64,000 bases of DNA from a virus (taxonomy: Duplodnaviria; Caudoviricetes): positions 2,298 to 66,297 of IMG/VR virus record IMGVR_UViG_3300002741_000002. One strand, given 5' to 3'. This document shows positions 1 through 64,000 of the stretch, one piece after another. The notes below the pieces were generated by a model. That model had not been told where the DNA came from and ran no database searches. It saw nothing but the letters and a program-made list of their open reading frames with translations. The translations under genes and the position numbers were made by a program. How positions within the stretch are numbered: the first letter of the stretch is position 1; each line of letters begins with the position of its first letter.

Positions 1-99
1 ATCCGGCACGCCGCCTGTGCAGTCCGCGTAGTACGCCTATCAAGTTCTGTTTGTTTGGATAAACCACTGTAGTCGAGCGGTCCACTACTACCTCAGCCC

Positions 100-3000
100 A
101 TGGAGCGAGCTATGAATGGTTTTGTTTGGAAGCAGGTAAATACTTCTAGTACGTACCGCCCGCATAAATACAGCTTTTCAATCGCACGCCTGCTTGCGGC
201 GCTAGCAGTTAGCTTGTGCCTCCAACCTGCGTTCGCAGACGGAGTCCCTCTCCGGCCCGGAGAAGTTTTTGTCACCACGTTCACAGGTGCGGGCTCTACC
301 TGGGGTCATCACGTCAAGCACTTCAGCCCCAACGGCGTGTTGCTGGACAACTTCAACTTTGGCACCAATAACGCCTATTTTGGATCTCTGAGCGTAGATG
401 CATCCAACAATCTCTACATTCCGACTGATGGCACATACGACGAGGCCATCCATACCATCAGTAACAGCGGTGTCATGGGCCTATTTGGCGGTGGATACGC
501 CTTTCCCACGTCGGTGGCATTTGATAACAACGGCAATGTCTATGTCGGACAAAACCCTTCCTCGAACAACAGTCCGGGTGCGATTCTAAAGTTTGACGGC
601 AACGGCAATCTTCTTACTAGTTATTCCATACCTGTCGACCCAAGTACGGGTGATGCGATCGACCACATGGCGTTAGCCAACGATCACTGCACGATGCGCT
701 ACACCACCGGGGGCGACAGCATTCACCAGTTCAACATCTGCACCAATACGCAATTATCCGATTTCGTGTCATCGCTCTCTGACCCTTTCGGCGGTACAGA
801 GGTTTTATATGATGTTCGTCAGCTCCCCAACGACAATCTGCTGGTGGCTAGCTGGGATTACGTTTTTCTATTGAGTAGCTCGGGCGGTGTTCTTAATCAA
901 TATGAATTTAACGATGGTCCGTACTATGCATCACTCGGTTCCGTCTACCCCGATCCAGACAACCATACCCTTTGGATGGCCGATTCGAACAGCGGTAATG
1001 TTTTTCGCGTCAATATGCAAACCGGGGCCATCGTGTCGTCCTTCAGCGCGTATGACCCCGGGCACACTTCAACCACCGCGGAAAGCATCGGCTATTTGGC
1101 AGTTGTCCCGGGCAATCCAAACGGAAAGGAGCTTGGCAAGTCGTGCAACTGCATTGGCGATCCCATCAATTCCGCAACAGGGAACGAGTACAAGGATGAC
1201 GAAGACATCTCGCTGGGCGCTTTAAGCTTCCATCGCTATTACAACAGCCAGACGTCTGTCGCCCCGGCGCACATGGGTACAAATTGGCGTCACACCTTCG
1301 ATCGGAGCATTGAGTACGTACCAAGTATTGGGCTGACCGTCGCCACGGCATTTCGGCCGGACGGGCGAGAACTCAACTTTACGTTGACCTCAGGCCAGTG
1401 GGTTGCGGATCCCGATGTTGCCGATCGTCTTACCCCTCAGACAGATACTTCCGGCGCGCTCACAGGGTGGACGTATTTCGATTCCACTACGCGTTACCAG
1501 GAAAGTTACGATAAAAATGGAAATCTACTTTCCATCACCGACACGGACGGTTTGGTCACCACACTGGCGTATAGCACCAGCTCCACACCTAGTAGCGTTG
1601 CGCCTGCGGCGGGTTTGCTGCTTACGGTGACCGATCCTCGAGGCCGGGCGCTGAATTTCACCTACAACAGCAATGCAACGGTGGCCGCCATCTCGGAACC
1701 CGATGGAGGTTCGGTGACCTATGGCTACGACGGAAACAGGAATTTGACCTCTGTCACGTATCCAGACAAGTCATCACGCCAGTATGTGTACAACGAAAGC
1801 ACACTGACCAGTGGTGCCAACCTTCCTGCTGCACTGACAGGCGACATTGACGAGACCAGCATCCGCTTCACTAGCATCAGCTACAACACTCAAGGCAAGG
1901 CTACGATGTCCATGCTGGCATCCAACATCGCAGAGACCCAGGTGGCTTACAACGCGGATGGTACATCTACGGTGACCTATCCGACCGGTTCGCAGTCAAC
2001 ACTGACCTTCAACCAGCAATTCGGCTCCTTCCAGCGCGCTACCGCGAGTGCACCGTGCGGCGTGCAATGCGATCAGCCGTATGCGTCGAGCACCTACGAC
2101 GCTAATGGTTACCTCGCCTCGGCCACGGACTTCAATGGCAACGTTACTGTCACCACCTATGATACGAATGGTTTGCTCGATCAGCAGGTCGAGGCTTCCG
2201 GTACACGGAATCAACGAGCCACTAACTTCACTTGGAACACCACGCTACGTGTACCTTTGACACGTACTATCGTGGACGCGTCTGGCAACACTGTTGGTTC
2301 CACGCAATGGATCTACAATGGCATCGGACAGGTTTTGGCTCGTTGCGATATCGACCCAGGCAACAGCGCAGCCTCGAGATATGCGTGCAGCACCAGCGGT
2401 AGCGTGCCGAGCGGAGTACGTCGCTCCACCTATACCTACTGCACCGTCGTCGACACCACGCAGTGTCCTTTCGTCGGATTGACGCTGACTATCACTGGGC
2501 CACGAACCGACGTTACGCAAACGACCACGTATACCTATTACCTGACGAGTAGCGCGACGAACTGTGGCACGCCGGGCGCGGCCTGCTATCAAGTCGGTGA
2601 CATTCACACTATTACCGATGCGGCGGGTCACGTTACGACCATCGCCTCCTATGACGCCGATGGCCGCGTCACGCGCACTACGGACGCGAATGGGATCAAT
2701 ACGGATATGTCCTATACGGCGCGCGGTTGGCTTGCGTCCAGCATAGTAGGGGGTGCTACTACGAGCTTCACTTATACGCCCTATGGGGCCGTGCAAACTG
2801 TCACGGATCCTGATGGGGTTGTCACGACGTATGGTTACGATGCAGCTCATCGCTTGGTGAAGATCACTGATGCACAGGGCAATTATGTGCAATACACACT
2901 GGATGCGGCGGGCAACAAAACGGCCGAAAAGACCTACGACAGCAGCGGGACGCTCCATAAAAGCTTGAGTCGCAATTTCAATACTCTTGGCCAGCTCACC

Positions 3001-5385
3001 AAGGTCATGGACGGCCTCAACCACACGACGTTCGACGCCAGCGCTAGCGGTAACTACGACGCCAACGGCAATCTCGTGCAGGACGCAGATGGCCTGGGCA
3101 TTCTGCGCAAACAGAGCTATGACGCCTTGAATCGTCTAGTGCAAACTATCGACAACTACAACGGCAACGATGGTGCAACCAAGAACACGACCATTCAATA
3201 CGGCTATGACAGCCTAGATCGGCTCACTCAAGTCACCGATCCTGGTAACCTCAACACTACTTACAGCTACGACGGGCTGAGCGATACAACCGGCCAGGTT
3301 AGTCCGGATACGGGAACCACCAGCCGCACCTTCGATGCCGCAGGCAATGTACTGACAAGTACCGACGCAAAGGGCATCACGGCTATCAATACGTACGATG
3401 TTCTGAATCGTCTAATCAGCACCAGCTACCCGGATGGCACCCAGAACGTTACCTATGCCTACGACGAAGCAAACAGCGTCACGGGCTGCAGCAGCAGCTA
3501 TCCAGTCGGGCGACTGACGCGCATTATTGAGAACAGCGTAACCACGGTGTATTGCTACGATGCGCGTGGCAACGTCATTGAGAAGCAGCAAACCATCAAT
3601 GGGACAACGGATACAACCGGCTATGCGGTTAGCGCTGCTGGGAGGGTAACCAGCATTGTGTATCCAAGTGGGACCCAAGTGAGTTACACCAGGGATGCCG
3701 ATGGACGTATCCAGTCGGTGAGCGTGATACCCTCGGGTAGCACGACGGCCACCACGGTAGTAAGTAACGTTACCTATCAACCATTCGGTCCGGTCAGTGG
3801 CTACACCTTGGGTAACGGTCAGGCCGTTGCACGCGCCTACGATGCCAACTACCGCCTGACGGATATCACTAGCGCTGCGTTTTCGTTACATCTGGCTCGC
3901 GATATGATGGGCGACATCACGGCGATCGGCAACGCCAGCGGGGCTAATCCGGCCACCGAAACTTACAGCTATGATCCGCTATATCGCTTGACGGCGGTAA
4001 CTGAGGCCGATGGCTCTACGCTCGAAAGCGTAACGTACAACCAGACGGGCGATCGTTTGACCAAAGCCGCATCTGACTTGGATACCGGCTCCTACACGTA
4101 CGGCTCTGGCACTCACCAGCTGACGGCGATCGGAAATCAGGCACGGACTGTGGACGCCGATGGCAACACGACAGCGATTACGCAAGCAAGTGGCACCTAC
4201 GGGTTTGGCTACAGTAGCCGCAATGTATTGACGGTTGCCCAATTCGCGGGGGCCACTGTTGGCACTTATACCTACAACGCGCTGCGCCAGCGGATTAGCA
4301 AAACTGGAAGCGGTACAGTGCGGTACGGCTACGATGAAGCCAAGCATTTGGTGGGCGAGTATGGTGCATCCACGCGTGATTATGTGTGGATGGGCGACAT
4401 TCCAGTGGCGACCGTCGATGTCAGCGCCACAAGCAATCCCACAAGCACATCTTCTTGCACGTCTTTCTCGTCGTGTCCGATTCACGGTGGCCCAATCAAA
4501 GCGCCTTCGCCAGGCACGGGTACTTCAAGTTTGAGCGGAACCATGACGACCACTGTCAACTACGTTTACGCCGACGGGCTCGGCACGCCGCGTGCGGTAG
4601 CTAGCAGTACGGGTACAGTAATCTGGCAGTGGGCTTACCAAGGCAATCCATGGGGCGAGGTGGCACCCATGTCAGTAGGTGGCTATGTGCTCAATTTGCG
4701 TTTCCCCGGTCAGTACTACGACCAGGAAACAGGATTGATCTATAACGTGAATCGCTACTATGAAGCGCCCGCTGGGCGTTACCTTCAGAGCGATCCTGCA
4801 GGTCTGCAAGGGGGAATCAACACATATAACTATGTGAATGGGAGCCCGCTGGACTATGTCGATCCACTAGGGCTTCGTCCGCCGACGTCCGGAGAAATAT
4901 CGATGCTCAATCAAGTATTCAATAACACCGTGGATTTCTCGAAAGTGAACATTGTATCGGGTGCTGGCTTGGATCCGCGTGCCTGGGCGCCTATAGCCAC
5001 TGACAATGCTGTCACTCTTGAAAATACTATCCATTTTCCTTCGTCGGGCTACCAATCGGACTTCTCCAAGGCTAATTTGACTGACCAAGCTTGGCTGGCG
5101 CACGAGATGACTCATGTTTATCAGTACCAGAACAATCCCAACTACAGCTGGCGCAAGGCAGCTATGGAGGGAACAAGAAGTGACACATACAAATATAGCT
5201 TGAGCGAACACGGTTGCTTCAACGATTATCGATATGAACAACAGGCAGCGATAGTTGCGGATTATTATGCTGCCCTGCAGCGGCCATGGTCGCCAGCTCT
5301 TCCTGACTATGAATCTCTACTAAACCAGGTAGGTCTTGGCATGAATCGTGGTGCTCCGCCAATCTGGTTTATAGGAGATCGATAA
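100..5385 (+). CDS. rhs: Rhs/YD-repeat polymorphic toxin with N-terminal signal peptide and beta-propeller-like region, and C-terminal HExxH zinc-metallopeptidase toxin domain
   Basis: DPINSATGNEY/FHRYYNS (DUF6531-like), many YD repeats, Rhs core end 'RFPGQYYDQETGLIYNVNRYY...YLQSDPAG...YNYVNGSPLDYVDPLGL', tip with AHEMTH and YEQQAAIVADY; N-terminus LLAALAVSLCLQPAFA-DG. Confidence 0.92.
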   Translation: MERAMNGFVWKQVNTSSTYRPHKYSFSIARLLAALAVSLCLQPAFADGVPLRPGEVFVTTFTGAGSTWGHHVKHFSPNGVLLDNFNFGTNNAYFGSLSVDASNNLYIPTDGTYDEAIHTISNSGVMGLFGGGYAFPTSVAFDNNGNVYVGQNPSSNNSPGAILKFDGNGNLLTSYSIPVDPSTGDAIDHMALANDHCTMRYTTGGDSIHQFNICTNTQLSDFVSSLSDPFGGTEVLYDVRQLPNDNLLVASWDYVFLLSSSGGVLNQYEFNDGPYYASLGSVYPDPDNHTLWMADSNSGNVFRVNMQTGAIVSSFSAYDPGHTSTTAESIGYLAVVPGNPNGKELGKSCNCIGDPINSATGNEYKDDEDISLGALSFHRYYNSQTSVAPAHMGTNWRHTFDRSIEYVPSIGLTVATAFRPDGRELNFTLTSGQWVADPDVADRLTPQTDTSGALTGWTYFDSTTRYQESYDKNGNLLSITDTDGLVTTLAYSTSSTPSSVAPAAGLLLTVTDPRGRALNFTYNSNATVAAISEPDGGSVTYGYDGNRNLTSVTYPDKSSRQYVYNESTLTSGANLPAALTGDIDETSIRFTSISYNTQGKATMSMLASNIAETQVAYNADGTSTVTYPTGSQSTLTFNQQFGSFQRATASAPCGVQCDQPYASSTYDANGYLASATDFNGNVTVTTYDTNGLLDQQVEASGTRNQRATNFTWNTTLRVPLTRTIVDASGNTVGSTQWIYNGIGQVLARCDIDPGNSAASRYACSTSGSVPSGVRRSTYTYCTVVDTTQCPFVGLTLTITGPRTDVTQTTTYTYYLTSSATNCGTPGAACYQVGDIHTITDAAGHVTTIASYDADGRVTRTTDANGINTDMSYTARGWLASSIVGGATTSFTYTPYGAVQTVTDPDGVVTTYGYDAAHRLVKITDAQGNYVQYTLDAAGNKTAEKTYDSSGTLHKSLSRNFNTLGQLTKVMDGLNHTTFDASASGNYDANGNLVQDADGLGILRKQSYDALNRLVQTIDNYNGNDGATKNTTIQYGYDSLDRLTQVTDPGNLNTTYSYDGLSDTTGQVSPDTGTTSRTFDAAGNVLTSTDAKGITAINTYDVLNRLISTSYPDGTQNVTYAYDEANSVTGCSSSYPVGRLTRIIENSVTTVYCYDARGNVIEKQQTINGTTDTTGYAVSAAGRVTSIVYPSGTQVSYTRDADGRIQSVSVIPSGSTTATTVVSNVTYQPFGPVSGYTLGNGQAVARAYDANYRLTDITSAAFSLHLARDMMGDITAIGNASGANPATETYSYDPLYRLTAVTEADGSTLESVTYNQTGDRLTKAASDLDTGSYTYGSGTHQLTAIGNQARTVDADGNTTAITQASGTYGFGYSSRNVLTVAQFAGATVGTYTYNALRQRISKTGSGTVRYGYDEAKHLVGEYGASTRDYVWMGDIPVATVDVSATSNPTSTSSCTSFSSCPIHGGPIKAPSPGTGTSSLSGTMTTTVNYVYADGLGTPRAVASSTGTVIWQWAYQGNPWGEVAPMSVGGYVLNLRFPGQYYDQETGLIYNVNRYYEAPAGRYLQSDPAGLQGGINTYNYVNGSPLDYVDPLGLRPPTSGEISMLNQVFNNTVDFSKVNIVSGAGLDPRAWAPIATDNAVTLENTIHFPSSGYQSDFSKANLTDQAWLAHEMTHVYQYQNNPNYSWRKAAMEGTRSDTYKYSLSEHGCFNDYRYEQQAAIVADYYAALQRPWSPALPDYESLLNQVGLGMNRGAPPIWFIGDR

Positions 5386-5781
5386 ATGAAAAGCGTCTTA
5401 ATGTCACTTGCTCTTTTCCTACTTGCATTCAATCTCTGTGGAATGTCATCTAGATACACCATCAAAGTTGTACATGACGGTGCATCCTTGATCTCGTTTC
5501 ACTTTGAAGGAAGTGGTGCGCCTAAGGCTGGTGGCGTGGAAGTTAATACCTTTCTTGTAGTAAAGCGTGATGACTCAGGGCACTGGGACTACAAAAATCC
5601 CATGTGGGCATTTGAGCTTTCTCCTGGTAATGCTAAGCCGCTATCCAATGTGACGTATGGCGAAGTACCTGTTGGATTCGCGGAGACAACGAAGGCAAAG
5701 CCGCTGGAGCGAGATGTTCATTACTTGGCGGTTGGTCTTACTCCGGGATCAGGAGGGTCTGTCGAGTTTACAGCTCAATAG
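5386..5781 (+). CDS. Probable cognate immunity protein (exported)
   Basis: ATG directly follows the Rhs stop; hydrophobic N-terminal signal-like stretch. Confidence 0.65.
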   Translation: MKSVLMSLALFLLAFNLCGMSSRYTIKVVHDGASLISFHFEGSGAPKAGGVEVNTFLVVKRDDSGHWDYKNPMWAFELSPGNAKPLSNVTYGEVPVGFAETTKAKPLERDVHYLAVGLTPGSGGSVEFTAQ

Positions 5782-5791
5782 CGATGGCCAA

Positions 5792-6211
5792 ATGGCCACT
5801 GGGCTTAGTCATGTATCGGAGCTGGTGATGAGCGGTAGCCATAGCAGTGATGCAGATCTCATGGAACTTAAGTCGGAGTTGCTTGCTGCCGAAGAAGTCT
5901 TGGATACGGAATATTCCTTCGATCTTGCGGAACCACATTATGATCGTTGCTTGGAAATTATTGGCAGGCAAGCCATAAGCCGATCTGACATTGTTGCTCT
6001 TATCGGATCACTGTTTTCTTCAAAATCGATAAGTGATGAGCCCGTTGCCGTTCTAGTTCATAAATTGCGCTGGCCGGAATTTCGGGTTTGGGTGGAAAAG
6101 GAATTGCATAAGCTAGACCGACCGAGGGTCGATGGCAGGCCCCTGGAAAAGATCCTTGCGGCGTACGAAGACGACTGGGGAAACAGAGTTTTTTACAAAA
6201 TGTTTTCCTAG
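5792..6211 (+). CDS. Hypothetical protein, possible orphan immunity protein
   Basis: ORF just downstream of the first immunity gene; start codon uncertain. Confidence 0.45.
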   Translation: MATGLSHVSELVMSGSHSSDADLMELKSELLAAEEVLDTEYSFDLAEPHYDRCLEIIGRQAISRSDIVALIGSLFSSKSISDEPVAVLVHKLRWPEFRVWVEKELHKLDRPRVDGRPLEKILAAYEDDWGNRVFYKMFS

Positions 6212-6425
6212 CTGTTGCCTCGGTTCAGCGTTCAACTACTTCTAGTATTTGCGACATGGTGGACCTGTCTTGCATTGGGTTGTTGTTGGTGCTTCTGCAT
6301 GGATAGAGCTCCACCATTCTTAGGAGTCTGATGAGTGCCCCCGGTCCCGGCATAAGTAGTCGAGAACAAGTCCTCGCTGGTCAGCTCACGGTGACTTCAC
6401 CTTTTATCTCTGGGCGAGGAGGCAA

Positions 6426-6971
6426 TTGACTATGGCTTCGCATAGCCGATTGTCAACAGCCGTTATTGCCATATGCTTGGTCTCGCTCACCGCGTGCTCT
6501 TTACCATTCGGCGGCAGTCCGAGAGATATTCGAGTGACGTCGGTGAGCGATGTGGACTACAAAGGCCAGACGCAAATCGACTTTGTGGATCATCCCCCAC
6601 ATCCGTCAAAAATCATTTCCCGTATCGATTTCACAACCAGCACGGACCTACTAGCGCTGTCTGCATCGAAGGACTACAACGTGACCTTCGCGGTTGGACC
6701 ATGTACCAAAGCCGGAGTGCAGGACAGCATTCGACACTACGGTAAGATTTATTGGGGCAAGCTGCTGATCAATGACAGCACGAAAGCGCCCCCTGAATAC
6801 GCGGCAGCGATGGCCAAAGGGCCTCCGTTTGCGTACCAAGCATACGTGGAAAGGTTGGCTGCGAATGCCGATCAGGGATCGCTCTGCTTCGCCCTTGCCG
6901 GAGGCAATATGTTGGGAGGTAAGTTGAAGTCGAACGTCGCGGTGATTCCCTTAGGGTTGACTCACGAGTGA
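6426..6971 (+). CDS. Lipoprotein, possible orphan immunity protein
   Basis: Lipobox LTAC after a hydrophobic stretch; GGAGG RBS upstream. Confidence 0.65.
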   Translation: MTMASHSRLSTAVIAICLVSLTACSLPFGGSPRDIRVTSVSDVDYKGQTQIDFVDHPPHPSKIISRIDFTTSTDLLALSASKDYNVTFAVGPCTKAGVQDSIRHYGKIYWGKLLINDSTKAPPEYAAAMAKGPPFAYQAYVERLAANADQGSLCFALAGGNMLGGKLKSNVAVIPLGLTHE

Positions 6972-6978
6972 ATCAAAC

Positions 6979-7378
6979 ATGTTCTTCGTTAGGTGCCTAT
7001 TGTTCGCGTTAATAACATCGCCGTGCATGTTCCCAGTTCTGGCTTCGGAAAGTCAGGGATATCAATTCGGAGAGCAGGGCTATGTGTTAACTCCGCAACA
7101 AGTGATAACGCTGACGAATGAAGCGCTGGATGGTTCCGGTCGTGCTGCGTTACGTCTCTCGAGATTTTATTCGAACGTGACGACAAATCTTGATGAGGCG
7201 TTGAGGTGGGCGATTATTGGCGCGGAAAATGGTGATGCTAACTGCCAGTACACGGCATATGCATTCCTTGATAGCAGGATTTTCTGCCGAGGACAGGAGG
7301 CGCGCTCAATTCTGGCTGCATAAGGCGGCAAGCCAGGGTTATCGGCCGGCAATAGAGCGCATCCGAAGCAGTAAGTGA
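6979..7378 (+). pseudogene. Exported Sel1-like repeat protein with a 1-nt frameshift near 7280
   Basis: Removing one T from ATTTT (7279-7283) gives ...RISAEDRRRAQFWLHKAASQGYRPAIERIRSSK*; Sel1-like AxxWxxxxAExGDxxxQY segment upstream. Confidence 0.6.
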
Positions 7379-7457
7379 TAGAGCGATTGGGTTGCTGCTG
7401 TTGAAGTTCGAGCGCGCCGTACAATCCCAAAGCATCACAGAACGTGTTGTTGGTTGC

Positions 7458-8519
7458 TTAGCCGACGTTTGTACTGTCGGTGTCATTCCCATCGTCTACT
7501 GCTGTGTGGTCACTGATTGCTGCTCTATTTTCCAATTCAAGCGACGTGAGATAGCCACCGCTGCCGTCGAGCTTGTGCGTGGCCTTGGCGACAATCCATT
7601 GGTAGGCGGTGATAACATCCGGCCAGTCCACGAGCTTCACCGGCACCTCGGGAAAGATGTCCGGCCGACCGATGGCCAGATCCAGCGTGAACGTCGCTGC
7701 GCCACGCTTTACACGCGCCAGTTCGGTTTCGGCGGCACGGCTAGCGTCGGCTTCGGTGGGGAAATCTCCGCGCAGGATCTTTATGTGCCCGTGCTTGCCG
7801 GCAAGTGCTAGACGTCCGCGCGCACCGTTCATGTCATGCCAGCGAGCTTGCACACCTGTATAGGCGCTGCGGTCGATTTCCTGGAAATGATGGCGATCGC
7901 CGCTCGCGCGCCGGATTATCAGCGAAGGAATGTCCGTGCCGCCCGCTGTTTTCGCCTCGCCGATCGGCGCGAAAATTAGGTGCCCATGCTTGACCGTGGC
8001 CACCGCATCGAAGTGCTTGCCTATGCGGCGAAGCAGCGCCATGTCGCTTTCGGTTTGGTCGAGCTGCGCGATGGGCGCGCTCGCCAGCTTGCTGGATACG
8101 TGCGGCGTAAGCCCATGCTCGCCGGCGATCACGCTAACGATGTGGCCCACGGTGGTATCGCTCCAGCTGCGTTCCCTGCGTGTAGCCAAGGGTCCGGCCA
8201 TACGCGCACTGCGTGCCCGCACCGTGATGGTATCGGGAGCACCGCGGTGCTCGACTTCATCCACGATATAGGAGCCCTGCAGGCACATGCCCGACGTGTC
8301 GAAACCCAACGACACTTCGATGCTGACGCCCTTGCGTGGCATCACGATGCGACCGGTGGTGTCTTCAAATTCCAGCTCCAACTGGTCGGCATGATCTTCG
8401 CGGCATGCCACCAACGTCATGCTGCTCAAGTGCGATTCCAGGCGGCGCGTGACGTCGGTACCGTCCACCACCACCTTGAATACCGGGCGCACGATCGCGC
8501 TGCGTTCACTGGCCATCAC
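7458..8519 (-). CDS. gpD: Phage late control / baseplate hub protein D
   Basis: REDHADQLELEFED, YIVDEVEHRGAPDTITVRARSA, QTESDMALLRR; follows gpU. Confidence 0.9.
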   Translation of the reverse strand: MMASERSAIVRPVFKVVVDGTDVTRRLESHLSSMTLVACREDHADQLELEFEDTTGRIVMPRKGVSIEVSLGFDTSGMCLQGSYIVDEVEHRGAPDTITVRARSARMAGPLATRRERSWSDTTVGHIVSVIAGEHGLTPHVSSKLASAPIAQLDQTESDMALLRRIGKHFDAVATVKHGHLIFAPIGEAKTAGGTDIPSLIIRRASGDRHHFQEIDRSAYTGVQARWHDMNGARGRLALAGKHGHIKILRGDFPTEADASRAAETELARVKRGAATFTLDLAIGRPDIFPEVPVKLVDWPDVITAYQWIVAKATHKLDGSGGYLTSLELENRAAISDHTAVDDGNDTDSTNVG

Positions 8520-8941
8520 CGCGTTCCCGTAATGGCCGGCTCATCGGCGGGCAGGTTGTCCGACCGGCACAGCGTCAGCGCAAAATCCACCCGCCGCGGC
8601 GTGCCGTCGTCAAAGAGATAGCGCTGCGTGGTCTCCAGGCTCTGAATGAAATACACCCCGTACACGTAGCCTGCGCCATCGACCAGCACATACGCCTGGC
8701 CGCCACGTCCCATGGTTTCCAGTTGTGTGATGGAGGCGAGCGTGCCGGTGACGCCCGGCGCCACGGTGCCGCTCAGGGTGATGATCTCCTCGCCCGGGCC
8801 GAGGTACTGGTAGTTGTCGCGCTCGCCCACGCGCACCGCGGCGCCGTGCTTGAATTGCATCTGCCGGCGCAGTTCGTCGTAGGCGGCCGTTTGTAGGCCA
8901 AACGCAAACGGCCCAAACGCCATCAGGGTGTAACCGGCCAT
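8516..8941 (-). CDS. gpU: Tail protein U
   Basis: MAFGPFAFGLQTAAYDELRR...GPGEEIITLSG; start reassigned to 8941. Confidence 0.88.
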   Translation of the reverse strand: MAGYTLMAFGPFAFGLQTAAYDELRRQMQFKHGAAVRVGERDNYQYLGPGEEIITLSGTVAPGVTGTLASITQLETMGRGGQAYVLVDGAGYVYGVYFIQSLETTQRYLFDDGTPRRVDFALTLCRSDNLPADEPAITGTR

Positions 8942-8942
8942 C

Positions 8943-11693
8943 TCAGCCCTCGTCCGCATACGCGGAGTTCGCCCGCGCCCGCTGTGCTCGTGCGTGATCG
9001 TTGAGCGCATCCTGCACGGCGCGCTTGACCTGCGAAGGCTCCGCGCCGCGCGCATCGATGTGCACCTGGTACGTGTTGCCCGCTGCAGTACGCGCGCCCA
9101 TCGGATCGGTTGCCTGGATGGCACCCTGACCCGTGGCGCCGGGATGGCCGGGCGTGCGGCCGATGGCGTCGGCGACCTGGCGCGCCCGCTCGCGGTCGTT
9201 CGGCATGATCCATTCGATCGGCACGCCGCCGGCGGGCGCTGGACTGTTTCCAAAACTGCGCATGCGCGCGATCAGGTCGCGTACGCCCTGCAGCTTGTCC
9301 GCGATCCACTCCAGTGTTTTGCGCGCGGCGTCCTCGACGGTCTGCCACATGGTCACGAACCACGCCTTGACCGGCTCCCACTGCGTGACGACCCAGCCGG
9401 CGGCGGTGCCGATCGCTTCGCCGAGCCCCACGAACGCCCTCACGGCCATCGTGATGGCGTCGATGACCCCGGCGATGGCGCCGCCGACCAGCGTGCCGAA
9501 CGCAACACCGTTCTGGCGGGCGGCGTCGAGCTGCTCACTCGTCGCTTGGAACGGTTGCCACAGGTGCGACACCCAGCTCCATACCGTCGCGAGCATCGCT
9601 CCCAGCGGCGCGACCACGTCGTGCAGCGCTGCACCGAAGCGCTGAAACGCCGGCCCCACCGTGTGCGCGATGCCCTGACCCAGTCCTTCGAACCACGCGC
9701 GGATCGGTCCCCAGTAGCGGTAAACAACAAGCGCGGCGGTGGTGATCAGGGCAACCAGGGCAAGCATTGGTGCGCTCACTCCCATCACTGCGATCGCCGC
9801 GGCGCGGGCGCCACCGATCAGCAGCGGAAACAGCCGCGCCAGTCCCACACCGCCCCCGCCGCCGAGCGTGAGGCCGCCCATGCGCAACAGAAAACGCAGC
9901 AACGCGAACTGGCCGATCAGGCCACCCAATCCGACCATCAGGCCGCCGATGACGGTGGCGAGCACACCCAGGCTGCCGGCGACCAGCACGATGCCCTTGG
10001 CCAGCCTCGGGTGGCTTTGGTTCCAGCTCGTGAGGCCGCGTACGGCGTGGGTGAGCTTCTGCAGTCCGGCGACATACACCGGCAATAATTGCGTGCCCAG
10101 CTCGCGGTAGAGATCGGACTTGCGCGCGAGCAGCTCTGCCTCCTGGCCGGCGGCAGTCTGCCGGGCTTCGTCGTAGAGTGCGTTGACGCCGTAGGCTTTC
10201 GGTGCCGCGGCCAGGTGTTTGGCGATGTTCGCGCGCTCCAGGTAGAGCGAGGCAAACAAGTCGCCGCCCTTGCGCCCCGAGAACAGCGCATTGATCTTGC
10301 TGATGACCTGATTGTCGCTGAGCGTGCCGTTCGGATTGAGCCGCGGCACGACGCGTGTCATCAGGTAGTCGAACGGGTTGGTGCGATACAGCTCACCGTC
10401 TTTCAGCGCATCGGGCAGCATCTTGGTGATGTGGCCGGTCTTGCCGTACCTCACTGCGCCGGGATTGAGCAGGCCAAGTTGCGCGAGTTCTTCGGCGGCT
10501 TGCTGGGTGCTGCGGCCCGCCGCCCAGTTCTGGTAGGCGGTGGCCAGTCCCGTGCCGGCGCGGTGACCGCCCATCTCCTGCATGGTGTGCAGCATGCCGA
10601 AGAAAAACGGCGTGTCATCGAGCTGTTTCGCCGCGATGCCGCCGGTCTTGATCATGTTGAGCAGGTCTTCGGGCTTCACCAGGCCACCGGAGGCGACGTA
10701 GGCCTGCGTGGCGAAATCCAGCACCTGCTTCAGCCGCGTCGGATCCTTCGCGGCGCCGCGCAGTTCGGCCACCTTCAAGAGGTCCAGGAACATCGCTTCG
10801 GCGTTGGCACCGTGGCCCTCGCCATGGCCGCCGTTGGCCATCACCGTTTCAATGCCGAACTTCATGCGCGCCAGATACGGCGCGACCTGTTCGGATTCGT
10901 GCATGTCGCGCAGCACGCTGTAGCTCTCCTTCAAGAGCTTCAGGTTCTCCGTGGCGCTGGTGCCCATGATGTCCATGCCGCGGGCGAAGGTCATCGCATC
11001 GCTCACGGTGGCCTCGCCGACGCCCATGGCCCGCAACTGTGCCACCTGGGTCTGAAACGCCTTGGCCTCCTCCATCGCTGGACTGAGCGCGCCCAGCACA
11101 TGCTGTCCGGTGGCCATCGCGGCTGCGCCGCCCACAGCCAGATGCGTGCCCGTGGCCTGCGTGCGCGACAACGCGGCGCGTGCGGCGCCCATGCGCTGCT
11201 GTTGTTGCGTGAGCGTCTGCAACTGCCGCTGCTGCGCGTCCATTTGTTTGGTGGTCGCGGCAACGGCGTCGCGCAACTGGCGCTCGTGCTGCGCCAGGTT
11301 GCGCGTGTGCATGCCGGCCGCGGCCAACCCTTCGCGCATCTGCTGCAAGCGGCGCGTCTGCGCCTGGTACTGCCGGCCGAGCGTATCGGCCTGACGTTTG
11401 GCCGCGTCGAACTCACGCCGCTGCGCACGGGTCGGCGCTGTCGTGGCCGCGATGGCTTTACCGAGCTCCGTGGCGCGCGTACGCGCCGCGTGCATCTGCG
11501 CGGCCAACTGCTGCGTGCCGGCCTTCAGCTCACGAAAACCTTTGAGATCCGCTTGCGCCTTCTCCAGTTCCTTCAGGCGCTGGCGGGTGTCGCGCAGCGC
11601 CTTGGAGGTCGCCGACGAACTGCCGGCGATGGCCCGTAGCGGTGCGGTGGCCCGATCGATGGCACTCAACAGCACGCTTAGTTTGAGATCCAT
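8943..11693 (-). CDS. gpT: Tail tape measure protein
   Basis: MDLKLSVLLSAIDRATAP start; long Ala-rich helical protein with a hydrophobic C-terminal half; position. Confidence 0.9.
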   Translation of the reverse strand: MDLKLSVLLSAIDRATAPLRAIAGSSSATSKALRDTRQRLKELEKAQADLKGFRELKAGTQQLAAQMHAARTRATELGKAIAATTAPTRAQRREFDAAKRQADTLGRQYQAQTRRLQQMREGLAAAGMHTRNLAQHERQLRDAVAATTKQMDAQQRQLQTLTQQQQRMGAARAALSRTQATGTHLAVGGAAAMATGQHVLGALSPAMEEAKAFQTQVAQLRAMGVGEATVSDAMTFARGMDIMGTSATENLKLLKESYSVLRDMHESEQVAPYLARMKFGIETVMANGGHGEGHGANAEAMFLDLLKVAELRGAAKDPTRLKQVLDFATQAYVASGGLVKPEDLLNMIKTGGIAAKQLDDTPFFFGMLHTMQEMGGHRAGTGLATAYQNWAAGRSTQQAAEELAQLGLLNPGAVRYGKTGHITKMLPDALKDGELYRTNPFDYLMTRVVPRLNPNGTLSDNQVISKINALFSGRKGGDLFASLYLERANIAKHLAAAPKAYGVNALYDEARQTAAGQEAELLARKSDLYRELGTQLLPVYVAGLQKLTHAVRGLTSWNQSHPRLAKGIVLVAGSLGVLATVIGGLMVGLGGLIGQFALLRFLLRMGGLTLGGGGGVGLARLFPLLIGGARAAAIAVMGVSAPMLALVALITTAALVVYRYWGPIRAWFEGLGQGIAHTVGPAFQRFGAALHDVVAPLGAMLATVWSWVSHLWQPFQATSEQLDAARQNGVAFGTLVGGAIAGVIDAITMAVRAFVGLGEAIGTAAGWVVTQWEPVKAWFVTMWQTVEDAARKTLEWIADKLQGVRDLIARMRSFGNSPAPAGGVPIEWIMPNDRERARQVADAIGRTPGHPGATGQGAIQATDPMGARTAAGNTYQVHIDARGAEPSQVKRAVQDALNDHARAQRARANSAYADEG

Positions 11694-11863
11694 CACTCCT
11701 CCACACCGTTGCGAAGGCGCGCCTGCTCGCGCCAGTCCATCAGTTCGGTCACCTCCATGGCATCCATCACCGGCGGCGCCCAATGGAACACCACCGCGAT
11801 GTCGGCCATCGCGTCCTCTACGCGGGCGGGAAGCCCTCGCGGCTCGCTCGCGTCAACAAAAAA
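11693..11863 (-). CDS. gpE': Tail assembly chaperone extension E' made by -1 frameshift at TTTTTTG (11863-11857)
   Basis: MADIAVVFHWAPPVMDAMEVTELMDWREQA motif in the shifted frame; same slippery heptamer as P2 E/E'. Confidence 0.8.
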   Translation of the reverse strand, partial: FFVDASEPRGLPARVEDAMADIAVVFHWAPPVMDAMEVTELMDWREQARLRNGVEE

Positions 11864-12120
11864 CCGGACACCTCCACTCCGAACTGGGTCAGATCCGCCG
11901 GATCCAGGTTCGCCACCTCCATCTTGGTCAGCGTGGGCTGCGTGATGCGCGGCAGGACGATTTCCAGCGCGGCGACGTCCATGTGCAGCAGGTTCACCAA
12001 CTGCGTGCCGCGCAGTTCGCCGGACTTGGGTTTGCGCACGGTGACCTGGGTGATGGTTTGCGTGCCGCGCTCGATGGGTTCTTCGAGCATGATGGTGGCG
12101 GCGGTCTTGCGTTCGGTCAT
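11818..12120 (-). CDS. gpE: Tail assembly chaperone E
   Basis: LEEPIERG...RKPKSGELRG...LPRIT...LDPADL. Confidence 0.88.
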   Translation of the reverse strand: MTERKTAATIMLEEPIERGTQTITQVTVRKPKSGELRGTQLVNLLHMDVAALEIVLPRITQPTLTKMEVANLDPADLTQFGVEVSGFLLTRASREGFPPA

Positions 12121-12264
12121 GATGGATTCCTTTGCGATGGCTTGCCCACAGAGTGGTGGCGGGGGCTAAATGAGGGTCGTGATTGCGAAAGGGATTGCAA
12201 TTTTCTGGTCGTGATTTCAGTTTTTGGTGGGCAGATTCCCGCTCACTTAAAACCAAGAGGAGTT

Positions 12265-12534
12265 ATGAAATTTTTAGCGATCAATCTTGAAAGCGACCCA
12301 TATTTCATGCCGATTTGCTCATATTTGAGTAGCCCACATCACACGCGGCAGGAAACGGAAGAGCTGTATTGGAGTGTCACGCACAAGTTGCGGCAAGCGT
12401 TTGCGGCTCCCGAGAGCGATTGGTGTTTTGGAGCCACGCAAATGGGGTTGTCGATTTCTGAGCTGAAGATCATCGTCTTTGCCGCCCTGGTGGCTGTTCG
12501 TGGAGCTTTGTCCGATATCTATGCTTACCAGTGA
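12265..12534 (+). CDS. Small hypothetical moron antisense to the tail operon (89 aa)
   Basis: AAGAGGAG RBS before ATG; AT-richer 400-bp insert between FII and E. Confidence 0.55.
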   Translation: MKFLAINLESDPYFMPICSYLSSPHHTRQETEELYWSVTHKLRQAFAAPESDWCFGATQMGLSISELKIIVFAALVAVRGALSDIYAYQ

Positions 12535-13037
12535 CCCATGGCCGCGCGCTGCGCGGCGAGCATGTCGACGCCATCGACGAGGAAGAGATGGTTGATCACG
12601 TCGATCTCGAACAGCACGCGGCCATCGACGCTTTCCTTGTAGTAGACCAGCGGCATGGTGAACTTGGTTTCGGACGATTCACCGGCCTTGGCCTCGCCGC
12701 GGTCGATCTCGCTGTAGCGCCCGCGGGCGACGATTTCCACCGCCTGATAGAAGCCGGTGTCCTCGGCCTGGTAGGCGCCGGCCCAGCGCAGCTGCACGGC
12801 GCCCACGGACGTCGCGCCGAATTGGCGCAGGGCGCTGCGCAGATAACCGGCGGCGGCGAAGGACAGCTCCAACGCTTCGCCGCCCATGTCCACCTTGATG
12901 GACGCATCCAAGCCGCCGGGGCGGATCTCTTCCATTTTGCGTGCGAGCTTGGGGAGCGTCAGGCTGTTGACCTGGCCGATGAACGATTCGCCGTTCTGGA
13001 AGGTGTCGAAGTTCTTGAGCTTTCTGGGCAAACCCAT
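12525..13037 (-). CDS. gpFII: Major tail tube protein FII
   Basis: MGLPRKLKNFDTF...LPKLARKMEE...GRVLFEIDVINH. Confidence 0.92.
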   Translation of the reverse strand: MGLPRKLKNFDTFQNGESFIGQVNSLTLPKLARKMEEIRPGGLDASIKVDMGGEALELSFAAAGYLRSALRQFGATSVGAVQLRWAGAYQAEDTGFYQAVEIVARGRYSEIDRGEAKAGESSETKFTMPLVYYKESVDGRVLFEIDVINHLFLVDGVDMLAAQRAAMGHW

Positions 13038-13104
13038 GGTGGTATCCTCGAAGGCGTAACGGGGAAGCCGGGGCATGCCGGCGGCGGTGGCCGCCGGCAT
13101 GTGT

Positions 13105-14286
13105 TTAGGCGTTATTGGTGGCGGTGATCGCGGTCATCAGGTCCGCGATGTACGTGTCGGTGAAGGTCTGCCGCAGCGTGAGGTCTTCCATCGGCGGCAC
13201 CGGCGTGAAGTCGTAGGAGAGTTTCAACTTGCCCACCTTCACGTTGCTGGTGTCGTTGAGCGACGGGTCGAACCAGCAGTGCGCACCGAGCAGGAACCCT
13301 TGGCGTGTCAGGTCGCGCAGCTTGGCGTTGATCGCTTCGACCAGATCGCGCACCAGGCTCGCATGCATCGGCTTGTCGCTGTACTCGAACACGCCCTCGC
13401 CGATCGTGGCGGCGACGATCTGTGCGCTGCGCGTGTAGTTCTCGAAGAGATACTCGCCGTCGTCGCAGGTGCGCGAGCCCCAGAAGCGGAACCCGTTGCG
13501 GTTGATGAGGGTGGTGATGCCCGCTTCGTTCAAGAGATCGGCATCGGTGCCTTCGGTGAGGTAGTCGAAGTACACGTCGGCGCTGATGCCGGTCACGCCA
13601 TTCACCGGCACGTTGGACAGCACCTTGTGCCAGCCGGTGGTCTGGTCGATCGATGCGCGCAGGCCCAACGCGATGGCGATGGTCTGCGCCGTCATGGTCG
13701 CCTTGGTGGCGGTGTCGAAGCGTTGGAAGTCCGGCCAGACCAGCATCAGCTCGCGTGCACTGAATTGCTTGCGATAGGCCACCGCATCCGTAAGCGTGGC
13801 GCAGCCGTGGCAGGCCACGTAGGCGAAGGCACCCAGCCGCTTGGCGGTGATGGCGATCTCCTGCGCCACCTCCGGCGTGTCCAGGCCGGGCGCACCGATC
13901 AGGCGCGGACGTAGACCTAAGCGCGCCTCGGCGGTGAGCAGGGCCTTCAAGCCCGTGTAACGCCCTTGCGCCGTCGTGGTGCCGATCACGTTGGCGCTGG
14001 TCGTGCTGTCATCGGTGCCGTCGGCCACGCGCACCACGATCACCGGGCAGCGCACCTGGTTGTCGATGTCCTGCAAGGCTTTGGCGAGCGTGCCCTTGAT
14101 GCCGGCCTTGGCGATACCGTCCTTGGCCTGCGTCAAGAGCACCGGCGTATCGAGCGGAAACACATTGGCGTCGGCATCGGTCGCGGTGACGACCAGGCCG
14201 ATGACGGCGGCGGAGACGGTCTTGAGGGTAAGCGGCGCATCGGTGGTTTCCTCGATCCGCGCACCGTGGTGGTAAGCCGTGGACAT
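13105..14286 (-). CDS. gpFI: Major tail sheath protein FI
   Basis: AYHHGARIEE, PRLIGAPGLD, GFRFWGSRTC, YDFTPVPPMEDL. Confidence 0.93.
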   Translation of the reverse strand: MSTAYHHGARIEETTDAPLTLKTVSAAVIGLVVTATDADANVFPLDTPVLLTQAKDGIAKAGIKGTLAKALQDIDNQVRCPVIVVRVADGTDDSTTSANVIGTTTAQGRYTGLKALLTAEARLGLRPRLIGAPGLDTPEVAQEIAITAKRLGAFAYVACHGCATLTDAVAYRKQFSARELMLVWPDFQRFDTATKATMTAQTIAIALGLRASIDQTTGWHKVLSNVPVNGVTGISADVYFDYLTEGTDADLLNEAGITTLINRNGFRFWGSRTCDDGEYLFENYTRSAQIVAATIGEGVFEYSDKPMHASLVRDLVEAINAKLRDLTRQGFLLGAHCWFDPSLNDTSNVKVGKLKLSYDFTPVPPMEDLTLRQTFTDTYIADLMTAITATNNA

Positions 14287-14289
14287 GCG

Positions 14290-14973
14290 TTAAACCTCGT
14301 CGGGAGTAGGGGGAGCGGTGAGCGCCTCGGCGGGCGGGACCACGCCGAGGTCGGTGATGACGTGGTGCGCGCCATCGGCGGTCCAGTACGACACGCCGCG
14401 GTAGTCGGGAACGATGTCCCAGCCGTCGTGCTGCGCGTTCCACTGCGGCGCCTGGTGCGTACTGACGGAGGGCGGTGCGATCGTCGTCAGCGTGTCGGGC
14501 AGCGGTTCGCGCGGTGCCGGACTCGCCGCGCGCTGGCCGGTCGCTTTCGTCCACACCGGTGTGCGGCTGTAGTCGGGAAGCGGACGCCACGCGCGTGCGT
14601 CGCTGTCCCACACGTTCGTCAGCGGGGTGTCGTGACGGTGCACCGGCGGCGCTTCCGCGGTGGCGCCCTCGGGCACACGCTCGCCGAGGGCAAGGGTGTT
14701 GGTGATCGGCGTACAGGTGGCCGTCTCCCACAGCATGACGCGGCGAAAATCCGGGACGACCTCCCACGCGCTGCCGTCGGCGTTGAGCCGCGCGCGTTCG
14801 TTCGCGCCAAGGGGCTCGGGCGGCGCGATAGCCACGACGTTGCGCGGCAGGAAGTAGGTCGCTTCCAGGGGCGAGAGAAACACCTCCACGCGACCTAGGT
14901 ATTCGCGCGTGGTCTCATCGAAGCTGTAGGCGTCTTTCGACGCGGGTAGTGATGCGGTGTCGGTCTCGGACAT
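14290..14973 (-). CDS. Tail fibre assembly chaperone (G-like) with three internal W-x-x-x-PD(F/Y) repeats
   Basis: YSFDETTREYLG...; repeats WEVVPDFR, WRPLPDYS, WDIVPDYRG; directly follows the fibre gene. Confidence 0.75.
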   Translation of the reverse strand: MSETDTASLPASKDAYSFDETTREYLGRVEVFLSPLEATYFLPRNVVAIAPPEPLGANERARLNADGSAWEVVPDFRRVMLWETATCTPITNTLALGERVPEGATAEAPPVHRHDTPLTNVWDSDARAWRPLPDYSRTPVWTKATGQRAASPAPREPLPDTLTTIAPPSVSTHQAPQWNAQHDGWDIVPDYRGVSYWTADGAHHVITDLGVVPPAEALTAPPTPDEV

Positions 14974-14986
14974 CGTGGAGGCCTGC

Positions 14987-16456
14987 TCAGTAAGCGATGA
15001 AATGGAACATGTGCGTGCCGGCGGCGAGGTTGTCGTTGCCACCGGCCGCGGCGACGGTGATCGTGTGGCTGTGGCTGCCGCCGTTGGCCAGCGTCAGGCC
15101 GTGGGTGTGATCGCCCACGGCCGCAATCGAGATGGTGTGCGTGTGGTTGCCGGCGCCGTTCATGCCAATGGCGTGGCCGTGGTTGCCCTGCCAGTCGGTA
15201 CCGAAGTTGTGCGCGTGGTTGCCCGCATCGTTGGTTTGGCGCTGCATGTTACGGAACGCGGGACCGCCGCCACCCACATAGTTGGAGCCCGTGCCGTCGC
15301 CGAACAGGCTGTTGAGCGTCACGTGCGAGTGCTGGCCTTGCGCATCGGTGGAACCGCTGTGTGCGTGATTGCCCTGGCCATCGGTCCACGCCGCATGCGC
15401 GTGATCGCCCACGCCGCTCGCGCTCGCACCGTGGCTGTGGCCGCCGCCGGCGGTCAGGGTGACGCTGTGGCCGTGATCGCCGGCCGCCACGCTGCTCGCG
15501 CCGTGCGTATGCGTGAGCAGGGCGCCCGCGCTGTAGGTGCCGATCTTGCTCGCATCCACGGTCGCCTTGATCACCGTGCCTTCGCCCAGGCGCGGCACGT
15601 TGAAGGTGGTGACGCCGTCCCCGGCGCCGTAGATGGTACCGATGGCGGCGAAGAGGTCCGCGTACTGCGTGCGCGAGATCGCCGCGCCGTTGCAGAGCAA
15701 GGTGTAGGGCGGCGCCTGCTGACCGGCCGTGACGATGATCTGGCCGGGCACATACCGTGCGCGCGCATCGAGCTTGGCGGCGAGCAGCGCGACCAGGCCC
15801 GTCACCTCGTCCATCGCGTGCGTGTGCTTGGCCGGCGGAAAGGTCGGGCCGATGGCGGCGAGGAACTCGCTGCCGGTGGCGAGGGCCAGCAAGCGCTTGG
15901 TGTAATCGGAAGGGGCATTGACGCCCAGGCGCGCATTCAACGCAGCGAGCAGGTTGGCCGAGGTCAGCGCCTTCTGCGTGTCGCGCCCGACCTTGGCCTC
16001 CTCGTCGCTGGCGAGCTTCACCACGCCAAGCGTGTCGGGTGTCGCCGCCGGATTGACGAAGCTGGTGTCGCCGAACGTGATCTGGCCGGCCGAGAGCGAG
16101 GCGAACTGCACATCGCAGGCAAGCAGCATCACCGCGCCGGCGGATTTCTCCACGATCACCTCGGCCTGGCCGTAGGAGGCGAACAGCGTGCCGTCGGCCA
16201 GGTAAAAGCCGAAGCCGCGCACGCTGTAGACGTCCTTGCTTGCGTCGCTGAGCGTGACGTGGATCGTGTCGGCTGCGGTCGCGCCGCCGGCGATCGCGGC
16301 GATGCGTTTGATTTCGTCCGGGACGGGCTGGCCGGACGTGAATGCGGTGGCGGTCACCGTGGCATAAGCGATGCGCACGGCGTTGGTGCCATCGCCGGCG
16401 GCATTGCGCAAGGCGGCGCGGCCGGCATCGGTGATGGCGAACAGCAAAGCGGCCAC
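14987..16456 (-). CDS. gpH: Tail fibre protein with collar domain and HxH needle repeats
   Basis: ITDAGRAAL N-terminus, LCNGAAISRTQYADLFAAIGT...FNVP collar, eleven HxH motifs. Confidence 0.85.
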   Translation of the reverse strand: MAALLFAITDAGRAALRNAAGDGTNAVRIAYATVTATAFTSGQPVPDEIKRIAAIAGGATAADTIHVTLSDASKDVYSVRGFGFYLADGTLFASYGQAEVIVEKSAGAVMLLACDVQFASLSAGQITFGDTSFVNPAATPDTLGVVKLASDEEAKVGRDTQKALTSANLLAALNARLGVNAPSDYTKRLLALATGSEFLAAIGPTFPPAKHTHAMDEVTGLVALLAAKLDARARYVPGQIIVTAGQQAPPYTLLCNGAAISRTQYADLFAAIGTIYGAGDGVTTFNVPRLGEGTVIKATVDASKIGTYSAGALLTHTHGASSVAAGDHGHSVTLTAGGGHSHGASASGVGDHAHAAWTDGQGNHAHSGSTDAQGQHSHVTLNSLFGDGTGSNYVGGGGPAFRNMQRQTNDAGNHAHNFGTDWQGNHGHAIGMNGAGNHTHTISIAAVGDHTHGLTLANGGSHSHTITVAAAGGNDNLAAGTHMFHFIAY

Positions 16457-16457
16457 G

Positions 16458-17003
16458 TCAGACGGCTCCTGCGACTTGGAGGTGCGCATACGCGACCGCG
16501 CGGCCGGCGGCGAGAACGCCCACGGTTGCGCGGGCGTTGAGCCCTTGGGTAAAGGTGAAGTGGTCGCGCGCGGATTTGGTGCGCGTGACTTCGGCGATGA
16601 CGTCGTCGACGAATGCGGCGGAGGTGTCTTGTTCCACGCTGTCGGTCAGCGTCAGCGTGAGCTGAAACGTAAAGGGCTCGCCCGGCGGTTCCTGTTCGAA
16701 CCAGGGACGCACCACCACATGACCGCCGAAGGAGGCGACGACGTCTTCGACTGATTGCGCGGTGCCTTGCTGCCGGGCGATGGCGATCGCGTGACGCACA
16801 CGCATGCGCTTCACGGCTTCGGACCAGTACGGCTTCCAACTGCGCACGCCCAAGGACCAGGCAAGCCAGGGCAGAAAGGCCGCGGGGATCGTGTCGGGGT
16901 TAGCGAGCGTCGCCAGCGGCGTGGCGAAGCCGAGCAACTCGCGGCTCACCTGCACGAAGGCGCGCTCCATCGGCGTGGCGTTGGGCGGCACGAGCTCAGT
17001 CAC
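16458..17003 (-). CDS. gpI: Baseplate/tail protein I
   Basis: PPNATPMERA, FLPWLAWSLGV, QGT...V...WFE. Confidence 0.9.
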   Translation of the reverse strand: MTELVPPNATPMERAFVQVSRELLGFATPLATLANPDTIPAAFLPWLAWSLGVRSWKPYWSEAVKRMRVRHAIAIARQQGTAQSVEDVVASFGGHVVVRPWFEQEPPGEPFTFQLTLTLTDSVEQDTSAAFVDDVIAEVTRTKSARDHFTFTQGLNARATVGVLAAGRAVAYAHLQVAGAV

Positions 17004-17880
17004 CGACGCCTCCGGATTGGATATCCACCGCCGTGCAGTAGCCGGCCTCGGTGTCGCTCACGACGAGCGTCGTGGCCGGGGAAAGGTCGAGCACGTCTTC
17101 GACGCCCGGTACCTTGAGCGCGGCGTACAACCCCGACAACGTGATGTTGCGGCCGATGCGGCGCGACTCGGCGAGGTACGTCGCGAGGCTCGCTTTGGCA
17201 GTGCTGAGCACCACGTCGGAGTCCGGGCCGGCAAAGAACGCGAGGCGCGCCGCTACACGGAACGGTCGAATCGCCACCGGCTGCACGATCACCTTGTCGG
17301 TGAGCAAGCGGCGCGTTTTGACGGTGAGGTACTCGGTGACGGTGTGCAGCAGTTCGGGCGAGGGCGTGCCATCGCCGTCGCGCGCCATGACGGACACCAC
17401 CACCGTGCCCGGTTCCGGGCTGGTGACTTTGGCATCGAGCACCTGACCGGAGGCACTGCGCGCTAGAAACTCATAGGCATCCGCCGGGCCGGCGGTGGAG
17501 TAGCCCGACGGGGCGAGCTGGCAGCGATAGAGAAGATCGTCGTCGCTCTCGTACACCGCGTCGATACCTTGGTCGGGAATCGCTGGGCGGATGAGCAAGC
17601 GCTGCACGCCGAGACTCGCCGCCCAGTTGTCGAGGTCTTTGCCGCGTGCGGTGGGAAGAAAGCACGCGCGCGCATCGTCGTTCTTCTTCTGCCGTTCCTG
17701 CAGCACGAGGTAGGCGAGCACCTGCAGGGCTTTGCGGATCGGGTCGGATTCGACGGTGGCGGTGTAGGCAGGCCACAGTTCGCGCATGCGGCGTTCGGCC
17801 ATCGCGAGCAGCGTCTCGTAGTCGAGGCGTTCGACGACATCCGGCAGCGGCAGCTGGTTGAGCTGGATCGTGTCGGTCAT
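16996..17880 (-). CDS. gpJ: Baseplate assembly protein J
   Basis: LPLPDVVERLDYE, ESDDDLLYRCQLAP, STAGPADAYEF. Confidence 0.92.
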   Translation of the reverse strand: MTDTIQLNQLPLPDVVERLDYETLLAMAERRMRELWPAYTATVESDPIRKALQVLAYLVLQERQKKNDDARACFLPTARGKDLDNWAASLGVQRLLIRPAIPDQGIDAVYESDDDLLYRCQLAPSGYSTAGPADAYEFLARSASGQVLDAKVTSPEPGTVVVSVMARDGDGTPSPELLHTVTEYLTVKTRRLLTDKVIVQPVAIRPFRVAARLAFFAGPDSDVVLSTAKASLATYLAESRRIGRNITLSGLYAALKVPGVEDVLDLSPATTLVVSDTEAGYCTAVDIQSGGVGD

Positions 17881-18233
17881 GCGCGCACCGCGAACGTGAG
17901 CGGGACCGATAGATCGAGCGGCTTGCCGGTATCGGTACGCGTGCCGGTAAGATCCAGCACCCAGCGGCCACGCAACGCATCGACGGCAGACAGCGCGACG
18001 CGTGTCAGCGTCAGGCGCGGTTCCCAGCGCATCAGCGCGGTGGCGGTCGCGGCGTAAAGCTGCACGCGGGTGGCGGCGTTGCCGGGCGCATCGATCAGGT
18101 CCGGCAGGCGGCTGCCGTAGTCGCGCCGCATCACGCGCGTGCCCACGGGCGTGGCAAGGATGTCGGCGATCGATTGCGCCAGGTGCGCATCGCCGCTCAG
18201 CGCGCGGCCGGTGCGTGCGTCCATGCCCATCAT
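17877..18233 (-). CDS. gpW: Baseplate assembly protein W (gp25-like)
   Basis: GMDARTG...HLAQSIADILATPVGTRVMRRDYGS...WEPRL. Confidence 0.92.
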   Translation of the reverse strand: MMGMDARTGRALSGDAHLAQSIADILATPVGTRVMRRDYGSRLPDLIDAPGNAATRVQLYAATATALMRWEPRLTLTRVALSAVDALRGRWVLDLTGTRTDTGKPLDLSVPLTFAVRA

Positions 18234-18823
18234 GGCAGGGGCTTTCCGCTGATCCCGCCGCCGGGCTGCACGTTGGCGTGCGGGTGGTTCGTCAGGCTGA
18301 TGGCGCCGGCCTTGACGTCGGCATCGCTGGTGATGGCCTGGCTCGCATGCACGGTTTGCGCGAAGGTCGCCGCTTGCGAGACACTGAGTTCGCCGTCGAT
18401 GGTCACGTGGCCGGTGAGGGTGATACCACCCGGCGCCGTCACCGCCACGCGGCCTTCGGCGGGTAGCGTGGCCCTGAACACATGGGTCGCCTGGTCATAC
18501 AGCACCACCGCGCCATCGCCGAAGGCCATTACGACGGTGTCGGCATGTGCCTCACTGGGTACATCGAAGGCATCGCAGAAGATGCCGCCGATGGCGACGC
18601 CAGCGCCGACGTCGCCATTGGGCGAGAGCACCATCACTTGCTCACCGATATCGGGCGGCGCCCACGTCTTGGTGGTGCCGGCGCGCGTGGCGAGCCACGG
18701 AAGCGGGCGCGTGAGCAAGCCGCCGAGTTTGACCTGCACGCGCTTGCCGGCAACGGCGTGTACCGTGCCGAAGCGGATCAGGTTGGCGAGTTGGCGCGGG
18801 ATGTCATCGGACATGCCCATCAT
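18230..18823 (-). CDS. gpV: Baseplate spike protein V
   Basis: LANLIRFGTV, WLATRAG...WAPPDIGEQV, SLTNHPH. Confidence 0.92.
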   Translation of the reverse strand: MMGMSDDIPRQLANLIRFGTVHAVAGKRVQVKLGGLLTRPLPWLATRAGTTKTWAPPDIGEQVMVLSPNGDVGAGVAIGGIFCDAFDVPSEAHADTVVMAFGDGAVVLYDQATHVFRATLPAEGRVAVTAPGGITLTGHVTIDGELSVSQAATFAQTVHASQAITSDADVKAGAISLTNHPHANVQPGGGISGKPLP

Positions 18824-18859
18824 GCTGCGGGCATGCGTGAACGCGCGCAGCTACGGTGC

Positions 18860-18883
18860 GTTCTGGATCATGCCGCCCAGAAC
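18860..18883. promoter_or_regulatory. Putative Ogr-type late-promoter activator box GTTCT-N14-AGAAC upstream of gpV
   Basis: Same dyad geometry at 27784-27807 between divergent O and P. Confidence 0.55.
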
Positions 18884-18920
18884 ACACCAGGATGCCGGGG
18901 CGACCGGCGCCACCGCTCCG

Positions 18921-27852: not shown

Positions 27853-29622
27853 ATGCTCATGCCTGCCGTCGCCACCGATCCGCGCACCGTTGCCCGCAGC
27901 CTGTATTTCCAAGGCTGGAGCGTGACGGCGATCGCCGAGTACATCAGCCAGGCGCGCTCGACGGTGGAATCCTGGAAGCAGCGCGACGGCTGGGCCGGTG
28001 CGAAACCGATCGATCGCGTGGATGCGGTGCTGGAAGCACGCCTCTGCCAGTTGATTGCGAAGGATCACAAGGACGCGCACGACTTCAAGGAGATCGATCT
28101 TTTGATGCGCCAGGTCGCGCAGATCGCGCGCGTGCATCGCTACGAAGCGCCGGGCGGTCATGAAGGCCACCTCAACCCAAAGGTGGCCCACCGCAACGCC
28201 GGTCCGAAAAAGAAGCCGCTCAAGAACGACTACAGCCCCGAGCAGGCGACGCGGCTACATGAAGCCTTCATGGATTCGTTGTTCGCGTATCAGCGCCAGT
28301 GGCACGAAGCCGGGCTTGCGCAGCGCATCCGCAACATCCTGAAATCGCGCCAGATCGGTGCGACCTGGTATTTCGCGCGCGAGGCGCTGGACGATGCGAT
28401 CGTCACAGATCGCAATCAGATTTTCCTGTCGGCCAGCCGCGCGCAGGCCGATGTATTCCGGCAGTACCTCACGCAGTTTGCGAAGGAGGCGGCCGAGATC
28501 GAGCTCAAGGGCGATCCGATCATCCTGCCCAACGATGCGTCGCTGTATTTCCTCGGCACGAACGCGCGCACCGCGCAGAGCTACCACGGCAATCTCTACT
28601 TCGACGAATACTTCTGGGTGTACGGCTTCCAGACGCTGCGCAAAGTTGCTTCGGGCATGGCCATCCACAAGAAGTGGCGGCAGACGTATTTCTCCACGCC
28701 CTCCGCGTTGAGCCATGACGCGTACCCCTTCTGGTCGGGGGCGCTGTTCAACAAGGGTAGGGCGAAAGCCGATCGCATCGAACTCGACATCAGTCATGCG
28801 GGTTTGGTGAATGGTCTGGCGTGTGCGGACGGGCAGTGGCGGCAGATCGTCACCGTGCTGGATGCGATGGCCGGCGGCTGCAACTTGTTCGACATCGACC
28901 AATTACGCCTGGAATACAGTGCCGAGGAATTCCAGCAGCTCCTGATGTGCGAATTCATTGACGACTCGGCGTCGGTGTTTCCGTTTGCCCTGGTGCGGCG
29001 CTGCATGGTCGATAGCTGGGAGGTGTGGGACGACGTGCGTCCCTTTGCGCCGCGCCCGCTCGGCGATACGCCAGTGTCGATTGGCTTCGATCCCTCCAAG
29101 GGGACCAGCGGTGGCGATCCCTCGGGGTGCACGGTGAACGCGCTGCCCACGGCGCAGCGCGACCTGTTTCGGGTGGTGGAGAAGCACCAGTGGCCAGGCC
29201 AAGACTTCGATGCGCAGGCCGGCAACATTAAACGCCTGTGCGATCTCTACCACGTCGCCGACATCGCCATCGACACCACTGGGATGGGCACCGGCGTGTA
29301 TCAGTTGGTGAAGCAATTTTTCCCGATGGCGCGCGCGATCCAGTACTCACCCGAATCCAAGGCGCTGATGGTGATGAAGGCGCAGGACGTGATGGGCAAG
29401 GGACGCCTGGAATGGGACGCCGGCTGGACCGACCTCGCCGCCGCGTTCATGGCCATCCGCAAAACCCTCACGCCCAGCGGGCGGCACGTCACCTATGACG
29501 CCAGCCGCTCGGCCGACGTTGGCCACGCGGATCTTGCCTGGTCGGTGATGCATTCCCTGATTTATGAACCGCTGGAAGGGCGTGCGGCCCACAGCCAGAG
29601 CTTTATGGAGATCTACGGATGA
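27853..29622 (+). CDS. gpP: Terminase ATPase subunit P
   Basis: LKSRQIGATW, FLSASRAQA, FDEYFW, IGFDP, GHADLAW. Confidence 0.95.
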   Translation: MLMPAVATDPRTVARSLYFQGWSVTAIAEYISQARSTVESWKQRDGWAGAKPIDRVDAVLEARLCQLIAKDHKDAHDFKEIDLLMRQVAQIARVHRYEAPGGHEGHLNPKVAHRNAGPKKKPLKNDYSPEQATRLHEAFMDSLFAYQRQWHEAGLAQRIRNILKSRQIGATWYFAREALDDAIVTDRNQIFLSASRAQADVFRQYLTQFAKEAAEIELKGDPIILPNDASLYFLGTNARTAQSYHGNLYFDEYFWVYGFQTLRKVASGMAIHKKWRQTYFSTPSALSHDAYPFWSGALFNKGRAKADRIELDISHAGLVNGLACADGQWRQIVTVLDAMAGGCNLFDIDQLRLEYSAEEFQQLLMCEFIDDSASVFPFALVRRCMVDSWEVWDDVRPFAPRPLGDTPVSIGFDPSKGTSGGDPSGCTVNALPTAQRDLFRVVEKHQWPGQDFDAQAGNIKRLCDLYHVADIAIDTTGMGTGVYQLVKQFFPMARAIQYSPESKALMVMKAQDVMGKGRLEWDAGWTDLAAAFMAIRKTLTPSGRHVTYDASRSADVGHADLAWSVMHSLIYEPLEGRAAHSQSFMEIYG

Positions 29623-30635
29623 GCAAGCGCAAACAAAGACGGCAACAGGGCAGCCAAGCAACGTCACCGACAGCAAAGGCGCACGCCTTCACCTTTGGCG
29701 AACCGGAGCCGATCGACCGTGCCTCACTGCTCGACTACGTGCAGGTGTGGAACAACGGTCGATGGTACGAGCCACCCATCAGCCCGCTGGGCCTGGCCAA
29801 CATGATGCGCGTGGCGCCGCATCACTCGTCGGCGATCTTCATCAAGCGCAACCTGCTGGTGTCGTCGTTCGTGCCGACGAAATACCTGTCGGTGGCCGAC
29901 TTCGAGGCCTTCGCCACGGACTATCTGGTGTTTGCGCATGCGTACCTGGAACGGATCACGGCGATGTCCGGGCGGCTCTTGCAACTGAAGCGCTCGCCGG
30001 CCTTGTTTACACGCGTCGGGGTGAAGGATGAGCGGTGCTGGTTTGTACCGTACAGCGGCGAGGCGTTCCAGTTTGAGAATCCGGTGTGTCAGCTTCTCGC
30101 GCCGGATGTGAGCCAGGAAATCTACGGTGTGCCGGAATACCTGAGCGCGTTGCATTCGGCGCAGCTCAACAAGTCAGCGACGTTGTTTCGTCGCAAGTAC
30201 TACGACAACGGATCACATGCCGGCTTCATTTTGTACATGACGGATACGGCACAGCAGTCGGCCGATATCGATGCGTTGCGCGAAGCGCTGAAAGCCTCGA
30301 AGGGGCCGGGGAATTTTCGGAACCTGTTTATGTATGCGCCGAACGGCAAGAAGGACGGGTTGCAGCTCATCCCGATCAGCGAAGTGGCGGCGAAGGATGA
30401 TTTTGCGTCGATCAAGAACACCAGTCGGGACGATATCCTCGCAGCGCATCGCGTGCCACCGCAGCTGCTTGGCATGATCCCAGTGAATGCTGGTGGGTTT
30501 GGTGATGTGGGGAAAGCCAAGCAAGTATTTATGGAAAATGAGGTTGAACCAATTAAGCTGAAAATGATGGGGCTTAATGCTTCGCTTGGTATCGATGCGT
30601 TTAAATTTAGAGCTATGCCTCGCATGCATAGCTGA
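29619..30635 (+). CDS. gpQ: Portal protein Q (PBSX family)
   Basis: FTFGEPEP, WYEPP, QEIYGVPEY, NGSHAGFI, AAHRVPPQL. Confidence 0.95.
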   Translation: MSKRKQRRQQGSQATSPTAKAHAFTFGEPEPIDRASLLDYVQVWNNGRWYEPPISPLGLANMMRVAPHHSSAIFIKRNLLVSSFVPTKYLSVADFEAFATDYLVFAHAYLERITAMSGRLLQLKRSPALFTRVGVKDERCWFVPYSGEAFQFENPVCQLLAPDVSQEIYGVPEYLSALHSAQLNKSATLFRRKYYDNGSHAGFILYMTDTAQQSADIDALREALKASKGPGNFRNLFMYAPNGKKDGLQLIPISEVAAKDDFASIKNTSRDDILAAHRVPPQLLGMIPVNAGGFGDVGKAKQVFMENEVEPIKLKMMGLNASLGIDAFKFRAMPRMHS

Positions 30636-30668
30636 TTTTTCTATGGCTTTGTAAATGTGAGCTTGGGT

Positions 30669-31131
30669 TTAAGTTGATATTTTTTCTTCGCTAGGAGGAG
30701 CGGCTGGCCGAGGATGTCCGGAGGTCCATAGAACAAATCGTGAAGTAGCTGCATTATCTTTGGGATTTATGTTCAAGTCCTTTCGGATTTCCAGGAATAA
30801 AGTGGTTAGCAGCTGATCATGGCGGTCTGGACTTCGCTGCTTGTTTTTTTATGCTTATCTCTTCCCGATACGCTTGCAGTGCTTTGATGACACGTTGCGG
30901 GGCAATGAGATTTAGGTTGTTGCTTGTTATGGTAAAAGTTTGATGTCCCGTTGGAGTCTCATCGCCTTCTACGATGCCGCTGATACTTCGGACGAAATCC
31001 TTGTAATGTTCAAGCTTTTCTTTCCGAAGTTCCGATTCGCGCTCGCGTAATTTTGTAAAAAAGTAGGTTGCCGCTGTCAGTGCAACTGCTCCAGAGGCCG
31101 TAATTACGGCCGTCGCAATGTCGGCTGCCAT
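30669..31131 (-). pseudogene. N-terminal-TM helical protein interrupted by a 1-nt slip in an A7 tract (plus-strand T7 at 30844-30850)
   Basis: Deleting one A extends the ORF: ...ISIKNKQRSPDRHDQLLTTLFLEIRKDLNINPKD...FVLWTSG..., stop at 30669 (153 aa). Confidence 0.6.
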
Positions 31132-31184
31132 TGTCGCTGCTCCCTCGGGTTTTTCGAAGTAAGAATTTAGGTTGGGCGGGTGAG

Positions 31185-31604
31185 TTACGCAGTGCTACGA
31201 TCAACACCGAGGAGAATCGTCTGTAAATCGACTATTGCGACGTTTGATGAGATTGTGGAGTCGTTACGCATTACAGCAACCATTTGTGTGAAAGCGGCTT
31301 GCTGTCCTTGGTTCCTCATCGTTGCTCCGAGTCGCTCAAAATGCGCAAATGCGGCGATTGCTTCAGGCGATCCATACAGGCAAATTCTGCATTTTGCATC
31401 CGCCGTCCGTGCGCCAAGTTCGTGATCATCACTCGACCTCATTTGATCGGGATTGGCGTGCTCGCTAACGCAATGTAAATAGTCAGTGTACGCCTTGGTT
31501 CTAGCCTCTCGATGCACGCGCAGCCCATCTAAGTGGCGAGAAAAATAGTACTGGAGAGTTGCGCCTAAGATCACGCCTAGAAAGGAAAAGAATGCTGTTC
31601 CCAT
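31185..31604 (-). CDS. N-terminal-TM small helical protein
   Basis: AFFSFLGVILGATLQYYF TM; REARTKAYTDY; CLYGSPEAI; MRND. Confidence 0.65.
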   Translation of the reverse strand: MGTAFFSFLGVILGATLQYYFSRHLDGLRVHREARTKAYTDYLHCVSEHANPDQMRSSDDHELGARTADAKCRICLYGSPEAIAAFAHFERLGATMRNQGQQAAFTQMVAVMRNDSTISSNVAIVDLQTILLGVDRSTA

Positions 31605-31692
31605 CTGAATTTTCCAATGTTTCTGTTTTGGTTTATTCCGGTTTTTTGGGCTGATGGTCTGCGAGCAGTGAGCAATTTTTTATGCTCGTGGC

Positions 31693-33075
31693 TCATTTTA
31701 TTGTTTTTCGCCACATTGAAGCTCTTCCCCTGGTATCTGGAACTTGTTCAAGCTCTCCTGACTTTCTTAAAGCAACAAATACGTCCTTCATTTGAACATC
31801 TCGACGTATCCCCGTAATTTCTCGTCCAATCGCGTTTGTTATCGTTTCATGTGTATCGAGGTAGTCCATGACGATTTGAGCTGGAGACGATAGTCGCTCA
31901 TGCCAAATTTCAACTACTACAGAATTTTCCAGCTCTCGAATTTTTGGCTCCTTAAGCCTTATTTTGCGCATTGCCTCGAAAGCGCTATTTAATCCCTCGC
32001 CTACGTCCTGGTTCGGCGGCTCTGGAAACTTGTTAATCAGGCGAACGATTTTGGGGTTCCGGGCGAACTGGGAGTCAAGAATGTTATCTACGGTGACATG
32101 GCCGGGTAGCTTTCCCGGGCTCTCCACTTCAACCCTGTCGTCATAGATACGTATCTGTGCATCGACCGGTATGCTGTAGTCGCGATGAAGTACCGCATTC
32201 GTTATTACTTCGTGCAAGGTTATGTCCGGATATGAAATTGCCTCGAGACCGTTTTCGCCAAGCTTTTTCACCGACTCTACGATGCGCTTTGTCTCCGATA
32301 CTGCTTCTTTAATCAAGTCGTAGATTGGTCCCTCGATAGTGATTGGGGTAAACGCGAGCGTGTCGCGGTCAACGCCTTCTTCTCTGGTGCGGAACTGGAA
32401 TAGCTTTACTGCGGAACGTTTCGGTAGTGCTGCCTGAGGCTGATCTGAGTAGAGCAAGGTGCCCGCAACGGTTGGCTTGTCGTTTGCGATAAGGAGCTGC
32501 GACCTTAGCCATTTTTCTGGATCTGCTGATGGGATTTCACTCAGCATAAATTCAATGATCGTGATTGAGTTACTTATTTCGTCAATTGGTATTGAGACGG
32601 TCTCGTCTTCAAATGAATTGATGCCTTTGTCTAAGCGAAGTTTTTGAAGCGCTTCTTCGCCTTGAACTGGAATTTTTTGAGCAGACTTCCGAATGTAAAC
32701 GGTGCCGTTGCTGGCAGCTAAGATTTCTCTTGTCTTCCTCACCGTTATTTTTAGTACAAGGCCAGGAAGATCGTCGCACTTCAGAAATTCAGCTCTGTAG
32801 TGATTTCCAAGTGGCGACATAGTCTCAATTGTTTGAATTATTGCGTTTGCCGCCTCTTCGTCAGCAAAGCCATCCCATTCCCTAGTTTTGATCGAATCGA
32901 TGGTGGTTTCCTTTATCCCTATGAAGATTTCTCCACCCGATGCGTTTGCGAAAGCTGACACTGATTGCGTTAGTTTGGCAGGTGCGATTTCTTTGGCTTT
33001 TAGATCCCGAAAGTGGTTTTCTGCAAGGCCAAGAATTGAACCTGCTTCATCCTTTGAAATGGTAGTGAGTTCCAC
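31693..33075 (-). CDS. Schlafen/AlbA_2 domain protein with RecG-C-like (HATPase_c_4) domain and C-terminal wHTH
   Basis: DLKAK...VSAFANASGGEIFIGIKE; EVITNAVLHRDY...IYDDRVEVESPG; start may lie further upstream (33153 or 33234). Confidence 0.82.
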   Translation of the reverse strand: MELTTISKDEAGSILGLAENHFRDLKAKEIAPAKLTQSVSAFANASGGEIFIGIKETTIDSIKTREWDGFADEEAANAIIQTIETMSPLGNHYRAEFLKCDDLPGLVLKITVRKTREILAASNGTVYIRKSAQKIPVQGEEALQKLRLDKGINSFEDETVSIPIDEISNSITIIEFMLSEIPSADPEKWLRSQLLIANDKPTVAGTLLYSDQPQAALPKRSAVKLFQFRTREEGVDRDTLAFTPITIEGPIYDLIKEAVSETKRIVESVKKLGENGLEAISYPDITLHEVITNAVLHRDYSIPVDAQIRIYDDRVEVESPGKLPGHVTVDNILDSQFARNPKIVRLINKFPEPPNQDVGEGLNSAFEAMRKIRLKEPKIRELENSVVVEIWHERLSSPAQIVMDYLDTHETITNAIGREITGIRRDVQMKDVFVALRKSGELEQVPDTRGRASMWRKTIK

Positions 33076-33286
33076 GCAATTGCCTCCCTGTTTAGCCGCC
33101 AAATATCGCGGCATGGATAAGTGATTTCGTGCTGGCCCCTGCTGGTAGGCGAACATTTCGCCGCCTCGGACGAAATTTATTTGCTGCTCCTCTGGGTAAC
33201 AAGCGGGGCCGGGGGCATGGCATGTGGAGAACATTGAATTTCGTTAAGCAATGACCAAATGAGGTTGTTTGCGCCCGGCGCGCGCG

Positions 33287-33305
33287 GTCGTCCCCCCTCC
33301 TCGCC
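33287..33305 (-). other. P2-like cos site
   Basis: Minus-strand GGCGAGGAGGGGGGACGAC matches the P2 19-nt cohesive end GGCGAGGCGGGGAAAGCAC (recalled) at 14/19 positions. Confidence 0.65.
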
Positions 33306-33445
33306 TGCGCGCTTCCCCCCTCGCTTTCGACGCAGGTGACGCAAGACCGAAAACGAGGCCATGGCGAGCCCCAATAGGGTCCGGTACAGGCGCCCCGGTG
33401 ACGCGGTTTGACGCATCAGAGGACGGGGCGCTTCGAGTCTTGGGC

Positions 33446-34399
33446 CTAGTGCCATGCGGCGTCGGCAGCTTCGATGTGCGTGCCGAGGTCGCGCATCAGG
33501 CTACCCAGGAGCGTAATGGCCTGACGAGGCTCCATGGCATTTTTCCGCAGCGCCTCTCCCACGCCTGCCAGCGCATGGGCGGTATCGCCGATACGCAGGG
33601 CGATGTCGCTGCACTTATCGGCCAGCTCATGCCGGTTTTGAGAGAAGACGATATCGGGTGTGGCGCTGACGGGGCCGGTGAGGCGCAGCGGCGTTGCATC
33701 CGCCCTATGCTGGCGGCGGCCATCGTCGCGGAAGACCCAGCACTTCGGGATGCGCCGGCCACGGGAAAACATATCCTCGCGACCGATGAAGGGGTATTGC
33801 AGCGAGGTTTTGAGCAGGCGACTTAGCTTGGAACGTTCGGCGATGGGAAGACCACGTCGCCACGCGGCAAGGATCAGGGTCGTCAGGTGGATCGCGATCA
33901 ATCCCTGGTTGTCGGAATAGTTCACGCGCTCCCCGCGTTCGATGAGTTCCTCGTAGGTGTCCCAGAACTGGGCGACGATCGGGTGCTCGTCCGCGCGGAT
34001 GGGGGAGGGCGGCTGGCCCGTGACCAGGGCATCAAACGCGCGGATCACGGCCAGGTGGAATTTCGGACTGACCCACATGGCATAGGCATAGACCAGTTCC
34101 TTGGTGACATAGGTGCCGGGGGAGGCACCGCCATGAACCAAGGCCACCGGAGCAAACGCCATTTCTGGCGTTTGCTCAGCGACCAAGGCTTGAAAGCCTT
34201 CGGTGCGGGTATAGCGGTTCGGACTGTGGCGCGCTTCGCCACCTGCGACACGATGCAAGTCATTGAGGCAGAAGCGACCGGCGCTATCGCGGCGGATCGT
34301 GGTCTTAAGGATGGTGAGTTCCTGCAAGGGTGTCCTCCATACGGGATAAAGAGCCAGTAAGCCGAAATGACGCCAAGGATGGTCCCGAGGGGAGACCAT
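33446..34399 (-). CDS. KilA-N domain DNA-binding protein
   Basis: IRRDSAGRFCLNDLHR...GTYVTKELVYAYAMWVSPKFHLAVIRAFD; true start uncertain. Confidence 0.82.
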   Translation of the reverse strand: MVSPRDHPWRHFGLLALYPVWRTPLQELTILKTTIRRDSAGRFCLNDLHRVAGGEARHSPNRYTRTEGFQALVAEQTPEMAFAPVALVHGGASPGTYVTKELVYAYAMWVSPKFHLAVIRAFDALVTGQPPSPIRADEHPIVAQFWDTYEELIERGERVNYSDNQGLIAIHLTTLILAAWRRGLPIAERSKLSRLLKTSLQYPFIGREDMFSRGRRIPKCWVFRDDGRRQHRADATPLRLTGPVSATPDIVFSQNRHELADKCSDIALRIGDTAHALAGVGEALRKNAMEPRQAITLLGSLMRDLGTHIEAADAAWH

Positions 34400-34497
34400 C
34401 GCCGGATTCGATTTTGGAAAAGGTGATTTTGGTGACCATGTTGCCGAAAGGCAATCTAAGTCTTTGTTTTAATTTTTAAAATCGGGTTACGGAAAAA

Positions 34498-34697
34498 GGT
34501 AATCTCAAGGTAATAAAAATTACCCTTCTCCGTAAGTGCTTGAATGTAAAGGAAACGGTGGAAGGAAAAAATTACCTTCCAGAAAGGTAATCGAATTACC
34601 TCAAATTACCTTTGGATTACCTTTTTCCGATCTCGCCTAAATCGTTGATTGAGCGAAAGAAATGGGATATTTTGCCGGTGTGGTTACCAAAATTACC
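34498..34697. repeat. Nine GGTAAT/ATTACC hexamers in an AT-rich tract: candidate replication origin
   Basis: Copies start at 34498, 34509, 34519, 34571, 34586, 34595, 34605, 34616, 34692, in both orientations. Confidence 0.7.
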
Positions 34698-34973
34698 TTT
34701 TTCCGACGATGCCAAACATTGGGGCCTATATAGAGGTGGTCCGTCGCTATCGTTCCTGGCTGTCTGCAGTTCCACCTTCTCCATCGTTGCGACCACCTCG
34801 TCCAACTGTGCGTGGATGGCGCGCGTTTGCGTGGTCATCAGCGTGTACAGGTGGTCGGCGTCGACCATGCCGGCGCGCAGTCCTGCAACCATGCCGGCAG
34901 CCAGGCTTTCCAAGGCCGCGACGTGCTGCTGGGCGTGGACGATCAACGTGAGAAGTGTTGCTGCTGTAGTCAT
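34617..34973 (-). CDS. Hypothetical helical protein
   Basis: MTTAATLL... with RBS-like AAGGGA; 3' end runs into the repeat tract. Confidence 0.45.
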   Translation of the reverse strand: MTTAATLLTLIVHAQQHVAALESLAAGMVAGLRAGMVDADHLYTLMTTQTRAIHAQLDEVVATMEKVELQTARNDSDGPPLYRPQCLASSEKGNFGNHTGKISHFFRSINDLGEIGKR

Positions 34974-35163
34974 TCCGGTTATTCCCTTCTGTTCCTCCGG
35001 ATAACATCGTGGCCCACAATGACTAACGCAAGTTTTTTCGTTGGTAGTTTGTGGAGCGAAGTGGATCAACAGTGGCACGTGATTGCCTCGGCTAAGCTGG
35101 TACCAGTTCCTTGAGGGTGGGCAATTCGTTTGCCCATTCGGACGACCGGGGAGGAGAACTGAT

Positions 35164-35523
35164 ATGTCGCCAATGCACGCTTGGCTCAATCATATTTTCG
35201 GTGACCCTACCGTAGCCTTGGTGGTCGGCCTGATGGGTGGTGGGCTGATCGGTTATGCAATTAGCTGGTGGTTTGCGCGAAGCAGCAGCAAGGAACTGCG
35301 CAACCAGGTCAAGACGCTGCGCGCGCATGTTGAACTGCCGGCTCGTATGCTTGAAGCACAAGGGCAAGGTCAAAAAGTGACACTGAATCGAAACGAGGAA
35401 GGGGAGGTTACCGGCTTGGTGCATCACGCGAGTCTGCGCGATGAAATTCAGAGCAGTGTGCAGATACTCGGTGCCACCCTGACAACGGTGAAGCCCGAGG
35501 ACTCGCCACCGAGACCGAAATGA
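35164..35523 (+). CDS. Hypothetical single-TM protein
   Basis: GGAGGAG RBS; VALVVGLMGGGLIGYAISWWF TM. Confidence 0.6.
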   Translation: MSPMHAWLNHIFGDPTVALVVGLMGGGLIGYAISWWFARSSSKELRNQVKTLRAHVELPARMLEAQGQGQKVTLNRNEEGEVTGLVHHASLRDEIQSSVQILGATLTTVKPEDSPPRPK

Positions 35524-35583
35524 AGCTGTTCTTGATCAAGCGCCGTATCACGCGGCGGTGTTGCCTTAACTGCTTATCGAAGA

Positions 35584-35889
35584 TCAATACTGTCGTGCGA
35601 TGAACTGGTCGATATGCGTGTCCTCTGTCATCGCCGCTAAAGCAGCTTCATCATCGATGCCCACGTGGGGCATCGGTTCCAACAAACCGGTGACGTCATA
35701 CACAGACAGCTCTAGCCAATCGAGCTCATCTCCGCGTGGTGCCCCACTCACAGAGCGTTGAAACGGCCCGAGTGTTCCCCATGCGTCGGCTTCCCTGGTT
35801 GCTCGGTTACACGCATCCACTGGGTTTGTGGCGTGGCCTACGAAGACAACGAAACCGGCGGCGTCACAGATTACTCCATATGTACGCAT
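35584..35889 (-). CDS. Hypothetical protein
   Basis: MRTYGVICD... compact acidic ORF. Confidence 0.5.
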   Translation of the reverse strand: MRTYGVICDAAGFVVFVGHATNPVDACNRATREADAWGTLGPFQRSVSGAPRGDELDWLELSVYDVTGLLEPMPHVGIDDEAALAAMTEDTHIDQFIARQY

Positions 35890-36031
35890 GGATTTTCCTC
35901 TTATTTGGTTCTTAGAAAAACTAGACCGTCGACGTGCTTCAAGCTGTATACCCAGATACTTGGTCACGCAGGCTGCGGAATGCTTTGTTGGTTTCTTTAG
36001 CAGGCCTCCGTCGCTGCCCCATGGCTTGCAC

Positions 36032-36520
36032 TCAAGCCATCCAATGCGTATTTCTTCTCGGTGGGGCTGGGCGTTCAACGACCTCACCTGTCTTAAATTG
36101 CTGCTTACACATTGGGCAGTCGATGGTGATGGTTCCGTACTTTCGATTTTTCTGCAGAACAGCCTTCTTGCCGCTGTCAAAGCATGGCTGACATAAATAA
36201 TGCTGTGGCTCGCCAGATGCTTCAGACGCTCGATATACGAAAACACCTGGCGAAAGCTGAAATAATGCATAGCGACCGCGCTCGGCCAGTGCTTCGTTGA
36301 GCTTGCGAATTTCTTCACAAGCTTCGAAGTATTTGCCTTGCAGCTCCGCAAATTGGGCATTGTGTGTGAACAGGTTGTCCTGTGCTTTTAAGAGCTGACC
36401 GTTCATCTCCGATATGATCGAAGCGACCTTATTGAAGTCGCGAAGGCCGATCATCGCTTCGCCAAGTTGCTTAGCATGGGAAAGTGCGGTGAATGCTGTG
36501 CTTATGGAGGCGTAGTCCAT
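36032..36520 (-). CDS. Hypothetical protein with N-terminal coiled coil and C-terminal zinc ribbon
   Basis: HYLCQPCFD...DCPMCKQ. Confidence 0.7.
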   Translation of the reverse strand: MDYASISTAFTALSHAKQLGEAMIGLRDFNKVASIISEMNGQLLKAQDNLFTHNAQFAELQGKYFEACEEIRKLNEALAERGRYALFQLSPGVFVYRASEASGEPQHYLCQPCFDSGKKAVLQKNRKYGTITIDCPMCKQQFKTGEVVERPAPPRRNTHWMA

Positions 36521-36792
36521 GGGTGTTCCTGCATGTGGTCACTTTGGCCTAAATAGCATATCGCTCACGCTTTAGGGGCGTAATAGGGGCGGGATTCCTC
36601 GGCCCTTGCCGGGCGCGAAAAGAATCTTCCACTCGTGCCCGGTGTCGCATACTCGACAGAACGGCTGCGCCGCATAGTCGACGCGGAATAAACCAAGTCA
36701 TCGCTCCAGAAGTGGCTTGCGTCGCCGATAAGAAGTCATCTGCCCGAATGGATACGCTCGTGAACGTGAAATCCCGCAATGCTCGCCTCGAT

Positions 36793-37118
36793 ATGCTCAA
36801 AGACGGGTTGGACCTGGTCAGAAATTACGGCTTCGGGTTGACGGTGCTCAGTTTGTCCTATGCAGTGGGATATGACCATTGGCAGTTAGGCCGCGTCGGA
36901 CCGAAACTCGTGTCGGTTTTGGGAACCCTAATTGCAGTTTTCTATATTGGGGCACCCTTTTCCACTTCTGTGCTAAGCACTGGCCCGAAGGACGGTTGGC
37001 GCAAGCACTCTGGTTGGTTTTCATCTCTTTCACGCTGGTCTTTGGTGGCGAGTTTTGCATCATCATCGTCACCAGATACCAGGAATGGGTCCATGTGAAA
37101 TCTGCGGTCAGCCATTGA
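36793..37118 (+). pseudogene. Small membrane protein, probable 1-nt frameshift near 36960
   Basis: TM segments continue in the adjacent frame (FHFCAKHW...ALWLVFISFTLVFGGEFCIIIV). Confidence 0.35.
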
Positions 37119-37269
37119 TATGACGAACTGCATTGTTGTGGTGCCTTGGAAAACCCCGGCGTACTGGAAGTGGCTCTCTGATAGCTGCTGGAATCGGTGC
37201 ATAAAATTCCCGCGTAACCTATTGATAAAAGGAAGCGCGCGAACCCAATTTGTATAAATTGGCGCAAGC

Positions 37270-37282
37270 TAACTATTTGATT
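37270..37282 (-). promoter_or_regulatory. IHF consensus site beside att
   Basis: AATCAAATAGTTA = WATCAANNNNTTR. Confidence 0.6.
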
Positions 37283-37298
37283 TTTCGACTAAATTTAT

Positions 37299-37347
37299 CT
37301 GACTGTTAATCAGGGGGTCGTTGGTTCGAGTCCAACTTCGGGCGCCA
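37299..37347 (+). repeat. att site: 3' 49 nt of tRNA-Asn(GTT), not a complete tRNA
   Basis: CTGA-CTGTTAA-TCAG anticodon arm, GGTTCGAGTCC T-arm, CCA end; 5' half replaced by AT-rich DNA. Confidence 0.88.
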
Positions 37348-37390
37348 AATTCCAGTTTCATACCGTCCAACGACGTCCAATGAAACCACC

Positions 37391-37417
37391 AAAACCCGCT
37401 AAAAGGCGGGTTTTTTT
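37391..37417. terminator. Rho-independent, possibly bidirectional terminator
   Basis: AAAACCCGC-TAAAAG-GCGGGTTTTTTT. Confidence 0.7.
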
Positions 37418-37459
37418 GTGCCATACCGTCCAATCTCATCCAGTTGCATCCAGCCTTCG

Positions 37460-37522
37460 GTGTGGGTAAAAGTGTGGGTAAAAGGCGCTTACCCACAGAG
37501 GTGGCGTGTCTTTTACCCACAG
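37460..37522. repeat. Integrase arm-type sites GTGTGGGTAAAA (tandem pair plus inverted TTACCCACAG copies)
   Basis: The same GTGGGTAAAA pair recurs at 51422-51446 at the other end of the element. Confidence 0.7.
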
Positions 37523-38753
37523 CGTGAGGTGCGGCGTGCTGACGGACAAGGCAATCAAGGCGCTTCGACCGAAGGACAAGCCTTACCGAGTAGCCGATGG
37601 CGACAGCCTCTTCATCCTGGTGCAGCCCACGGGGGCGAAGCACTGGGTCTATCGTTTCCGCTTCGCCGGCAAGGAGACCACGCTGTCATTTGGTCTCTAC
37701 GGGGAGATCTCCGCGACGGAAGCTCGCAGACGACATAGAGAGGCGCGGCTTGCTGTCCAGTCGGGGCGTAATCCTGCCGCCGATCGCCAAGCTGCAAAGG
37801 TGCGTTCGCGCTTGGAGGCGGCCAATAGTTTCGAAGCGATAGCCAACGAATGGTTGGAGGGACGTCGGCGCACACTGGCACCCACGACCTTCGAGAAGGC
37901 GGCTCGGAATTTCCGCGTGCTTGTCTACCCATGGTTAGGGAGGTTGCCCATCGCGAGCATCGAACCACCTGACGTGCTGGCCTGTCTGCGGCGTATCGAG
38001 GCCGGTGGTCACCATGAGACCGCGCACCGTATGAAGCAGCGCATCTCCCAGGTGTACCGGTATGCCATCGCTCATGGCTTGGCCCGCGTGAACCCCTCGG
38101 CGGAGCTTAGCGATGCGCTGCACCCCATTGCCTCCAAGAGCAGGGCGGCCATCACCGATCCCGCAGAGGTTGGTGGCCTTCTCCGCGCGATCGAGACGTT
38201 CCATGGGCAGTTCGCTACTGCGTGCGCCTTGAAGCTGGCGCCGCTGGTGTTCGTGCGGCCGGGTGAGCTGCGGAAAGCGGAATGGTCCGAATTCGACCTG
38301 GACGCCGCTCAATGGCGCATCCCTGCCGAGAAGATGAAGATGCGGGAGGAGCACATCGTTCCCCTGTCGACGCAAGCGGTCCATATTCTTCGCGAGTTGC
38401 ATCCGCTAACCGGGGCGGGGCGATACCTCTTCCCTGGCGCCCGCGCGCCAACGCGCCCCATGAGCGAGAACACCATCAATGCGGCCTTGCGCCGGCTGGG
38501 CTACGACGGCGACACCATGTGCGGTCATGGCTTCCGCGCCATGGCGTCCACCAGGCTTAATGAGATGGGTTGGTCGCCAGACGTCATCGAACGCCAGCTC
38601 GCCCATGCGGAGAGGAATAAGATTCGCGCCGCCTACAACCGCGCCCAATATCTGGCTGAGCGCAAAAAGATGATGCAGGCGTGGGCCGATTATCTGGACT
38701 CACTCAGGGCTGGCGGCAATGTGGTCGCGATCCACAAGAAGAAGGCCGGATAA
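37506..38753 (+). CDS. int: P4-like tyrosine integrase
   Basis: LTDKAIKAL...YRVADGDSL...WVYRFRFAGKE arm domain; VRPGELR; HGFRAMAST; QLAH...AYNRAQYL. Confidence 0.95.
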   Translation: MSFTHSVRCGVLTDKAIKALRPKDKPYRVADGDSLFILVQPTGAKHWVYRFRFAGKETTLSFGLYGEISATEARRRHREARLAVQSGRNPAADRQAAKVRSRLEAANSFEAIANEWLEGRRRTLAPTTFEKAARNFRVLVYPWLGRLPIASIEPPDVLACLRRIEAGGHHETAHRMKQRISQVYRYAIAHGLARVNPSAELSDALHPIASKSRAAITDPAEVGGLLRAIETFHGQFATACALKLAPLVFVRPGELRKAEWSEFDLDAAQWRIPAEKMKMREEHIVPLSTQAVHILRELHPLTGAGRYLFPGARAPTRPMSENTINAALRRLGYDGDTMCGHGFRAMASTRLNEMGWSPDVIERQLAHAERNKIRAAYNRAQYLAERKKMMQAWADYLDSLRAGGNVVAIHKKKAG

Positions 38754-38800
38754 GCCACAAAACTCGCATGATCACCTAGATCATGATCACCTAGATTGAT

Positions 38801-39025
38801 TCAGCTCATTGATCTTGTTGCATCGATGTCGTCCTCGATCACCTTTGCTTGGACGTCAGTTTGCAAATCATCAAGGTTAGCCGACATGCCACTAACCACC
38901 CCAACAACATTGCTGGCATCCAAAAGTTGTGCACGCCAAACAAACATCAGCTCGTCCCTGTCGATGTCCATTTGGGCCTCTAATTCGCGGCCCTTGGCAT
39001 CCAGTACTGTAAACAGACGTTTCAT
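38801..39025 (-). CDS. Hypothetical protein
   Basis: MKRLFTVL... 74 aa. Confidence 0.45.
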   Translation of the reverse strand: MKRLFTVLDAKGRELEAQMDIDRDELMFVWRAQLLDASNVVGVVSGMSANLDDLQTDVQAKVIEDDIDATRSMS

Positions 39026-39089
39026 GCGAGAGCCCCTGTTCCTACCAACATGGTGCGCGCGATACTGAATGGCTGCAAGGAGGCTCCCA

Positions 39090-39398
39090 ATGACCGCAGG
39101 CAAGCAATTCAACATTGCCGGTAAGGACTGGCTGACCGTGGATGAGGCCGCCCACTATTGCGGGGTATCGAGTAGCCAATTTCGAAAACATGCAATAGGT
39201 CACGGGCTAATTCCACGCAATTTCATGGGCAAGCAACTGTATGAGAAAGCTGCGCTCTATGCGGCGATTGATGCGTCGGCACCATGGCACATAACGCAGG
39301 GCACCAGACAACCTATTAGTAGAGCAAGTCTATCCCCGAAAATCCGGGCTGCCATGGAAAGACTGGATAAGTATGAGGAGCGCAGAAAGCGACGCTAG
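39090..39398 (+). CDS. Excisionase-like HTH protein
   Basis: AAGGAGG RBS; WLTVDEAAHYCGVSSSQFRK; LYEKAALYAAI. Confidence 0.75.
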   Translation: MTAGKQFNIAGKDWLTVDEAAHYCGVSSSQFRKHAIGHGLIPRNFMGKQLYEKAALYAAIDASAPWHITQGTRQPISRASLSPKIRAAMERLDKYEERRKRR

Positions 39399-39571
39399 CC
39401 TGCTACAAACCTGGGCGGACATGATTGATTCAAGACGCACCGGTAGCAACGTAATTTCAATAGGCCGAAAAAGAGCCTAACGGCACCCGAATGGAGGGTG
39501 AAGGCGCACATACATAAAAGTCGCGCGCCTTCTCTCTGCTCAATCAATTGCGCATCTTTGCAGGCGAAGAT

Positions 39572-40639
39572 CTACTGAGATAGGTCTTTTATGCGCCTGA
39601 TAACCGCATCCTTCAGTTTTTCATCCATGATTCGACCTGTAATGGTAAGGATGACGCTATGTCTTGCAAATAACGCAGCTTGCAATGCTGCTTTGTTGCG
39701 TTGTGACATTAACTCATCTTCTACCGCAGCCTCGATAATCTCGCCCGTATTTTGATCTTTAACCTTGACACGCAACACGAGCGGATCGGATGAATCTACG
39801 CGAATCACGCGAAATTCGCCTTCAATTTCCGTGTCTTCTGACTTGCGACGGCCATTAAGTGAAAGCTCTTTTATTGCCTCTCCCTCAATTCGCACGCCTT
39901 GAATTTGCGTTTCTTTGGCCGAGGAAAAAGAGCGAAGAAGCTCTGCGGTGGCGTCAGCTGCATGAGGCTCAATTGCTCGCAACTTAGGGCTCTTTGTCAA
40001 CGCTTCGGTAAGCAACTTTGTCCGCTCAGTTTCTTGTTGTGACATGCGTTCAATCGATTCCAAGGTTTCCCGGCGGTCTTCCTTGTCAATTTCCTTTAGT
40101 CGAACCGCCTTTCGTTGATTCAGAAACAGTTTGATGACTGCGTGACTTGTATATAAAAGCCCGCATCCAAGAAGGAGTATCAGCAAGTCGTGTGAAGTCA
40201 TGCTACTCGAGACCTTGTCAATAATATGGTTAATGACTTTTTCGAGATCAACTTCATACTGCGCTGACCCATCTCCTACTCTGACGGTCAGTTCGAGATT
40301 CTCTTTCTCTTCCTTTGAAAGGTGGCGTACATCTGCGTCATCGTAGGAAGCTATAGCGTACGACTTGTAAACAGAAGATTGAAGTTCTATATACCCTTTC
40401 ATGACTGAAGGGGTAATGCTTTGATGAAATTGATCGCCTTCAAGATGAGCGTGTAAGTGAGGCCAACCTTTCAGCTTCACTTTGCCATCAAAGTCCCCTT
40501 GGAGCACTTCATTTAAAACCTGGAATGCTTCTTCCTCGTTTGTCACGACCCGGATCATGTCGGCTTGTGGCATACCAATCCATTGCCTCCCTGTTTGCTT
40601 ACCCCTTGCAACCGTACCAGAGGAGAGGACGATTCGCAC
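39572..40639 (-). CDS. AT-rich cargo protein with central TM helix, function unknown
   Basis: 355-aa ORF; LLILLLGCGLLYTSHAVIKLF TM; beta-rich C-terminus. Confidence 0.7.
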   Translation of the reverse strand: MRIVLSSGTVARGKQTGRQWIGMPQADMIRVVTNEEEAFQVLNEVLQGDFDGKVKLKGWPHLHAHLEGDQFHQSITPSVMKGYIELQSSVYKSYAIASYDDADVRHLSKEEKENLELTVRVGDGSAQYEVDLEKVINHIIDKVSSSMTSHDLLILLLGCGLLYTSHAVIKLFLNQRKAVRLKEIDKEDRRETLESIERMSQQETERTKLLTEALTKSPKLRAIEPHAADATAELLRSFSSAKETQIQGVRIEGEAIKELSLNGRRKSEDTEIEGEFRVIRVDSSDPLVLRVKVKDQNTGEIIEAAVEDELMSQRNKAALQAALFARHSVILTITGRIMDEKLKDAVIRRIKDLSQ

Positions 40640-40669
40640 AATTTCATCGCCGAATGCCTATTTCAGCCA

Positions 40670-40698
40670 TTGACAGCTGAGAAAAATTGCCATAAGTT
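40670..40698 (+). promoter_or_regulatory. Sigma70-type promoter
   Basis: TTGACA-17 bp-TAAGTT. Confidence 0.65.
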
Positions 40699-40699
40699 T

Positions 40700-40925
40700 T
40701 GGCCGTCCCCGCCAATTCGGGGACCAGGTTTGGCGACCTGAGAAAACAAAGGCGCAACGGCGCCGATGGCGCTTTTTTTGTGTCCGTTGCGTACGCGTCC
40801 CCCTCCTATGGCGGGCGTGTGGGGCAGCCTTCGGGCTGGCCGGTTTCCTTTGTTACCGGTTCGCCAACCCTGCACGTCCGCCACCCTTGTCGCAACGGCA
40901 TGGGTGGCTCATCAGAGGGGTGAGC
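40700..40925 (+). ncRNA. C4/P4-CI-like antisense RNA region overlapping an ash/icd-like ORF (40699-40923)
   Basis: GGTTTGGCGACC (40727) nearly complementary to GGTTCGCCAACC (40858); CAGCC-TTCG-GGCTG hairpin; ORF motif GAFFVS...GGRVGQPSGWPVS...GSPT. Confidence 0.6.
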
Positions 40926-40926
40926 T

Positions 40927-41256
40927 ATGGCAACCAACGCAAATTCCACGATTAACCAGCAGCCGGCAGATCGGCTGATCCAGCTGGTATGGCAACACTG
41001 GGACGAAGAGGGCGATGACGCCCGGGTCCTCGATCCGGCCACCGGCAAATGGACGTCCGCACGCGATCGCCACCTGGCGAATACCGAACGGGAAATCTTT
41101 GATCTGTTCATCCAGGACGGGCAGAGCAAAGAGTACGCCTCGGCAATGATCGAATTCATGCGCCGGCCGTGCACGCAGGAAGGTGACTGGACCCTTGTAA
41201 AGGGTGGCATGCCGATAACGGAGTACATGGATCAGCTCGCCGGGATGGGGGTATGA
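40927..41256 (+). CDS. Hypothetical protein sharing its C-terminal domain with the next ORF
   Basis: EIFDLFIQDG...AMIEFMRRP...EGD...GG...YMDQL. Confidence 0.7.
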   Translation: MATNANSTINQQPADRLIQLVWQHWDEEGDDARVLDPATGKWTSARDRHLANTEREIFDLFIQDGQSKEYASAMIEFMRRPCTQEGDWTLVKGGMPITEYMDQLAGMGV

Positions 41257-42017
41257 CCGTGAAAGATCAAATTACATCGACCTCCGATGATCTTGATGCT
41301 GAGCGACTTGCCTACCAAATGAAGGCACTCATCCGGGCGAAGTGGCCCGAGCGATACGGCAGAACAAAGCCTGATCTGAGTGTGGTGCATCCCGAATTAC
41401 TGGTAGGCATCAACGATCTACGCAGCGATCCCGGAACGGTTGATAGGGCAAATCAGCTGCTGAAGGGAAATCTGTCTGAAAAATTCAAGAGAGACATCGG
41501 TGTTTACGAATTCGTAAAGCCAGGAGACAAGCCCGATTCGGCCACGATGGAACTAAGCCGCGTGCTACGGGAAATCAATGGCAAATCACGTCGTGACCAG
41601 CTCAACGTACTCCTGGACGAAAAATGGGGTCCTGTCCAAGGTGAAAATCCGCGAAAGCCAATGATCGACAGGATGATGGTTGATCGCCTTAAGGCAATGA
41701 TTCGAACGACATGGCCCGATGAGTTTGGCGCTAGCAAGAAGGTCATCCAATTCCCGCGCGCGAAGAAGCGAGGCGCAAAAAAAAGCAGCGGTCCTCGAGC
41801 GGACGTCGTCCAGTTTCGCTGCGGTCGTGCCGATTTTTCTGTCTCCGATCGAAGGGCATTCGATATATTCGTCAAAGACGGCCGCAGCGCTCGGTTTGCT
41901 GCCGCGATGGTCGACTTTATGCGTAGCCCGTATTCAAAAGAGGGCGACGACTGGTTTGTGAGAGGTGGAGTTTCGATCGCCGATTACATGGACCAACTCA
42001 CGCGCCAGGGGATCTGA
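41253..42017 (+). CDS. Hypothetical protein with internal repeat and the shared C-terminal domain
   Basis: AFDIFVKDG...AMVDFMRSP...EGD...GG...YMDQL; KALIRAKWPERYG / KAMIRTTWPDEFG. Confidence 0.7.
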   Translation: MTVKDQITSTSDDLDAERLAYQMKALIRAKWPERYGRTKPDLSVVHPELLVGINDLRSDPGTVDRANQLLKGNLSEKFKRDIGVYEFVKPGDKPDSATMELSRVLREINGKSRRDQLNVLLDEKWGPVQGENPRKPMIDRMMVDRLKAMIRTTWPDEFGASKKVIQFPRAKKRGAKKSSGPRADVVQFRCGRADFSVSDRRAFDIFVKDGRSARFAAAMVDFMRSPYSKEGDDWFVRGGVSIADYMDQLTRQGI

Positions 42018-42019
42018 TC

Positions 42020-42232
42020 ATGAGTGCCAAGATCATTCCATTCCCCTCGCAGGGTCGCGTTCGGCTTAGACCCGTCGATGATGACGACGAAAACATCCCG
42101 GCTGGTGTGCGCGCGCTGTTGGCCATCATGGAAGCAACGGAGCGCAAGTATGGATCCGCTATGCCGCCGAGCGGCATGAGCCCGGAGGAACATATCCGGG
42201 ACGTTGCGCCCTATCTGCTCCGTCCAGCCTGA
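42020..42232 (+). CDS. Hypothetical protein
   Basis: MSAKIIPFP...; operonic with the upstream pair. Confidence 0.55.
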   Translation: MSAKIIPFPSQGRVRLRPVDDDDENIPAGVRALLAIMEATERKYGSAMPPSGMSPEEHIRDVAPYLLRPA

Positions 42233-42316
42233 TCTGATAGCCTGAAACAGCCGCGCCTAGGCTGATCCCCGAACACCGGGCACCTTCCCCGGCTGGCGCG
42301 GCTTCCTTTTTGAAGG

Positions 42317-43036
42317 GTGCAGAGGTGTGCCGTGATAAACGATTCGATTTACGATGATCCATCAGGGTCAATTGAAGATGATCTCAAGGATGTCGTGAAG
42401 ATTCTTAACGATGAGATCGAGCAGTATTTTAAAATGTTGCTTAAATTCGCCAATGACCTCGGCATCTTAGAAGATCATCTGCTGAAGCACGGAGCATCTC
42501 TTTTTGAATCAAGAATTCTTGAGGTTCAAAAAATGCGTGATCTTTTACATAAAAAAATTCCGTCCGACGAAGAATATGCAAATTTGATTGCCAAAAAGGT
42601 AAGCGACTTCGACATCTTAAAGAAAGGTGCCGGGAGTGCTGGTTTGACATTGCCGCAATCTTCATGGGAAGGCATGTCGATGGCAGTTTTCTTATACAAG
42701 CAAAAGCGCAAGGGTGTTCTTGGGCTATCAGGGATCGCGCACGGTGTCGGGTTGTTTGTAGGAGCCCGCCTTGGATTCGCCAATCCCAAGGCAAAGGCCG
42801 ACATTATTTCCCGATTTGCAAAATCGGGAGCCCAGGCAAAGTTAAAAAAGGACCCTAAGCAAGCGGCAAAATTAGAGGCCAAAAAGCTCTGGGAAGAATG
42901 GCAGGCCGGCAAGACAAAGCATAAAGGTGCGGCTGCATTTGCACGCTTCGTCTGCGGCAAATATCCCATACTCGAAAGCACGGCTGTGGTTGAGAGATGG
43001 GTGAGGCAGTGGGCTGCCTCGAAGCAACAAAAATAG
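42317..43036 (+). CDS. Hypothetical protein upstream of alpA, basic C-terminal HTH-like region
   Basis: AKKLWEEW...AAAFARF...VERWVRQW. Confidence 0.65.
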   Translation: MQRCAVINDSIYDDPSGSIEDDLKDVVKILNDEIEQYFKMLLKFANDLGILEDHLLKHGASLFESRILEVQKMRDLLHKKIPSDEEYANLIAKKVSDFDILKKGAGSAGLTLPQSSWEGMSMAVFLYKQKRKGVLGLSGIAHGVGLFVGARLGFANPKAKADIISRFAKSGAQAKLKKDPKQAAKLEAKKLWEEWQAGKTKHKGAAAFARFVCGKYPILESTAVVERWVRQWAASKQQK

Positions 43037-43169
43037 GCACCCAACTAGCTCAGTACATACCCGGCTAGTCGAATGGGGATCATGCTAGCCGAAGTATTTT
43101 CGCATTCTGTCGCATTTCCTAATCTGTCCTCACTCTTCAGCAATAGACGAACAGCGAGGTTCGATAAAA

Positions 43170-43394
43170 GTGCAGACACTTCCTCAAACTGGTTATCTTC
43201 GCCTCGTCCAGATCATCGGCAGGAAACCTTCAAACGATGATCCTGGTTTGCCGGCAATCATTCCTGTTAGTGCATCGACGTGGTGGGCCGGCGTCCGCTC
43301 CGGACGATTTCCTCAACCGGTAAAACTCGGCCCCCGCATTACCGCCTGGAAGGTTGAGCACATCCGCGCCCTCATCGAGAGGGATGCGGCATGA
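43170..43394 (+). CDS. alpA: AlpA-family regulator/RDF
   Basis: YLRLVQIIG...IIPVSASTWWAGVRSGRFPQPVKLGPRITAWKVEHI. Confidence 0.92.
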   Translation: MQTLPQTGYLRLVQIIGRKPSNDDPGLPAIIPVSASTWWAGVRSGRFPQPVKLGPRITAWKVEHIRALIERDAA

Positions 43395-43609
43395 ACGGCG
43401 ATCTCGATCCCTCCCGCCGGCTGTATGCCGAGCCCGATGTAAGCGAGCTCCTGAGCGGCATCCCGGCGCTGGCTGCTCAGCTCTACACCTCCCTCAACGC
43501 GCTACAGAACGATCCCAGTCCTTCCAGCTGTGAATCACTGGTCTTGACTCTTTACGGTGCGCAGACGCACGTACAACGGCTAAGGACGGCTGTCGAGCGG
43601 AGCGTCTGA
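43391..43609 (+). CDS. Hypothetical protein
   Basis: Overlaps the alpA stop (ATGA). Confidence 0.55.
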   Translation: MNGDLDPSRRLYAEPDVSELLSGIPALAAQLYTSLNALQNDPSPSSCESLVLTLYGAQTHVQRLRTAVERSV

Positions 43610-43613
43610 CGCG

Positions 43614-44135
43614 ATGGCCACCATCTCCGAACGCAAACGCCCACGGATTAAGGGGAGATCGGGCGCCTCATTTCTCCAGCTCCCGCACTTCGTCATCAAT
43701 ACGCCGCAGTGGGCAGCGCTCACCGGCAACGAAGTGAAGATGCTGATTGAGATCGCCAGCCAGTACAACGGTTCGAACAACGGCGACTTGTCGTATCCGC
43801 GGAGCAAGTACCCGGTACGTGGCTGGTCGGGAATTGACGTCGCGCACCGCGCGCTGACTTCGTTGAAAGAAAAAGGATGGATCTTGCTGACCAGGCAGGG
43901 CGGTCGGCAGGGCTGCAGTCTGTACGCCGTGACGTTCTTTCCGATGGATGAGAGCAGTAAACATCCGTGCCACCGAGAGCACAAGCCGAGTCATCTGTGG
44001 AAGCACGCGCAAGCACGCGTCATTGACGCGTCCAACGACGCAAACGCTGTTCCGGAATCCGGACACAAACTGTTCCGAAATCCGGACAGTAAAACTTTTA
44101 GTGTCCGAAATCCGGACAGAAAGATTGTCCGGTGA
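43614..44135 (+). CDS. wHTH replication-initiator-like protein
   Basis: FLQLPHFV...LIEIASQYNGSNNGDLS...LKEKGWI; iterons in its 3' end. Confidence 0.65.
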   Translation: MATISERKRPRIKGRSGASFLQLPHFVINTPQWAALTGNEVKMLIEIASQYNGSNNGDLSYPRSKYPVRGWSGIDVAHRALTSLKEKGWILLTRQGGRQGCSLYAVTFFPMDESSKHPCHREHKPSHLWKHAQARVIDASNDANAVPESGHKLFRNPDSKTFSVRNPDRKIVR

Positions 44136-44183
44136 CGTGCACGTATGTACGAGACATGTCCCTTTTACTGTCCGGAATCCGGA
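44051..44183. repeat. Four TCCG(G/A)AATCCGGA iterons: candidate satellite origin
   Basis: Copies start at 44051, 44074, 44104, 44171. Confidence 0.75.
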
Positions 44184-44336
44184 ACCCTTTATAGATATAT
44201 ACCAGAGGGGTTTCTGTTTTCTGCTTCTGCTCCGCTTGGCTTATCGCACTGGAGCGCCCTCGTTGGTCGACCAAGGGACATCCAAGCGGCTTGCATGGAT
44301 CGCGCACCTGTCGACGCCATCAATTCGGAACCAACC

Positions 44337-44678
44337 ATGGAAACGAAGAAGATCAGCTCCCTCGAAGCCTGGGAGCGTCAGAAGGCATTGCTAGCAAAGC
44401 GCAAGCAGAAGAAAAACCCATCGGGTTATTCGCGCGGCATAAAACTCAAGAAAAACGAGGGTGCGTGCGTGGTTTGCATGCAGAGCCCGGGAAGCCCTGT
44501 GCAAGGACAGCACGACCTAGGCAGTGCTCAGGCACAGCCTGGACCATGCGACCGCAATGCGACCGCATGCAATGCACCTGTGACGTACCTGATACGCGTA
44601 CGGGTGAGTACCGAGCCACGGCGACTGCCCGGCGGATGTTTGCTGTACCGATTTCCCGTGCAACTGCGATCCGTATAG
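44337..44678 (+). CDS. Hypothetical Cys-containing protein
   Basis: METKKISS...CVVC... Confidence 0.4.
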   Translation: METKKISSLEAWERQKALLAKRKQKKNPSGYSRGIKLKKNEGACVVCMQSPGSPVQGQHDLGSAQAQPGPCDRNATACNAPVTYLIRVRVSTEPRRLPGGCLLYRFPVQLRSV

Positions 44679-44687
44679 GGGGCATCC

Positions 44688-45356
44688 ATGTCGAACGCCG
44701 GGCCGGGCGTGCGACTCAGGACAACGCGGTTAGCTGACTGGAACGCACCGGCTTACCGCATCCATGCCCTTGAGTTGCCGAGATCACCACGCGCCACAAC
44801 TTGTGATGATCTGAAATACCGCAATCGAAAAACCACGGTGGATCACCGTGGACGAAGGTTGACTTATGGCAGCTTGTGGGCGGAGGCCGCGGCGCTGTCT
44901 TACATGGCGGCCAGTCCGCATGATGTCCGCCCGCATCTCTTGCTTGCGTATTTTGGGCAGATACGCGCAAGCACGGAGGCGGCAATCACTTATGGCCACC
45001 GCTATCTGGAAGTCTGGTGCGCTCGCGTCGGAATCGGTCAGAAATGGACACCTGTCTTTCCATTTGCCGCAGCGGACGCCCTGGCGGTTTTGTATTGGGG
45101 GCGCGCCACGCGTATCGGCATGCGGGTTTCTATCACGACCCGAGCACGCCAATTCAACATCGCACCTCGCGACTACTCGCTTCTTCGAGAGAAAGCTCTC
45201 GAGGCGTATCGACTCCGACTGACCGAGGCAATCGTGCAATTCGAACGCGCGCTGACGCGAATGGAAATATACGCACCCGCAAATCTGCATACTCAAAGTA
45301 GGAACACTGGATTGCCGGCCTGCGGTTCGGAATTCCTCGCGCGCCGTGCCGCGTAA
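44688..45356 (+). CDS. Hypothetical protein, possibly a Q-like antiterminator/late regulator
   Basis: Size and position before the late-like genes; weak resemblance only. Confidence 0.4.
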   Translation: MSNAGPGVRLRTTRLADWNAPAYRIHALELPRSPRATTCDDLKYRNRKTTVDHRGRRLTYGSLWAEAAALSYMAASPHDVRPHLLLAYFGQIRASTEAAITYGHRYLEVWCARVGIGQKWTPVFPFAAADALAVLYWGRATRIGMRVSITTRARQFNIAPRDYSLLREKALEAYRLRLTEAIVQFERALTRMEIYAPANLHTQSRNTGLPACGSEFLARRAA

Positions 45357-45495
45357 TGCACGGCGGCCATATTCCAGTGTGACGCGGTGTGATGTCACCG
45401 TGCGTCACCCCGCGTCACACATAACGCAATCACTTAAACCCTATAGGGAACGGTATCGAAACCGTTTCGGAAACGTTTCACAAAGGAGAGCCGAG

Positions 45496-45909
45496 ATGAA
45501 CAAATTGCACCATAACCTGGAGTCATTCACGCCCAGAGTGAACGCCAGCGGCGTGACGAATCACGACGCACTACCTCACGCCTACAAAGATCAGCTGCCC
45601 GATGCGAAGGCGTATTACGCACATCACCTGGGCGACGACCTTACGCCGTCCGCAACCGGGTGGGCGTTGGCTGGATGTCCCTTTTGCCCGGACGGGGAAA
45701 ATCACTCCGTATCGGTCAACCTCCTTGACGGAAGGTGGCGCTGCTACGCGACATCGCGCGACATCGTGAGAGACATGGTGCATTTCCACATGCTCACTTA
45801 CGGGCTGGGTCTCCGAGAAGCGGTAAGCGACCTGCTGGAGGCATGGGCTCGCAAGCCCGGGTTCGCTCCCGTCAAGCGGTTCAATGGTTTCGCGATGGCG
45901 GGCCATTAA
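45496..45909 (+). CDS. Stand-alone CHC2-type zinc-finger (primase N-terminal-like) protein
   Basis: AAGGAG RBS; GCPFCPDGENHSVSVNLLDGRWRCY...DMVHFHM...LREAV. Confidence 0.65.
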   Translation: MNKLHHNLESFTPRVNASGVTNHDALPHAYKDQLPDAKAYYAHHLGDDLTPSATGWALAGCPFCPDGENHSVSVNLLDGRWRCYATSRDIVRDMVHFHMLTYGLGLREAVSDLLEAWARKPGFAPVKRFNGFAMAGH

Positions 45910-45924
45910 TTCAGGAGACTCATC

Positions 45925-46323
45925 ATGCCCGTACACAAATCGGAAAATCTGCTCGATGGCAGCGGCAACCTTGCCACGCGGCTGGCGAAGTTGAAAGAGA
46001 TCCAACGTCTTGGACTTGCCGACAAGAAATTGGATGTCATGGCGATCGCCAGGGATCCGAACGTATTTAACTTGATGGAAGGAAAGATGCTCGCATCGGC
46101 ACGCGATGCCGCGCGCGACAGTGGGCTTTTGTTCCCGCATACGACTCGCGACGACACGGGACGGAAGATCACGCGATACGAGGGCGACGCCAAAGCTACA
46201 TGGGAACCATTCATGGCCCCTGGCATGATTGGCCGACTCAATAGAAATTGCGGCACGCACGAGGAAACCGTGCGGGTCCGCGACAACGAGCGCGTCATGG
46301 TGGTTAAAAAGAATTCGCCTTAA
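45925..46323 (+). CDS. Hypothetical protein resembling the C-terminus of DUF2213 head-scaffold proteins
   Basis: DDTGRKITRYEGDAKATWEPF motif (family recalled from memory). Confidence 0.45.
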   Translation: MPVHKSENLLDGSGNLATRLAKLKEIQRLGLADKKLDVMAIARDPNVFNLMEGKMLASARDAARDSGLLFPHTTRDDTGRKITRYEGDAKATWEPFMAPGMIGRLNRNCGTHEETVRVRDNERVMVVKKNSP

Positions 46324-46506
46324 GGTTTTGGCGCCTTCCTCAGTTTCCACGTAGCCGTTCTCCCTGCGGGAGGAGGGCGCCACTTTTCTATTTTCACGCG
46401 GCCTCGATTTGGACGCCGTGTTTCCCCTTGCCGATCTCGGCTTAACCCATGCCTCATCTTCTTGAGATGAGGCACGACACCCTATTGCCCAACGAAAGGA
46501 AATTTC

Positions 46507-47640
46507 ATGAATGCAAAGATAGTTCGATCACTTCTTGCTATGTGCATGCTGATGCCAGTGTTGGTATGGGCACAGCAGTATCCCACTCCCACCTTCAACA
46601 GCCTGACGTTGCAGAATCCATTGACTGTGGCAAATGGTGGAACTGGCGCCACGGCGTCCACTGGTAGCGGCTCCGTGGTGCTAGCCACCTCTCCATCATT
46701 GGTAACCCCTGCACTTGGCACTCCGTCTTCCGCCGTGCTGACGAATGCAACCGGACTCCCTCTTTCAACGGGTATTACGGGCACTCTTCCAGTCGGAAAT
46801 GGCGGAACGGGTTCCACGACGAGCACGGGGTCCGGTTCTGTTGTGTTGTCAAATTCCCCTACGCTTGTTACTCCAGCGTTGGGAACGCCCGCATCCGTAA
46901 CACTCACCAATGCAACAGGCCTTCCGCTCACTACAGGCGTAACCGGAACGCTCCCTGCGGCAAATGGCGGCACAGGCGTTACGACAAGCACCGGTTCGGG
47001 TTCGGTGGTGTTATCGACTTCCCCCACATTGACGACGCCGAATCTCGGCACGCCTTCTGCGGTAACGTTGACTAATGCCACTGGACTGCCTATTTCAGGC
47101 ATTTCCGGCCTGGGTAGTTCCGTGGGGCAGGCTTTGGCATGGCCCATTACAGGTGTCGTCACATCCAGTGCAGCGCTTGTGGGTGCTGTCAATGCGACCA
47201 TTACCACTCCCACGATTTTGACGCCAACGATTCAAGGCATTACTAGCGGCTCCAATGCAGGGGCTGGAAATGTTGGCGAATTTATTTCTGCAACCGCCAG
47301 CTCCTTTTCACTAACGACCTCTACGCCAGCCAATGCCACCTCTATTTCTCTCACGGCAGGCGATTGGGATGTATCGGGCGGGTTCACCATTACGAACACA
47401 ACCAGCAATATGAACAACGGGGTCTGTGGCTGGAGCACAACGTCTGCCACGTTCGGCCCCATGGGAACCTATGCACAAATAGGCGGCTCATCATTGGCGC
47501 TTAGCACGCTTTCAAATGGCATACCTGGCGCACGGTTGAATGTCACGAGCACCACCACGGTTTACATGGTGTGCGAAGCCATCTTCAGCGGTGGCCTTAC
47601 GAGCATGAGCGGCATCATCCAAGCACGGAGGATGCGCTAA
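46507..47640 (+). CDS. Signal-peptide-bearing tail-fibre-like protein with three 55-aa GGTG repeats
   Basis: [26 protein letters not shown]; repeats start near 46621, 46786, 46951. Confidence 0.7.
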
Positions 47641-48572
47641 TGCTGAACTTCATCTATGCCGATAACGTCAATACGACGCTGGCCTCTCCACTTTCCAGTT
47701 CTGCCACGTCACTTACTCTGGCGAGTTCTGCCAATTTGCCCACATCCATTCCAGCGGGAATGGCGCTCGTGATCACTTTGAATGATCAGGCGACCCGGCA
47801 GAACTTCGAGATCATCTATGCCACATCGATCAGCGGCGCAACGCTGAGTGGCTTGCAGCGCGGACAAGAAAACACATCTGCACAAAATTGGCTTGTCGGC
47901 GACTTTGCTTGGAATGGCATCACGGCAGGACAGATGCGAGGGCTTTCTTCGGGACGACTGCTTAGCGGGCCTACTGTGCTCACTGCTGCGTCAGGTACTT
48001 TTACACCCAATCCAGCCGCAACTTTGACCTATGTCAAAGGATGCAGTGGCGGTGGCGCCGGCGGTGGTGCGGTCGCCACTGGCAGCGGCCAAGTATGTAT
48101 CGGTAGCGGAGGCAATGCTGGCGCCTATTGCGAATTCTTCATAGCCGGCCCAATCAGCGGCACGGTGTCCTATACCTGCGGGCAGGGCGGCACCGGTGTA
48201 GTTGGTGCCACAGGCAATGCTGGCGGCAATTCGACCTTCGGCACTTATGCAACATGCCCCGGTGGACTTGGTGGTCTTGTATCACCGGCAGCAGCGCCGC
48301 CGTTCTTCGAAACAGGCAATTCGAATGGAAGTGCTCCATCTCTGTCAGGAGCCGCTCCCGTCTTGTTATTGCCTTCGCCATCAGGAACGGCGGGCCTAGC
48401 CTTTTCCCCGACATCCGTAAGTGGCGGTCGAGGAAACAACAATCCTCTTGGTGTAGCGCCCGGCATAGGTTACGGAACGGGAGGCAATGGTGCGGCGAGC
48501 TTTCCATCCAGTCCTGCGCAAGCCGGAACGAACGGTGAGCCTGGCGCATGGATCGTCTACGAATACGCATAA
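47640..48572 (+). CDS. Gly-rich tail-fibre-like protein
   Basis: FIYADNVNTTLAS...EIIYATSISG...RGQENT N-terminus; GGGGAGG, GGNAGAY, GYGTGGNG, GAWIVYEYA. Confidence 0.65.
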   Translation: MLNFIYADNVNTTLASPLSSSATSLTLASSANLPTSIPAGMALVITLNDQATRQNFEIIYATSISGATLSGLQRGQENTSAQNWLVGDFAWNGITAGQMRGLSSGRLLSGPTVLTAASGTFTPNPAATLTYVKGCSGGGAGGGAVATGSGQVCIGSGGNAGAYCEFFIAGPISGTVSYTCGQGGTGVVGATGNAGGNSTFGTYATCPGGLGGLVSPAAAPPFFETGNSNGSAPSLSGAAPVLLLPSPSGTAGLAFSPTSVSGGRGNNNPLGVAPGIGYGTGGNGAASFPSSPAQAGTNGEPGAWIVYEYA

Positions 48573-48668
48573 GAGTCATTCATGGGATCTGCGGTCTGGC
48601 GCTCACTCGAAAGTAGGCGCCAGACGTCCATGCGACATCTTCAATTTTGTGATGGGAGGGGTACAGGC

Positions 48669-48860
48669 ATGAACGGCAAAGCCACCGCTATCGACATCCA
48701 GAAGCTTGCCGCCAGTTATTGCGGCGACGCACTGGCAGGACTCCTCTCGATTGCGCGGGATGAAAAGGCACCCATGGCGGCACGAAGGGACGCCGCGAAA
48801 ACCTACGCGAAATATGTGTGTCCTGTCCCAGACGACATCAGCAAATTACTGGAGAAATAG
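48669..48860 (+). CDS. Small helical protein, TerS-oligomerisation-like
   Basis: ALAGLLSIARDEKAPMAARRDAAKT. Confidence 0.4.
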   Translation: MNGKATAIDIQKLAASYCGDALAGLLSIARDEKAPMAARRDAAKTYAKYVCPVPDDISKLLEK

Positions 48861-48862
48861 TG

Positions 48863-49177
48863 ATGACCGACAACTCGAAGCGGAAGCCTCCGGCGGCAGG
48901 CAAAGGCCGGCCTAAGGGCGCCAAGAACAAACTGCCGCGGTCACTCAAGGAAACGATCCTAGCCTCGCTGGATGACGTGGGTGGACGCGCTTATTTGGCT
49001 CAGCAGGCCCGTGACAATCCGAACGCTTATTTGTCGCTATTGGCCAAGGTGCTCCCGTCCGATATCCAGGTCTCCGGCTACGAAGGCGGGCCGATCGGCT
49101 ACGCCGTCATCCCGGAGCAGGCAAAGAGCATGGAGGAATGGGTGCGCTCAGTGGCATCGCAGCAGAGGGCGAACTGA
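48863..49177 (+). CDS. Small terminase-like protein
   Basis: GKGRPKGAKNK...LKETIL...YL...NPNAYLSLLAKVLP. Confidence 0.6.
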   Translation: MTDNSKRKPPAAGKGRPKGAKNKLPRSLKETILASLDDVGGRAYLAQQARDNPNAYLSLLAKVLPSDIQVSGYEGGPIGYAVIPEQAKSMEEWVRSVASQQRAN

Positions 49178-49178
49178 C

Positions 49179-49364
49179 ATGGCCGAATCATACAAATTGC
49201 CCGAGGACGCAGACCTACAAGTGATAGTCGCTCTGTTCCGCGCGAAGCTGCCAGCCCGCGGTAGGAAACGGCTTGAGATGCTGTCGCTCCGTGACCAGTA
49301 CCGCAATATCCTCGAAGTTATGGTCGAGCTCAAGCGGCTCGGTCTTATCGATCTGAAACGATGA
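49179..49364 (+). CDS. Hypothetical protein
   Basis: 61-aa operonic ORF. Confidence 0.45.
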   Translation: MAESYKLPEDADLQVIVALFRAKLPARGRKRLEMLSLRDQYRNILEVMVELKRLGLIDLKR

Positions 49365-49789
49365 ATTTGCAAAACAACCCCATGCAGTGTGGCGCCAAGA
49401 CCCGGAGAGGGACTCCATGCCCTACGCCCGCCATGCCGAATGGCCGCTGCCGCATGCATGGGGGCACTTCGCCGGGGGCACCCGTGGGCAATGACAACGC
49501 AGTTAAACACGGCATCTACCGTGCACGGCTTACCGAGGAAGAGCAGGCGACATATGACCAGCTTGAACCAGGCGGGGTGGATGAAGAGCTTCGCCTTACC
49601 CGTACCAGGCTCGCCCGTGCCCTGAGGGCTGAACAGGAGGGGCGCGATCCAGGGCGGGACTACGACGCCATTGTGGATCGCCTGCTCGGGCGCATCGAAA
49701 GGCTTGAACTGACCCGCCGAAGGTTGCTCGACGCGAGCATAGATAACGACGAGGTCATCCTGATTGATCCCAATCCGGACATCCCCTGA
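49361..49789 (+). CDS. HGGxSTG-domain protein (TerS-associated zinc knuckle)
   Basis: CGAKTRRGTPC...NGRCRMHGGTSPGAPVGNDNAVKHGIY. Confidence 0.8.
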   Translation: MNLQNNPMQCGAKTRRGTPCPTPAMPNGRCRMHGGTSPGAPVGNDNAVKHGIYRARLTEEEQATYDQLEPGGVDEELRLTRTRLARALRAEQEGRDPGRDYDAIVDRLLGRIERLELTRRRLLDASIDNDEVILIDPNPDIP

Positions 49790-50140
49790 ATTTTGCACCC
49801 AGTACGCGCGCGCGAATGACTTTGGCTGATGACTAGGGAGCCGCCGGCCATCATGACATGAGGGGTGAAGCCCGGACTCCCCCGTTGCGCCGGGTGGCAG
49901 CAGAGATCCTGGCTTCCATGCCGGTGATCGGATCCGGCGGCTCCGGCTGCAGAGATACGGGCTTGCCCGGAAAGCCGATGTGAAGGACCGGCATGGCTGC
50001 GATGGGTAGGAGCCGGCGTGGCCATGACTTCTCTATCTGCAAAACCATCCCGTGCAATCAGGTGTCAAGAAGCAAACCACCCATGTGATGGCGCAGTTTG
50101 CTTGGAGTACCTGACAGACTAGAGCTGCTTCCGCCTCTCT

Positions 50141-50611
50141 TCACTTTGTCCAGCGATAGCCACGTTTAAAAACTACACGCTGGGCATAAAGCTTCGTTAG
50201 CAATACAGAGCCAAACACGAGCATGCCAAAAAACAGCCACCATCCGGCTGGATGGCCCACCTGATAGGAGATAAAGGCAGAAACAAGCACTAGCACGCCG
50301 AACGCTGCGGATGGAGGGCCGTACTCAACCTCTGCTTGGCATCCCGTACACACTCGCGCACCTCGTGGCACTTCGGTATGGCAATGAGGGCAAGCATTGC
50401 TGCTCGATGGAAGAGAATTTGAATCTCTTAAGATCCCCCATTTGTTGCTCAGGTCCTGGGCAACTGGTGTCGCGTCATGTGCTTCAAATTGACTATCGGG
50501 AACGCGTGCCAGTTGCGTGACATTTCCAGCAATGGGTCGACCACATTTCAAGCAAGCTGGTGCTTGATCGCTTACTTGGATGCCGCAATCGGGGCAATTG
50601 ATCAAAGCCAT
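50141..50611 (-). CDS. Zinc-ribbon membrane protein
   Basis: CPDCG...CLKCG; CPHC...CTGC; two C-terminal TMs. Confidence 0.75.
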   Translation of the reverse strand: MALINCPDCGIQVSDQAPACLKCGRPIAGNVTQLARVPDSQFEAHDATPVAQDLSNKWGILRDSNSLPSSSNACPHCHTEVPRGARVCTGCQAEVEYGPPSAAFGVLVLVSAFISYQVGHPAGWWLFFGMLVFGSVLLTKLYAQRVVFKRGYRWTK

Positions 50612-50637
50612 GTTTCCCTCCGGGCTAGTTGATTGAG

Positions 50638-50946
50638 CTATTTAAGCCACCGCGACACGCCACCATGATGCGAGCAGGTGCCGCGGTGATGTTGGCTGAA
50701 GCTGTAACTACCGTCGTGACACTGTGCAGACGCCCCAGGCGGAACGGCTCCGGATACGGTATGGGCAGGGCTATGCACCACCACGCCATAGCGATTGACG
50801 TAGGTCCCCTGCTCTATGAGCTGAGTTGAGCTATCTGTGGCGCCTCGTGCGCGCTGCTGCGTTGTAGCAGGCTGTACATCCTGGGCTACAACTGCGGTGT
50901 TGAATCCAAGCGCCAGCACCAAAAACAAGCAAACCCGTGTTTGCAT
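50638..50946 (-). CDS. Exported DUF3761-like protein
   Basis: Signal peptide; ASAQCHDGSYSFSQHHRGTCSHHGGV. Confidence 0.75.
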   Translation of the reverse strand: MQTRVCLFLVLALGFNTAVVAQDVQPATTQQRARGATDSSTQLIEQGTYVNRYGVVVHSPAHTVSGAVPPGASAQCHDGSYSFSQHHRGTCSHHGGVSRWLK

Positions 50947-51045
50947 GTCGCCCCCCTGAATGTTCCCCTTTCACAAATCTATGCAAGAGACTGGCTGTCG
51001 AGCGTAGCCGCAGCGATCCCGATGCTAGATCACCAAACCGGCCCT

Positions 51046-51339
51046 CTAGTGCCCGTTCGGATCTTTAGTGCCAACCTTCCCCGTATACGGATTGACATTC
51101 CCCTTGGTAGAGAAATTGTTCAGTCTTGTGCTGTCCGGCGCTGAGTGCATATAGGAGTGGACATATGTGCCGTCCCGACGCGTGTATCCACTGGTGCGGC
51201 TGTCGCTTGCACGCGGAGAAATGTACGTGTGTGTAGATGAGGGGCTGTGGCTTCCGTGATGCGATCCGCGGGCTATCACATTCCCGCACGTACCTAGAGC
51301 TACCACGCCCAAAGCAAACAACGCTATTGCGATCTTCAT
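51046..51339 (-). CDS. Exported small conserved protein
   Basis: Signal peptide; GYTRRDGTYV...NNFSTKGNVNPYTGKVGT. Confidence 0.7.
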   Translation of the reverse strand: MKIAIALFALGVVALGTCGNVIARGSHHGSHSPSSTHTYISPRASDSRTSGYTRRDGTYVHSYMHSAPDSTRLNNFSTKGNVNPYTGKVGTKDPNGH

Positions 51340-51498
51340 GGTTCGTCCCCCTGACCACCAAAGTTCAGCGAAGGATATACCCCCTTAAGCTTCAGATCTC
51401 GCGCCGCCCAGCTAGCACAGGGTGTGGGTAAAAAAGTGGGTAAAAATTCAAGTCAAAAAGTCGAACACGTTTAAGATCAATAAGATAAATTGACTATG

Positions 51499-51518
51499 CG
51501 AGTCCAACTTCGGCGCCA
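51499..51518 (+). repeat. att site: short tRNA-Asn 3' copy with a 1-nt deletion
   Basis: CGAGTCCAACTTCGGCGCCA vs CGAGTCCAACTTCGGGCGCCA at 37327-37347; IHF consensus TATCAAGGGCTTG at 51523-51535. Confidence 0.85.
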
Positions 51519-51586
51519 GATATATCAAGGGCTTGCGGCTTCCGCAGGCCCTTGTTCTTTGGGCGTGTATAAAAACACGTATAAAA

Positions 51587-52771
51587 TTAGTCGGTATCAG
51601 GTACTTCTCCGGCAGGCTCGACGAGGGGCACTTCATGGTCGTAACGATGGACCATGCGTCGCTCTATGTGACCACTAGCCTGCTGCTTTTTGTCAGGAGT
51701 GCCTGCTGTATCAGTGATCCCGCGATGCTTTAGGCCATGTAGGCCGAAGCGCTCTGCATCAGTGATGAGTTTGGCCTCCATCGCGATTTCAATGCCGCGT
51801 GCCCATGCGCTCTTGAGCGCTTCCTTCGAAACACGTGCGCCATCTTCGGCGACGATCAACGGCCGGTCTTTTGCACGAAGCGGCACTGGTCGCCGCCTCT
51901 TTGCCCATATCGCGTTTCGTCTCTGCACAAGAAAATCCCATGCCTCCTGTAGGGCTGGAATCCAGCGCGTGACGTTGTCACGGCTTCCTTTAACGCGATC
52001 GACGTATATACCTTCCGGCAACGCATCAGCATCCGAAAGCTTACGTACTTCAACATTACGCATGCGACAGCGATAAGCAATTTCCGCCACTGCCCACAAG
52101 TAGGGCGACAGTGACCCCTTACGTCGACTGGGAAGGTTTCCACGGCGGCGCCAAAGCGCGATGACTGCGCGCATAGTAATTCGCTCTGGCATGCGAGGGT
52201 CGGCGCGCTCGACAGCAGCCTCGACCCCCAATGCTGGATTCTCGCTGCTATAGCCGCGATTGATACCCCACTCGAACGTGCGAGACAGGTAGCGCAGAAC
52301 GTGATTTGCTTTGGCCGGTGTCGGTTTTGGATAACTACCGTCACCTGCGCGTTCGCCTCTTGCCAGTTCGTCAATAAGTTTTTGCACTATGGGCCGGTTG
52401 ATACGCTTGCGATTGAGCTTTGCAAAGGGAACACCCAGCTTCGTCTGGAATTTTTGAAGTACGCCCCGGCAATATCGATAATCATCCTGAGTTGCTTTCG
52501 TCAGATTTCTGAACTTGTCGGATTGCTCAAATTGCTCAAGCATGTAGTCAAGCATTTGTTCATCCAGTCCCGACAGCTCATCAGCGATGCGGAACAAGTC
52601 AGATAGAAGCGCTGTCTTGTCGGCAACTTTTTTGCTCCGCGGCTTCCCATCAACGTAAATGGTGTACCAAAAATGGCGTTGACGGTGCCAATAGATTCCG
52701 TTGGGAATCTTCGCCTGATCGATATGTTGTGGGATGGTGGCGTCGTATTTGCGCTTCCTGCCGCGAGTCAT
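51587..52771 (-). CDS. int: Tyrosine integrase
   Basis: MTRGRKRK...; CRMRNVE, HGLKH, SGH...Y catalytic residues. Confidence 0.88.
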   Translation of the reverse strand: MTRGRKRKYDATIPQHIDQAKIPNGIYWHRQRHFWYTIYVDGKPRSKKVADKTALLSDLFRIADELSGLDEQMLDYMLEQFEQSDKFRNLTKATQDDYRYCRGVLQKFQTKLGVPFAKLNRKRINRPIVQKLIDELARGERAGDGSYPKPTPAKANHVLRYLSRTFEWGINRGYSSENPALGVEAAVERADPRMPERITMRAVIALWRRRGNLPSRRKGSLSPYLWAVAEIAYRCRMRNVEVRKLSDADALPEGIYVDRVKGSRDNVTRWIPALQEAWDFLVQRRNAIWAKRRRPVPLRAKDRPLIVAEDGARVSKEALKSAWARGIEIAMEAKLITDAERFGLHGLKHRGITDTAGTPDKKQQASGHIERRMVHRYDHEVPLVEPAGEVPDTD

Positions 52772-52980
52772 AGGATGTCCGGGCTGTACGCTACGTCGTT
52801 GCCAGCTTCGGCGATGCCCAGAGAAGCGTTTACGGCTTGAATCGTCGTCCATGGGCCATTGGCACCGTCCTTGGTGGGGATGCCCTGCCGGCGCGCCCAC
52901 CTGCGCACAGCAGCTTCCGTGCGTTTGCCCGAAAGTGTGCGTAGTAACTCAGCATCAACGATGTGATGGTTCTTGTTCAT
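52768..52980 (-). CDS. Excisionase-like (DUF4224-like) protein
   Basis: LRTLSGKRTEAAVRRW...GPWTT; overlaps the int start. Confidence 0.65.
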   Translation of the reverse strand: MNKNHHIVDAELLRTLSGKRTEAAVRRWARRQGIPTKDGANGPWTTIQAVNASLGIAEAGNDVAYSPDIL

Positions 52981-53016
52981 GAGGCCTTGTTCTCCCTGTT
53001 TTGCTTTATTAGTTTT

Positions 53017-55731
53017 TTACTTGTGAGCCGATGCAGTCGGCTGTTCATTCGGGCCGCGCTGGAAAACCCAGCATTTGACGGTACGGCCACGGGGTTCATC
53101 GGTGTTGTCGTGAAGCCAAATGGCGCTGTTCACAGCCTTCATGTCCACGAATTTGCGCAAGCGCGAGGTGCGCAAGTACTTCTTGAGATCAGACAGCGAC
53201 GGCACTTCGAGACGGTGGTGTGCAGCGATCTGCTCGAAGTGATTGAGGTTGACCGCGATCTCGCGTGGGTTGCGGCTGTGGTTGAGTGACGGTGCGGCGG
53301 CGTTCCAGGTGTCGAGGTAATCGAACCGCTCCCAGAAAATCTGCACTATCTTGTGGTCGCTGCTGATGGATTCCTGACGCTCGACGGCTATGCCTTGCAC
53401 TTCCTGCATTACGGCTTCTTTCTGTTCGTCGGTGAGCGTGACCACATGCGATAGCGCATCGAACACGGCGAGCAATTGGCCGTGGTTCTTCGCGATACGG
53501 GTGGTCTTGATGTCAGGATGGTCCAACAAGGCGTGTTCGTGCCGGGGAGCATTCGCCAGGATGGTTTCCATCACCTTGGCTTCCGCACGCGTGGCCAGCA
53601 GCAGGAAGTGACTCAGCGCATCGACCGGCATTTGCTCCAGCTTCAACGCCGCCGCGCGCGTCTGCGCGGTGTGCGCCGAGCGATCCACCGTGATGTGGCA
53701 GATGCGCTGCATGATCGCCTCGCTGGCCTCCACCTTGGCGTTCTGCGAGATCACTACGGTGGCGCGAAACGGCGGCTCGCGCGTTTCGTTGCCGGAGTTC
53801 TTGACGCCCGTGGCGCGCACGCTACGACCGTTGTAGGCGGTCTTGAGTTCGTCCCAATCGAAGCGCTTCTTGGCGTCGTCGTCGCGGTCGCTCTCGATCA
53901 ACACCACCGGCAGGTTCGACACCTGCGCGAAGTTACGCGCCCGCGCCGCCGGCGTGGACTTGGAGGGGTCGAAGCCTTCGTAGTCGCGGCGTCCAAACAG
54001 CTTCCACATGAATTCGATCAGCGTGGACTTGCCCGCGCCGGCTTCACCCACCAGTTCGAGGAAGGGATAGCTCTTCTGCACCTGGCGGATTTGCTCGGCA
54101 AAGAGGCTGCCGAACCAAAACGTCAGGGCCACGAGCCCCTTCGCGCCGAAGCACTGCCACACCAGGTCCAGCCACTCGGCGCGGTACTCGCGCCGATCGC
54201 GGTTGAAGGTCAGGTGTGGCGACTGGCTGAGCGTCTTGAGGTTGAGCTTGCCCAGCTCGAAGTAATCCTCGTCGTTAAGCGTATGCACGACGCCATCCTT
54301 GATGGCGATATCGCCCATGACATAGACGCCGTGCTCCTTGCTGTAGCCGACGAAATCGATCGTCTCGACCGTTTTGATGTTGAAGAGCTGCCGCTGGATG
54401 ATGCGGTCGAGCTGCTGACTGGTGCCGGTGAAGACGGCACCGGGAGCGATGCTCAGCAATCGCTTCTTGAACTCGCTCGCACTGGCCAGGCTGCTGCCGG
54501 CGAAGGTGTTCTTCACCGAACCGCCGCCGTGCGGAAAGCTCACCCGGTAGTAGTACCAGGACTCGTCGGTGACGGTGTTGGCCTGGTAGTACAGCGGCTG
54601 CGGGTTGCAGTTGGCGATCTCCACGTTTTCACACGCTTCCACCAGCGCCTGATCGCGGCGTTCCTGCTCGTCTTGGTCGGGGTCTTTTTCCTCGAGCTGC
54701 TGCATGGCCTTGTCCAGCGCCCGGATATCCAGGTCGAACCAGTACAGGCGATCGGCGAAGTCATAGAAGAAGGTCGCCATGCCGGTGCGGCGGTAGATCA
54801 GCCGTGCCTTGTCGGCGTGGTTGCGCGCAATCAGCAGCGAACCCTGGTAGAGGTATTCGTCGATGTCGTTCGGGCTGAGTTTGTCGGCCAGATGCAGGTC
54901 GTTCCAGTCCTGCTTGGCTTTACCCGTTTGTACGATGGTGGCTGCTTCGCACTTCCAGCCTTCCTTGCGCGCCCGCTTCACCCAGCGCTGGGTGTAATCC
55001 CGGCCGGCGGCGTCGCCATCCAACGCCCACACCAACGTGGGCAGGTTATGGGCGCGGTGCGCGCGCAACCGTGCCAGGAACGCGGCCGGGTAGTTGTTGC
55101 AGCTCATGGCCGATACTGCATCGATGCCGTGATGGCCCACCGCGACGGCATCGAAAATCCCCTCCACCAGCCACAGCCGATCGACCGTGGCCAGCTTCTC
55201 GGGCGGGAGCGTGGGTGGCACCCACGCCTCGCCCGCGTAGGGCTTGCCCGGCGCGAAGCGCGCTTTCATCTTGCCAAAGCGGTGGGCGCGATCGATCAGG
55301 CGTTCCCAGTAGCCGCCGCCAGGCAGCGCAAAGCGGACGGTGGCGGAGGTTGCGCCGCTCTCCAGGTCTTTGAACCACTCCTGGGTGTACGTGCCTTGCA
55401 CGCGCGCCAGGTTGAAGCCGCGCGAATTCTTCAGGTATGCATCGGCCGCCGCGTGTGGCGCGTCTTCGGTCTTCTTGTAGCGCTCGGACCAATCCTCGAA
55501 CAGGTCAGGGAAGAGGTCTTTCACCGATGCTTCGTAGCCGCAGTTTTTCAGACGCCCGCAGCGGATCACCCACGGGGCGCCGGCATTGGCATACAGCTCC
55601 GGCTTGCCGCAATCCGGACACTTGCCACCGCGCAGATAATCTTTTTTGGCTTTGAAGCCGAACTGATGAACCAACTCGCGGGTGATATCCGCGAGCAACT
55701 CTGTGCTCATGGCGTAACGCGGTGCGCTCAT
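53017..55731 (-). CDS. Zn-finger/TOPRIM primase-helicase replication protein (P4 alpha-like)
   Basis: CPDCG...CGRLKNCG; VEGIFDA; ALDGD; QDWND; GEAGAGKS Walker A. Confidence 0.9.
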   Translation of the reverse strand: MSAPRYAMSTELLADITRELVHQFGFKAKKDYLRGGKCPDCGKPELYANAGAPWVIRCGRLKNCGYEASVKDLFPDLFEDWSERYKKTEDAPHAAADAYLKNSRGFNLARVQGTYTQEWFKDLESGATSATVRFALPGGGYWERLIDRAHRFGKMKARFAPGKPYAGEAWVPPTLPPEKLATVDRLWLVEGIFDAVAVGHHGIDAVSAMSCNNYPAAFLARLRAHRAHNLPTLVWALDGDAAGRDYTQRWVKRARKEGWKCEAATIVQTGKAKQDWNDLHLADKLSPNDIDEYLYQGSLLIARNHADKARLIYRRTGMATFFYDFADRLYWFDLDIRALDKAMQQLEEKDPDQDEQERRDQALVEACENVEIANCNPQPLYYQANTVTDESWYYYRVSFPHGGGSVKNTFAGSSLASASEFKKRLLSIAPGAVFTGTSQQLDRIIQRQLFNIKTVETIDFVGYSKEHGVYVMGDIAIKDGVVHTLNDEDYFELGKLNLKTLSQSPHLTFNRDRREYRAEWLDLVWQCFGAKGLVALTFWFGSLFAEQIRQVQKSYPFLELVGEAGAGKSTLIEFMWKLFGRRDYEGFDPSKSTPAARARNFAQVSNLPVVLIESDRDDDAKKRFDWDELKTAYNGRSVRATGVKNSGNETREPPFRATVVISQNAKVEASEAIMQRICHITVDRSAHTAQTRAAALKLEQMPVDALSHFLLLATRAEAKVMETILANAPRHEHALLDHPDIKTTRIAKNHGQLLAVFDALSHVVTLTDEQKEAVMQEVQGIAVERQESISSDHKIVQIFWERFDYLDTWNAAAPSLNHSRNPREIAVNLNHFEQIAAHHRLEVPSLSDLKKYLRTSRLRKFVDMKAVNSAIWLHDNTDEPRGRTVKCWVFQRGPNEQPTASAHK

Positions 55732-56024
55732 GCGTCGCTACCGTCCGTGTGGCCGGGGGCGGGGTGCGCATCCGTATGCTTGCTGAGCCACATCGCGGCA
55801 TGAGGGCCGCAGGCAGCGCCCATGCGACGCATCACGTCGCAACTGGTGCCGAGGTAGGTCCGTCCCTCCACGTCGCGATCGTGCCAGTCGTCAGCCTCGT
55901 CGCTTGCCGCAGCCGGTGCGCAGTCCGGCGGCAAAGTGCATAGGTGGACGCGACCCTCCAACTCATCGGGCATCGCGTGAAACACGCAATCAAGGCAGGT
56001 CTTTGTGCGCGGTGTGGTTGTCAT
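55728..56024 (-). CDS. Hypothetical Cys-rich protein
   Basis: CLDCVF...C...CDVMRRMGAACG. Confidence 0.55.
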   Translation of the reverse strand: MTTTPRTKTCLDCVFHAMPDELEGRVHLCTLPPDCAPAAASDEADDWHDRDVEGRTYLGTSCDVMRRMGAACGPHAAMWLSKHTDAHPAPGHTDGSDA

Positions 56025-56102
56025 CAGGCAAGCCGGGTCCGTACCGGCTGCGCAGGTAGCCGGTGAAAAAGAAGGGAAGGGGTTTAGGGCGAGGCGGTTA
56101 GA

Positions 56103-56498
56103 TCAGCCCGCACGTCGTCCGCATTGCTGCGTGATGCGTGCGGCGTCGAGGTTGCCTTCGCTGTGCATCCGGGCCATTTGCAGCACGTCGCTGGCCGTGA
56201 GGGCATAGGCATGGCCGGTGGTCGGATCGACCACGCGCACCACATACGACGTGCTGTGGCTGATGTCGAAGTACGCCGGCACGTGTTTGGCTTGCAGATC
56301 CGCCAGGGCGTGCATGGTGTAGTGCTGCGCCAGGTTCTCGGCAATGCCAGCGGTGGCCATCAGATGCGCGCAGCAGCGCTTGACGAGCTGTTCGCTATCC
56401 AGGTGTTCGGCCTGGTGCGCGACGATGAATCGCGTGGCGCTGTGGATCAGCAGGGCGGCATGGGCGGAATCGTGAGGAAGCGAGCGAGAGAACGACAT
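56103..56498 (-). CDS. Hypothetical early-region protein
   Basis: ORF in the early operon. Confidence 0.55.
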   Translation of the reverse strand: MSFSRSLPHDSAHAALLIHSATRFIVAHQAEHLDSEQLVKRCCAHLMATAGIAENLAQHYTMHALADLQAKHVPAYFDISHSTSYVVRVVDPTTGHAYALTASDVLQMARMHSEGNLDAARITQQCGRRAG

Positions 56499-56512
56499 GG
56501 GAACCCCTGTAG

Positions 56513-56848
56513 TCAGTTGAGCACCATGGGTGCGTAAGAGGAACCTGCCGCACCCGTGGGCGGGGGCGCAGGGGTTTCAGTGGTGGCGGGGCGCGTGGCC
56601 GCGGGCACGAGGATGTCGTTGGCGCGCCGCTCCACGATAGGCAGCGAGACCTGTGCATTCGGGATCAGGCTCGGCACCAGGGTGCGAACGATGCCGAGCT
56701 GCGCGACACAGCGGTGGCCGCAATCGACGTTCATGCAGTCGAAATAGATGTCACGCACCAAGGGGCTCAACTGCCGGGAGGTGATCGTGCGCATGCGCGA
56801 TTGGCAGTGCGGGCAGGCGATCGTGTTACGGGGCGCTGTCATGTCCAT
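56513..56848 (-). CDS. ogr: Ogr/Delta-like late transcription activator
   Basis: CPHC...SRQLS...YFDCMNVDCGH. Confidence 0.9.
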   Translation of the reverse strand: MDMTAPRNTIACPHCQSRMRTITSRQLSPLVRDIYFDCMNVDCGHRCVAQLGIVRTLVPSLIPNAQVSLPIVERRANDILVPAATRPATTETPAPPPTGAAGSSYAPMVLN

Positions 56849-56874
56849 TTAGTCCTCATACACCGCTTCTACGC

Positions 56875-57096
56875 TTACCTAGTTTTAAGACCGGTGGCGG
56901 TCCTGCGTTGGTGACGATGGGCCAGCCCTTCGAGGTACACCTCAAGCACGTAGGCCGCATCGGTCTTGTCCTCCGCCGCATCCAGCACCTTGCACCGGGC
57001 CAGGTCCGCCGGGTCGAGCCCGATGGGGACGCGCTTTCGTTTCGTCGTACTGCGCGGCGCATAAATGCGCCGGCGACCGCCAGGAGAGTTCTTCAT
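56875..57096 (-). CDS. Cro/Cox-like small regulator
   Basis: Divergent from cI; basic N-terminus. Confidence 0.55.
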   Translation of the reverse strand: MKNSPGGRRRIYAPRSTTKRKRVPIGLDPADLARCKVLDAAEDKTDAAYVLEVYLEGLAHRHQRRTATGLKTR

Positions 57097-57186
57097 AGTG
57101 ATGGGGTAGGATGCCGAGGTGTTACACAAGGCGACGATAGTACACATTTTGTAGTAACGCAAGAATTTGCGTCAAAGGATTACACA

Positions 57187-57615
57187 GTGCGTAGTGAGCA
57201 ACCCCAACTGGACGCCGATGCGATCATCCTGCGCATGCGCCAAGTGTTCGGCGTGCGGTATGAGACAGAGCTGGCTACCGCGCTCGGGTTATCGAAAGCG
57301 GCGCCGAGCAACTGGCGCCAACGCAACAGTCCGCCGTACGAGCTTTGTGTGCAAATTGCGCGCGAAAAAGGGATATCTCTCGACTGGCTGATCTTTGGGA
57401 TCGGCGACATGCACCTAGGTGGGCGGGTGGAAGCACCGCAAAACCCCGAGCAGATGGAAAGCGTGCCTGCGAACAGTCCGGCGGCTGAGCGCGTTTCTCA
57501 GTTTGTGTACTGGTGGCATCTCAATCGCACACAGGATGAGATGATCTGGCTGGAACAGCAATTCAAGCGCGCGGTGCCGGAATACGGGGAGTGGTTAGCT
57601 GCCGGCGCTTACTAG
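57187..57615 (+). CDS. cI: CI-like repressor (P2/186-type HTH)
   Basis: ELATALGLSKAAPSNWRQRNSPPY...ISLDWLIFG. Confidence 0.85.
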   Translation: MRSEQPQLDADAIILRMRQVFGVRYETELATALGLSKAAPSNWRQRNSPPYELCVQIAREKGISLDWLIFGIGDMHLGGRVEAPQNPEQMESVPANSPAAERVSQFVYWWHLNRTQDEMIWLEQQFKRAVPEYGEWLAAGAY

Positions 57616-57856
57616 CAACTGACAGTGTAGAGCTGCGCTATATAGTTGGGCGCATGGTCATCGACCCTGTCATGTGGGACTCGTTCCACCGTCTGCGGAC
57701 AGTCTGTCGTGTTTGTGGCTTTGCGGCTTCGCTCGCAAGAATCTGAAAGCGCATCAATTCACTTGACGGCCCGATGTAGTTGATGTCGTAATTGCGACGA
57801 CGTGAATGACTGAATGATCATTCACTGAGGGCCACCCACTGTCGAAGGAGTTTGAC

Positions 57857-58390
57857 ATGGTTAAAAGGATTGGCGTCATTGCTGCAGGAATAGTTGCGCT
57901 GTTGGCTGGAAATCCAGCGACTGCTAGCACTTGTCAAAGCAAGTACTCGTCTGAATTACATGCTCTTAAAGCACAAGATGATCGGTACTACGCTGCAGTA
58001 GACCATCGCGTTGTAACCACACAAGCTGGCTTACAGCAGTTTGCACGCAACGAACGTGTCGCGGTGATTGAAGAACAGCAAGGTCTCTGCACATTCGACG
58101 ACTATCTAATGGCTGCCTCAATCCGTGGGCGTGGTCTAACGTTAAAAGATCAAATAGCAGCTGTGAGACTGGCCTCCGTGGCTCAGTCGATGAACCCCAG
58201 TTCTGTACAGGCCCGGCAAATCTTCGCCCACGCAATAGATCAGCTAACTTTTAGAGCCCAAGGAAAGCAGTTATATGGGACGCTAAAAGAAAGCGAAACT
58301 GACGGCAAGATCTCTCCTGTACCAGTGATAGATGGCGCGGTGTCCGCTCAGGACAGGAAGATAGCCGAGCAGCAGACAACCGGTAGCTAA
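57857..58390 (+). CDS. Exported DUF6624-like protein
   Basis: Signal peptide; QDDRY...AIDQL...GKQLYGT. Confidence 0.55.
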   Translation: MVKRIGVIAAGIVALLAGNPATASTCQSKYSSELHALKAQDDRYYAAVDHRVVTTQAGLQQFARNERVAVIEEQQGLCTFDDYLMAASIRGRGLTLKDQIAAVRLASVAQSMNPSSVQARQIFAHAIDQLTFRAQGKQLYGTLKESETDGKISPVPVIDGAVSAQDRKIAEQQTTGS

Positions 58391-58558
58391 AAGAAAAAAC
58401 GCGCAGAAAGCGAGAATGCCCTTCCTCTGCGCATTGGGGAATCTGATTTGAATCCTCATGAGCATGAGCTCATGTCTTCGAATGCCCGGTGCATGTGCCA
58501 GGTCCTATGGTCATGTCACTGAGCCTGGAAAACTCTTACGACTGATCGAGGGAACGCA

Positions 58559-59569
58559 ATGTACTCCGAAGAAACAGTTGCCAATGCACTTACCCCAAAT
58601 GTTCTAGAGCTGATTATCCTTCCGACGGAAAAATGCAACTTTCGATGCACGTATTGCTACGAAGATTTCAAGATAGGGCGCATGTCCGAGCGCACAGTCG
58701 GCGCAATTAAAAAGTTACTAGAACATCGGATTCCAAAAATAAAAAAGCTTCACTTCTCTTGGTTTGGAGGTGAGCCGCTTCTGGCTAAAGACGTGTGCAT
58801 TGAGCTATCTAAATTCGCCAAGCATCTTTGCGAAATAAACCACGTTAGTTTCAGTGGTGGATTTACCACAAACGGCTATCTTCTGACTCCTGAGCTTGCG
58901 CGTCAGATGTTTGATCTTAGCCAGCGCAATTTTCAGATTACGCTTGATGGCGATGAAGAATGGCACAACAAAACGCGGGTTCAGCCAAACAGGAAGCCGA
59001 CGTTTCAGAGGATTTGGGACAACATATTGATGTTGAAAAATATGTCGGATCCGTTCCATGTGCAATTAAGACTGCACGTGCATGCAGATAATATCGAGTC
59101 AGTAAAAAGGCTATACGATCGACTTAACGCCGAAATACTGATTGATAAGCGATTCTCAGTCTATTTTCATCGAATCAGTGACCTCAATCCGCGTGAGGCA
59201 GTTAAGGAAAACCTACTAAACGACGAGGACTATGAGGACGCGTTGACTTATATAAGCGGGGTTGACCGCGAAATAAACGGACATACGAAATCTGAAATAC
59301 ATCTTAATGATTACATATGTTACGCAGCTAAACCTAACTCTCTGTTGATTCGTGCCAATGGGTCACTGGGTAAATGCACGGTGGCGCTCGACGATGATCG
59401 AAACAGTATTGGCAGAATACTTGAGGACGGCACCTTAGAAATCTCTAATCCAAAGCTACAGCAGTGGTTTCTTGGCTACTCGGATTTGTCTAAAGATACA
59501 CTTGTATGTCCGTTGGCGACGTTGCCTCCTAAGATAACCGAAAAGACTATCTCGATTAAAGCGATTTGA
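58559..59569 (+). CDS. Radical SAM enzyme with short auxiliary-cluster (Twitch/SPASM-like) domain: putative peptide maturase
   Basis: CNFRCTYC, WFGGEPLL, TTNGY, ITLDG; C-terminal YICY...GKC...VCP. Confidence 0.9.
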   Translation: MYSEETVANALTPNVLELIILPTEKCNFRCTYCYEDFKIGRMSERTVGAIKKLLEHRIPKIKKLHFSWFGGEPLLAKDVCIELSKFAKHLCEINHVSFSGGFTTNGYLLTPELARQMFDLSQRNFQITLDGDEEWHNKTRVQPNRKPTFQRIWDNILMLKNMSDPFHVQLRLHVHADNIESVKRLYDRLNAEILIDKRFSVYFHRISDLNPREAVKENLLNDEDYEDALTYISGVDREINGHTKSEIHLNDYICYAAKPNSLLIRANGSLGKCTVALDDDRNSIGRILEDGTLEISNPKLQQWFLGYSDLSKDTLVCPLATLPPKITEKTISIKAI

Positions 59570-59650
59570 TGATGTAGGGAGGCGGTTTTGACACTGCCCT
59601 TCTGGAGCGTCAACTCCGCTATTTTGTGAAAAGCAACCAAGGAGGTAATC

Positions 59651-59932
59651 GTGTTACCGATAATAGATCCATCTGTAATCATGGTTGATCATCATGGGGC
59701 CGTCCAAATCAACGAGGCGGCCTTGGCAAAATTTCTTTCTTCGAAAGTCATCCAACATGATGATCTTGCCGTAAATGCTGGCTGTGGCGGGTCAAATGGC
59801 AGTTGTGGAAACTCGGGCTGCTCAGGAACCAACGGTGGCTGCGCGAATGCGGGATGTAAAAAGGTCGGGCCAACAGCTCCTGGCCGGACAGAGACAATTG
59901 GAATTGATTCTGTTGCGCAAATTGTGGCCTAA
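59651..59932 (+). CDS. Putative RiPP precursor A (five NxxC motifs)
   Basis: AAGGAGG RBS; NAGC-GGS-NGSC-G-NSGC-SGT-NGGC-A-NAGC. Confidence 0.75.
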   Translation: MLPIIDPSVIMVDHHGAVQINEAALAKFLSSKVIQHDDLAVNAGCGGSNGSCGNSGCSGTNGGCANAGCKKVGPTAPGRTETIGIDSVAQIVA

Positions 59933-59952
59933 CTTCTAGGACTTGGTTTAGC

Positions 59953-60234
59953 ATGTATTTTGTAGGATTAACCTCAGACTTGACTAAGCCAATGGAATTC
60001 CGGCCCGTTACGGGCCGGAATTTCTCGGCGCCCGTAACGCTGGCTGATGGAAAGAGTGTTCGAATCTTTATAAATGCACAAGCGGACAAGAGGCAGCCAA
60101 TGGAGATTGTTGTTGTTGACGAAAATGAAAATTGGTTAGCACGAGCGCATGTACTAAACAATACTACGCAAATTTTTAGTCGAATTGGTTTATTAGTTAA
60201 CGTTACAACCTTGCCTGATGGTGAAAGTAATTAG
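59953..60234 (+). CDS. Small beta-rich hypothetical protein between the two precursors
   Basis: 93-aa ORF in operon. Confidence 0.6.
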   Translation: MYFVGLTSDLTKPMEFRPVTGRNFSAPVTLADGKSVRIFINAQADKRQPMEIVVVDENENWLARAHVLNNTTQIFSRIGLLVNVTTLPDGESN

Positions 60235-60251
60235 ACGTTAGAGGTCGTGAG

Positions 60252-60485
60252 ATGCCTGATACGAAGATTGATCCAAGCGAGATTGTTGTCATGCCAGATG
60301 GAGGCATTTTTTATAATGGCAGGGATATCCGTAATACATTGAAGTCCACTGCGGATACAGAACTTTCCGGGGTGAACGTTGCTTGTATAAATTCGTCATC
60401 ATGTAAAACAATAAATATTCAATGCGACAATCTGGACCTGTCTGAAGGGGGTGTCAATGTGGGCCTGTGTAGAAATGGCGTTTAA
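60252..60485 (+). CDS. Putative RiPP precursor B (NxxC/NxxxC motifs)
   Basis: Leader shared with A (IDPSxIxVxxxG); NVAC, NSSSC, NIQC, NVGLC. Confidence 0.7.
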   Translation: MPDTKIDPSEIVVMPDGGIFYNGRDIRNTLKSTADTELSGVNVACINSSSCKTINIQCDNLDLSEGGVNVGLCRNGV

Positions 60486-60531
60486 GATTGAAGGGTTGGA
60501 TAATTATTTTTCTAGCACCAATTTCTACTAA

Positions 60532-61860
60532 ATGGCTATGCAAACATTTGTGTATGGTATTGAGAACGGTGTTAGAAGTTTGACACGATCTCGCTTATTG
60601 TCGTGTCAGATCATTTTGGCAATGGCGTTCGGTATTGCCGCTTTTAGTTCAGCATGGGGAGCGTTGTTGTCGTTAACAGGCGATCCTCTTAAAGACGTCG
60701 GACGTGAAACCTATCATCCTCAGGTCGATCCGAGACCTTTGGATATAAAAGATGCGTCTGGAAGTCCTCCTGATGATCTAACTCTCCGAGATGCGCGAGC
60801 CATTTTTCAATTTTCGCCGTCTGGCCGTCGGGCTATGTCTTCACTTAACTGGTTGCCTATGGAGCCAGTAGAAGGGCAGCTTCATGAAAAACGGATGACA
60901 ATGGTGTTTGCGAGAGGCGCCACTTCTGATTTTTTTAAGTTGTTCCGGGCTCCTTTTGCATATGGCTCGGCGTGGTCGTCATCGTCGGATAATGATGGCT
61001 CCGAGGTGGTTGTGATATCGAAAAAGCTTAATCTCCAATTATTCGGCGGAAAGAATAGTATCGGAAATCATCTCCAGCTTGCCGGTAAGCTTTTTACGAT
61101 TATCGGCATATTAAATGATTGGGAAATTGTTCCACGTGTTTATGACTTAAATGATGGCGCATACGCCCAGGCGGAAGACGTGTTCATGCCATTCGAAACA
61201 TGGCTGGACTTGCCGCAGGATTATGGATACGGCCCAATGAAGTGCTGGGCAAATGAACAGGCGGATATGGATCACAACCCGCGCAGCGAAACCTGTACCT
61301 GGGTTCAGTTATGGGTGCGGCTTTTTCCAAGTGAGGTTGCGCAATACGTAGATTTGCTAAAGGGTTATTCGGAACAACAAAGGGCATTAGGGCGTTTTCA
61401 GCGTAGTCCAAATGTCAAATTAAAAAACGCAGATGAGTGGCTTGTCTATAAAAAAGTTGTGCCGGATGCTATAAAAATTCAGCTCTGGGTAGCATTTGGG
61501 TTGTTAGCTGTGTGTCTGGTGAGCACTTCGGCACTTTTGGGGGTCAAATTTAGGGGTGACTTTTCGGAACTTGGAATTCGCCGGGCTTTAGGAGCATCGA
61601 AGCGTCAAGTTTTCCTCGAGCTTCTCAGTCAAGGAATAGTAATTGGCATGCTGGGTGGTATAGGCGGAATAGGGCTGGGGCTCGCCGTAGTGCGTATTAT
61701 GAAGAGTTCCGGCCAGGACTACGCTCAGTTTCTGGGCGTATCTTTCAGCAGTGCATTGTTCTCGTTGATTGTAGCTCTGTGTAGCGCGCTCGTCGCTGCA
61801 GTTGTGCCTGCCTATGTCGCCGCAAACGAATCTCCTTATAAGCAGATGGTTGGTCGATGA
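60532..61860 (+). CDS. MacB/FtsX-family ABC permease
   Basis: N-terminal TM, VVISKKL...LFG, ELGIRRALGAS, C-terminal TMs. Confidence 0.9.
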   Translation: MAMQTFVYGIENGVRSLTRSRLLSCQIILAMAFGIAAFSSAWGALLSLTGDPLKDVGRETYHPQVDPRPLDIKDASGSPPDDLTLRDARAIFQFSPSGRRAMSSLNWLPMEPVEGQLHEKRMTMVFARGATSDFFKLFRAPFAYGSAWSSSSDNDGSEVVVISKKLNLQLFGGKNSIGNHLQLAGKLFTIIGILNDWEIVPRVYDLNDGAYAQAEDVFMPFETWLDLPQDYGYGPMKCWANEQADMDHNPRSETCTWVQLWVRLFPSEVAQYVDLLKGYSEQQRALGRFQRSPNVKLKNADEWLVYKKVVPDAIKIQLWVAFGLLAVCLVSTSALLGVKFRGDFSELGIRRALGASKRQVFLELLSQGIVIGMLGGIGGIGLGLAVVRIMKSSGQDYAQFLGVSFSSALFSLIVALCSALVAAVVPAYVAANESPYKQMVGR

Positions 61861-63056
61861 TGTGGAATCAAATTCCCGTAATTATTCGCTCATTCAGGAA
61901 GCACAAAGGCACAGTAGTTTTGCTTATGAGTATGGTCGCGCTCACTGTCGCGGTTTTTGCAAATGCGGCTTCGGTCATAGGCGAAGCTGTTCGCAAATCA
62001 CAGATTTCAACAGGAATTGATGAGGCGAATGTGGCGGTCATTCAAGATATCGCAGTGGTAAATAAGGGCGGGAGTAAATCGACGCAGGACAAGTTGGCTC
62101 GAATTCGAGCGTTGCCCGGGGTTGTTGATGTCGCGCTAGGGGCGACGCCACTGATGAATAGCTCGACGATGTATGTAAGCAGAGCGATGGGTGAAAGCGC
62201 GGCGGTGGAGGTCAAATATTTTGAGGGTAGCCAGGGCTATCAAAACGCCTTGGGAGTAAAAGTATCTAATGGTGATAATTTGCGGGATGCTTCTTCTCCA
62301 AATTTTGGTATCGATACCGCGATGACACCGTGCGTTATAACGGCGGCTTTGGCGGACCGCTTATTTGGCCAAGAAGCTTCAATCGGCAAGACCATCTACG
62401 CGGGCAATCTAAGTTTTCAGGTTGTTGGGATTGTTCCAACGTTGCGTGAGAGTTTGTCGCTATCTGAAGTTGACAACTACGCGATGCTCGTTCAACACAA
62501 GCTTGGACAAGAAGAGCTTGGTGGCCTATTCGTGATTCGCTCCAGCGATGGGCAAGTCCAGAAGGTACTCAACAAAGCATTGAGCATTTTCCGTGATCTT
62601 GATCCTTACCATGTTCAGCCTCTTGCGGAGACATTTGAGGATTTAAAGGTGGAGGCGTTGGCGCGACGCTTGGCATTGGCAAAGGTGCTCTCATTGCTTT
62701 TAATCGTATTGACGTGCGTGACTTGTTTTACAATCGGGTCTATTACCTCTCTTTGGGTCAGGCAGCGGAGAACGCAGATTGGAGTGCGGCGCGCGCTAGG
62801 TGCGACGCGCATGGATGTGCTTGCGTACTTTCTCTTTGAGAATGGGATGATTACTTCCGTTGGTGCATTTTTTGGTGTTCTGCTTGCCTTTTTGACGAGC
62901 TCGCAAATGCAGAAATACTTCGAACTCTCTGGCATTACTTGGCACTACGTTGTGTGTTCCATTCTTCTTATTGTTACGTGTAGCGGGGCGTCTGCTTTAG
63001 GGCCAGCCTGGCGCGGCTCCAGGCTTGCTCCGGCAGTCGTTTTTCGAAACATATAG
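61857..63056 (+). CDS. MacB/FtsX-family ABC permease (second)
   Basis: VITAALADRLFG, QIGVRRALGATR, PAWRGSRLAP. Confidence 0.9.
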   Translation: MMWNQIPVIIRSFRKHKGTVVLLMSMVALTVAVFANAASVIGEAVRKSQISTGIDEANVAVIQDIAVVNKGGSKSTQDKLARIRALPGVVDVALGATPLMNSSTMYVSRAMGESAAVEVKYFEGSQGYQNALGVKVSNGDNLRDASSPNFGIDTAMTPCVITAALADRLFGQEASIGKTIYAGNLSFQVVGIVPTLRESLSLSEVDNYAMLVQHKLGQEELGGLFVIRSSDGQVQKVLNKALSIFRDLDPYHVQPLAETFEDLKVEALARRLALAKVLSLLLIVLTCVTCFTIGSITSLWVRQRRTQIGVRRALGATRMDVLAYFLFENGMITSVGAFFGVLLAFLTSSQMQKYFELSGITWHYVVCSILLIVTCSGASALGPAWRGSRLAPAVVFRNI

Positions 63057-63144
63057 GGTCGAGCTTGTGTGCCAGCCCTTAAGAATGCTTCCGAAGGCAT
63101 CGCCACGACCTCGCCTATGAGGTGCCAGATTGTTTGAGAATCTA

Positions 63145-64000
63145 TCAAGTGTCGACGGTATTAGCATCATTCGCTGCGACGTAATCGCTGGCTCTACTTT
63201 TGTTTTCGAGGCTCAGTGATGTGAAATAGCCGCCATGCCCATCGAGCTGATGTTTAGCTTTGGCTACAATCCATTCGTATGAGGGCATGGGCTCAGGCCA
63301 TCCCACGAGCTTCACCGGCATTTCCGGGGTCACGTCTGGTCGTCCGATCGCAAGATCCAGCGTGAATGTCGCAGCTCCGCGCTTCACGCGTGCAAGTTCC
63401 GCTTCGGCAGCGCGCTTCGCGTCCGTTTCCGTCGGAAAATCACCTCTCAGTATCTTCACATGCCCATGCTTGCCTGCAAGTGCAAGGTGCCCGCGCGCAC
63501 TATTTACGTCATACCAGCGCGCCTGTACGCCGGTGTAGGCGCTGCGGTCGATTTCCTGGAAATGATGGCGATCACCATTCGCACGCCGGATCACCAAGGT
63601 AGGAAATTCGGCGCCATTCGCGGTTTTCGCTTCACCGATGGGCGCGAAGATCAGGCATCCGTGCTTGACGGTGGCCATCGCATCGAAGTGTTTGCCAAGC
63701 CGGCGCAGTAACGCCATGTCGCTTTCGGTTTGATCTAGCTGCGTGATGAGCTCGCTCGCCAGCTCGCTGGATACGCGCGGCCTAAGCCCATGCTCACCCG
63801 CAATCACACTGACGATGTGGCCCACGGTGGTATTGCTCCAACCGCGCTCCTTGCGCGTGGCCAAAGGACCGGCCATGCGTGCGCTGCGCCCCCGCACCGT
63901 AATGGTATCCGGCGCACCGCGGTGTTCGACCTCGTCCACGACGTAGGAGCCTTGCAAGCACATGCCCGCCGTATCAAAGCCCAGCGACACTTCGATGCTC
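63145..64000 (-). CDS. gpD: Late control protein D of prophage 2 (5' end beyond the window)
   Basis: Closely similar to the 7458-8519 protein; diverges at the C-terminus. Confidence 0.92.
   Translation of the reverse strand, partial: SIEVSLGFDTAGMCLQGSYVVDEVEHRGAPDTITVRGRSARMAGPLATRKERGWSNTTVGHIVSVIAGEHGLRPRVSSELASELITQLDQTESDMALLRRLGKHFDAMATVKHGCLIFAPIGEAKTANGAEFPTLVIRRANGDRHHFQEIDRSAYTGVQARWYDVNSARGHLALAGKHGHVKILRGDFPTETDAKRAAEAELARVKRGAATFTLDLAIGRPDVTPEMPVKLVGWPEPMPSYEWIVAKAKHQLDGHGGYFTSLSLENKSRASDYVAANDANTVDT

Follow-up and report, generated by a model that had tools for sequence, protein, structure and literature searches.

The window analysed here, a 64,000-nt stretch of viral DNA numbered from its first letter, holds a sharply delimited island of ~14 kb (37327-51518), which is part of a tandem array at a tRNA-Asn-type site and has a P2-like prophage on either side. 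The features of its ends and left-hand part are:

37287..37345, + strand: tRNA(GTT, Asn-like) 3′ fragment (26 bits with the Rfam tRNA model, under the gathering score)
37327..37346, + strand: attL core repeat (exact 15-nt repeat with 51499-51513)
37462..37520, no strand assigned: three copies of the integrase arm-type repeat GTGGGTAAAA, of which two are direct and one is inverted
37506..38753, + strand: tyrosine integrase with an Arm-DNA-bind_3 domain
39069..39398, + strand: small HTH protein, weak excisionase candidate
39572..40639, − strand: variable cargo slot 1, a 355-aa protein (phrog_6191, E 7.5e-90)
40692..40888, + strand: C4-type RNA switch with a1/b1 targets and an isrK-like leader
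40927..42017, + strand: two paralogous genes 3′ of C4 (109 aa and 254 aa)
42250..42316, + strand: int-alpA RNA motif (60 bits)
43170..43394, + strand: AlpA-like regulator
43614..44135, + strand: Rep-like small DNA-binding protein
50141..51339, − strand: variable cargo slot 2 (double zinc-ribbon, DUF3761 and 97-aa exported-looking proteins)
51424..51518, + strand: two far-side arm repeats and the attR core (51499-51518)

The exact 15-nt direct repeat CGAGTCCAACTTCGG, found at 37327 and 51499, is the 3′ end of the tRNA(GTT)-like fragment, in which the anticodon arm, T arm and CCA end are readable and which marks the junction with the left P2-like prophage. ARAGORN reported no tRNA, either in the window or in the contig as a whole. 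A 23-nt att pattern, with up to three mismatches allowed, occurs at a single place, 37327..37346. The arm-type repeat is present five times in the 64-kb window (0.11 copies expected), and its copies are confined to the island ends (37462-37520 and 51424-51445). At 39400-39477 there is a 26-aa relic resembling an integrase C-terminus.

Two related islands provided a basis for comparison. The sister island L143 (~14 kb) lies at a tmRNA gene, and its backbone has ~80% DNA identity to the one described here, with third-position bias in every backbone gene; judged from these alignments, the backbone is under purifying selection. A third island, L142, lies beside a tRNA-Thr gene and has the left half and the Q-like gene in common with this one; it has no finger, 132-aa or TerS gene, and its far end was not found. 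In both relatives the genes and RNAs follow the order seen here: integrase, cargo, C4, int-alpA RNA, alpA, replication module and Q-like gene. Cargo slot 1 is filled in the sister islands by different minus-strand genes. A PADLOC scan of ten island proteins from outside the tail-tip cassette (see below), the 355-aa protein included, gave no match.

A preliminary description had listed an integrase, an xis-like gene, a C4 RNA, alpA and a Rep gene with iterons, and most of this left-hand module held up. The integrase carries three Pfam domains and is 54-62% identical to those of L143 and L142, while the xis-like gene has a match, but a weak one (HTH_17, E 0.003; phrog_66, E 0.001). The C4 antisense RNA (40804-40888) scores 83 bits, the isrK-like leader has a terminator at 40759-40773, and all elements of the switch are kept in L142 and L143, as is the int-alpA RNA, which is located upstream of the AlpA-like gene. 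That gene is best called AlpA-like, given a PF05930 score of 20.3 bits just below the cut-off of 21, and is ~37% identical to its positional counterparts in L142 and L143. The two paralogues after C4 have a C-terminal domain in common (E 1e-17) and homologues in both relatives; profile searches (Pfam, PHROG, NCBIfam) gave them no family match, and their position suggests that they may be antirepressors. Three 19-nt iterons (44051-44122) lie within the 3′ end of the Rep-like gene. Its product, which may act as a replication initiator, has 51 homologues, two of them with a MarR_2 domain, and L145 has a version of the gene with 48% identity. Neither Pfam nor PHROG recognised a primase or helicase domain in the island; the sister islands have a DUF3631 protein instead.

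Rightward of this module lies a late operon:

44688..45356, + strand: 222-aa candidate Q-antiterminator-like protein, a family core gene
45496..45909, + strand: degenerate CHC2-type zinc-finger protein
45925..46323, + strand: stand-alone 132-aa homologue of the C-terminal ~110 aa of phage NUDIX/DUF2213 head protease-scaffold proteins
46388..48650, + strand: exchangeable tail-tip cassette, preceded by a hairpin (46356-46379)
46507..47640, + strand: fibre 1 (phrog_11393)
47640..48572, + strand: fibre 2 (phrog_6427, phrog_863)
48582..49364, + strand: conserved trio of small genes preceding TerS (92 aa, 104 aa and 61 aa)
49361..49789, + strand: small terminase, TerS (HGGxSTG domain, phrog_1889)

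The first of these genes had been labelled Q-like with a question mark, and the question mark stays. It is 82-91% identical in L143 and L142, with codon-position differences concentrated at the third position (83 vs 19 and 22). A predicted model (pLDDT 58.7) matched the folds of Q-lambda (Z 11.0) and the AlpA antiterminator (Z 7.6), and the same two proteins were the top two rows of a wide search of 48,161 chains, where each reached only Z 6.6, tied with unrelated chains and in the noise range for helical proteins; the protein is a candidate Q-type antiterminator. Conserved CGTCAC repeats follow the gene. The CHC2 finger was confirmed in degenerate form by its match to the primase N-terminus of phrog_47 (E 3.9e-5); its ORF is open from 45346, and 45496 is most likely the start, chosen from the ribosome-binding site and the alignment. 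The finger gene is 56% identical in L143, with codon bias.

The scaffold-like gene also stands. Its 132-aa product is similar to the very C-terminal end of the NUDIX/DUF2213 protein encoded between portal and MCP, and belongs to a family of 43 clusters, ~30 of which are stand-alone proteins of 118-214 aa. Between this island and L143 the gene shows 84% identity and strong codon bias, and the protein was modelled by AF2 (pLDDT 87.7). It is only 34-39% identical to the scaffold domains of the phages compared, and it has no Pfam or PHROG capsid-morphogenesis match. CpmB of SaPI1 has a C-terminal motif in common with its helper's scaffold (PMC5644958), and the 132-aa mimic would be a functional analogue of the PICI capsid-morphogenesis gene.

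Three TerS-like genes had been proposed at the end of the operon, of which only one, 49361-49789, is demonstrably a TerS; one of the other two was misframed. The ORF at 48972-49364 is replaced by genes at 48863-49177 (104 aa) and 49179-49364 (61 aa), the frames being set by codon-position bias against L143. The 92-, 104- and 61-aa genes are 71%, 89% and 61% identical in L143; the 104-aa protein groups with viral proteins in an Atlas search, with a weak lead to DUF5681. Homologues of the TerS are encoded directly upstream of TerL (Terminase_6N/6C) and DUF4055 portal genes. Its body is closest (48%) to phages outside the lineage proposed below as helper, and its tail carries the motif DP[ND][PS]D, which among ~4,900 ORFs occurred only in the island TerS proteins and the TerS of the G001/G002/QDWS lineage, although the motif is short and was spotted post hoc. 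Between G001 and G002, TerS is 27% and TerL 80% identical, and the tail motif is kept in both. Consistent with the preliminary description, the island ORFs tested gave no match to capsid, portal, TerL, Sid, Psu or Delta/Ogr families (Pfam/PHROG/NCBIfam).

The two fibre-like genes, supported by phrog_11393, phrog_863 and phrog_6427, occupy a discrete segment that separates the scaffold mimic from the packaging genes. DNA homology to L143 ends at 46387 and restarts at 48651; at this position L143 has baseplate hub and spike genes and no fibre pair, and a relative without packaging genes has a lytic tail protein. The L143 cassette is 45-62% identical, over its full length, to hub and baseplate genes of the lineage of G001, G002 and OK094664.1. 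Fibre 2, whose start was corrected from 47571 to 47640, has a baseplate-proximal N-terminal domain followed by a Gly-rich C-terminal part; over residues 1-102 it has 65-72% identity to the fibre gene encoded after the G001-G005 baseplate genes, and the N-terminal stretch is 68% identical to vBSbQDWS_25. Fibre 1 begins with a Sec-like N-terminus, continues with three GGTG repeats of ~55 aa and ends in a C-terminal domain. Its residues 91-377 are 40% identical to a G001 gene, while its N-terminus is 55-67% identical to genes located after the fibre gene in G002 and L133. The Sec-type signal-like N-terminus is hard to square with a virion part assembled in the cytoplasm.

The island is very likely a phage satellite. 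We interpret it as an integrative, capsid-less element on the PICI plan with a helper that is not P2-like, a reading of the gene content to which we assign a probability of about 0.7. A decayed and immobile remnant of a full prophage would also contain phage modules merely as pieces, and the degenerate CHC2 finger and the 26-aa integrase-like relic at 39400-39477 are in keeping with such decay. This origin is nevertheless very unlikely: the att and arm sites are intact at both ends, sister islands, one of equal size, lie at other sites (tmRNA and tRNA-Thr genes), the backbone genes are under purifying selection, the stand-alone 132-aa protein comes from a diverse family, and the order of fibres followed by TerS cannot be obtained by a single deletion of the donor-lineage map. 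The preliminary preference for a satellite over a remnant is thereby supported. Most of the genes have no assigned function, as would be expected of a non-satellite integrative element with phage-derived cargo; this we regard as very improbable, since the genes for TerS, the scaffold mimic and tail parts form one operon, read in a single direction and kept in L143, and the scanned ORFs yielded no gene for conjugation or mobilisation.

The helper is most likely, on the homologies found, a temperate phage of ~44-48 kb from the lineage of the IMG/VR proviruses G001 and G002 and GenBank OK094664.1. Because the scaffold-like gene, both cassettes and the TerS tail all match this lineage, the helper would not be P2-like, in line with the preliminary suggestion of a different helper. 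No helper prophage of the proposed lineage was found on the island's contig, and no single phage among those compared matches all island modules. A P4-type satellite of the flanking prophages would share the C4/CI-family RNA, the AlpA-like gene, the integrase type, the tRNA-linked site and the adjoining P2-like prophages, two of which are physically adjacent here. The island differs from P4 in having its own TerS and no recognised sid, psu, delta or alpha primase-helicase gene; the neighbours show no protein or DNA similarity to it and no cos-like DNA in common with it, and the structural homologies indicate another lineage, so dependence on these prophages is most improbable. The Toprim/DUF5906 protein encoded at 53017-55731 lies outside the island, in the neighbouring prophage.

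As a satellite, the island would probably hijack packaging through TerS, capsid assembly through the CpmB-like mimic, and tail tips. The C4 antisense RNA may silence the two antirepressor-position genes and the rightward operon. Helper activity would lead to excision by the integrase at the att core with its flanking arm sites, replication would start at the iterons of the Rep-like gene, and the 222-aa protein may allow read-through of the late operon. The 132-aa protein would copy the capsid-binding C-terminus of the helper protease-scaffold and therefore, by the logic of SaPI1 CpmB, compete on the helper coat protein. In TerS, a DNA-recognition part of the island's own would be joined to a helper-like TerS tail, so that helper TerL would package island DNA. 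Finally, the tail-tip parts of the cassette (fibres here, hub and spike in the sister island) may enter helper tails.

Since the cassette is exchangeable and its parts would come from the proposed helper lineage, particles of this family may carry host-recognition or penetration parts chosen by the satellite. We advance this extension tentatively, at somewhat less than even odds; the preliminary idea of a fibre swap that changes host range is favoured by a discrete cassette that is exchanged in L143, and is plausible from the genes. The cassette of such a satellite could otherwise be interference or exclusion cargo that is not built into particles: copies of fibre, hub or spike could poison tail assembly of the helper or a competitor, or an exported fibre 1 could mask or modify a surface receptor. 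The Sec-like N-terminus of fibre 1 fits such a role, as do its phage homologues, which adjoin an O-acyltransferase gene. A place beside an O-acyltransferase is typical of lysogenic conversion. In PICIs, a hotspot for defence lies downstream of the replication genes, and tail-assembly inhibition is known from there (PMC11364771). PLE11 Rta blocks helper tails. On the other hand, fibre 2 and the L143 hub and spike, full-length, are 45-72% identical to structural genes, the cassette lies in the late operon with the scaffold mimic on one side and packaging genes on the other, and PADLOC found nothing in the ten island proteins scanned, all from outside the cassette. We therefore consider a cargo role possible but rather unlikely.

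Among known satellites, Gram-negative PICIs of the EcCICFT073 type resemble the island in size, in gene order (in the island: integrase, AlpA-like regulator, putative replication module, candidate morphogenesis hijacker, TerS, then accessory genes) and in the position of the accessory slots, one behind the integrase and another behind terS (PMC10085698). An integrase and a small terminase, both expected of PICIs, are present; tail and holin genes are expected to be absent, whereas the island has fibre genes, tail parts being "forbidden" in the PICI model (PMC10085698). It differs further in its C4 RNA switch and Q-like gene, in having no recognisable pri-rep gene, and in that its candidate morphogenesis gene is a scaffold-tail mimic. 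SaPI1 (CpmB, TerS-S), with its helper 80alpha, likewise encodes a small protein with the capsid-binding C-terminus of the helper scaffold, and its own TerS redirects helper TerL, which for the island is read from the genes (PMC5644958); there is no sequence relation, the phylum is different, and the island mimic copies ~110 residues of a protease-scaffold fusion. With cf-PICIs the island has the type of left-hand module (integrase, AlpA-like regulator) and a TerS in common, but the strategy is reversed: capsid, portal, head-tail connector and TerL genes were not found in it (Pfam/PHROG), and tail-tip genes are present. Vibrio cholerae PLEs were described in 2026 to build chimeric tails with satellite-encoded substitutes for helper tail parts (PMC12987554), and the L143 hub parallels PLE BhuB. 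Backbone and helper are unrelated to those of PLEs, the proposed helper of the island is temperate, fibres lie outside the tail parts reported for PLEs (PMC12987554), and the cassette varies between family members. The earlier statement that no described family has such a gene set thus holds for the exact combination, while the layout has precedent in PICIs (PMC10085698) and the use of tail parts in PLEs (PMC12987554).

Satellites are usually defined by absent tail genes, and current finders reject carriers of tail genes; a PICI-type family with interchangeable tail-tip modules would escape them. The stand-alone scaffold-tail family and the common TerS tail offer two testable protein-protein hijack interfaces. 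If our reading of the cassette is correct, these would be the first PICI-type elements to build chimeric tails and the first satellites to do so with receptor-binding fibres of their own. Chimeric tails, which in 2026 were described for Vibrio PLEs of a lytic phage only, would then extend as a strategy to temperate phages of other Proteobacteria and to receptor-binding fibres. A satellite that uses such fibres would set its own recipient range in place of the helper's, which would change how gene flow by satellites is modelled.

The window, which spans bases 2298-66297 of an IMG/VR record of 66.3 kb, comprises high-GC blocks (~65-69%) and lower-GC blocks (~50-58%). Its left block is a P2-like prophage with a gpD tail protein gene at 7458-8519 (phrog_52) and a terminase region 76-81% identical to those of P2-like phages of Ralstonia and Burkholderia, and a second P2-like prophage begins at 51519. 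The two prophages (7458-37300 and 51519-64000) are related and lie in identical orientation, their gpD genes being 79% identical. The right-hand one has its integrase and replication genes at the end nearest a tRNA fragment; the tRNA-proximal end of the left-hand one lies beyond the contig. A 1761-aa ORF (100-5385) lies in a block of lower GC to the left of the P2-like tail genes, and occupies the position where the other prophage has a radical-SAM peptide cassette. The features framing the candidate satellite island between the prophages are as follows.

37287-37345: 3′ part of a tRNA gene, with GTT anticodon arm, T arm and CCA end (Rfam 26 bits, below threshold)
51587-52900: integrase of the right prophage
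53017-55731: Toprim/DUF5906 replication protein of the right prophage
63145-63990: second gpD copy, right prophage

ARAGORN found no complete tRNA anywhere on the contig. The last 15 nt of the tRNA fragment recur exactly at 51499-51513, and copies of the decamer GTGGGTAAAA number five in the 64 kb (0.11 expected), three beside the island's integrase gene and two just inside the right repeat. A core repeat with such copies on both sides matches the structure of an attP with predicted arm-type integrase sites, which marks the island as a discrete 14.2-kb unit, and the limits proposed for it in the preliminary description were nearly exact. In the tandem array at this single tRNA site, the island occupies the middle position. 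Within the island, a 26-aa stretch encoded at 39400-39477 resembles the C-terminal end of its integrase (50% identity, E 1.7e-4) and may have been left behind by an older integrase gene or a recombination event.

Most of the gene content read from the sequence at first sight was borne out by domain, RNA and repeat matches. The integrase is a three-domain tyrosine type; a C4 antisense RNA (83 bits) is accompanied by an a1/b1 target element and an isrK-like leader; an int-alpA RNA scores 60 bits and the AlpA-like gene 20.3 bits (cut-off 21). Three 19-nt iterons lie within the 3′ end of the Rep-like 173-aa gene, whose homologues number 51, two of them with a winged-helix MarR_2 domain. The CHC2-type finger is present in degenerate form, and there are two fibre-like genes. 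The proposed lack of capsid, portal, large terminase, Sid, Psu and Delta functions also held, with no match to these families or to Ogr among the island ORFs tested. Three TerS-like genes had been proposed; a single small terminase was found (49361-49789), together with three small conserved genes. An ORF call at 48972-49364 was in the wrong frame, the real genes being 48863-49177 and 49179-49364. PADLOC detected no defence family in the ten island proteins scanned, megablast of the whole island matched no GenBank phage, pattern scans of IMG/VR returned no relative of the Rep-like, 355-aa or 132-aa proteins, and PDB sequence searches with Rep, TerS and the 222-aa profile gave no match. Logan/ENA contigs of 8.9, 12.9, 16.5, 26.3, 27.1 and 194 kb carry close relatives, and the Rep, 222-aa and 132-aa proteins have counterparts on Logan, ENA and JGI contigs that are near-identical or share 64-95% identity.

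A capsid-less island of this kind could be a deletion remnant of a full prophage, the scenario that the preliminary description named as its refutation. Comparison with relatives argues against it. A scan of JGI metagenome contigs located sister islands within very long host contigs. One sister island (L143, ~14.1 kb) lies directly 3′ of a tmRNA gene, with core and arm repeats arranged as in the window; another (L142) follows a tRNA-Thr gene. Both keep the window order of integrase, minus-strand cargo, C4 module, alpA, replication module and 222-aa gene, and in both the C4, isrK, a1/b1 and int-alpA RNAs hold the same relative positions. L143 then continues with the finger gene (56% identical to the window), the 132-aa gene (84%), the three small genes (61-89%) and TerS (84%). 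DNA identity between the window and L143 is 78-81% across 44686-46387 and 48651-49783, and mismatches favour third codon positions in every backbone gene (in the 222-aa gene, 83 vs 19 and 22). The replication module varies, with Rep and iterons in the window and a DUF3631 protein in both sister islands, as do the cargo slots; two distant relatives share with the island no more than the integrase, the Q-like gene and one gene of the replication module. Judged from these sequences, sister islands and backbone conservation give the picture of a living element family, which argues against a decayed prophage. In L143 (14203-14262), the 5′ part of the TerS gene contains a 16-nt unit three times in tandem, which lengthens the TerS N-terminus and could reflect repeat slippage or a packaging-site feature. 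In L142 (10691-15984) and a further relative, L144, the Q-like gene is followed by genes for proteins of 260 aa (75% identical between the two), 664 aa (SLT) and 741 aa; genes for a finger protein, a scaffold mimic or TerS were not found.

The 222-aa gene (44688-45356) encodes a rare protein: 5.8 billion protein clusters contain nine relatives, and there are none in GTDB species genomes (protein and alignment queries) or in IMG/VR (alignment query). Its AlphaFold model is only moderately confident (pLDDT 58.7 overall; mostly 70-90 in the core, residues 63-194), and the most specific Foldseek matches were the Pseudomonas AlpA antiterminator and Q-lambda. A second structural look gave Z 11.0 for Q-lambda (122 residues, 3.1 Å) and 7.6 for AlpA, the best unrelated entry reaching 6.3. 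When 48,161 chains were searched independently of Foldseek, AlpA and Q-lambda again came out as the top two, at only Z 6.6 and tied with unrelated helical proteins. On this modelled fold, the protein is probably a Q-type antiterminator, at somewhat better than even odds. Three features accord with that reading: the gene leads the late operon, conserved CGTCAC repeats lie just downstream of it, and a hairpin (46356-46379) precedes the cassette. The intergenic region after the gene (45357-45495) contains these CGTCAC repeats, three in number, along with a GAAACG/CGTTTC hairpin, and is partly conserved in L143.

The island and its P2-like neighbours have no P2-type cos site and no protein in common; by this comparison they share nothing. 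The 132-aa protein (gene 45925-46323) aligns instead to the last ~110 residues of a 615-622-aa protein with NUDIX and DUF2213 domains, encoded between the portal and major capsid protein genes in two IMG/VR proviruses (G001 and G002) and in GenBank OK094664.1. An exhaustive HMMER search gave 43 clusters for this family, ~30 of them stand-alone (118-214 aa); in the few long members the match lies at the extreme C-terminus, and one has DUF2213 above the Pfam cut-off. Foldseek against the PDB found no meaningful match for the confident 132-aa model. In SaPI1, CpmB has a C-terminal motif in common with the helper scaffold and binds coat protein likewise (PMC5644958); the 132-aa protein would, by analogy, repeat the logic of CpmB as a stand-alone copy of a helper scaffold C-terminus. 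In the longer phage protein (L137:3882-5750 in G002; 30983-32830 in OK094664.1) an N-terminal NUDIX hydrolase domain is fused to DUF2213, an unusual fusion for a head-assembly protein.

TerS tails dock on TerL. The island TerS has a body of the HGGxSTG type, relatives of which in phages are encoded immediately ahead of TerL and portal genes, and a C-terminal tail ending in DP[ND][PS]D, as in the TerS of G001, G002 and OK094664.1. Those phage proteins are 27% identical to each other, and their TerL 80%. In a check of 182 ORFs of the window and 4,692 from all loci fetched, this C-terminal motif turned up nowhere else, and TerS of the island type is absent from the helper-lineage records. The island tail would dock on the helper TerL.

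The cassette (46388-48650) leads to the same phages. Residues 1-102 of fibre 2 (47640-48572) are 65-72% identical to a fibre gene that in this lineage comes after the genes for the baseplate wedge (phrog_6) and phrog_8212, and fibre 1 (46507-47640) matches genes located after that fibre gene. In L143 the fibre pair is swapped, with clean boundaries, for two genes 45-62% identical over their full length to the lineage's hub and adjacent baseplate/spike genes; in L142 the SLT product is annotated as a "lytic tail protein". Because the N-termini of fibre 1 and its phage homologues resemble a Sec signal peptide, and the homologues adjoin an O-acyltransferase, fibre 1 may be exported, and may be a conversion or exclusion factor and not a virion part. 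The cassette could serve interference and not retargeting, and its position is that of the defence hotspot of PICIs (PMC11364771). Two fibre- or spike-like genes of G002 (L132:8868-9737 and L132:9789-11807), between the tail fibre and acyltransferase genes, begin with stretches resembling classical Sec-type signals, after which comes a conserved QSYPSP(T/I)FN motif; their products may be virion parts or exported conversion factors.

Four independent parts (132-aa protein, fibres, L143 cassette and TerS tail) point to one phage lineage, that of G001, G002 and OK094664.1, which is a well-supported candidate helper on these matches, in keeping with the earlier proposal of a helper other than the neighbours. 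These are temperate phages of ~44-48 kb, with more distant relatives infecting Klebsiella, Yersinia and Pantoea. The contig carries no helper of this lineage, and no single phage among accessible records matches all island modules. OK094664.1 and OP650936.1 have equal length (47,902 bp) and the same MCP match, both being 97.7% identical in MCP to G002, and their deposited hosts differ (Shewanella baltica for one, a "Tenericutes" isolate for the other); at least one attribution looks doubtful.

The island has the overall plan of PICIs (de Sousa et al., PMC10085698), but it has tail genes, which that model excludes, and lacks a recognisable pri-rep gene. With P4 it has in common the RNA switch and regulator type, but the P4 hijack genes are all missing. 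For PLE, work of 2026 demonstrated chimeric tails assembled from a tape measure, chaperone and hub that the satellite itself encodes; the paper presents PLE as the first satellite family with this ability and remarks that tape-measure genes also occur in unrelated satellites (PMC12987554). Functionally, PLE is the nearest precedent for the cassette. The proposal that no described satellite family has this gene set therefore stands in part: the plan is that of PICIs and chimeric tails are known in PLE, but satellites that bring their own fibres or an exchangeable tail-tip cassette were not described in the limited literature consulted, an absence and not a proof. The island is well bounded and very likely a member of a PICI-like satellite family, its functions predicted throughout, and it offers three testable hijack interfaces.

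Follow-up and report, generated by a model that had tools for sequence, protein, structure and literature searches.

Among the closest described systems to the locus reported here is the thioether-forming SCIFF ranthipeptide maturase CteB, whose first auxiliary cluster binds the substrate Cys at an open site. A single radical SAM (rSAM) enzyme, PapB, forms multiple short-range thioether rings along PapA, at a two-residue motif that recurs in the peptide. In the Gram-negative darobactin operon (DarA, DarBCD, and DarE), an rSAM RiPP pathway is accompanied by an FtsX/MacB-type exporter permease, an ATPase, and a membrane-fusion protein, and the chemistry consists of C-C and C-O-C cross-links on aromatic residues. 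In Streptococcus orisratti (Caruso et al. 2019, reviewed in PMC9389541 and PMC11851443), NxxcB joins the Cys sulfur of NxxcA to the Asn β-carbon after the thiol has bound an auxiliary Fe-S cluster (PMC9389541). The working model for NxxcB and the sactisynthases is that the Cys thiol is activated on the auxiliary cluster (PMC9389541), and QmpB demonstrates that Asn can also be an α-carbon acceptor (PMC11851443).

We analyzed a 64,000-nucleotide window (the whole stretch from positions 2,298 to 66,297 of IMG/VR record IMGVR_UViG_3300002741_000002). As the original prediction had it, the window contains an rSAM cassette of seven co-oriented, AT-rich ORFs on the plus strand between a CI-type repressor gene and the tail gene gpD. 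The features are as follows:

56908..57615, plus strand: CI-type repressor (Pfam Phage_CI_repr, E 3.8e-15)
57619..57646, plus strand: candidate sigma-70-like promoter match (10/12), between the repressor gene and the first cassette gene
57857..58390, plus strand: exported protein, 177 aa, with a Sec-type signal peptide ending between ATA and ST, and two conserved Cys
58559..59569, plus strand: radical SAM peptide maturase, 336 aa, CxxxCxxC at C26/C30/C33, with a reduced SPASM (twitch-like) domain
59651..59932, plus strand: precursor A, GTG start behind an AAGGAGG Shine-Dalgarno sequence (precursor HMM E 8e-23)
59953..60234, plus strand: 93-aa cytoplasmic all-β protein, a seven-stranded β-sandwich (pLDDT 91.5)
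60252..60485, plus strand: precursor B, with a homologous leader (precursor HMM E 3e-19)
60532..61860, plus strand: permease 1, MacB/FtsX type (MacB_PCD and FtsX, past Pfam cut-offs)
61857..63056, plus strand: permease 2, MacB/FtsX type (MacB_PCD and FtsX, past Pfam cut-offs), its start overlapping permease 1 by 4 nt
63145..63999, minus strand: P2-type tail gene gpD, cut by the record end (Pfam Phage_GPD; phrog_52 tail protein, E 1e-93)

The GC content is 42%–50% inside the cassette vs 59%–67% in the flanking phage genes. Gene callers preferred a 142-aa form of the repressor (57187–57615), which is also 142 aa in identical contigs. The repressor gene lies directly upstream of the cassette, and we found no terminator-like site between it and the first cassette gene; the promoter match in this interval is given as a candidate because the regional count of such sites is not above the shuffled expectation. 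Being downstream of the repressor gene and co-oriented with it, the cassette is probably a conversion module that the lysogen expresses.

The cassette fills the cargo slot between gpD and the repressor in a P2-like (Peduoviridae) element with a proteobacterial host. P2-type replication, regulation, and tail genes surround it (Ogr_Delta, Phage_CI_repr, and Phage_GPD). The primase is 55% identical to that of Ralstonia phage RSY1, gpD is 38% identical to the RSY1 tail protein in the gpD position, and the gene order (gpD, cargo, regulators, primase, integrase) is the same in RSY1, where the matching slot holds a methyltransferase. A second (sister) prophage within the window has an RHS toxin in its corresponding slot. 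The completeness of the P2-like prophage copy is doubtful; it may be a remnant, since beyond gpD the longest identical contig continues with an IS3 transposase and an integrase.

The enzyme belongs to the radical SAM superfamily: the C26-x3-C30-x2-C33 motif is invariant, Pfam PF04055 scores 68 bits against a cut-off of 29.5, and the fold matches at Z 24. It retains the first part of the SPASM motif (C254-x13-G268-x4-C273, invariant), with C317 as a putative third ligand, and is without the CxxCx5Cx3C block of the full seven-Cys motif. The three C-terminal Cys noticed in the original prediction are exactly these (C254, C273, and C317); in an alignment with 23 relatives, they and C26/C30/C33 are the only invariant Cys, and no other Cys is conserved. 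There is no room for an N-terminal RRE, as just 25 residues precede the first cluster Cys. The sole candidate for a discrete RRE partner is the 93-aa protein, an all-β sandwich missing from most family loci, whereas RREs are PqqD-like and adopt a helix-containing winged-helix fold. Profile matches of the enzyme span positions ~81 to ~370 of 438, which leaves out both the RRE and the end of SPASM. The cassette enzyme differs from NxxcB, PapB, and CteB, which have an RRE (N-terminal in CteB) and a second auxiliary cluster. By its published description, NxxcB has a full SPASM domain with two auxiliary clusters (PMC11851443), whereas the cassette enzyme has one three-Cys site and no RRE.

Among curated NCBIfam profiles, the enzyme scores highest against maturases of Cys-rich peptides, with no model at or above its cut-off, either for this enzyme or for five distant family members. 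The scores are 158 bits vs a cut-off of 525 for TIGR04463, 111 vs 600 for CefB (NF038107), 98 vs 340 for PapB (NF047865), and 55 vs 425 for the SCIFF maturase (TIGR03974); the Clo7bot profile gives 128 bits. The best of these (TIGR04463, Clo7bot, and CefB) represent uncharacterised rSAM/SPASM maturases of Cys-rich peptides, yet their scores lie far below cut-offs of 525–600. Among solved structures, CteB (PDB 5WGG and 5WHY) is nearest in sequence (82 bits), at an identity of only 16%–20%. It is also the top fold match of the AF2 model (pLDDT 89), with Z 24.1 over 290 residues, covering enzyme residues 16–324 and running through CteB chain residue 426. The enzyme is thus, as had been predicted, a relative of RiPP maturases, closest to those of Cys-rich peptides and to CteB.

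CteB is tied on fold with anSME (Z 23.6) and ChlB (Z 23.4), which means that the reaction cannot be read from the fold. The enzyme might alter Cys itself and form no cross-link, for example by oxidizing it to formylglycine or thioaldehyde in the manner of anSME, by epimerising it, or by changing its side chain in some other way; Asn would then be a recognition or positioning element. Consistent with this, anSME matches the structure as well as CteB does, its profile TIGR03942 gives 67 bits, the rSAM epimerase EpeE is among the fold matches (Z 16.6), and a single auxiliary cluster is unusual for known thioether synthases. However, the sequence scores are higher for Cys-rich-peptide maturases and CteB, and the cores are without the anSME recognition motif, which is C/S-x-P/A-x-R. 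The peptides themselves bear further on this choice.

The two small ORFs had been proposed as precursors, and they are indeed paralogous, with a common leader. Precursor A consists of a leader with the family motif I-D-P-S-x-I-x-V...G-x-V-x-I, a Gly-rich core, and a 24-aa follower; its core contains the five NxxC motifs, in the periodic layout described earlier. In the core of precursor B, each of four Cys has an Asn at -3 or -4, in two NxxC motifs (NVAC and NIQC) and two NxxxC motifs (NSSSC and NVGLC). Five precursor-B orthologs share exactly eight invariant core columns: N42, C45, N47, C51, N55, C58, N69, and C73. A-type cores keep four N-x-x-C motifs while the remaining residues vary, and they have no aromatic residues, which leaves Cys and Asn as plausible partners. 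We found no signal peptide or GG cleavage site in either precursor and no protease encoded by the cassette.

A leader-bearing, Cys-containing precursor beside an rSAM gene is the arrangement of ranthipeptides and sactipeptides, and NxxC in both cores matches the streptococcal NxxC RaS-RiPP subfamily. Like NxxcA/NxxcB as described in those sources, the cassette system pairs an rSAM enzyme with a leader-bearing N-x-x-C peptide; NxxcB sits in a Gram-positive shp/rgg quorum-sensing operon, whereas the cassette is found mainly in Gram-negative hosts and has no Rgg-like gene. Unlike in NxxcA, the motif is repeated four to five times in the cassette precursors and includes NxxxC. The order of partners also separates them from PapA, where Cys precedes Asp, whereas here Cys follows Asn.

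The Asn-Cys motif is far beyond chance at the family level. Relatives of the enzyme occur in at least 590 species genomes, and a leader-homologous peptide adjoins the enzyme in 60 of the 80 best GTDB loci. We counted 305 core Cys across the enzyme-linked peptides: 141 (about 47%) have Asn at -3, compared with 40 ± 5.5 in shuffles (maximum 57), 107 (35%) have Asn at -4, and 81% have Asn somewhere from -2 to -4. Had the enzyme's homologs been unlinked to NxxC peptides, the original prediction would have failed; instead, homologs in many phyla adjoin Asn-x2-3-Cys peptides. The enzyme-peptide pair is a large family that we found neither named nor studied in the literature, in keeping with the earlier remark that no description of the cluster was known: our search returned no published description of the pair, and no curated family covers it. 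A C39-peptidase ABC exporter is encoded at 33 other loci of the family, and ~20 have an HlyD protein downstream; the closest chromosomal relatives (Xanthomonas and Dokdonella) have no transporter. One family relative adjoins a GTPase/caspase conflict system, and the contig of another carries an MmeI-type restriction enzyme.

Every Cys is paired with Asn at -3 or -4 across phyla, as a donor-acceptor pair predicts. This strict pairing, which agrees with the characterised Asn-Cys linkages of NxxcB and QmpB (PMC11851443), argues against modification of Cys alone, and we consider that explanation unlikely. Judging from the sequences, the enzyme most likely staples each Cys of precursors A and B to the Asn three or four residues upstream. 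As there is no RRE domain, the leader common to A and B would be read directly by the enzyme, whose SAM cluster would initiate hydrogen abstraction from each conserved Asn. A single auxiliary cluster with three Cys ligands would leave an open iron site, and this site may hold the partner Cys thiolate. The product would be an Asn-Cys thioether, bonded to the Asn α- or β-carbon, that closes a four- or five-residue ring at every NxxC or NxxxC, giving five rings in precursor A and four in precursor B.

The exported protein and the two permeases may act at the envelope. The 177-aa exported protein has an all-helical TPR/Sel1-like predicted fold, and its Atlas structural neighbors are TPR/Sel1-like (TM 0.69–0.73). 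A word-seeded search found one relative besides the protein itself, and separate comparisons provided the L087/L088 homolog (39% identity to the copy in the L087 cassette). The protein is a candidate periplasmic peptide-binding or immunity component. The 93-aa β-sandwich is restricted to this cassette type (9 clusters among 1.84 billion representatives) and always lies between the A-type and B-type precursor genes in the cassette copies examined; it could be a cytoplasmic accessory of this type.

Both permeases contain a MacB periplasmic core domain and an FtsX domain. Permease 1 (48% identical to its L087 homolog) matches the N-terminal half of the duplicated ADOP profile, and permease 2 matches the C-terminal half and, weakly, the darobactin exporter permease DarB (23.5 bits, cut-off 700). 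The adjacent pair looks like a LolCE-type heterodimer, with ADOP scores of 96 and 124 bits (cut-off 622). ADOP proteins are orphan duplicated FtsX permeases, likewise without an adjacent ATPase; the cassette permeases differ in being two separate proteins, not one fused protein, and in their link to a RiPP cassette. No ABC_tran match over cut-off was found in the 66-kb record, nor an ATPase in any cassette copy, and the ATPase and membrane-fusion protein of the darobactin operon are both missing from the cassette. MacB-type permeases take substrates from the periplasm or membrane, which, with no ATPase in the cassette or the record, leaves export through them unexplained. The two MacB/LolCE-like permeases might form a heterodimer that draws its power from a host-encoded ATPase. 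With the exported helical-repeat protein, they might serve at the envelope to export the product, to protect the producing cell from it, or both.

A different use of the same parts would make the peptides metal ligands or signals in quorum sensing or phage lysogeny, with the permeases and periplasmic protein as an uptake or sensing device. The Cys/Asn/Gly-rich cores, the resemblance of the envelope proteins to an import or sensing set, the nearby lysis-lysogeny switch, and the quorum-sensing control of the streptococcal NxxC cluster (PMC9389541) are compatible with this reading. Nevertheless, the cassette encodes no regulator, receptor kinase, or peptide-binding transcription factor, its copies on plasmid, transposon, and island backbones have no repressor, and Cys consumed in thioethers, if they are, would not bind soft metals. 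We regard such a role as improbable.

Complete copies of the cassette (exported protein, enzyme, precursors, 93-aa protein, and both permeases, again with no ATPase) are found at 32%–66% identity, for instance on an integrase island, on a recombinase/IS/RepB contig, and on a Tn3/KfrA contig, and about five other IMG/VR contigs carry family members. The cassette is mobile cargo and is not phage-specific. The original proposal of temperate-phage cargo in a Gram-negative host fits the P2-like element and its proteobacterial host, with the small correction that non-phage mobile elements carry the cassette too.

Its place in a variable cargo slot beside gpD, directly downstream of a co-oriented repressor gene as is λ rexAB, would also suit a prophage anti-phage or superinfection-exclusion module in which the peptides and membrane proteins act on incoming phages rather than on bacteria; the relatives beside a conflict system and on a contig with a restriction enzyme point the same way. 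On the other hand, no PADLOC-DB system matched (we saw only generic rSAM similarity to viperins and weak LolE-TM matches), and phage contigs with family members are few. Most members are chromosomal, with bacteriocin-type exporters, and the sister prophage slot holds an antibacterial RHS toxin. We therefore judge this alternative quite unlikely.

For the cassette itself, the likeliest role would be that of a bacteriocin-like competition factor. Several features weigh against the overall reading: the fold tie with anSME and ChlB, an enzyme with neither RRE nor second auxiliary cluster, precursors devoid of signal peptide and GG site, a cassette that encodes no protease or ATPase, and nearest chromosomal relatives devoid of a transporter. 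Taken together, we think it reasonably probable that this is a self-contained, horizontally mobile RiPP cassette whose product has Asn-Cys thioether rings, is handled at the envelope, and plays a bacteriocin-like part. More tentatively, and with rather less confidence than an even chance would imply, the locus may represent, in phage-borne form, a so far undescribed RiPP class that spans phyla. In this class, a minimal rSAM enzyme without an RRE and with one three-Cys auxiliary cluster would read a β-hairpin-type leader directly and convert every Asn-x2-3-Cys into a thioether ring, yielding "ladder" peptides with four or five consecutive rings. A mobile sub-lineage would have added to this pair an FHA-like β-sandwich, a helical-repeat protein of the periplasm, and two LolCE-like permeases that lack an ATPase and must borrow one from the host; carried by prophages, plasmids, transposons, and islands, the set may spread as a weapon of lysogenic conversion that brings its own immunity.

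Seven co-oriented genes lie at window positions 57857-63056, between a CI-type repressor gene and the P2-type tail gene gpD, in the 66-kb IMG/VR virus record of which the window is a portion. The genes and their flanks are arranged as follows:

56908-57615: CI-type repressor gene (Pfam Phage_CI_repr), one flank of the cassette
Cassette gene 1: exported protein, 177 aa
Cassette gene 2: radical SAM (rSAM) enzyme, 336 aa
Cassette gene 3: precursor A peptide, 93 aa
Cassette gene 4: 93-aa protein
Cassette gene 5: precursor B peptide, 77 aa
Cassette genes 6 and 7: MacB_PCD+FtsX permeases, whose reading frames share 4 nt
63145 to the record end: P2-type tail gene gpD, the other flank

GC content is 42-50% in the cassette block versus 59-67% in the adjoining phage genes, and GC3 is 38-52% versus 64-82%. 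Every detail of the original prediction of an AT-rich, co-oriented seven-gene block between cI and gpD was thus borne out by the reading frames, the Pfam-assigned flanks, GC, and GC3. Ribosome-binding sites are recognizable for most cassette genes, and precursor A starts at a GTG with AAGGAGG ahead of it. Rfam at the gathering threshold found no RNA families over 56.5-63.5 kb, and a repeat scan gave nothing beyond short two-copy matches. A 23-nt inverted repeat (58511-58533/63202-63224, 87% complementary) spans from just 5' of the rSAM gene to the 3' end of gpD and may have arisen by chance. In other copies of the cassette, an extra precursor of the A type often occupies the interval between the exported protein and rSAM genes. 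Here, that interval is only a 168-nt gap (58390-58559), which points to loss of a precursor from the window copy.

The CxxxCxxC motif of the enzyme is 25 residues from its N terminus and therefore leaves no room for an RRE. Profiles of RiPP maturases in NCBIfam align from about position 81 and end about 70 positions short of the profile end; the best scores (TIGR04463, 158 bits; Clo7bot, 128; CefB, 111; PapB, 98) are far below the curated cut-offs of these profiles (340-600). Across an alignment of 23 relatives (45-66% identity), the invariant Cys are solely C26, C30, C33, C254 and C273 (spaced C254-x13-G-x4-C273), and C317; the three C-terminal Cys noticed earlier are therefore all retained. 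Their pattern is that of the SPASM motif opening plus one further Cys, and the CxxCx5Cx3C block, which holds the second auxiliary cluster, is missing from the enzyme in the same alignment. By sequence, the best solved relative is the thioether synthase CteB (82 bits). A confident AlphaFold model (pLDDT 89) was compared with known folds, and CteB (Z 24.1), anSME (23.6), and ChlB (23.4) tied. The predicted fold thus places the enzyme among peptide-modifying SPASM/twitch enzymes and leaves the choice of reaction undecided.

A word-seeded search returned hundreds of close relatives of the enzyme, every one labeled merely "radical SAM protein." Relatives are encoded in at least 590 stretches of GTDB (one genome per species), in Xanthomonas, Dokdonella, Massilia, Pseudoalteromonas, Nostoc, Streptomyces, Neobacillus, Nannocystis, and other genera, and across Proteobacteria, Cyanobacteria, Actinobacteria, Firmicutes, Acidobacteria, Chloroflexia, and other groups. 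A precursor profile was built from small ORFs adjoining the enzymes; of the 80 best GTDB loci, 60 have a leader-homologous peptide next to the enzyme. The leaders have in common the pattern hydrophobic-x-hydrophobic ... G-x-V-x-L/I ... L. Among 305 Cys in 81 non-redundant cores, 141 (47%) have an Asn at -3 and 107 (35%) at -4, and 81% have one within -2 to -4; when each core was shuffled, the Asn count at -3 was 40±5.5 and never exceeded 57 over 1000 trials. Across five precursor B orthologs (38-55% identity), no core columns are invariant other than those of four Asn and four Cys. Four N-x-x-C units are retained in A-type cores, which have no aromatic residues and vary throughout the stretches between the units. 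The original prediction stood to fall if rSAM homologs had no link to NxxC peptides; instead, the homologs are paired with Asn-x2-3-Cys peptides, which favors its reading. Neither the enzyme nor the peptides reached the cut-off of any NCBIfam model, whether from the window copy or from five distant members of the family.

Two variants on the enzyme-precursor pairing were seen within the family. One betaproteobacterial genome (L018) has two paralogous pairs about 3 kb apart (3723-5357 and 7198-8850), each with a long precursor (119-125 aa) that is rich in Cys and Asn and has 7-10 Cys. Four Streptomyces/Kitasatospora loci (L052, L064, L067, and L071) have short two-Cys cores of the N-[VI]-C-P-N-L-V-x-x-C-G type upstream of the rSAM gene, and this conserved actinobacterial variant may make a single larger ring.

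Beyond the gene and protein anatomy, we infer a mechanism from the working model for NxxcB and the sactisynthases (PMC9389541; PMC11851443). The leader of the precursor would dock on the enzyme, and a substrate Cys would then be bound by the auxiliary cluster, at the iron site left open by its three Cys ligands. The 5'-deoxyadenosyl radical would abstract a hydrogen from Asn, and C-S bond formation would come last, once per motif. Either Asn carbon may be the site here: the acceptor is the Asn C-beta in NxxcB (PMC9389541, PMC11851443) and the Asn C-alpha in QmpB (PMC11851443). We regard such Asn-Cys thioether chemistry as fairly probable; a less likely rival explanation is that the Cys are modified without cross-linking. 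In its proposed working, the cassette resembles the NxxC, PapB, and CteB thioether systems but differs from those families in that its enzyme has neither a second auxiliary cluster nor an RRE, both of which were tested. These absences, together with scores far below every curated cut-off, set it outside the NxxC, PapB, and CteB families, the separation from NxxcB being by description rather than by sequence.

The same order recurs elsewhere at protein identities of 32-66%: the exported protein comes first, in many cases with one more precursor after it, then the rSAM, the precursor(s), the 93-aa protein, the B-type precursor, and the two permeases. These copies were found in the following settings:

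L087/L088: island next to two integrases
L090: contig with a serine recombinase, IS fragments, and RepB
L094: contig with ordinary metabolic genes alongside
L095: short contig
A further contig: Tn3 transposase, integrase, and KfrA

The cassette is a mobile unit. Of the four copies with usable flanks, three are AT-richer than the DNA on either side; in L090 the contrast is small (0.557 versus 0.586-0.601). In another contig (L091, 1-6673), a 65%-identical rSAM and precursors directly follow genes for GASH, DO-GTPase1, DO-GTPase2, GAP1-N1, and a caspase (Peptidase_C14), a gene set predicted to be a conflict system. Genes for an ABC ATPase, a membrane-fusion protein, and a protease are all missing from every cassette copy examined, and the whole 66-kb record lacks an ABC ATPase, the sole match being the Walker motif of the primase, below cut-off. 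The wider family mostly has a C39-peptidase ABC exporter (33 loci), HlyD (about 20 loci), and GG-type leaders, and the closest relatives on chromosomes, those of Xanthomonas and Dokdonella, consist of precursor-enzyme-precursor and nothing more. Since exporters differ and these last loci have none, the conserved core is enzyme plus peptide, and the export/immunity module is interchangeable.

Among the accessory proteins, the exported protein has a Sec-type signal peptide, two conserved Cys, no Pfam family, and one relative besides itself in the word-seeded search; it is predicted to fold entirely as helices, its structural neighbors being TPR/Sel1-like (TM 0.69-0.73). The 93-aa protein has nine clusters among 1.84 billion representatives, and every cluster looked up falls within such a cassette. 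Its predicted fold, a seven-stranded beta-sandwich (pLDDT 91.5), led us to reject it as an RRE. Foldseek found a weak likeness to FHA domains (best E 0.04; 0.04-0.1), VIA-align gave secretin sheets at a best Z of 8.0-8.6, inside the tool's stated noise band, and an Atlas feature search gave no usable match. As modeled, the protein is an FHA-like beta-sandwich with no closer identity. Each permease corresponds to one half of the duplicated "ADOP" orphan permease profile, and permease 2 weakly matches that of DarB, the darobactin exporter permease.

The 904-aa primase shares 55% identity with its counterparts in Ralstonia phage RSY1 and in related Peduoviridae of Pseudomonas and Stenotrophomonas. 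We infer the host solely from such phage relatives and from those of the enzyme. The RSY1 gene order is tape measure, gpU, gpD, cargo, leftward regulators, early genes, primase, and integrase, its cargo being a methyltransferase and an unknown ORF. Together with the 38% identity of the window gpD to the RSY1 protein at that position, this order places the cassette in the gpD-to-repressor cargo slot of a P2-like element, in agreement with its earlier description as temperate-phage cargo. The likeness is of the slot alone, as RSY1 ORF38 is not a homolog of the window repressor. The cassette begins 241 nt downstream of the repressor gene, and the gap has a promoter-like site and no terminator-like site; this site and the co-orientation of repressor and cassette fit expression in the lysogen.

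The remaining phage features of the window are as follows:

100-5385 (+): 1761-aa RHS-repeat toxin, in the AT-richer slot beside the gpD of the second module
7458-8519 (-): gpD of the second module, 79% identical to the cassette-side gpD
7458-30635: P2-like element
31693-34399 (-): AT-richer stretch after the portal gene, with a Schlafen/AlbA_2 + HATPase_c_4 protein (513 aa) and a KilA-N protein
37506-38753: integrase
46507-48572: tail-fibre genes
51587-52900: integrase
51587-64000: P2-like element

The second structural module is complete (capsid, terminase, portal, and sheath). Given two P2-like elements and additional integrases and tail-fibre genes, the 66-kb "virus" is a mosaic or tandem array rather than a single phage. 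The Schlafen/AlbA_2 and KilA-N genes are candidates for prophage cargo or defense. The pairing of phage and cassette, with identical repressor and enzyme, is seen again in several metagenome assemblies, on at least 14-20 contigs. In the longest (L081, 13647-16991; L178 from 14019 onward), what directly follows gpD is not gpU and the tape measure but a pair of IS3-family transposase genes and an integrase, so the window copy may be a prophage remnant; the window record ends at the same IS point, probably through an assembly break. Among 2.9 million IMG/VR contigs, about five others have a full-length family member, which makes phage carriage exceptional for this enzyme family, and the cassette DNA matched none of 50,697 phage records.

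As to role, the RHS-repeat toxin in the equivalent slot (domains RHS_repeat, DUF6531, and a C-terminal eCIS-core-like domain) is a competition weapon. A bacteriocin-like role for the cassette, with immunity from the permeases or the periplasmic protein, is tentatively favored. Its less likely rivals are an anti-phage role, for which PADLOC gave no specific match, and a role as ligand or signal. Modification of the phage fibre tip was rejected, as the peptides share their leader with RiPP precursors encoded on chromosomes, lack any fibre domain, and also occur on elements other than phages.

Thioether RiPPs that an rSAM makes on an Asn-Cys motif are already known as a kind; this lineage of enzyme, its proposed multi-ring ladder cores, its accessory set, and its carriage on a prophage are not known so far. 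As anticipated, we found no prior description of the family in the full-text literature, a source that largely omits subscription-journal papers. If the chemistry is as proposed, Asn-Cys thioether formation would extend beyond single streptococcal examples to a large unnamed family with relatives in at least 590 species genomes, and multiple rings could be installed by one rSAM that has just a single open-site auxiliary cluster and lacks an RRE. PapB is being put to use for peptide stapling, and so minimal an enzyme would be useful both for that purpose and for the study of mechanism. A modified-peptide pathway would also join the cargo of prophages, with an unusual ATPase-less permease pair, providing a tractable model in which to study the energy source of such permeases and the benefit that temperate phages draw from peptide natural-product genes.
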